Notes under the pieces: model-generated
Told to the model about the DNA's origin: nothing
What the model saw: only the letters and a program-made list of their open reading frames with translations
Databases searched by the model: none
Shown: piece after piece, positions 1 through 32,868 of the stretch
Numbering within the stretch: the first letter of the stretch is position 1
Layout of the letters: the number at the start of each line of letters is the position of its first letter
Source of the DNA: Folioceros fuciformis
Lineage: Eukaryota
Assembly: GCA_049999805.1 (NCBI GenBank)
Contig: JBNGIO010006379.1
Location: 670,546 to 703,413, forward strand
Length of the DNA stretch: 32,868 nucleotides
Direction of reading: 5' to 3'
Made by a program: the position numbers and the translations under genes

Positions 1-110
1 CATGGTTCGGACAAACGGACAGCTTTCGTGTGCTACTTGTGCAACTCGAATGCAAGCGTCAGGGCTCTGAATTTGACGGCTGTTGCGCCGATTGCTGATT
101 CGGTTCACAG

Positions 111-1599
111 AGACCAGTTTCAGTACCAATTCTCCGGGTGAATCAATACGATGCCGTCAGACTTGATCTGGAGATGGCTGGCATGCTCAAGGAGCAGCTC
201 ATGAAAGTTTTTTCTCTGTCACAGGTACGCGCTACTGCTGCAGAGGTAGGGTAGGAGCGGTCACTCGTGCTGCTCATTCTTGTGTTGCATCTGCAAGCGC
301 TTAGTGCTGGGTTTCTCATACATATGTTCTGGGTGGAATTCCCGTTTCTTCTGGTGGGCTGGTGACGCTCTAATTTGTGCAGCCAGGTCTCCTGTCTCGT
401 TACGAACCAGAGCTGAATGCGTTTCTGGGAGCACTCATATGGAGATTCTCTATCTGGGTGGACCGTCCTACTCCTGGTAATGCTCTCATGAATTTGCGAT
501 ATCGAGATGAACGGGGTTACCACATCCTTGCAGCAGCTGGAAAAGGTAGGTAGCCATTCTCGTTTCTGGCCTGTTGCATCCCAGGGGGGTGTGGTTGATT
601 TCCTGATTACACCCATTTCCTGTTTTCGGCCTGCACAGTGAGAACCGGACTTGAAGGACCAGGCCTCACGAAGTTTCAAAAGATTTGCTACTGCTTGGCC
701 ATGGTCGGTTGCCGTTATGGATTGGCTCGACTTCAAATGTTCTCTGCTTTTCAAAGATGGGGTGATGGTGCACAGGTTCAATATCGACACACGTGTTTAT
801 CATACCATGTCTGGTGAGTGTCGTGGTCAGTAGAGTTTCTGATGTACTGCCTTTCATGTGTGGCAGAATTCATGGACGCGCTGGGCTTGGGGTTTGGTGC
901 AGAAGCTGGAAAAGGTATGCAACGTCGCCAATTTTTTGAACCACCTCGTCTTCCTGTACTCTGGAAGGTGAGTTTCATCTGTCCCTCAAGGCATGTTCTC
1001 ATGCTCTTCCGAGTTGAATGGCGCGAAATAACTTGTGCTGAAACCAGGTACCCTACCCTTGTGGAGAGGCTATTGAGAGCACGCTTGGTTTATGAACGAC
1101 CTACCATGAACAGAGCTGTGAGCTTCGAGTATATGAATCGGCAGTTGGTCTGGCATGAATTCTCGGTATGTTCTGGTTCTCAGGCCCAGTGTTGATCTGC
1201 ATGTCTTAAGGGCAATACAATCAAAAGCGTTCTTCTCCGAACTGAAAGGATTGATTGTTGTTGAAATATGTGCAGGAACTACTGTTGCTATTCCTACCGT
1301 TGCTGAACGTCTTGTCCATGAGGAAGCTCGCATTCCCTTTTCTGAATGGGCACTCTTCTGTTGCCAATCTTCCCGAGGATGCATGTCCCATCTGTGAAGA
1401 GAGGCACATAGCCGTGACTGTTGCTGCTCTTCCTTGTGGGCATCTGTACTGCTACTATTGCTTGCGGACGCGGTGCATAGCAAACTCCTCGTACCGTTGT
1501 GTGAGATGCAATGCCGGTATTCTAGCTATGAGGCGTCACCATCAAGCAGTGAGCATTCCGAGGTCAGAGAGTGAACTGATGAGACCAGCTGTAGGTTGA
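111..1599 (+). CDS. PEX2: Peroxisome biogenesis RING-finger protein PEX2 (first exon lies upstream of the window)
   Basis: GT-AG exons 111-224, 383-545, 639-775, 867-967, 1048-1165, 1276-1599. They give ILRVNQYDAVRLDLEMAGMLKEQL, FSIWVDRPTPGNALMNLRYRDER, RTGLEGPGLT, RAVSFEYMNRQLVWHEFSE and a C-terminal RING (CPIC..LPCGHLYCYYCLRTRC..CVRC), all matching plant PEX2. Confidence 0.95.
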
Positions 1600-1872
1600 G
1601 GGCCGAACCTATTAGTGGTGGGCGTTAGCTGCTTAGATCAAGGGGCTGTTCTGTCTAATGTTTGCGAGGCAGAAACCTCAGTAGGATCATTTGTTGTCCC
1701 ATTATTCATTATCAAAAAATAACGAGCAAGCCACTGCAGCATGGATGGAGAGTTGTATTGAATAATAGACAGGGCAGTGGCTGGCTGCGTTCCGTCAGTC
1801 CTCAAAAGTATATCAACATGAAAAGGCCTGGCGGTTGGTGTGGAGGTGCAATCTGGGCTGCTGATCAAAGCA

Positions 1873-3824
1873 TCATGGTCTGATGGGAAAACCGACTGGA
1901 ATGACATAATGCTCTTTCATGGAGGGTTCCCTAACTAGAGTGGAGGAGGAGGAGGAGTCCCTGACAACGGGCGAGTCTCCACTGATGACACTCAACGGAA
2001 TGTCATCGGAGTTGTCTCGGTTGATGATATGGCCAGCGTCGATCATTCCTTGCGCCTGATCCACGGTGAGCAGCAACAGAATGGATGCAGATAGCAGCAT
2101 AACCGCGGCATATAGGAAGGAGTATCTTAGGTCTAATGAAGACTGCAGGAAGAAGGAGACGGCGAGCGAGCCCACCCAGGTCCCAGCCTGGTGCACAAGT
2201 CCGTAGAGGGAAAACATGAGGCCCTGTTGCCGCTGCGGGACACAGTCCAGGAACAGGGTGCGAGAGAAGGACATGAGGGCTCCGGAGCAAAAGCCATAGC
2301 AGGCCGCCATGGCGTAGGCCTCCCACTGGTGGTGCAGCCCAACGGAGTCCTGAGCCGTCACAAACCCTAGGACGGCATAGCACGCCGTGATGGTCATGAC
2401 GGTGAGAATGTTGGCGATGACGACGGTGCTGTCAAAGCCTGCCCAGTGCTGCAGCCAACCGAACAAGGGACACCCCAGCACCGCAGATAGGGACACCACC
2501 AAAGCCATCACCACCGTCTCCCTGTTGCTCATACACAGCGTCTCCCTCCCATACAAGACTGTGGCCTGGAACAGGCTGGTGCTCCCATTGGTGAAGACGA
2601 AGAGCGCAGCCATGATCCAGAATGCGTACTTGAGTCTGCCGCATTCCGTCCGCAGGTACCATAGATTCTGCCACCCCAGCCCCCACTTAAACACGGTGTC
2701 CGGGAAGGGTGGCCCGCGGTAGCACCGCAACCAGGATACCGCGGGGAAGGTCCACAAAGCCCACCAAAGCCCTGCAATGGTGATGGACGCTCGGAAGGCG
2801 AAGGCGTCCGTGAGGCCGGGGATGTATGCCACGCTACCGTAAGCCAAGAGCACGGCCAAAAACCCCCCAACGTTCCCGAATGTGGCTCCTGCGAGCGACA
2901 CCGACCCCACGATGTGCAGCCTGGCCAGCTCCTGTTTCCATGACAGGCACACACATGAGGAGCCGGCAGCCAAATGGCGACGCAGACAAGAAGGAACGCG
3001 GAGGAACTCCAGCAACTAACTACCTGATCCCTGTTGCTGGTGCCCACCATGAGGCTGTGGCGCAGGTCGGGCAGGCCCTTGGTGAGCGGGAGCAGGAAGG
3101 AGTTGTACACGACAATCGCCTGGCCGAAGGCCACATCCGACACGACGAAGAGCAGTACAGCCGTCCACCACAAAGTGGCTTTGTACAGATTGATGGAGAG
3201 CATGACGGCAGCCACGCCTACACCGGTGGACACCGCCAGCAGGCTCTTCTTCCCGGTACCATGGTCGATGAGCGGGCTGAGGGTGACGAATGCCAACAGC
3301 TGGAACACGAGCACCACGCCCAGCAGGACGGTGAGCAGGGAGTAGGGACTGAGCTCGAGCGCGCCCCCGAGACTGACCCGGACGGAGGGCAATTCCGCCA
3401 TGCTTCCCTCGGGGCCCCGGTAGCGGTATCCGTCCCCGAGCACGCACACGGCGCAGTCGGCGGTGACGTTCCCCCCGCACTGCGCCGCAGAGAAGTCGGG
3501 GGACGGGAAGGCTGCGATGTCGTTGCCCTGCTGGTGCAGCGAGGCCCTGGTGGCCAGCCACACGATGAGCAGCGGGTAGAAGACGACGACGACGCCGCAG
3601 CGGTAGGCGGCGGCCCCGAAGTCGTACATGTACCAGCCCCATAGCTCCCAGTCGGTCGTGTCCTTAAAGGACCTGGAGACGGAGGAGGAGTCGGCGTCCA
3701 AGGTGAGCGTGTCGTGGTACTCCGGCGAGTCGCCTGTGTTGGGCCTGGAGTTGTACATTTTGCTGGACGAGGAGGCTCCCGAGATGCGCGAATTGGAAGG
3801 CGTCCCGGACTCGATTTCGGCCAT
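1873..3824 (-). CDS. ATG22: ATG22/UMF1-family major facilitator superfamily transporter, about 619 aa
   Basis: Exon 1 (3024-3824) and exon 2 (1873-2931) join in frame through a 92-nt GT-AG intron (2932-3023). Family-like motifs are LWGWYMYDFG, LSPLIDHG..KK, VVYNSFL and GALMSFSRTLF..CVP..QQG.MFSLYG. There are many hydrophobic segments, and the ATG context is GCCATGG. Confidence 0.8.
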
Positions 3825-5658
3825 GGCCGGGAGAAGGCGAGCTCAATCCCCGCTCGCAGGCGCAGGCTCAGGCTCAGGCTCTGCCTCTGGCCCAGGTCCG
3901 ACCATGTGGTGATCTGCTGGGCGGAGCGCGGAGGGCGGGAACGGGACGGGCGCGTGCTGTAGACTGGAGGAGCGCGCGGGAAGGCAGCATCGCGGACCCG
4001 GGGGCTGGGGCTTTGCCAGCCTCGGCCTCAGGTCCAGGGTGGCAACGGAAATACTTTGTTTTCCCGGAGACGGGTGCGCGGGGGGAGCCAGATCCTGAGG
4101 CCCTGCTTCTGTCCTGCATTCAGGGCCCGGAGTCATCATTCCAGAAGGGCACCACGCAGTACCCTCGTACCGAGAGCGCACAGCAGTCTGCAGCCCGAGT
4201 CTATGGATGATGAGAGGGAGGGAAGGAAGGAAGGAAGCAGGTCCGGTTGGCCAATGCGCCAGAGCTCTTCAGGCGAGGTACAGGACATGGGCGCCTTGTT
4301 TCTGGTGTGCAAAAGTAAAGCTGTTGCAGCCAGTTGTCAGAAGCGTGGTGTACATAGCACACTCATGATGTGAGAGAGGCCCGAGGGGGTGGCTCGTTTG
4401 CAGCGCCGCATTCACCCTTCGGTTTCTCCGAACTGCATACTGTAGTGGATACCATACCCACAGCCGCGCGCTCTTCTGATGATGGACTCGCGCACACTGG
4501 GGGTACAGTTCCCGTTCCCTGTCTTTCCACCCCCTTACTTTCCGGCGGATTGCATTATCCACTCGGGACGATCGTGAAGTGGTGCGGATCCTTTCCCCCC
4601 TGTAACAAACAACAGTGGAAGGAAGGACGGAACGATCATGAGTTCACAGGTAGATATCTACCTGCGCCGTTGTTCGCCATTGCCATAGCACTTTCCTTTA
4701 CCCTCGTCCGGCGGCCCAGACTCCCTGCTGCAGCACAACGCAACGTCCGACAGAAAGTACCATCAGGGCCGGCTGGAAAGGACCAGCCACCCTGCAGTGC
4801 CACACAATCGGCTGCCATTCAGAGGATGCAGCGGCCGAAACATAGGAACAAGCACCTATGGTCCACATGGCCGCACGTCTTCCGTTGCTACTGACGATTT
4901 TCGTCTTCCACCTGGCTGCAGCATGTAAGTCTGCCATGCATCTTTGCCTCTTGAAACTCTTCCCTCCAAATTTGACCTCAACATCGCGTGGCCTAAAACA
5001 AACACGCTCCAAATGTAACTTACGAGGACAACCCCAGGCCATGTCTGGTGAGCCCTCCGCTCATCCGCAACTGTCTAACGAGCGGGCACCCATCATGCTG
5101 GGTGATGAGCAGCTTTCCACATGCCTCTGGCATGTAACGGTCCTCTGCAGCGCACGCCACTTATCAAAGGAACCCTACCTGATGGACGCTTTGTGAGCGA
5201 GGCACTAGAGTTACAGCCTCTGCAAATACCTGGCCCAGCCCTTCTCTCACCATTTCAGCTCAGCACACACACTTTGCTGCTGGTGAGCTTGCAGGAACAC
5301 GAACGGAAAAAAGATCCAAAATAATGCCAAGATTTCGCCATAGCAACGCAAAAAGAAAGCCACCACACAAATTCGGACAACAGCTATGATACCAGCTACT
5401 CTACACGTTGCTGCTGCAAGGCAGCTGTGATTCCTTCAGACTCGTTGCTGGCCTGGAGAGTTCCAAACTAAACAGGGTTAGAGCAAGCTGCATCCACAGA
5501 GAGTAATCTGCTGGCTGAACCCGCTAGAGGTGGGGTGATCGGTCAAAACCAAAAAAGATTTACAAATGTCTAGGAGCTGCCAGATCCCCACAAGAGACGG
5601 GTCCCAACTACCTCACTATCTACACACAATGAACTCCTGTGAAAAAAGAGTACGCCCT

Positions 5659-6965
5659 TCAGACAGAATTCGGCGCCTGGTCCAGTGTTCCGGTTGACTT
5701 GAGCATCTTCTTGATAAACAGAGCAATGATTGCAATACTTATCGCAATTGCCAAAAACGTCAATCCTCGATCATTAGACGATCGAGGTCTTGCTACCACT
5801 GCTTCACCAGTAGCGGTCCTTGACTCCCCTGCACTCGCTGGCCTATCAACAACTTCTACATTTCCAACTTGCTGGCCGGCTGGGGCCCTGGTCGCAAGCC
5901 TAAACCCTGCGCTGAAACTCACTGCAATTGGCCCAGCATTTGCATTCACATGCACCTCGTGCAGGTTCTCAACCATCTCTTGATCACTGTCCCCATCAGT
6001 TCCTGAGTCATCGTCCTCTGCCACGTTTTCCTGTTCAACCAAAGGAGTGGATGGGGCCACGGCTAGCAGCTCAGGTATTGGAGGCGATTTCTTCAGCAAC
6101 TGTTCATGAATCTGCACATACGACGAGAGAGACAGTAAGAAAAAACTCCCCCAACCGCGACCTGGCAAACTTGCACTAATTAACCTGCTCACCTCATTCA
6201 TCAACTTCTGTCGCTCGGCATTCCCAAACTTGGGAGCAGCTGCCCGGGACTTGACGGCAAGAGCATGCCTTTCCTCCTTAGTATAATCCAATGAACCCAA
6301 TGCTCCATCTGGCTTCGTTGGCATGAATGCTATTAGCGCCACCAAAGCTGTGCGAACTGGGGACAGTGCATGACAATTCAATCAAACATGACAGCTCGTG
6401 GTCAAACAACCAAACCCTATTTCTGAAGTATGCACAGGAAACGTGCACACGAGTTGCTCACCACTCCAAGAAGGCTGCCAGTGTTCTGGGTGATGTTGCG
6501 AAATACTCAAACAAATCTTAGTTTGGGTCTCAAACCTCCCGTTCGGCTGCAAGCATGTGAATCATGGCGGTCAGGTTACCAGGCCCGTATATGTAGCTTC
6601 CCTACACAAAAAAAAGCTGCGCAGAAACATGTGCGTTTACCGTCAAAAGCATGAAGGCAGGAGGCTTGAAAGGATACTCAGGAGGGAGTTGAATCCGGCC
6701 GTGATAAATGCCTCCCTCAAATTCGGTGTCCTGTGGCCCTCGAATAGCGAAGTGCCACTCAAAAATGTTACCCTGAAAGGCCACCGCGCGTCAGCTTCTC
6801 CAGGCTCAACTAGCTGGCTCAATTGACAGACACAGCTGCACCGGAGGACCTAACCTCTAACGGTAGGCTGGCGTAGTCATCGCTGGGATCATTTTGCATT
6901 TCCTTCACCTCCTGCAAAATACGCTTCACTGCAGGATTCCGCATGTTATACCGCTCTTCCGCCAT
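5659..6965 (-). CDS. UBC32: ER-anchored ubiquitin-conjugating enzyme E2 (UBC32/UBE2J1 type)
   Basis: Exons 6855-6965, 6641-6772, 6462-6546, 6193-6356, 5659-6111 give MAEERYNMRNPAVKRILQEVKEM..NIFEWHFAIRGP..YHGRIQLPPEYPFKPP..PNGRFETQTKICLSISQHHPEHWQPSWSVRTAL, followed by a C-terminal TM anchor (LTFLAIAISIAIIALFI). Confidence 0.95.
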
Positions 6966-7384
6966 GCTTCAGTCGGATACTTCACAAGTTGCCGTCGAGG
7001 ATGAAATGACGAGAGCGGGACGAGGCCAGGAAATTGGTACACCAGGATTCGCAGATGCTAACCAGACCCGTGGACGTCAGAAATCCTTCCCACGATTCCA
7101 CACAACGCTCAGAATGGAGCAGTCTCAAGAGCCGCCGATAGCGGATGTCTTCAACCCCTGTCGGCAGACCGCATGCCGTACCACGCCCCAGACTGCCACA
7201 CATCTCTGGTTCTGCCTTCACTCTGTGTCGTTCTGCTGGAAAAGCTTCCCCAACGCGTTTCGTTGGGCGTTTCCTACGCACACCATGAATCACGATATGA
7301 CTAGCCACCAACTGCGCTTGCGACTCCCATCCCTGAATATGTAGCCCTCTTTAACCCTAGTTTTCCTCGATCTGGGCGTTCCTT

Positions 7385-9480
7385 AATCCCACCCTATTCT
7401 GAGTTTTGAGTGTAAAATTATTTTTTTTGGACTTAAATTTGAATGCTTAGCTAAAGTAGAATGTGAAAAGTGTTCACTAATGTAAAGGGAAACAAGTCCT
7501 TTGTTAAGAAAGGAGAAAGGCACAAAGGTAGAGAAAAGAGTCGTAGACCGCGAAACCAGTTTTGCATGTAACAGTAGGTATATGAAGTAAATTGGAAGAT
7601 TAGTCTCTATTAGAATAAGGTTTAGCCCCTGTTTAAGCAACAGCTTTTATAAAACGAATAGGATATTTGGTCACCGCACCTTTTGAGCACAGCTCTGGCT
7701 GGATGTGGTTATGCCTAGGGTGATCTAAAGAGGTTGGTCGTTTTACATGTTCAAGGCGAGCATGAAAGGATAGAGAGCCTAGCACTCGTTGCTTTGGCAC
7801 ATCTATCATCTCCCACCAAATCTCAGCGTCCCTTGTACTGTCATGCTCTTGAGTTGACATTGAAGAACTCTCTCCACGGTTATCTTATGGAAGATATGCG
7901 TAGGTGATTATTCTCTTCTTATAGGTTATCTATTCTGTTTCGGTTTGTTTATGGTGAACTAGAGGAACCCTCCACCCAAAGAAATATCATGATATGCCTC
8001 TCATTGGCGTACAGACCACCTTGTATTGTATTGTATTGCTCCCAGATTTGTATGATATGATTTGATTCACCTCCTGCCTTATGGTTTCTTGCTTCACTTA
8101 TCAGGCTGCTGGGATCTGATGGGCCATCAGCCTCCACGACCTTCGCTTTGCTGAAGCCTTTTGAACATCATCTCATTCGGCGGCTACGCTCAAAAACAAA
8201 GTAGCACCTGCTATGGTGTCTATTCCAGGGAATAGGAATCAAATTCATGAACAAATTGATTCTTAATTGACCATAGATCGTGCTCGTAGTCGTTTTTTTA
8301 GCCACCGGTTTACTGCAATAGGAGTGCTCTATGGTAAGTCTGAAGAAGAGCCTTGTTCTGTTTTCACTCCTCTTGGGAGGAGCTTAAAGACTCACTCATT
8401 TGTTCCACAACTTTGGAGTAGGAGTAGTTACCTTGATGAAACTTACAGCCTAAACCCTAGACCCTAAACCTTTCTAAACTTTGGTTTGAGTGCCAAGGCC
8501 AGTGAATGGGTACTGAGAACATGCAACCTTTCTAGTTTTTGGTTTGAATGCCAAGGCCATTGCTAGTGCATCTGTGTTTGCCTTAAGTTTGTATAAAAAC
8601 AAGGTCTCCATACAAGTAAAGGAGGCTGCTGAAACAAGTTCTCCATTGAAGTAGAGATGGCTTCTGAAACAAGGTCTATACTGAAGAAGAGATGGCTTTT
8701 GAAACAAAGTATGAGATGGCTTTTGAAACAAAGTATGAGATGGCTTTTGCAACAAAGTATGAGATGGCTTTTGCAACAAAGTATGAGATGGCTTTTGAAA
8801 CAAAGCCTCCATTGAAGTAGAGACGACTGTTGGTCTTTAGCCTTTTGAGGAAGAAAATAATTGATGTTCTTGAAAAGTCCTGAATTTGCATTTCATTTGT
8901 GTTTATGCAAACATCTAAGACTTGTTTTTGAACACACAACGTTCAAAGATTAAAAATATTATATTTAAGTCACAGATCAACTTTACTTAGGTAGAATTAA
9001 CCACCAAACTTAACACACATTCTTACTAATTTTTGATTGTATCACTTTGGACTAAAAGGATTTATTAAACAAGTCAGTAAAGTATGAAATGTCTTGAGAA
9101 CTTTAAAGTTAAAAAAAAGGTTTCAGTCATGGGCGAAAAATTATTTGTGGAGATCTTAGGGTGGCATCTTTGAGAAGTGTACTTCAAAATATAGAAAATA
9201 TACCCTAAAAAAAATATGAGGCCTACTATATAATGATCTCCATCTTTAAATAGTGTACCTAAAAATATGTAATTTATAAGATACCTACATATACCATAGT
9301 TTATAATATATGACACTGAATACTGACATTGAATACCCTTCTGGAGAGTACAATGAATGCCTTTCTTGGCAGGACATAACAATCAGTGCCCTTACTTGCA
9401 GACATGGCAATGAACGGCTTTGTCTTTAGCGGGACATCACATATTTTTAATAGGGGTGTTGAGCAACACCGTCCGAAATT
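7385..9480. other. AT-rich intergenic island, possibly decayed transposon sequence
   Basis: GC drops sharply relative to the flanking genes. It contains a minisatellite and CCCTAAA-like motifs at 8449-8470, but no recognisable transposase or RT motif. Confidence 0.35.
8641..8825. repeat. 24-bp minisatellite (GAGATGGCTTTTG[A/C]AACAAAGTAT), about 5-6 units, bounded by a duplicated CTCCATTGAAGTAGAGA
   Basis: Tandem units read directly at 8688-8805. The 17-mer occurs at about 8641 and 8807. Confidence 0.9.
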
Positions 9481-9600
9481 TCCTACTACCGTTTGTACCT
9501 TCCCCGATTTGGGATGAGTAAAGAAAGGCCCACCCACTCTGACATCGCCAGGAAATACATTGCTATAGGTTGGGGGGGACAGTATGCCCCCACACACCGT

Positions 9601-11895
9601 CTACAATCTTTTGCACATGTGCGAGTAACCTGCTTTCTTCAGTTCAGTGCGCAAAAATCTGAGTAGATTAACGATCATGATGTTGTACTGACGTTTGTGG
9701 TCACCCACAGCAAATGTATGTATCTGTTGCTTGTGCTCGATCCAGCTCTGGCCGGGCTTCTTGGTTGCGATAACACTCTGTCCGGACTGATCAACCCAAA
9801 ATGCAGACTCCCTCATTCCAGCATCAGCATATATGCTGGACATGAGCACGTACGCTGCTGCATGCCTGGGGTCCAAATCCATGACAGCATCGAAGGCACG
9901 CTTTGCGAGCACCACATTGCAATGCTTTCGACAAGCACTCAGCAGGCACAACCACACTGCCAGGTCAGGTGGCATTGGCATTTGCGAGACCATCTGTGCT
10001 GCACTGCTCAAGAGTCCTGCACGGCCCACCAGGTCGATCACACACGCATAATGATCCACCTCTGCAAAAATGCCATGATCTCTCGTCATGCTCTGGAAGT
10101 ATGCGAGGCCCCTGTCCACCATGCCAGCATGACTACATGCAGACAGGAGGGCTGTGAATGTGAGTGCGTTAGGCCTCACACCTGCTGTCTTCATGTGCTC
10201 GAAGCTTGCCATGCTCATCTTACTGTCACCCAGTCGTGCGTACCCACAGATCAGTGCTGTCCAGGGCACCACGTCTGGCTGGTGCAACGAGTCAAACACT
10301 CGTTGAGCATCCACCATGCTCCCACATTTGCCATATGCATGGATGAGGCTGGTTGCCATAGAGCTTTTGGATTCCAATCCATTGTTTACGATACCATGGT
10401 GGACTTGCGCACACACATCTAGCGCTCCTACACAGCTGCATGCTTCTAGCACTGACACAAATGTTGACTCATTCGACTTCACACCTTCTGCTTGCATCTG
10501 CCCATAGGCTTGGAGAGCCTTATCTCCTTGCTCCTGGTGCGCATAACCTGCAATCATGGCTGTCCATGACACCACATCGCGGTGTGAAAGCCTTTCAAAC
10601 ACCTGTTCCGCATCCTTGATGCTCCCGCATTTTGCGTACATGCTAACCAAAGAGTTGGCGACAAAGATGTCTCGTTCAAAGCCGCATGAACTTGCCCCAG
10701 CATGGATTTTCCTGCCCGTCTGCAGTGCCCTCACCTTCACATATTGCCCATCCACCATCATGCTTTCCTCCTTCCCTGCAAGGCTGCTGCAAGCTTGGAG
10801 AGCACTGACAAATGTCCTTGCGTTTGGCCTGACCCCGTCATTTTGCATCCTCACAAAGAGCTCCAGGGCTATGTCTCCTTGGTCCTGCTGGGCATTTGCT
10901 GCTATCATGGCAGTCCATGTCACAACATCACGCTGGGACAATTTTTCGAACACATGTTCCGCGTCCTTGATGCTCCCACACTTGGCGTACACGCTGACTA
11001 AAGTGTTGCCAACGAAGATATCGGTCTCAAATCCCCGAACTCTGGCGCTAGCATGTATTTCTCGTCCCTTCTGGAGGGATGACACCTTCAAAAACTGCCC
11101 ATCCACAAATGTGCAGTCCTCTGTATCCGCAAGACTGCCGCATGCTTGCAGAGCACTGACAAATGTTCTTGCTGTGGGCGTGATCCCTTCCAGTTGCATT
11201 CGCCGATATATTTCCAAAGCCTCAGCTCCTTGCTCCTGCTGTGCATGTGCCGTAAGTATTGCATTCCACGACACTACATCACGCTGGCACATTGCATCAA
11301 ACACCTGCTGAGCATCCTTGACGCTCCCACACTTGGCATACATGTTAACCAACGTGCTGCTAACAAACAAATCCGATCCGAACCCAAGTTTGAGAGCAAG
11401 AGCATGAATTTGCCTGCCTTGCTCAAGGTCTTCCAACTTGCTGCAGGCTTTCAGTAAGCTGACAAACGTATACCTGTTGGGCTGCACGCCTTCTCTTTTC
11501 ATCTGCTCAAAGAATGACAAAGCATCCTGGCACAGCCCCCTGTCGATATAACCTGAGATGATGGCTGTCCAAGACAAAATGCTTGGGTTCGGCAGCCTGT
11601 TGAATAGCTGGATCCCATCTTCAAGGCCCCCGCACTTCACCAACGTGGCCACGACAACGTCGCACACCCCTCTGTTAGTTTCCAGCCCATGTGCAACCAG
11701 CTGAGCATGAACCAACTTGGCCTGCGCGAGGCTTTTGCGTTTCATACACACCTGCAAAAGACTCCTGTACGTCTGAATAGAGGGCTTACTTCCCTGCTGG
11801 TCCCCTCGGAGCAGGGCAAACAGCTCCGTGCCCGCCCATGCCCAGGAGTCTAAGTCATGGGCAGATGAAGACGATGTTGTGCAACGGAAGGCCAT
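9601..11895 (-). CDS. Intronless PLS-class pentatricopeptide repeat protein, E+ subclass (organellar RNA-editing factor type)
   Basis: Repeated P-L-S motifs (DVVSWNAIL, TFVSALQAC, TLVNMYAKCGS), E motifs (HYACVIDLVGRAG, VWLCLLSACRKH) and a PG box (KKPGQSWIE..IHTFAVGD). It ends shortly after LKKAGY with no HxE/CxxC deaminase site. The first ATG is at 11895; the track start at 11901 is GTG. Confidence 0.95.
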   Translation of the reverse strand: MAFRCTTSSSSAHDLDSWAWAGTELFALLRGDQQGSKPSIQTYRSLLQVCMKRKSLAQAKLVHAQLVAHGLETNRGVCDVVVATLVKCGGLEDGIQLFNRLPNPSILSWTAIISGYIDRGLCQDALSFFEQMKREGVQPNRYTFVSLLKACSKLEDLEQGRQIHALALKLGFGSDLFVSSTLVNMYAKCGSVKDAQQVFDAMCQRDVVSWNAILTAHAQQEQGAEALEIYRRMQLEGITPTARTFVSALQACGSLADTEDCTFVDGQFLKVSSLQKGREIHASARVRGFETDIFVGNTLVSVYAKCGSIKDAEHVFEKLSQRDVVTWTAMIAANAQQDQGDIALELFVRMQNDGVRPNARTFVSALQACSSLAGKEESMMVDGQYVKVRALQTGRKIHAGASSCGFERDIFVANSLVSMYAKCGSIKDAEQVFERLSHRDVVSWTAMIAGYAHQEQGDKALQAYGQMQAEGVKSNESTFVSVLEACSCVGALDVCAQVHHGIVNNGLESKSSMATSLIHAYGKCGSMVDAQRVFDSLHQPDVVPWTALICGYARLGDSKMSMASFEHMKTAGVRPNALTFTALLSACSHAGMVDRGLAYFQSMTRDHGIFAEVDHYACVIDLVGRAGLLSSAAQMVSQMPMPPDLAVWLCLLSACRKHCNVVLAKRAFDAVMDLDPRHAAAYVLMSSIYADAGMRESAFWVDQSGQSVIATKKPGQSWIEHKQQIHTFAVGDHKRQYNIMIVNLLRFLRTELKKAGYSHMCKRL

Positions 11896-12452
11896 CCCCA
11901 CACCACACTAGCATCCCTGACAACGTGGGTTGTGCCATTGGAGTGTGGGCTGAGGTAGATGCCAGGATCCCCAGCTGCAAAATGGGGTAGCATCCCAACG
12001 CATGTGAGCCACAGGCGCACGTATGCCTCCAAAGGCCCCCCTTTGGAAGTCTTCCCTACATGCTCCCACACCATGCATGGCAGATGCGAGAAGAGGCGCC
12101 GGCCGCTCCATCATGCTTGGACTCGTGTTGCTCATTCACCCGGATTGTTCGATTAAAAAACCACACACCTAACCCCGAAAGCTGCAGACCTGGTCCCTGC
12201 GAGCTGGAATACTGAACGGAAAAGGAATAGCAAGTGGGCAAAAGCCTGGTCACTAGGAAGATACTCATTGGCCCCTCCCCAGTGAGGCACAGCACCTTAT
12301 TCCCGGGCCACTTATTGACTTGCCTATGCAAAGGGATTGAGAACTTGAACTCCCGCCTTCAGCAGTTTAGCACATCTCGCGTCCAGAGTATCCGGCGCCG
12401 CGCAATCCGAGCCCAGAAAGCAATTTTCGGACAGCAGGGATACGAGAGATCC

Positions 12453-13676
12453 ATGTCTCTCGACGGGCCTCTTCTGGGAGGCCATGTGGAGAAGCACTTC
12501 ACGGCGGGGGAAGTTGTGCGAGATATCGTGATCGGCATGTCGGATGGGCTCACGGTGCCCTTCGCCCTTGCCGCTGGTCTTTCAGGAGCTGCCACTCCTG
12601 CCAGGATCGTTGTGACTGCCGGGCTCGCGGAGGTGGCCGCGGGTGCAATTTCCATGGGCCTGGGCGGGTGTGCTCTCCACTCTCTTTCCTTATGCTGTGG
12701 ACTGGTTTCTGTTATGAAAAATGGTACTCTAGGTAAGGATCATGCCGGTGATTGAACTTTTGTTGATGATCCGCTTTATTTGGAGAGAAGATCTGCCTGC
12801 TTGGGCTTTCCTTCACGCCGCGATCAGCGGTAGACAACTCTGTAGATAACGAGGTGTGCTTATATCACGAGTCAGACACAGAAGCCCTTAAGATTTGACA
12901 CAGAGCCATGAATCCAGGTACCTGGCAGCTAAGAGTGATGCAGATCATTACAACAGTGAACGCAAACGAGAGCAAGAAGAAATTGTGACGGTGCCAGATG
13001 TTGGTGAGGAACACCTGCCCTGACGATATGACTGTTGTTGCCAAGTGGTCAAATGCCTGTAACTCCAGAAAGCTGACTTGTGCTTTTTGCTCCCGCAGAA
13101 GCCGATGAAGTCGCTGAAATCCTGCAGAATTTTGGCTTGACGGCTGAGGAGTGTCGACCAGTGGTTGCGGCACTTCGGAAGCGTCCGGAGGTGTGGCTGG
13201 ATTTTATGATGAGGTATCTATCTCCTCCGGGCGACGTAGCATTGAGCTTCGTACTTAATCGCTACGCGTCCTCGTGTGTTTCAGGGTTTTTCCGCAAGCG
13301 CGTGGCTGGCACACGCCCATACTAACAGATTTGATGCCACGAAACCTCTTGATGAGACGGCTGCTTTTTTTGGTGCAGGTTCGAACTGGGATTGGAAAAG
13401 CCTGAGCCAGGAAGGGCTATGCAGAGTGCCTTTACGATCGCATTGGCCTACGTCTGTGGGGGTTTGGTTCCTCTCCTCCCCTACATGCTCATATCCGAAG
13501 TCGATAAGGCGTTAAAGGTTTCAGTGGCATTCACCATTGTTGCCTTGCTCATTTTCGGGTACGTCAAAGGCAAGTTCACGGGCGCCAAGCCTTGGTGGAG
13601 TGCTGTCCAAACAGCCTGCATTGGGGCTGTTGCTAGCGCTGCAGCTTACGGTATTGCCTCCCTGATCGGAGGCTAA
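12453..13676 (+). CDS. VIT1: Vacuolar iron transporter VIT1 (CCC1 family)
   Basis: Exons 12453-12667, 12918-13003, 13099-13213, 13379-13676 give EKHFTAGEVVRDIVIGMSDGLTVPFALAAGLSGA..GAISMGLGGYLAAKSDADHY..WLDFMMRFELGLEKP..FGYVKGKFTG. Confidence 0.97.
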
Positions 13677-14581
13677 GAAAGTTGTAGGTACCGTCACCTG
13701 GTGACAAACGGAACATCGGGACGAGCAATGCCGATGTACTGTCCTCCCACAACGAACAAGTCTCGCCAGTTGGAATCGGGACGAGCTATGCGGATCTGCT
13801 ACGGTAGAGAACAAGTCACGCCAATTAGATTGGCGATGCCTATAATTTACTTGCTTCATACTTTGGGTACTGTGCACCTCGTGTTTGGCAGCCTGGAACC
13901 TATCCCACACTTTTGATGCCGTGGTAGAGGCACGGATGGTGGCAAGACTGTACACGTTTTCAACAACGCACGCAGGGGAACAGACGGCGGGGCCGTTCTG
14001 CCTGGTGAAGGTGTCTCGGCAATAGCACATTGTAAAAAAATTGCGAGTGCCCCTAAAACTGACATCATTCCGCGATTGAAGGCCTCTCCTACTTGTTAAG
14101 GCTCTTCCGTACGTCCCTCTATGTCCGTAAGTGATACACATTTTTCACTATCATTTGCTGCCGGCCTTTGAGTGCAATGCAAGTGCGAACCATGTTTGGA
14201 AGGAGCAACGACCAAGTTGAAAGTATAAAACACTTCAGAAGCCATGGGAGAGGAACGGATAGCGGCAAGGCGGAAAAAAATTTCAGTAATGCACTGGATA
14301 CAGATGACGGGGCCGTCCGTCCTACGATAAACTATGCCAGGTGAAGCTTCTCCAGCTACAGCCTATCCTGGTTTCACCACCAAAATGCAGTAGCAGAAAA
14401 TTGCGAGAGCCTCTCCTCCTGACATCATTCTGCTACTTGAGGGTCTCCTCCTTGCTAATGCGTGGTCTGCACTTCCCTTCCATCAGGAGTACACATTTAT
14501 CCGACGTCGAGGCAGGCTTCAATGCTCTCCTGCCTACCACCGTATGAAAACACCCACGTGTAATCACTGTCCGAGGCGACA

Positions 14582-17166
14582 TCACACAACTCGGTAGCTA
14601 TCAACCACCAGCCGGGTGGGCCCAGCGAATCTTGCAACCGTTCCAGTTTGCGTGTTCTTCACGGTGCCGACCTGAATTCAAACGATACAGATTCAGCAAT
14701 ATGCCACCGACAAAGTTGTCAACGGTGTCAAACAAATTTTAAATTGCCAAATGTCCTTTGTTTTACTATGCGTGTAGGCAACGGGCGCATACCTTGATAT
14801 CACAGAACGTCTTAGTGGCAGAGAATTTCACATCAATCGGGAAGAAGGCCGACGGATCTGCTGGTGGCACCACAAACTCCATGGTCCCACTATAGTTGTG
14901 GTGAAGTTTACCGACAGGAAGATGGTCAGATGTGTAACACACAGCAAAAGCGGAAGAAACTGGAATCACATAGATATGGTCCCTTACTTCCGATTCGTAT
15001 TATCAATCAAGGTGATGGACCATTCAAGGAGGGACTTTCGTGCATCATACCTGCCAGGACAAGATCCATCACTACAAAAAAGACATCGCTAATGTTTAGG
15101 GGATTTCACGTTTCTTCACTTACATCCATTCTCCATCAACCTGATTCATGCTTGGCGGATCCCGCAAAGGTGGCAAGGGTATGCTGATTACAACATTTTG
15201 CAGATCAAATGCTTTTGAGGCTTCATACTCAATGTTGATGTAACATTCTCCGCCGGAGACAGAGGGCCAGCAATTTACTGGAGACCACAATCCCACATCA
15301 GAGGTAGAGCTCACATCATGCAGTTCAGCTTTCTTGGCGCCAGGCTCAGAGCATTCAACACACAATTATGATCTCTAATGTTCAACAGTGAAACCCAACA
15401 GCCAAGCACTTACTGCCAAGAGGAACAAGAGAGTCCTGCTTGCTTTGCATTCGCCACTTCAATATGCCTGAGGGGCTACCAGTTGGAAAAGGTCTGTTTG
15501 GCTCCTTCAAGCCGAGTATATTCTCGGCTACATACAGGCCCTTGTCAATTAGGGGATGGGTCTTGAACTGGAAATTTCTGTTTTCACCCGTTTCAATCTG
15601 CAAAACTTGTTTCAAAGTGTCAGACCACCACACTTCTTTCACCCTGGATTGCATGGCATGCATCCTCAGGTTAGCTTTAGCAACCAGACAGAAAAAACCC
15701 TCCATGGGCCAAAAAAAAAAGTTTTTCATGCAAACCAGACCTGAACTTGTAGGAAGGCATCTTCTTGTCTTTGAACAACTAACGCCATTGCACCCTGCAC
15801 TTCAAATTTCTCTAGACCACCGTCCTTCTTCAAAGTGACGTCAAGCCTCTCTTCCACAGTAATAGTGATAGGATCTGTAGGGACAAAAGTTGTCTGCAAA
15901 GGCCCAGGTGCCGCATGCACATCCTCCACAATCACTTCACCTTCCGCCTTCAAGGATTCTAAGAACTGGTTTGCCTTCTGTGACTTGCCAAGCTTCATAC
16001 CAGCTCCCTTGGCCACAGCGGCGACAGGTTGTGTTGACCGTCCTGTAATGATGAAAGATCAGCTTATTAGGATGCACCAAGCACACCTAACCGGCATTTC
16101 TCCCTGAACAATATTAGAGGTTCCGCTAAAGGGAGAGGAGTAAGTGCAAACAACCTTTTGTTTTTACGAAGGGGTCTGGATCTAGGGCTGAGAGGAATCC
16201 CGAACTGCTCCCCAGATCACTTAAGTCACTGATGCCATTATCAAACCTGATGGCTCCCGAAGAGTTAACAGACGCAAAACCCCCTTTCAATTCCCGTTGC
16301 CTGTCACTCTGCAAGACCTGCATACACAATCATCCACTTCCTTAGCTTGGGCAACTTCTCTACAGTTTCAAAGCATCCTACAACGCAAAGCCAGCTAGGC
16401 AAAATCTCACAAGAAGTAAACGAAAAATCGAATTCAATACCTTGTTCTTATCAATCTCACTAGCCTTCCGCTTCATCACATCCTTAGTGTCGTTGATCTT
16501 GCTCTGGATAATCAGCTTGTGCAGTCTTTCCTCATGACTCTCCATTTCTGTGTATTGTTTAACTTGCGCCACAGTGACATTTTCCTTGTGGCCCAAAGAA
16601 ATGACCTCGTCAAAGGCAAAGATCAGCGTGAAGGCAACGGTGCAGATCTCCTCTTCGTCAAGTGTCGGGCAGTACTCCGGAACCTAATCCAGTAAAAAAC
16701 AAACCGAATTGAGCAGGGCATGACACCGCGTTCGCAAGACTGCTTCATCCCCGACGAGCGATAAAGATCGATTAAAACGATACCAGCTTCGACAAGAGCC
16801 TGAGCGTCTCCAAATCCTCCAGTATGTTACTCTGTTTGTTGGTCACAAGGAGGAGATACAAATTCTCCATCGGCTGATACACGTAGCGAACGTTCTCAGT
16901 CTCCACAAAAGTATGCTGCTTTCCACTCCCAACGAGCTTCGGGAAGGCAGCAAGCAGCCCTTCGATCCGTATCCTTGGCATGTCTACGAACTGCCGGGAA
17001 ACAAGAGCTGGCGCAACAGAAATAGAAGTCAGCATAGTCCGACCACCCTTACGTCAATTTGCCAAGACCTGACGGCCATAGATCCAGAGCAGAACCTGAA
17101 ACCAGTGGATCCAGATCGCGCACCTTTCCCGGTCTTGCTGATCACTGAAGCCGCTAGGACCACCAT
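14582..17166 (-). CDS. delta-COP: Coatomer subunit delta (delta-COP)
   Basis: About 10 GT-AG exons give [97 protein letters not shown] and [11 protein letters not shown], ending LVVDSYRVV* (TGA at 14582-14584). Confidence 0.96.
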
Positions 17167-17770
17167 GATGGCAGGCCGGAGAGCTCCTCGTGGGTGACGG
17201 CTCGATCTGCCGCACGGTTCTCCCTTCTACAAGCACCTTGCACGGCCTTGGTGTGTTTGTCCTCCTACATCTATGTTCCGCAACTAGACGCTCCTCTGCC
17301 CACTGGACACATTTCGTAACTTAATCGTGCAGTTTGGCTTTTGTATTTTTCACTTGTTTGCCCTAAGCGCTTACAAATGCCGCCCGTAAGGTAAGTCACT
17401 GGTAGACAACTTGTGCATGCTAATCTACATGCTAGAGTGCGTGTTAACGCATCCGATCCCTGAGATGCACTAAATGTTGGTAGCTGCCAAAAAACGGGGG
17501 GCCGGGCCAAGGCGTAGAATGCTGCGGGAATAGGAAGAGAGGAAATATGTATGCTGATTCATACAAATCTTTACGTCCAGGGCTACCTGAAAACCGTGAT
17601 CAGGTGCCAAAAACATCGATCAAGGCTCAACGAGTGTGCCAGTCCAGACATGGCTGATTGTCTACCGAGGATGCAAATTTTACAAAGGCACTGAAGCGTT
17701 GCGGCCAGCCCGATGAATTGCCTGCTGCAGGCTGGATGAGGATTGTGTGAAAGAACTGAAGAAGAGGCCA

Positions 17771-18397
17771 CTAGTGCTCCAAGTGGAAAACATATTCGGT
17801 CAGGTTTTGCAAGTGACCCTTGTCCTTCTTCTGCTGCGAAGGAGGTGCCACCCGGGTAACACAGAGCATCCTAGTGGCGGGATCCAGCACCCAGCCGTGC
17901 TGCGCGGTGAAGGCCGCCGTGTCGTTCTCCGACAGCCCGAGGAACCTGGCAGCGTCCGCAATGCTGATGGTGGAGTAGGCCGTGGACAGGAGCTGGAAAA
18001 TTTTGCGCGAGTACTCCTCGGCCACAGCGCAAACCACAGACTGCACATCCGGACTCCAATTAAAGCCGCGCAGCGCTTCGTGCACCCCAGCGTGATCCCT
18101 GATCCACATGCACTGCCCGATCCTCCATGCGGCCACCACTTCCGGCTGATTCTGCTTCACCTGCGCCGGAATCTGCTTCCACACGAACCTGGCCGAGTCC
18201 AGGTCCTGCACAGCCACATGAGCAAGGATGTGTACTGCATAAGGCCAGTCCTGCGGCTTGACGCGCCCCGCTGCCAGACCCTCCAACTCCAAGGTGTCGC
18301 AGATGGCCGCCAGGTCCTTGAATCGCCTAGCTTGGATGGTCTCGTGGATCGCGTTGAGGCTCATGTCTGCGCCCGATGACGCGGCGGGCACACCCAT
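17771..18397 (-). CDS. CSN8: COP9 signalosome subunit 8 (intronless)
   Basis: 208-aa ORF with DWPYAVHILAH..LDSARFVWKQIP..PEVVAAWRIGQCMW..LLSTAYSTIS..GWVLD and the characteristic end LTEYVFHLEH*. Confidence 0.95.
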   Translation of the reverse strand: MGVPAASSGADMSLNAIHETIQARRFKDLAAICDTLELEGLAAGRVKPQDWPYAVHILAHVAVQDLDSARFVWKQIPAQVKQNQPEVVAAWRIGQCMWIRDHAGVHEALRGFNWSPDVQSVVCAVAEEYSRKIFQLLSTAYSTISIADAARFLGLSENDTAAFTAQHGWVLDPATRMLCVTRVAPPSQQKKDKGHLQNLTEYVFHLEH

Positions 18398-18593
18398 GGC
18401 GTTCCTCGACTATGTTCCCGTCATGTAAAGTTGCCGTTTCCGGAGACAGGTCTAGGTGAACATTTTACAATTTAGGGCTAGGGCACATATGTACAAAGCC
18501 CTGTTGCCCGATTGCTTGATTCTCTTTTCGCCGGCCACAGGCTATCAGTCTCTGCGACTACTGGGTGCGGGGCGCGGCCGCGCTTCGGGAATC
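18398..18593. promoter_or_regulatory. Very compact divergent promoter region between CSN8 and RPL32
   Basis: Only 196 bp separate the two start codons. A telo-box-like TTTAGGGCTAGGG lies at about 18471-18483. Confidence 0.6.
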
Positions 18594-19285
18594 ATGGTGA
18601 CTCCTTTAGTGAAGCGGGTGGTGGTGAAGAAGCGCGTGAAGAAGTTCAAGCGCATGCAGTCTGATCGCAAGATCTCTGTGAAGGTGAGTTCCTCGAACCC
18701 AGGGTTTAAGAGCACGCGGCTTGAGTTTTTCCCCTTCGCTGGCTGTGGTGTGGTGATGGATTGGGTTTGCGAGGCGTCCTGCTTTTTCGGAGTATGATAT
18801 GGTTTGCTGAGGCGTATCGGGTTGGGGACTCAGGTGGTTGGTTGATTGATAACTGGCTGTGCTATCCAGGAGAACTGGAGACGGCCGAAGGGTATTGATT
18901 CCCGCGTGAGGAGAAAGTTCAAGGGAACGACTTTGATGCCTAACATCGGTTACGGCTCAAACAAGAAGACCCGACATGTGCTTCCCAGCGGGTTTGTCAA
19001 GTTCCTTGTGCACAACGTGAAGGAGCTGGAGCTGCTGTTGATGCACAACAGGTGTGTCACGTATGTTGTGAAGCATTTTTGTATCATTTTCTTTGCGTGT
19101 GTTGCAAAGGGAGTAGGGTTTATTCGGGAATTTACACTGTCCTTCTTACGTGCAGGAAGTACAGTGCAGAAATTGCCCACAACGTGTCAACTGCGAAAAG
19201 GAAGGCCATTGTCGAAAGGGCTCAGCAGTTGAACGTCGCCGTGACCAATGCCTCTGCTCGTCTTCGCAGCCAGGAGGATGAGTAG
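18594..19285 (+). CDS. RPL32: 60S ribosomal protein L32 (eL32)
   Basis: Exons 18594-18683, 18870-19051, 19156-19285 give [88 protein letters not shown]. Confidence 0.98.
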
Positions 19286-19432
19286 CCAATTTTTGTTTGT
19301 TAGGTCTTTCAGCCCGTTTCTGTGGAAACAGTGTTGCGTATTTTTTTTTAGTGGTGGCAGGGTCCTGTCCTCTCGCCATCTCTTTGAAACGAGGCATCGT
19401 GTTTTGCTTTCTCTAAGCAGTGTCTCTCCTCA

Positions 19433-19610
19433 TTGCTTGACCGTGTAGCCCCTTGAGTCTTTCCAAAACCTGTTTGCTTGACCGTGTAGCCCCTTGAGTC
19501 TTCGCAAAACCTGATTGCAAAACCTGATTGCTTGACCGTGNNNNNNNNNNTTGAGTCTTCGCAAAACCTGATTGCAAAACCTGATTGCTTGACCGTGGAG
19601 CCCCTTGAGT
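19433..19610. repeat. Tandem repeat of about 40-55 bp (TGCTTGACCGTGTAGCCCCTTGAGTCTTCGCAAAACCTGAT...), interrupted by a gap at 19541-19550
   Basis: At least 4 units are visible. The N-run indicates the array is not fully assembled. Confidence 0.9.
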
Positions 19611-20373
19611 ACGCGGGCCTTCCAAGACACCGGGTTATCCGGTCCCTCAACTTCACTGTGGCTTTTACTCCTCACTGGGTGCTGCACGTGGCCATCCTCT
19701 TCTCGCAGAGCTGCTGGAGTGATTTTTTTAAGAGAGTTGAGAAGTCCCCTCACTTAGAGTGGGAACGAAGATTTTGTTCGTCTTTTGAAGCTACGCGTGT
19801 AACAAAATAGCTTCCTCGTCTCTCCTGAAGGCAGCTGAGTTTCTGACCACAAGCACGAGGAAGCATCACGATCGTCCAGGGCGGCCTCCTCACGTTAGCG
19901 ACAGGCCATGTAAATTCACAGAGTTGAGGCTAAGTGAGGCACGAGGCTGGTTACCTGGGCAACATTCTGATCAGTTAATTGAGTGCCTGCCTCGCTGTTC
20001 TCTAGAGTCTAGAGCAGTCCCCGGCCCGGAGAGACCGAGCATCGCTAAAGACATGGGAGAGACTCGCGGGCATAGCTGACAACATGGAGAAAGGGTAACC
20101 TGGAAATCTTGCACGCTTTATATATATGCGAGAAGACACGTACAAAAGGTTTCAGCGCACATTACAGCATAGCTGTCTGCAACGATGGGCTAAGGCTTCA
20201 TCTCTGCGTGAATTGGTGACAGGCTTCCGGAGGCCCGGGCCATTCTCTGCACACTTCCTTTTCAAAACAATGGCCCACTTTGCAGCTTAGAGCCTTGCTT
20301 GATTCCAGATGTCCCTGACCAGAAGCCTCCGGATGATGAAGCCATTCAACCCATGCCTGCAGCAGCAGGCGCT

Positions 20374-20569
20374 TCATTTGCAGTCGCACTTGTTGGCATC
20401 GCCACTGCACCTGACGCAGTCGGGGTCTCCACCGGCCGCGGCCAGGACCAAGTTCCTGTGATCAAACAGAGGATTCAATCCATCAGAACGCTGGGCCAGC
20501 ACAAGTGTGCAAACGGAGAGACAGTCGAAGAAAGAGAAGGCGGAGGTCGTACACGTTGCCGGAGGCCAT
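20374..20569 (-). CDS. Small Cys-rich peptide, copy A: MASGNVNLVLAAAGGDPDCVRCSGDANKCDCK (32 aa)
   Basis: Exon 1 20553-20569 (17 nt), intron GTACGA..CACAG 20456-20552, exon 2 20374-20455. TATAAAA on the minus strand at 20674-20680. Paralogous to three other copies. Confidence 0.85.
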
Positions 20570-21539
20570 GATCGCTGAGAAGAGTCGGGGAGGAGAGCAA
20601 AGAGCGATGTAATGAAGCAGAAGGCGATGGAAGCGGAAGAGCAGTTGATGAGAAATGGTCTGCCTGCCAGGCCTTTTATAGCAGGCCGGGAGCGGTTTTG
20701 CCCCTACCTGGCTGGCGCAACCTGCTGGGCTAGCTGTTGGCGGTGGCGAAGGCACGGCCCAGCCTGTGGCGGGGTTGGTGGTGGTCCATCTGATTCCACC
20801 AGCTACCAGGCCCCAAGAATCAGGAGCAGGACGCCGCAGCGGGGCAGCCACACACGCCATGCAGCCGTGCTGGCAAGAGGCCGAGCCGCCGGACCCCGAG
20901 CCCGGGCCCACAAGCTACCCTGCGCAAGGAATCTCTTGTGATCAGACTGGTGCTGAGGAATCTGGGAGGCAGAGTTCTTCCCGAGCCCGAAATCGGCCCA
21001 GCTGCTGCAGTGCCCATCATCAACGTACAACGGCTTCTACAGTTCCCTTGGAACCGAGCTCAACCTGAAGATCTAGGTACAGTTCGCGCTACCGGTAAAC
21101 GGAAGAACGTACCAACCTTGGGCGCTTCAGCTTCAGCGACAGGTATGGGACAACTTTGTGTACAAGATTGTGGCCTACAGCTAGCTGCGAAGAAATTAGG
21201 ATTCTTGTCTGGATTTCGAGCCTCGTCTGTCTACATGACACAGTGTCCATTGCAGCAACCCAATTCGAGCACGGACAGTCTTGAAGGCTTGTCGGTGCAG
21301 AGACACCCTCCGTCTTCATCCAATATCCTACACACCAGTTCAAACAGCTGACGTACCTTGCTTGCAAGTTGGAATTGTGGCTAACCCATAACCATTTGCA
21401 ACTGGCCCAGGAATATATAGTTTGAATTCCTACTCCCTCTTCTTTTATTCGCACCACAAGTTCTAGACTTGAGCGCTGGGTTGTAATTCTATAACATTTC
21501 CAACGTGTGTGACGTTTGTCGTCCATGCCCATGCCGTCG

Positions 21540-21810
21540 TGCACGGATAAGAAAGAATCCTGTCCAGGGGACGTCTTCAAAAGCCGCTCTGCTTTTGCTA
21601 CACCTCCCATGTCCATGGGCCGCACCAAGCTTGCGTGCACATCAAGGAGTATACCGTATGACTTGACTACCACGCCAGCCAGCGAGGTATCCATCTCTCT
21701 GCCTGGAATTGCACAACTGATCCTGCCGGCGAGCTTCCAAGAGGGCATCACCGTCGTACATGTGCATGTATGTAATAGTGCCTTGAAAATGTTGGGTACA
21801 GACTAACTGC
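21540..21810 (-). pseudogene. Possible highly degenerate PPR fragment
   Basis: The minus-strand frame reads IFKALLHTCT..LAGRISCAI..EMDTSLAGVVVKSYG..GGVAKAERLLKTSPGQDSF, loosely echoing L-S motif spacing. The resemblance is weak. Confidence 0.25.
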
Positions 21811-22486
21811 TCTCCGAGAATCTATGCTGGGACAGTGGGAATCCAGCCAATGGGCAGGTGCAGTGGGTGCAACCTTGAAGGGAGCCTATTTTATCTATTA
21901 ACGAGTGATGCACCGTCAGCTAATTGGAACGAGAAAATCATGTATGTGCAGACCAGCAAGCTCGAGTCTGGGTAGCGTGGCCCAACGTCCCTCTGTTGTG
22001 TGACTGCAATGACAGTGTCCAGGTCCGTTGCTCTGAGGGAGGGTTGTCGGGATGTCGACAGCAGACCCACAGCGTATTTTCAGCTACAAGAGCATAGGCC
22101 AATGCGTTTGCAAGAAAAGATCGTGAGGGAAGTTCCCGAATTCCCACCGAGTCCTCAAAATCTTTCGATCCGTTTGTGAAGACAACGTAGATAGGTATGC
22201 GCCGCTTTATAACAGAGAGCCAAAACGGCTTTTACGAGCTACAACAACATGACATCCCAGCCCATCTCCTACCCGCTATGCGAGACTGGAGACGGCTTGG
22301 ATTCCAGACGACTCGAGCGAGACAAGCCTTTTGAAAGATGGACTCAGGCCGTTTCCGATTGGGGTACGTTTCCACACGAGAGGCTCCATTTCAGCCCCAA
22401 GTTGCAAGCAGGATGCGGAAGATGGAATTTGAGTGAAAACCGCCTCCACGGGGAGGCCAGCCTGCTTGCTTGCGCTTTGGCGCACT

Positions 22487-22700
22487 TCATTTGCAGTCGC
22501 ACTTGTTGGTATCGCCGTTGCACTTGCTGCAGTCGGGGTCGACGGCGCCAGCCGCCAGGACCAAGCTCACGTTCCTGCACTCACTCACACCACAGCCAAC
22601 GCTGGATCAGCGCTCAGGCGCCTGAACAAGAAAAGCCAAGGAAAGGAAAGCCGAGTCGCAAGTGTTGCAGGGGAACCACGTACACGTCTCCGGAGGCCAT
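22487..22700 (-). CDS. Small Cys-rich peptide, copy B: MASGDVNVSLVLAAGAVDPDCSKCNGDTNKCDCK (34 aa)
   Basis: Exon 1 22684-22700 (17 nt), intron GTACGT..GTGCAG 22575-22683, exon 2 22487-22574. TATAAA on the minus strand at 22818-22823. GCCATGG start context. Confidence 0.85.
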
Positions 22701-23512
22701 GGCTGAGGCTGAGCGAGGCGAAGGCCGAAGCTTGGATCAGAGAAGAGGAAGGGAGCTCGGATCGCAGAAGGCCAAGCAAGCTGGAGTGTGTGGGACGAGC
22801 CGAGTCCCTGCTGGGCCTTTATACTCCCCAGCCCAGTAGAGGAGAGGCCCGCAATTGGCCGAGCCCAGCCTGGCCCCACCTAGCTGGGCCCCTCAGGCTC
22901 CCCCTGGGATGTGTAGGCGGGCGAGGCCGACGGGTCTCTGTCGTCCCTATGGCTTCCCAACTTGCAACTGCCACCGACCTCCTGCCATTGCCGTTGCCGT
23001 TGCAGTTGTTTCCACCGCCCACCTCCTGGCCCCTGGAAGCTCGAGAATGGGATGGAAGATTCCACACCAGCACGGACACGAGCATGAGCACGGGCATGGG
23101 CATGGGCATGGGCACCGGAAGTCCTTCTGCTTCCTCAGGAGAGGGCCCAGGTCGGATGTCGATTCCACCTTCTCAGAGTTCAGAGGCTAGGTCACTCCGT
23201 GCTCCAAATGAATCGGGACATGTCATGAGCCATGCCGCATCAAAGGTGCTATTTCATCTATACAGGGAAAACAAGTACCCTGGGACCGAGGACCGGATCT
23301 GCATCCAACTGGCCCAAGAACCCGCGGCCAGCGGAAAGCTCCACTGGATATTTATGTGTCCGAGGAGGTACTCAGACTCTTTTTGCCTTGCCTTGAGTTG
23401 TCCAGCAATGTTTTTGTGCTTCGATCCGTTCTTCGTGGAGGACATGCATGATGAAGTTAGGGTCCACATGTGCCTGGAAAGGCTTCACTAATTGGAAGGG
23501 CCTAGAATTGCC

Positions 23513-23727
23513 GAGAGAATTGCAAGCTCACCTTGTCAATGAGCTTGTGAGGAGAATTGCANNNNNNNNNNAGCTCACCTTGTCAATGAGCTTGTGAGGA
23601 GAATTGCAAGCTCACCTTCTTCACCCTCTCAATGAGCTTGTGAAGAGAATTGCAAGCTCACCTTCTTCACCCTCTCAATGAGCTTGTGAAGAGAATTGCA
23701 AGCTTACCTTCTCAATGAGCTTGTGAA
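23513..23727. repeat. Tandem repeat of about 38-46 bp (GAGAATTGCAAGCTCACCTT...TCAATGAGCTTGTGA), with a gap at 23562-23571
   Basis: At least 5 units are visible around the N-run. Confidence 0.9.
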
Positions 23728-24425
23728 TCCTCCATGTTATCTATGTAATGTTGAAATAACTTTGTGATTAAGCTTGTCACCTTGCTTCATTTTTCTCTAT
23801 CTTTATAATGACAAGTCTGAGTTTAATCTACCATAGTTCAAGTTGGGTAAGCACAATTGATGTTGCATTCCAATAACATATCAAACTTGTAAAGACTCTT
23901 CTTCAAGGTCTCTAGAAGTTCTATATATCATACCTAAAAAACTTCATATCTAGAAAACTTTGTGGCAGCTGTTCCAATCATACTTATCTTTGCCTCTAGT
24001 ATTTTCAACCAGACGAGTAGAGTGTTTCCAACCACAAAGCATAGGCCAATGCATTTGCAAGAAAGGAAACATGCGAAGAAAGTTCCGAATCCGGACCGAG
24101 TCAACCTGGTATATTCAGGCCTGCCATTCGCTACTAGCAAAACATGAGCCGCTTTATAACACGTAGCCAAAACGGCACGAAATGGTCTTCACATATTTAA
24201 CGAGTTACGACAAACATGTCTCCCCATCTCCTATCCGAGAACGGGAATGACTCAAGCGAGACATGCCTTCCGCAAAACCGAGGAAGTTTGGGTTTCCTTT
24301 CTACACGCACAGCTCCTCCATTACAGCAGCAAGTTGCAAGCAGGACGCGGAATCAGAAGATGGAACGTGAGTTGAAATCCGCCTCCATGGGGAAGCCTGC
24401 TAGCTTGCTTGCGCATGGGCGCACT

Positions 24426-24636
24426 TCATTTGCAGTCGCACTTGTTGGTATCGCCGTTGCACTTGCTGCAGTCGGGGTCGACGGCGCCAGCCGCCAGGAC
24501 CAAGCACACGTTCCTGCACTCACTCACACCATAGCCAACACTGGATCAGTGCTCAAGCGCCTGAGAAAGAAAAGACAAGGGAAGGAAAGCCGAGCAACTG
24601 TTGGAAGGTGAGCACGTACGCGTTTCCGGAGGCCAT
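24426..24636 (-). CDS. Small Cys-rich peptide, copy C: MASGNANVCLVLAAGAVDPDCSKCNGDTNKCDCK (34 aa)
   Basis: Exon 1 24620-24636 (17 nt), intron GTACGT..GTGCAG 24514-24619, exon 2 24426-24513. TATAAA on the minus strand at 24761-24766. Confidence 0.85.
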
Positions 24637-26340
24637 GGATGGTGCTGGGCAGAAAGGCTGATCGAAGGAGAAGACGAAAGCGGGGGAGGCGAAGGCAAGG
24701 AGGATCACAGAAGGCCAAGGAAGCTTGAAAGTGTGAGGAGAGGTGAGTGCCTGCTGCGCCTTTATACTCCCCAGCCGAGGCCAGGCCAGGAATTGGCCGA
24801 GCTCTGGCCCCTGAGAGGTGGGGGCGGGCGGAAGCCGACGGGTCTCTGTCGTCAGGATGGTTTCCCAACCTGCAACTGCCACGGACCTCCTGACGTTGCC
24901 GATGTTGTACAGCGGCGATTAGTGGATCCGGATTGGCGCCGCTTCTGCACCTGAGCTACCACCACCCATCTCCTCGCTCGCGCTTGAGAGGCTGGGGTTG
25001 AAGAATCTGATTCCACACCCGCACCCGCACCGACACCGGCTGTGATACGGCGGTCCCGCAGTCCTGCTGCTTCCCTTGAGGAGAGGAGCCTGATTCCATC
25101 CCAGCTTGCTAAATTTGAAACCTGGCTGACACCTGTGCTCCAGATGGCGTGTGGATATCTCCTGGTGTTGCCGCTAGCAGCTCCCCTGCTTGCTGGCTCC
25201 CACTTCACGTGGGCGATGCACATTCTGTCTGCTTGGGTCAGGGCAGGGTCAGGGTCATGGCAGCAAGTATCAATTGCACGCGTCAGTCCGTTTGCAGCTG
25301 GGGATCTTGGAAGGTTCAGGAATCATCTGCCCCTGGCCAGTAACTATGCAACGTTGTAGCAGACTGGTGCAGAGTGTCCCACTGCCGTCAGCAGCTCGCC
25401 AACATGTTGCTCCTGTACCAAGTTAGCTTCTAATCCCCTTTCCAGATATCATTGCTCTCGTCATCATCGTGCAGTTGCCGGCTTCTCTCGATTCCCCGAC
25501 CCCAATTTCAAACACGCATGTGTACTGATGGACAGTAGTGTGTACGCTTTCGATCTGCCTCAAGAAGCTCAGGAAACTTTGACTGCAAGACGCAGCCAAG
25601 TGAAAAGAACGTGTGACAGTACGTCTGTCTACGCAACCTCATCCAGTAGACGTAGAACCGAAACCTCCCATGGCCGTAGATCCATTGAGAGCAAAACCCT
25701 TACGGATGATGCTGTGGCGCAAGCAGCAACAAGGCTTCCACCTCTGGAAGCATTAACTTGCCAACACACACTGACATTAATCGACATGGCTCCCAGAATT
25801 CGATAAGGTGTACGTGGACCCACTCTAGTCCGAAGAGCGCTAGCGAGGTGGACAGCCCCAGAATCTGTATTTACACTGGTAGACAAACAGATGGTAGATT
25901 GATCGGCATACGTTCCGGAGGCCACGGACTGGCCCAGGACACAGGACTTGCACACTCCCTCCTTGTGTGGAGCACGCAGCCGGGCGCTCGCCCCGAGCAA
26001 TCGCCCGGCTAAACGCCAGTTTCGCCCTAGAGGCGCAACCTTTGTAGGTTTCGCCATCTGAAAATGGGGCAGCACAGTGGGACCGAGCCCGTGCCGGCGT
26101 CCTTGACCCACGAGGCCCACAGCTACCTCCACGACCGCGACACGCCCCAGCGCCAACATGGACTCGCCACTGGCTGAATTCGCTATCCGTTTCGCCGCGC
26201 CGGCGCATCCACCCTCGCCAGGGCTATAAAGCCACACAGCAACTTGCCTCCTCCAAAGCAAGCACTCACTCACTCGCCCTCTCGAGCTCTCGCTGTCTTC
26301 AGGCTTTCCGATCGTCCGCGCGCTCCCCTTCCGGCAACCA

Positions 26341-26573
26341 ATGGCCTCTGCTATGTTGTGAGCTTCTGTTTCTGCCTCTGCGTCTTCTCCTCGTCTTCTG
26401 CCTTTCTCCTACCGTTCCTGGCTACGTTCTTGGAATTCGCTCTGTTCGACTTTATTTCCTGATTTTTGCTCCTCCTCGTCATGTCGTGCAGCCGGAACGT
26501 ACTGGCCGCCATGTCCGGCGACCCCGACTGCAGCAAGTGCAACGACGACGCCGACAAGTGCGACTGCAAGTGA
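26341..26573 (+). CDS. Small Cys-rich peptide, copy D: MASAMFRNVLAAMSGDPDCSKCNDDADKCDCK (32 aa)
   Basis: Exon 1 26341-26357 (17 nt), pyrimidine-rich intron GTGAGC..GTGCAG 26358-26491, exon 2 26492-26573. TATAAA at 26225-26230. AATAAA at about 26650. Confidence 0.85.
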
Positions 26574-26948
26574 TGTGCTCCAGCTGCCGCAGCTGGCGAG
26601 CAGGGAGAGGGAGAAGGGAGCAATGTGTACTGCGTAGCTGACATGTGCAAAATAAAACGCGTGCCAGGAGGCGGGCTCCCGGCACGCAGCTGCTGCCGTC
26701 GGATTGCCATTGTGTCGCTGAATTCCTTGTAATACCAAAAGCAATCTATCAGCTCCCACTATCGTGTATCGCATCTCACGTCGGCGAAGAGCATTTCCAC
26801 TTGGCTCCGTTGTCCACGAGGGAGTCCGCATATTCCCCCTTCAGACGCACATCAACGTATTCAAAACCTTTTCTCCGTTTTTTGCTGACCGTCGTTCGGT
26901 CCATGAGGTCTTCTGATTCTCTCAACTCTTGCCGCTTTGGTTCGGACC

Positions 26949-27923
26949 ATGGCGTCGGTCGTACCCCTCGTGAAGTTGCCTGCCAGTGCAAGCTCCTCGT
27001 TTCTTCGTGAATCGAGGCCGCGGCCACGCACGTTTGCCGAAATCACCGTCTGCTCGCAGTCTTCGTTTGCCGCGCGGTAAGTCTGCATTTTCTTTCGCAT
27101 TCTCTTGCGCACACCATCACCCTCGCGCGTCAAGGTTGGTGATGGCTTGAGATGATGGGAATCCGCAGGCTCGTTTCCGGCCGAGGATGCCAGGCTAGCA
27201 TTGGTCATGACCACGGTTCAGTTGTGAATCAAAGACCTGGTATGCTGCATGAGAAGGTACCATCGCCTCAGTCGTCTATTTGCTATACATGGGAGTTGGT
27301 TGGTAGAGCTGGAAAGTCGCAGTGTGCCAGCCATACGTGGGTTTGCTGTTGCTCACGTCAGGATGGCACCGAGCCTCGAGGTGATGTTGTCACACAGCTT
27401 CGAATTTCGGTGGAGAGGACTTGGATTGCCTCCCCATCTGCCTGCACCGCACTGAAACCCTAGGCGGTGGAATTTGTGGCAGACACAGAGCAGAGTGTAG
27501 AGACGGAGAAACCTGGGGTGAAACTCGCACTTGCGGTCCTGCGGTTTTACAAAGGTATGCAGACTCCTTGCTTTGCTCAACTGTGTCTTCAATACGACAG
27601 TGTCCCTCGTGTTTCTTATGAAGCAAGTGCGTTGGCAGGTGAAATCTCCCCATACCTGCCAGGGAGCTGCCGTTATATCCCCACATGCAGTGTGTATGCA
27701 CAGGATGCATTCAAGAGGTATGGAGTTGTCAAAGGAACAATCTTGACACTTTGGCGCCTTGCTCGCTGCAATCCCCTAGGTGAGACTTCGTGGCAATCGC
27801 TGACATGCTGCCTTGTGTCTCATACGATGAGCTGAGTTGAGAGTCATGATGCGTGCTCTTGCAGGCGGCACTGGCTTCGATCCCCCGAGGTGGTTTGATG
27901 AAGAGAGGCCTCCTCAAGTGTAA
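26949..27923 (+). CDS. yidD: YidD/UPF0161 membrane-protein insertion efficiency factor homologue with a putative plastid transit peptide
   Basis: Exons 26949-27076, 27169-27239, 27483-27554, 27639-27779, 27865-27923 give MASVVPLVKLPASASSSFLRESR.. then GVKLALAVLRFYKGEISPYLPGSCRYIPTCSVYAQDAFKRYGVVKGTILTLWRLARCNPLGGTGFDPPRWF. Confidence 0.9.
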
Positions 27924-28486
27924 CAGAAGATGCCACTTGACTTTCACAAACTGACCCGAAACTCTGGTGGCCACCATCGAAACGGCAGATCTGAGCAGAA
28001 AAAACACGGGAACAAGGTAGTTTCCTGGTTCTGGAAGTGCGAAACTTATCTGTACGTTAGTGTGCTCCCCACTACTGGTGCTCACTAACTGTCCTTGCGT
28101 TCACAGACTCCCCGGTCGATAGCACTTGGGACAGCAGTCAGCTAAAACAGACTTGCTTTACTCCATCAAGTCACACAGATCAGTTACGAACTGTTCTGTG
28201 CCAAAATTCTCTTAGAGCAGTATGCTACTCCTCCCGACATACGGGTGCTCCTGGAAAGGGCATGCGAATAGGATGCCAACTGGACAGGAAAAACACGCTC
28301 GTCTTCTGTACATAAAGCCATCCAACCCCTACTTCACTCTTGCAGCTCAATGAGAAGCACTTTCTTCGCGAGCCAAGGGCTCAGCATCAGCACGGTAGTT
28401 TATGACACTGCCCACCTCGTACGTGTCTTATCGGTACAACCACAGCATGATTTACGTTGCGCTTCACAATCGGGTACTCTAATCCA

Positions 28487-29768
28487 TCATCCACCGATCG
28501 CAGACCTCAAGCTAGAAAAGGCATTAGATGCCATGTACATGGCCCCAGCCTGACCTGCCATCTTCTGAAACTGGTTCTTTGCATCTGCAATGGATAACAA
28601 AACATTTCTCCAGGAATCAAGTTGAATATATATAGAGAGCACGCACGACAAGGTGTAGGGCTCATACCCTTTCGACATTTTGTGAACCCAATAATATTGG
28701 CGCCACCAAGTATTAGAGCAATGGCAACAATTAGCAAGTAATCAAACTCCAGTTTAATGATAGCCACGACACCAAGTGCCAACCACAAGGCCGGCTGCAC
28801 AAACAGATATCAAGTAAGCACAATCAAATGCAAGCTGCAAGACAATAGGAGTGGTGCAGGCAAGGAGTCGAGCATATCAAAGCTTACAGTGACATACAGA
28901 GACCACCAAAAGAGCCAAGTATCTTTCTTGTTCATCGCATCCAGTGTCTGCAAAAGGAACGTCACAGTGTGTAGTGAGTTTCTGTGGAAAGAAGAACATG
29001 GTAACGTAAGAGTACCATCAAAGGAACAAACCTTCTTGTCCAGCGATTCAAACTTCCAAATGCTTTCCCCATTCTCATTAGTCTCGTTCCACCAACGAAG
29101 CCCCACTAGTATCCTTCCACTCACATTTTTCACGGTCCAAAAGTCCAAAGCCAATAGCAGCACCGTGATCACAAATTGAAGAACAAAACTCCCTACAAAC
29201 CATCCACACAGGAGGTACCATGCCAGAGCTGCTCCCTGTCAACAACAACCAACGACCATAGGCTATCACTGAGATGTCAGAGAAATCGTGCTGAACGAAA
29301 AACAGTCTCTAGCTTCCAAGTGTCCAAATGAGCTCCTGATTCTCCACGTTGCATCCGCAGACGAAACAGGCGAAAGGGCTGACGCTAGAAAAACGTCAAT
29401 GTGGCTAATCCGTTAGTCGGAATCAGATCTCGGTACTTTGAAGATGGTGTGAAAGAAGGCGACTCCAGGATGAGCATAAGATTCCGTCACCGGTCCAGAG
29501 GGCGAGAGGGGCTGCACAACATCCGCCTGTTCAAAAAGTCCCCAGTCAACTGTTAAAGGTCAGATCCAGCCGAATTGGAATCCCTCGACCGGATTGCACA
29601 AGCTGCAGGCAGTTGAAATGACTGAAACTATGAAAATCTAGCTATCTCTCGTCCAGATCTCCGATGGCTCCTTAATGGCAGACTCAACCTGTCCACTTCC
29701 CACTCAGCCAAATTCTTGTACGCATTCTCTAAGCTAGTAAGGAAAGCAAACGCTGTCGTGCTCACCAT
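28487..29768 (-). CDS. ECH: Golgi/TGN membrane protein ECHIDNA (TVP23 family)
   Basis: Probable ATG-only first coding exon at 29766-29768 (ATG|GTGAG), then exons 29437-29526, 29032-29235, 28888-28947, 28668-28794, 28487-28584. These give [48 protein letters not shown] and [15 protein letters not shown]. Confidence 0.93.
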
Positions 29769-30841
29769 GTCGAGGAATCCCAGTAACACCGTGTCTGCTC
29801 AGCAATCGACGATCCTGGCCACAACATGCAGCACAGAAAACAAGACCTAAAATGGCTGTCGTCTCATTTTCCGTTTGCATATCACGGACGTTAAACAATC
29901 CCGCAACGCCTTCTTCGTTTTCCTCATCTTTTACCTCTTTGTTTTGAGATAATTCCGTAGATGCATTAACGAAATAACTATCTAGGTATTTGCATCCACC
30001 AGCAGCTTCCTCGTTTTTCTTTCCATAACCTATGTATAGCTCGTTGTTATGAAACAACTGCACAGAAAAATGCAAAGAAATAACTACGGATTTCACGTTT
30101 TAAACTTTTAGCTAGTATAAACTTATTTTAGTGGAAAACTGATGTGCAGTAAGATGTCGTTTTTATCAATGGATAAAATTGAGCTGGATTGTATGGAATA
30201 CCAATATGGACACCACTGTATAGTATAAGGTTCCATATTTTGAAGCTAATGGGCATGACCATTTCAGTAGTGAACGACTTTCAGACCTACCACACACAAC
30301 ATTACAATGCTTCCCTCATATTAAGGGTTTCAAGGTTCTACGGCATCAGACTCAAGGCAACATGCTCTCCTTTTTTCGGGGTTTTAGGGCATGAGACTCA
30401 AGATAGCATGCTCTCTTTTTTTCGCAGTTCCAAGACACCAGGCATAAGTCAGCATGCTCTCCGTCTGCTTCTTCACTTGAACCCAAGCCATTCTCCCTTA
30501 AGGGAAGGATTGTCACCAACCAAGTCTTTTTCCCTCAATGCAGTTGTCGCTAGCCAAGTCTTCCTCCATGCAACGATCGTGATGCAACACTAAAGTTAGG
30601 GGGCATGGAACCATACAGTAGGGGGAATGGAGGCATACAGTCTTATTCCAAGCCTTTGAGGGCTACATTTCCCAACATCTGATTCCCGGCAAAAGCACAA
30701 GCCTTTATGAAAAGACCCCACACTAGTGCAAAGACAAGAGAAGGCAAATGCTGCTCCATGCCCATGGAGTGGCCTTCTCCTCCATCCATGGTTGTAGGTA
30801 CACTTCCAATGGCTTCAGGTACCCCATGATACTGAAAACGG

Positions 30842-31045
30842 GTGCAATTGCTACAGGATGACGATGACGTGCAAGTGGTACAGTTGCTACAGGATGACGT
30901 GCAAGTGGTATAGTTGGTACAGGATGACGTGCAAGTGGTACAGTTGCTACAGGATGACATGCAAGTGGTACAATTGCTACAAGTGGTACAGTCGCTACAG
31001 GATGACGTGCAAGTGGTACAATTGCTACAAGATGACGTGCAAGTG
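30842..31045. repeat. 30-bp minisatellite (GTGGTACAGTTGCTACAGGATGACGTGCAA), about 6-7 units
   Basis: Directly visible. It produces low-complexity ORFs in several frames. Confidence 0.9.
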
Positions 31046-31235
31046 CAAAACGTAGGCCTTGTAGATCTAGAAAATCAGTGGCCTCTGGCCAACCTTCCAA
31101 ATATGAAGGACATTGTAGTAAAGTTGGGGTCTGAAACATGTGAGGTGAGAATATAGGCAACTACGTGGGCCTCTTGCAGACTCAAGAGGGAAGCTAGCAT
31201 GGTTGACAATGCATTATGGTGTGGGTTGCAGCCAC

Positions 31236-31368
31236 TACACACACCCATGGCCCTGTATAGCTTGCACACACCCATGGCCCTGTCTAGCTTGTATGCACCC
31301 ATGGCCCTCTTAGGCTTGCACACACCCATGATCCTGTCCAACTTGCACACACCTATGGCCTTGTCCAC
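31236..31368. repeat. 27-bp minisatellite (CTTGCACACACCCATGGCCCTGTCTAG), about 5 units
   Basis: Directly visible degenerate tandem units. Confidence 0.88.
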
Positions 31369-32868
31369 GTTGATGACAAGGAATGAAAGCAAGGAGCTTG
31401 ATTGTGGGCAGAGTGAACGGTTGTTTTGGCAGATTCAGCATACCTAGAAGAACGGCGATGAGCACCAAACCCAAGACATGTGTAATGTAAGCCAATGCAG
31501 CCTCTATTAGTTGCAAAAGCAACCTTGTATATGCTTTCGTGGATTGAGGCCTGAAGTCTAGATTGAAAGGAATTACGAGTGCTTTGTGCGCGCTGCATGT
31601 CTGACTTTCCACGCTATAGAATCAGATAAAAATCCTCAGATAAAATCCTCAGACAAGGGTGAGCAATTACACTTCTGGTGTTACTGCATAAGGTAGGTAC
31701 AGAGGGTGCACCCTCACCCTAAACCATCCATCCCTCCTATATGGATCGAAAGAATACCCGGGCAGAGGGACCCTAAACCATCCATCCCTTTTGTATGGAT
31801 CAACCCGAGCAAAGGATGTAGGTGCCACCCTTTCACCCTAGGCGCGCTTGTGCTGCACATGCTGTACCATTCCTCCCCAATAGCCACTAACAGTCAGTCC
31901 CAACGATCAACCTTAGGCAAACACACTTGGAAAAAGCACTAAATGGTTACCCTCACCTTTGGAGGGTTACCTAGAGTCAACCACAAAAGTTTAAGAGCTG
32001 CTTTCTGCTGCAAAGGGACAGTTTCAACTTGAGAACCATTGGCTTGCGCTAGCAAATTTTCTGTGCACGCACCAACCAGTGGTAGATATCCGTTGATGGA
32101 AAATTGGAAAAAAGACCTCGGGCTCCCTTTCTTGCTTCCAGGCCATTTAGGCCATGTGAGGAGATCGAGATGCAAAGTTAATTCCCAATTCTCGAAAGGA
32201 TGAAGCTTGTGCATGTAGAAACATTGTAAATGGAGAAGAAAGAAAGTACAAACCCAAAAAAGATTCTTCAATAGAGAAAATAAAAAGGATGAAGCTAGTG
32301 CATGCAGAAACATTGTGAATTGAGCATAATTGTGAAAGAAAGTACAATCTTCAATAGGGAAGAATCTTCATGGAGAAATATTGTGAATGGAGAAGAAAGA
32401 AAATACAAACCCAAAGAAGATTCTTAAATAGTGAAAAAGAAAATACAAACACAAAAAAGATTCTTTTGGGTTCTTGATCCGTCCATTGAAGTGACAATGA
32501 TAAAAAAAAAGAAAACTTGTATTATATGGCAGCTCATAATGTGACATGGAACCCTAAAATAATCCGTATATACATGAAAGATGCCATAAAATATTTGTGT
32601 GAAAAAATATGTGCAATTGAGAAAACAAAACCAAATGGAGGACGATATGTCCATATTGGTATTCCGTAGGATTGTATGCTAAAAATAAATAAAAGTAATC
32701 TTTAAGTCATTTGATTGTAAAACAATGTAGTAAAAATAACATATTTTACATAATAAAAGTATAAATAACCTAGTTTTAATATCATTTTATTTTTATTTTT
32801 AAACATTTATGTTCATCTTTAATACAAGTACTTCAGGAGTAACGCCCCCCTTCCTTACGCAGCGTAAA

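Follow-up and report, generated by a model that had tools for sequence, protein, structure and literature searches.

Four two-exon micro-genes lying within a 6-kb cluster encode a real and apparently undescribed micropeptide family of a land plant. The paralogues A, B, and C are read from the minus strand and D from the plus strand, and their products of 32 (A and D) or 34 aa (B and C) share an invariant C-terminal core, DPDC-x2-C-x2-D-x2-K-C-x-C-K-stop, with the Cys pattern C-x2-C-x6-C-x-C in all 4 cases. Within the window, by which we mean the whole analyzed stretch of 32,868 nucleotides, a regular-expression search for C-D-C-K followed by a stop codon returned exactly 4 sites, the stops ending at 20374(-), 22487(-), 24426(-), and 26573(+). 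The window holds these four family copies only, with no further match to the region: tblastn between the paralogues gave E values of ~1e-11, while the next best match anywhere in the 32.9 kb had an E value of 0.08, and the similarity among the paralogues is therefore not due to chance. The neighboring genes encode an ATG22-like transporter, a PPR protein, and a member of the CSN8/PSMD8/eIF3K family.

Transcript data were available as assembled contigs from 3 public runs (X1, X2, and X3) belonging to 2 studies, with the RNA nature of the runs guessed from their records. All 4 exon junctions predicted by the sequence-only reading were found in these contigs to the base, that of A in X1 and X2, that of B in X2, that of C in X1, and that of D in X1, X2, and X3. 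A 457-nt X2 contig sits entirely on the two exons of B (22195-22760 minus the intron), and polyadenylation of B is indicated by one contig whose loose end at 22190 (plus strand) is a 27-nt poly(T) run, corresponding to a poly(A) tail on the strand of B. For A, a longer 5' isoform with an additional upstream intron passes through the TATAAA of this gene. The X1 contigs over the four genes have a mean word depth of ~17,000-28,000, which, word depth being a poor measure of expression and standing here without a comparator gene, is a weak hint of high transcript abundance. Taken as a whole, A-D are very probably real, expressed, and spliced genes, with the following features:

20675..20680 (-), TATAAA of A, 111 nt upstream of the ATG
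20553..20569 (-), coding part of A exon 1, 17 nt, ATG at 20569 (contig and gene model)
20456..20552 (-), intron of A, 97 nt, GT..AG, phase 2; joint 20454/20552 (cut +1) in 1 X1 and 1 X2 contig
20374..20455 (-), coding part of A exon 2 with stop (regex, gene model, and contigs)
to at least 20200 (-), 3' UTR of A; X1 record 1 covers 20200-20445 and continues past the stretch
20919..21115 (-), extra upstream intron of A, 197 nt, GT..AG; joint 20918/21116 in 1 X1 contig, short side 30 letters
22818..22823 (-), TATAAA of B, 123 nt upstream of the ATG
22684..22700 (-), coding part of B exon 1, 17 nt, ATG at 22700 (contig and gene model)
22575..22683 (-), intron of B, 109 nt, GT..AG, phase 2; joint 22573/22683 (cut +1) in 1 X2 contig, short side 78 letters
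22487..22574 (-), coding part of B exon 2 with stop (regex, gene model, and contigs)
22190..22486 (-), 3' UTR of B, poly(A) site near 22190; X1 contig with the 27-T loose end before 22190
24761..24766 (-), TATAAA of C, 130 nt upstream of the ATG
24620..24636 (-), coding part of C exon 1, 17 nt, ATG at 24636 (contig and gene model)
24514..24619 (-), intron of C, 106 nt, GT..AG, phase 2; joint 24512/24619 (cut +1) in 1 X1 contig, short side 36 letters
24426..24513 (-), coding part of C exon 2 with stop (regex and gene model)
26225..26230 (+), TATAAA of D, 116 nt upstream of the ATG
26341..26357 (+), coding part of D exon 1, 17 nt, ATG at 26341 (contig and gene model)
26358..26491 (+), intron of D, 134 nt, GT..AG, phase 2; joint 26357/26492 in 2 X1, 1 X2, and 1 X3 contigs
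26492..26573 (+), coding part of D exon 2 with stop (regex, gene model, and contigs)
covered to 26709 (X2) and beyond 26900 (X1) (+), 3' UTR of D

These models agree with the sequence-only reading in their loci and strands, in GT-AG introns of 97-134 nt, and in a stop directly after CDCK, and the four spliced translations are letter-for-letter identical to those listed there. As likewise proposed, the coding part of exon 1 comprises exactly 17 nt in each gene, resulting in intron phase 2 throughout; ATG, intron phase, and stop position are conserved in 4 of 4 genes. The intron donor is GTACG in A, B, and C and GTGAG in D, with the acceptor cAG in all of them. Only the suggested spacing of the TATAAA, 105-125 bp upstream of the ATG, needs slight correction, since it applies to A, B, and D but not to C.

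In the short transcripts, the first ATG is the one that opens the micro-ORF; the preceding 130 nt are free of ATG, and the start context is [AC]NNATGG, with a purine only in D. Between B and C, ORFs further downstream show no conservation. GC3 of the micro-ORFs amounts to 0.84-0.91, compared to 0.57 in the neighboring PPR gene, and length differences among the paralogues correspond to whole codons (6 nt, or two codons, for B/C). The introns and flanks of A, D, and B/C had been described as unalignable by eye, and blastn matches were indeed limited to coding exons: for A versus B/C and D versus the others, the match covers exon 2 (67-87 nt, 79-88% identity), to which A versus B/C adds exon 1, and nothing more. 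B and C align over ~650 nt at 77%, and this duplication includes a 222-nt tract of 92% identity centered on exon 2. The proposed purifying selection is evident from how exons differ from flanks and from the conservation of the frame, but not from dN/dS, since the pairwise values of 0.33-0.40 over the whole CDS are below 1 without being significantly so, and the synonymous excess within the 17-codon core is not significant either (binomial P 0.15-0.65). Nucleotide identity of the core is 42-51/51, with synonymous sites nearly as conserved as non-synonymous ones; therefore, codon bias or gene conversion may contribute. As is generic for sORF micropeptides, each ORF is shorter than 100 codons, lies on its own transcript, and shows conservation that follows the reading frame, and we consider it likely that the micro-ORFs are translated.

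An hmmscan of the four exon-2 peptides, which include all conserved Cys, against Pfam revealed no family at E<=10, metallothionein models included, although sensitivity is low for queries of 26-28 aa. PDB sequences, including any solved small subunit, did not match at E<=10, and no named protein matches in databases of ~5.8 and 1.8 billion proteins, where the core is common to only two unnamed ORFs from other assemblies. Both retain DPDC, all four Cys, one Asp, and both Lys, with the stop after C-x-C-K. The residues reported as invariant are so across the four genes of the window, but outside it the two homologues do not preserve VLAA, the x6 spacing, or the Asp of CDC. Neither of two motif strings, one of seven and one of six residues, occurs in the literature searched. 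A transposon fragment or high-copy repeat would be expected in many dispersed copies, accompanied by transposon protein domains or terminal repeats; the window contains the four copies only, and 7 flanking ORFs yielded no Pfam domain. Overall, the notion of a conserved and probably unannotated family is upheld by spliced contigs, conservation confined to coding exons, whole-codon indels, and the lack of a Pfam or named homologue in these searches.

The peptides start with Met-Ala-Ser, followed by a short hydrophobic LVLAA-like stretch, and all invariant Cys fall in a span of 13 residues at the C-terminus without a spacer; peptide C has an additional Cys at residue 9, which is not conserved. 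They are acidic (pI 4.3-4.6, 4-6 Asp per chain), with a Cys content of 11.8-14.7%. AlphaFold2 yielded no fold (mean pLDDT 54.8), which is expected for an apo peptide and is not counted as support. The invariant residues consist of exactly four Cys together with Asp, Pro, and Lys, which speaks for metal binding. We tentatively favor an abundant cytosolic thiolate metal-binding peptide as the best explanation, while placing somewhat less than even confidence in cytosolic location and metal binding as such. In this model, each gene of the tandem cluster of four paralogous nuclear genes would give rise to a short (~0.3-0.5 kb) spliced and polyadenylated mRNA, the first ATG of which would open the 32-34-codon ORF. 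The Asp-flanked CxxC and CxC pairs of the cytosolic, probably abundant product may chelate soft or borderline ions such as Cu(I), Zn(II), and Cd(II), and, with four thiols per chain, the metal would probably be bound in an oligomer held together by the hydrophobic N-terminal stretch. The peptide could then buffer or detoxify metal in a metallothionein-like manner, with tandem duplication having raised the gene copy number.

To our knowledge, metallothioneins have no conserved hydrophobic N-terminal segment, and the single 4-Cys cluster, the low Cys percentage, and the missing Pfam metallothionein match also count against a metal role. Among the four promoters, there is no common metal-response element and, besides TATAAA, no shared k-mer of at least 7 nt; in total, they contain one match to the animal-type MRE (TGCRCNC) and one GTAC copper-response core. 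CxxC and CxC are, however, listed as metallothionein metal-binding motifs in PMC6212650. It is rather doubtful that A-D represent an undescribed class of gene-encoded plant metal ligands, i.e., single-cluster, four-thiol, oligomeric Cu(I)/Zn/Cd buffers of ~3.2-3.4 kDa. If they did, they would be the smallest metallothionein-like plant proteins known and a third thiol system beside metallothioneins and phytochelatins, restricted to a non-seed land-plant lineage.

A different function, which we regard as unlikely, would be that of a cytosolic or organellar microprotein that docks on a larger protein or complex rather than buffering bulk metal, e.g., as a regulator or small structural subunit that carries Zn or Fe-S, or that of a thiol-disulfide redox peptide working through CxxC. 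The evidence at the gene level fits it equally well, four Cys are what a single structural Zn or a single shared Fe-S cluster requires, the Cys content is below that of metallothioneins, and the conserved hydrophobic stretch resembles an interaction surface more than anything in metallothionein. However, neither the neighboring genes nor the PDB search point to a partner, and tandem amplification together with possibly very high transcript depth suits a stoichiometric buffer better than a regulator.

Even less probable is a secreted and processed disulfide peptide, in which the first 15-17 residues would serve as an unusually short signal or leader, and the acidic core of 17 residues, held by two disulfides, would be set free to act as a signal or antimicrobial peptide. 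While a variable N-terminus ahead of an invariant C-terminal core is the usual precursor layout, and the even number of Cys and the small residues (G/A/S) ahead of DPDC are consistent with it, signal peptides typically have a hydrophobic core of ~8-15 residues after a positively charged start. By inspection, A-D appear to have no credible signal peptide: the longest uncharged run of 7-10 residues seems too short for a usual one, A, B, and C have a neutral or acidic N-terminus, without a basic residue ahead of the core, and almost no eukaryotic signal peptides are known to be as short as 15-17 residues. Finally, it is very improbable that the genes produce abundant short non-coding RNAs with an untranslated ORF and exons conserved via gene conversion or an RNA-level function. 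The well-conserved synonymous sites of the core, the non-significant dN/dS test, and the B/C tract, the last of which is consistent with gene conversion, fit such a scenario, but ATG, phase, stop, and whole-codon indels are conserved between lineages with unalignable non-coding parts, the first ATG, in the context given above, is where the ORF begins, GC3 is strongly biased, the two outside homologues differ in encoded residues yet keep all Cys and the stop, and no Rfam family matches in the window.

Returning to the metal-binding peptide, its production and metal binding would establish a new type of minimal thiol ligand in plant metal homeostasis and would imply that very abundant transcripts of non-seed plants can code for proteins overlooked by every annotation pipeline. 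A coding first exon of 17 nt is unreachable by ORF scanning, and because this exon and an ORF of 32-34 codons are below the limits of gene finders, the genes would be invisible to standard annotation. Whatever their function, they provide a clean test case with validated junctions for the detection of split micro-ORFs, and since the peptides are short enough for synthesis, a direct and inexpensive test of the metal-binding hypothesis is within reach.

Among known systems, secreted Cys-rich peptides (defensin-like/LCR, RALF, and EPF/EPFL) are also small, with an even number of Cys, a conserved C-terminal core, and a variable N-terminus, but their signal peptide is complete, their 4-8 or more Cys are spaced differently, and their mature peptides are usually basic, whereas A-D are acidic with 15-17 residues ahead of the core. 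IRON MAN/FEP peptides resemble A-D as short, Asp-rich plant peptides from tiny, often unannotated genes; they are non-secreted, as A-D probably are, and are linked to metal homeostasis. They have no Cys cluster, and their Asp stretch and C-terminal consensus ending in YDYAPAA are both missing from A-D, which end in K-C-D-C-K-stop in 4 of 4 cases, in line with the sequence-only reading. Cu(I) is bound by MxCxxC in Atx1-type chaperones and by CxC in CCS domain III and COPT/Ctr C-termini; A-D share these types of thiol pairs, CxxC and CxC, placed next to each other, as a working analogy that implies no homology, and in the chaperones and transporters the motifs sit in folded domains of at least 70 aa or in transporter tails.

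Metallothioneins are defined by function as binding several metal ions via thiolate clusters. Those of plants are 45-85 aa long, and many type 1/2 proteins end in C-x-C-K, as A-D do; the respective Pfam families are Metallothio_2 (PF01439) and Metallothio_PEC (PF02068). Types 1-4 are small and multi-copy like A-D, cytosolic and without a signal peptide, as A-D are proposed to be, and combine CxxC with CxC. A-D lack the conserved C-terminal CxCxxxCxCxxCxC motif described for plant metallothioneins (types 1-3) in PMC6212650. A-D are also about half as long, with 12-15% Cys and a conserved hydrophobic N-terminal stretch, and their previously proposed separation from types 1-4 is confirmed for the features tested (Cys layout, C-terminal motif, and Pfam). 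Minimal copper metallothioneins of fungi, such as those of Neurospora crassa (~26 aa, 7 Cys) and Magnaporthe (MMT1, ~22 aa, 6 Cys), are comparable in size and have a single Cys cluster; compared by description, they differ from A-D in their 6-7 Cys, CxC-rich arrays, and absence of a hydrophobic segment, and they set a precedent for a functional metallothionein of ~25-30 residues.

The four micro-genes are real and are spliced as predicted, which confirms the original observation. Exactly four Cys-Asp-Cys-Lys-stop sites occur in the 32,868-base window according to a regular-expression search, three on the minus strand, where the stops end at 20374, 22487, and 24426, and one, that of gene D, on the plus strand, where the stop ends at 26573. 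Models were built by script, for which the shared ATGGCCTC start was sought upstream together with frame-compatible AG acceptors. The resulting genes agree with those of the sequence-only reading, and their translations are identical:

Gene A, minus strand: ATG at 20569, 17 coding nt, intron of 97 nt, exon 2 from 20455
Gene B, minus strand: ATG at 22700, intron of 109 nt, exon 2 from 22574
Gene C, minus strand: ATG at 24636, intron of 106 nt, exon 2 from 24513
Gene D, plus strand: ATG at 26341, intron of 134 nt, exon 2 from 26492

All four introns are in phase 2, with GTACG or GTGAG donors and cAG acceptors, and the products of A, B, C, and D have 32, 34, 34, and 32 residues, respectively. A TATAAA is found 111 (A), 123 (B), 130 (C), and 116 nt (D) upstream of the ATG.

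Transcript evidence comes from the assembled contigs of three public sequencing runs (X1, X2, and X3) that belong to two studies; these contigs were compared with the genes over 20200-26900. Mapping reads to the four predicted junctions had been proposed as a check, and the contigs carry every one of them to the base, with GT..AG on the strand of the respective gene in all cases:

20454/20552 (cut +1), minus strand: junction of A, skipping 97 nt, in X1 and X2
22573/22683, minus strand: junction of B, skipping 109 nt, in X2
24512/24619, minus strand: junction of C, skipping 106 nt, in X1
26357/26492, plus strand: junction of D, skipping 134 nt, in two contigs of X1 and one each of X2 and X3

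A minor joint at 26356/26482 (TG..CA, depth 4) was rejected as an assembly artefact. Furthermore, a contig of X1 terminates at 22190 in a run of 27 T's, corresponding to a poly(A) tail on the strand of B, approximately 20 nt downstream of an ATAAA that is conserved between B and C, and a 457-nt X2 contig consists wholly of the two exons of B (22760 to 22195). The RNA label of all three runs is a guess that their records do not confirm; we infer from the four intron-less forms, the poly(A) end, and the contig of pure spliced mRNA that the runs are best explained as cDNA. The alternative, that retrocopies were sequenced in DNA runs, is far-fetched. The word depth of X1 over the genes (approximately 17,000-28,000) hints at very abundant transcripts, contig depth being a poor measure of expression. 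Ten of the 30 bins of the compared stretch have no X1 cover.

The X1 contigs with the coding junctions of A and C extend upstream through the TATAAA (20553-21320 and 24619-24974, minus strand). That of A continues up to 20918 and is then spliced across 20919-21115 into a further exon, and that of C reaches 24974. Since these contigs run past the TATAAA boxes, they imply isoforms that extend further in the 5' direction or a second promoter upstream. In the long form of A, an in-frame upstream ATG gives a 129-residue, N-terminally extended product, which is not conserved in C. It should also be mentioned that the organism labels of the three runs are all different, and that the few micro-gene contigs of X2 and X3 (depth 3-5) are at least 99% alike to the window; either the species could be identical or very closely related and merely labelled differently, or a very abundant transcript could have been carried over.

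Within the window, the exon-2 peptides match each other at E about 1e-11, and a search for a further or degenerate copy yielded none, all other matches being no better than E 0.08. A comparison with the Pfam metallothionein models had been suggested, and the four exon-2 peptides matched no Pfam family at all, even at E<=10. The profile used for searching was built from an alignment (A1) whose in-frame segments, 36-41 aa long, contain residues derived from introns. This profile had no match at E<=10 among the sequences of solved structures (PDB) and two matches in a word-indexed search of 5.8 billion proteins, in which 10 candidates were scored. The exhaustive reading of 1.84 billion representatives returned the same two and one spurious match, P0003 (831 aa), which spans profile positions 3-14 alone and thus only intron-derived columns. 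Both real matches come from other assemblies, as unnamed ORFs whose reading frame enters from probable intron sequence. They keep DPDC, the four Cys, one Asp, both Lys, and the stop after C-x-C-K; an additional Leu precedes CxC in one of them, and Asn replaces Asp within CxC in the other. No named, annotated protein sharing the motif was found among the 5.8 billion and 1.84 billion sequences searched. ORFs as short as these seldom enter predicted-protein libraries, and the absence therefore reflects lack of annotation and not rarity.

Further searches gave no additional relatives. A metagenome scan by pattern produced 500 matches, none of which was confirmed, and a scan with a degenerate 54-nt motif produced no exact match; scanning the window for Rfam families and for tRNAs gave no matches either. 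The best matches in a protein atlas, nematode hypothetical or CAP-related clusters (0.88-0.90, 123-135 shared features), were discarded, as shuffled sequences reach the same range. No literature was found with the seven- or six-residue motif strings, supplementary sORF lists being a place where such peptides could still occur, and the matches to shorter strings were unrelated (pyruvate decarboxylase abbreviations, Pfs25, and a Daphnia metallothionein). At the level of abstracts and listings, the literature on metal-binding sORF peptides and on bryophyte and hornwort metallothioneins describes no such family. Thus, the family appears to be both undescribed and unannotated.

Three other genes were recognized in the window:

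1873-3842, minus strand: ATG22-like MFS transporter
9601-11901, minus strand: PPR gene, PLS-class, 766 aa, intron-less, with a C-terminal E motif
17771-18409, minus strand: CSN8/PSMD8/eIF3K-family ORF, a housekeeping neighbour (domain E 1.6e-29)

A fern, lycophytes, and gymnosperms supply the best named relatives of the PPR protein, with at most 43% identity (best unnamed relative, 47%), which indicates that the source is a land plant, probably one outside the seed plants. The ATG22-like gene is represented by two overlapping ORFs (profile positions 1-163 and 191-481) in different frames, which implies an intron or a frameshift, and a single homologue (34% identity) was found among 8000 candidates scored. 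The cluster is not flanked by transposon domains, and no sequence resembling it occurs elsewhere in the window. Several repeats were observed: direct and tandem repeats just upstream of the cluster (19428-19597; 41-nt unit, with an exact 41-nt pair 57 nt apart), a (GCATGG)n microsatellite (23077-23115), at which an X1 contig of low depth terminates in a loose end of 255 nt that does not resemble the window, and, between B and C, a 46-nt tandem repeat of approximately 3-4 copies (23515-23727) that is broken by a 10-N assembly gap (23563-23572).

Regarding function, a metal-related role may reasonably be inferred from the residue pattern. The four Cys (C-x2-C-x6-C-x-C) and the surrounding Asp, Pro, and Lys are invariant, and the peptides are small (3.2-3.4 kDa) and acidic (pI 4.3-4.6, 4-6 Asp). 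The segment ahead of the core, i.e., of the C-terminal 17 codons, comprises 15-17 residues with a longest uncharged run of 7-10 and has no basic residue in A, B, and C, so that, by inspection, a signal peptide seems unlikely. CxxC and CxC thiol pairs are used, among others, by Cu(I) chaperones. The same pairs are given as metal-binding motifs of metallothioneins in PMC6212650. Based on the invariant Cys, the acidity, these pairs, and the improbable signal peptide, we tentatively propose a cytosolic thiolate metal ligand, in which the Cys pairs would hold the metal, a reading that is possible and well short of assured. With four thiols per chain and a conserved hydrophobic stretch, the metal-holding form would probably be an oligomer of chains, and the tandem amplification would fit a stoichiometric buffer. 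Three observations count against metal binding: the Cys content is 12-15%, the four promoters share no 7-9-mers and show no enrichment of MRE, GTAC, or ACGTG, and AlphaFold2 on A1 returned neither secondary structure nor a fold (mean pLDDT 54.8). That the peptides would instead serve as microprotein partners or redox peptides is rather unlikely, and a secreted peptide with two disulfides is quite improbable, considering the length and the uncharged run of the segment ahead of the core.

Constraint on the exons is clear. When the loci were oriented and compared pairwise by blastn, with 900 nt of upstream and 500 nt of downstream sequence, A, B/C, and D could be aligned over exon 2 only (67-87 nt, 79-88% identity), with the start of the coding region aligning as well between A and B/C; as had been noted by eye, their introns and flanks do not align. 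B and C go back to a more recent tandem duplication and align over about 650 nt at 77%. Within this alignment, a stretch of 222 nt with exon 2 at its centre (B 22434-22655, C 24373-24594) reaches 92% identity, which, together with the one-base difference between their exon-2 coding sequences, suggests gene conversion. The coding sequence varies in length by two whole codons only, no ATG occurs in the 130 nt before the start in any of the four genes, and the micro-ORF is the first ORF of the TATA-proximal transcripts. The start context is [AC]NNATGG, with a purine at -3 in D alone. Downstream ORFs of 48 and 37 codons in B are cut to 9 and 31 in C, and GC3 is 0.84-0.91 compared to 0.57 in the PPR gene. 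Pairwise dN/dS (0.33-0.40) is weak evidence because only about 20 synonymous sites are available, and in the 17-codon core it is below 1 but not significant (P 0.15-0.65). Of the purifying selection claimed from sequence, exon constraint and the preserved frame, phase, start, and stop therefore stand, without significant dN/dS, and constraint at the protein level rests on these conserved features instead. An untranslated RNA, with its exon kept alike by conversion, would agree with the nearly fixed synonymous positions of the core, the dN/dS result, and the conversion-like tract of B and C, but the conservation of frame, phase, start, and stop makes it very improbable indeed.

The outcome is a solid new micropeptide family that is cheap to test; it is not a new principle. 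Regarding the proposed metal ligand, IRON MAN peptides differ from the family described here in lacking Cys clusters and in having a C-terminal consensus of their own. In a 2025 review (PMC11951405), IRON MAN is the only plant small-peptide family tied to metal homeostasis. Plant metallothioneins, as described in PMC6212650, have two Cys-rich regions with a spacer and a CxCxxxCxCxxCxC motif, whereas our peptides have neither. Since both features are absent and no Pfam model matches, we do not class the peptides as metallothioneins, in line with the sequence-only reading, which had set them apart from types 1-4. The peptide may nevertheless work like a metallothionein, and descent from a metallothionein half-domain is possible.
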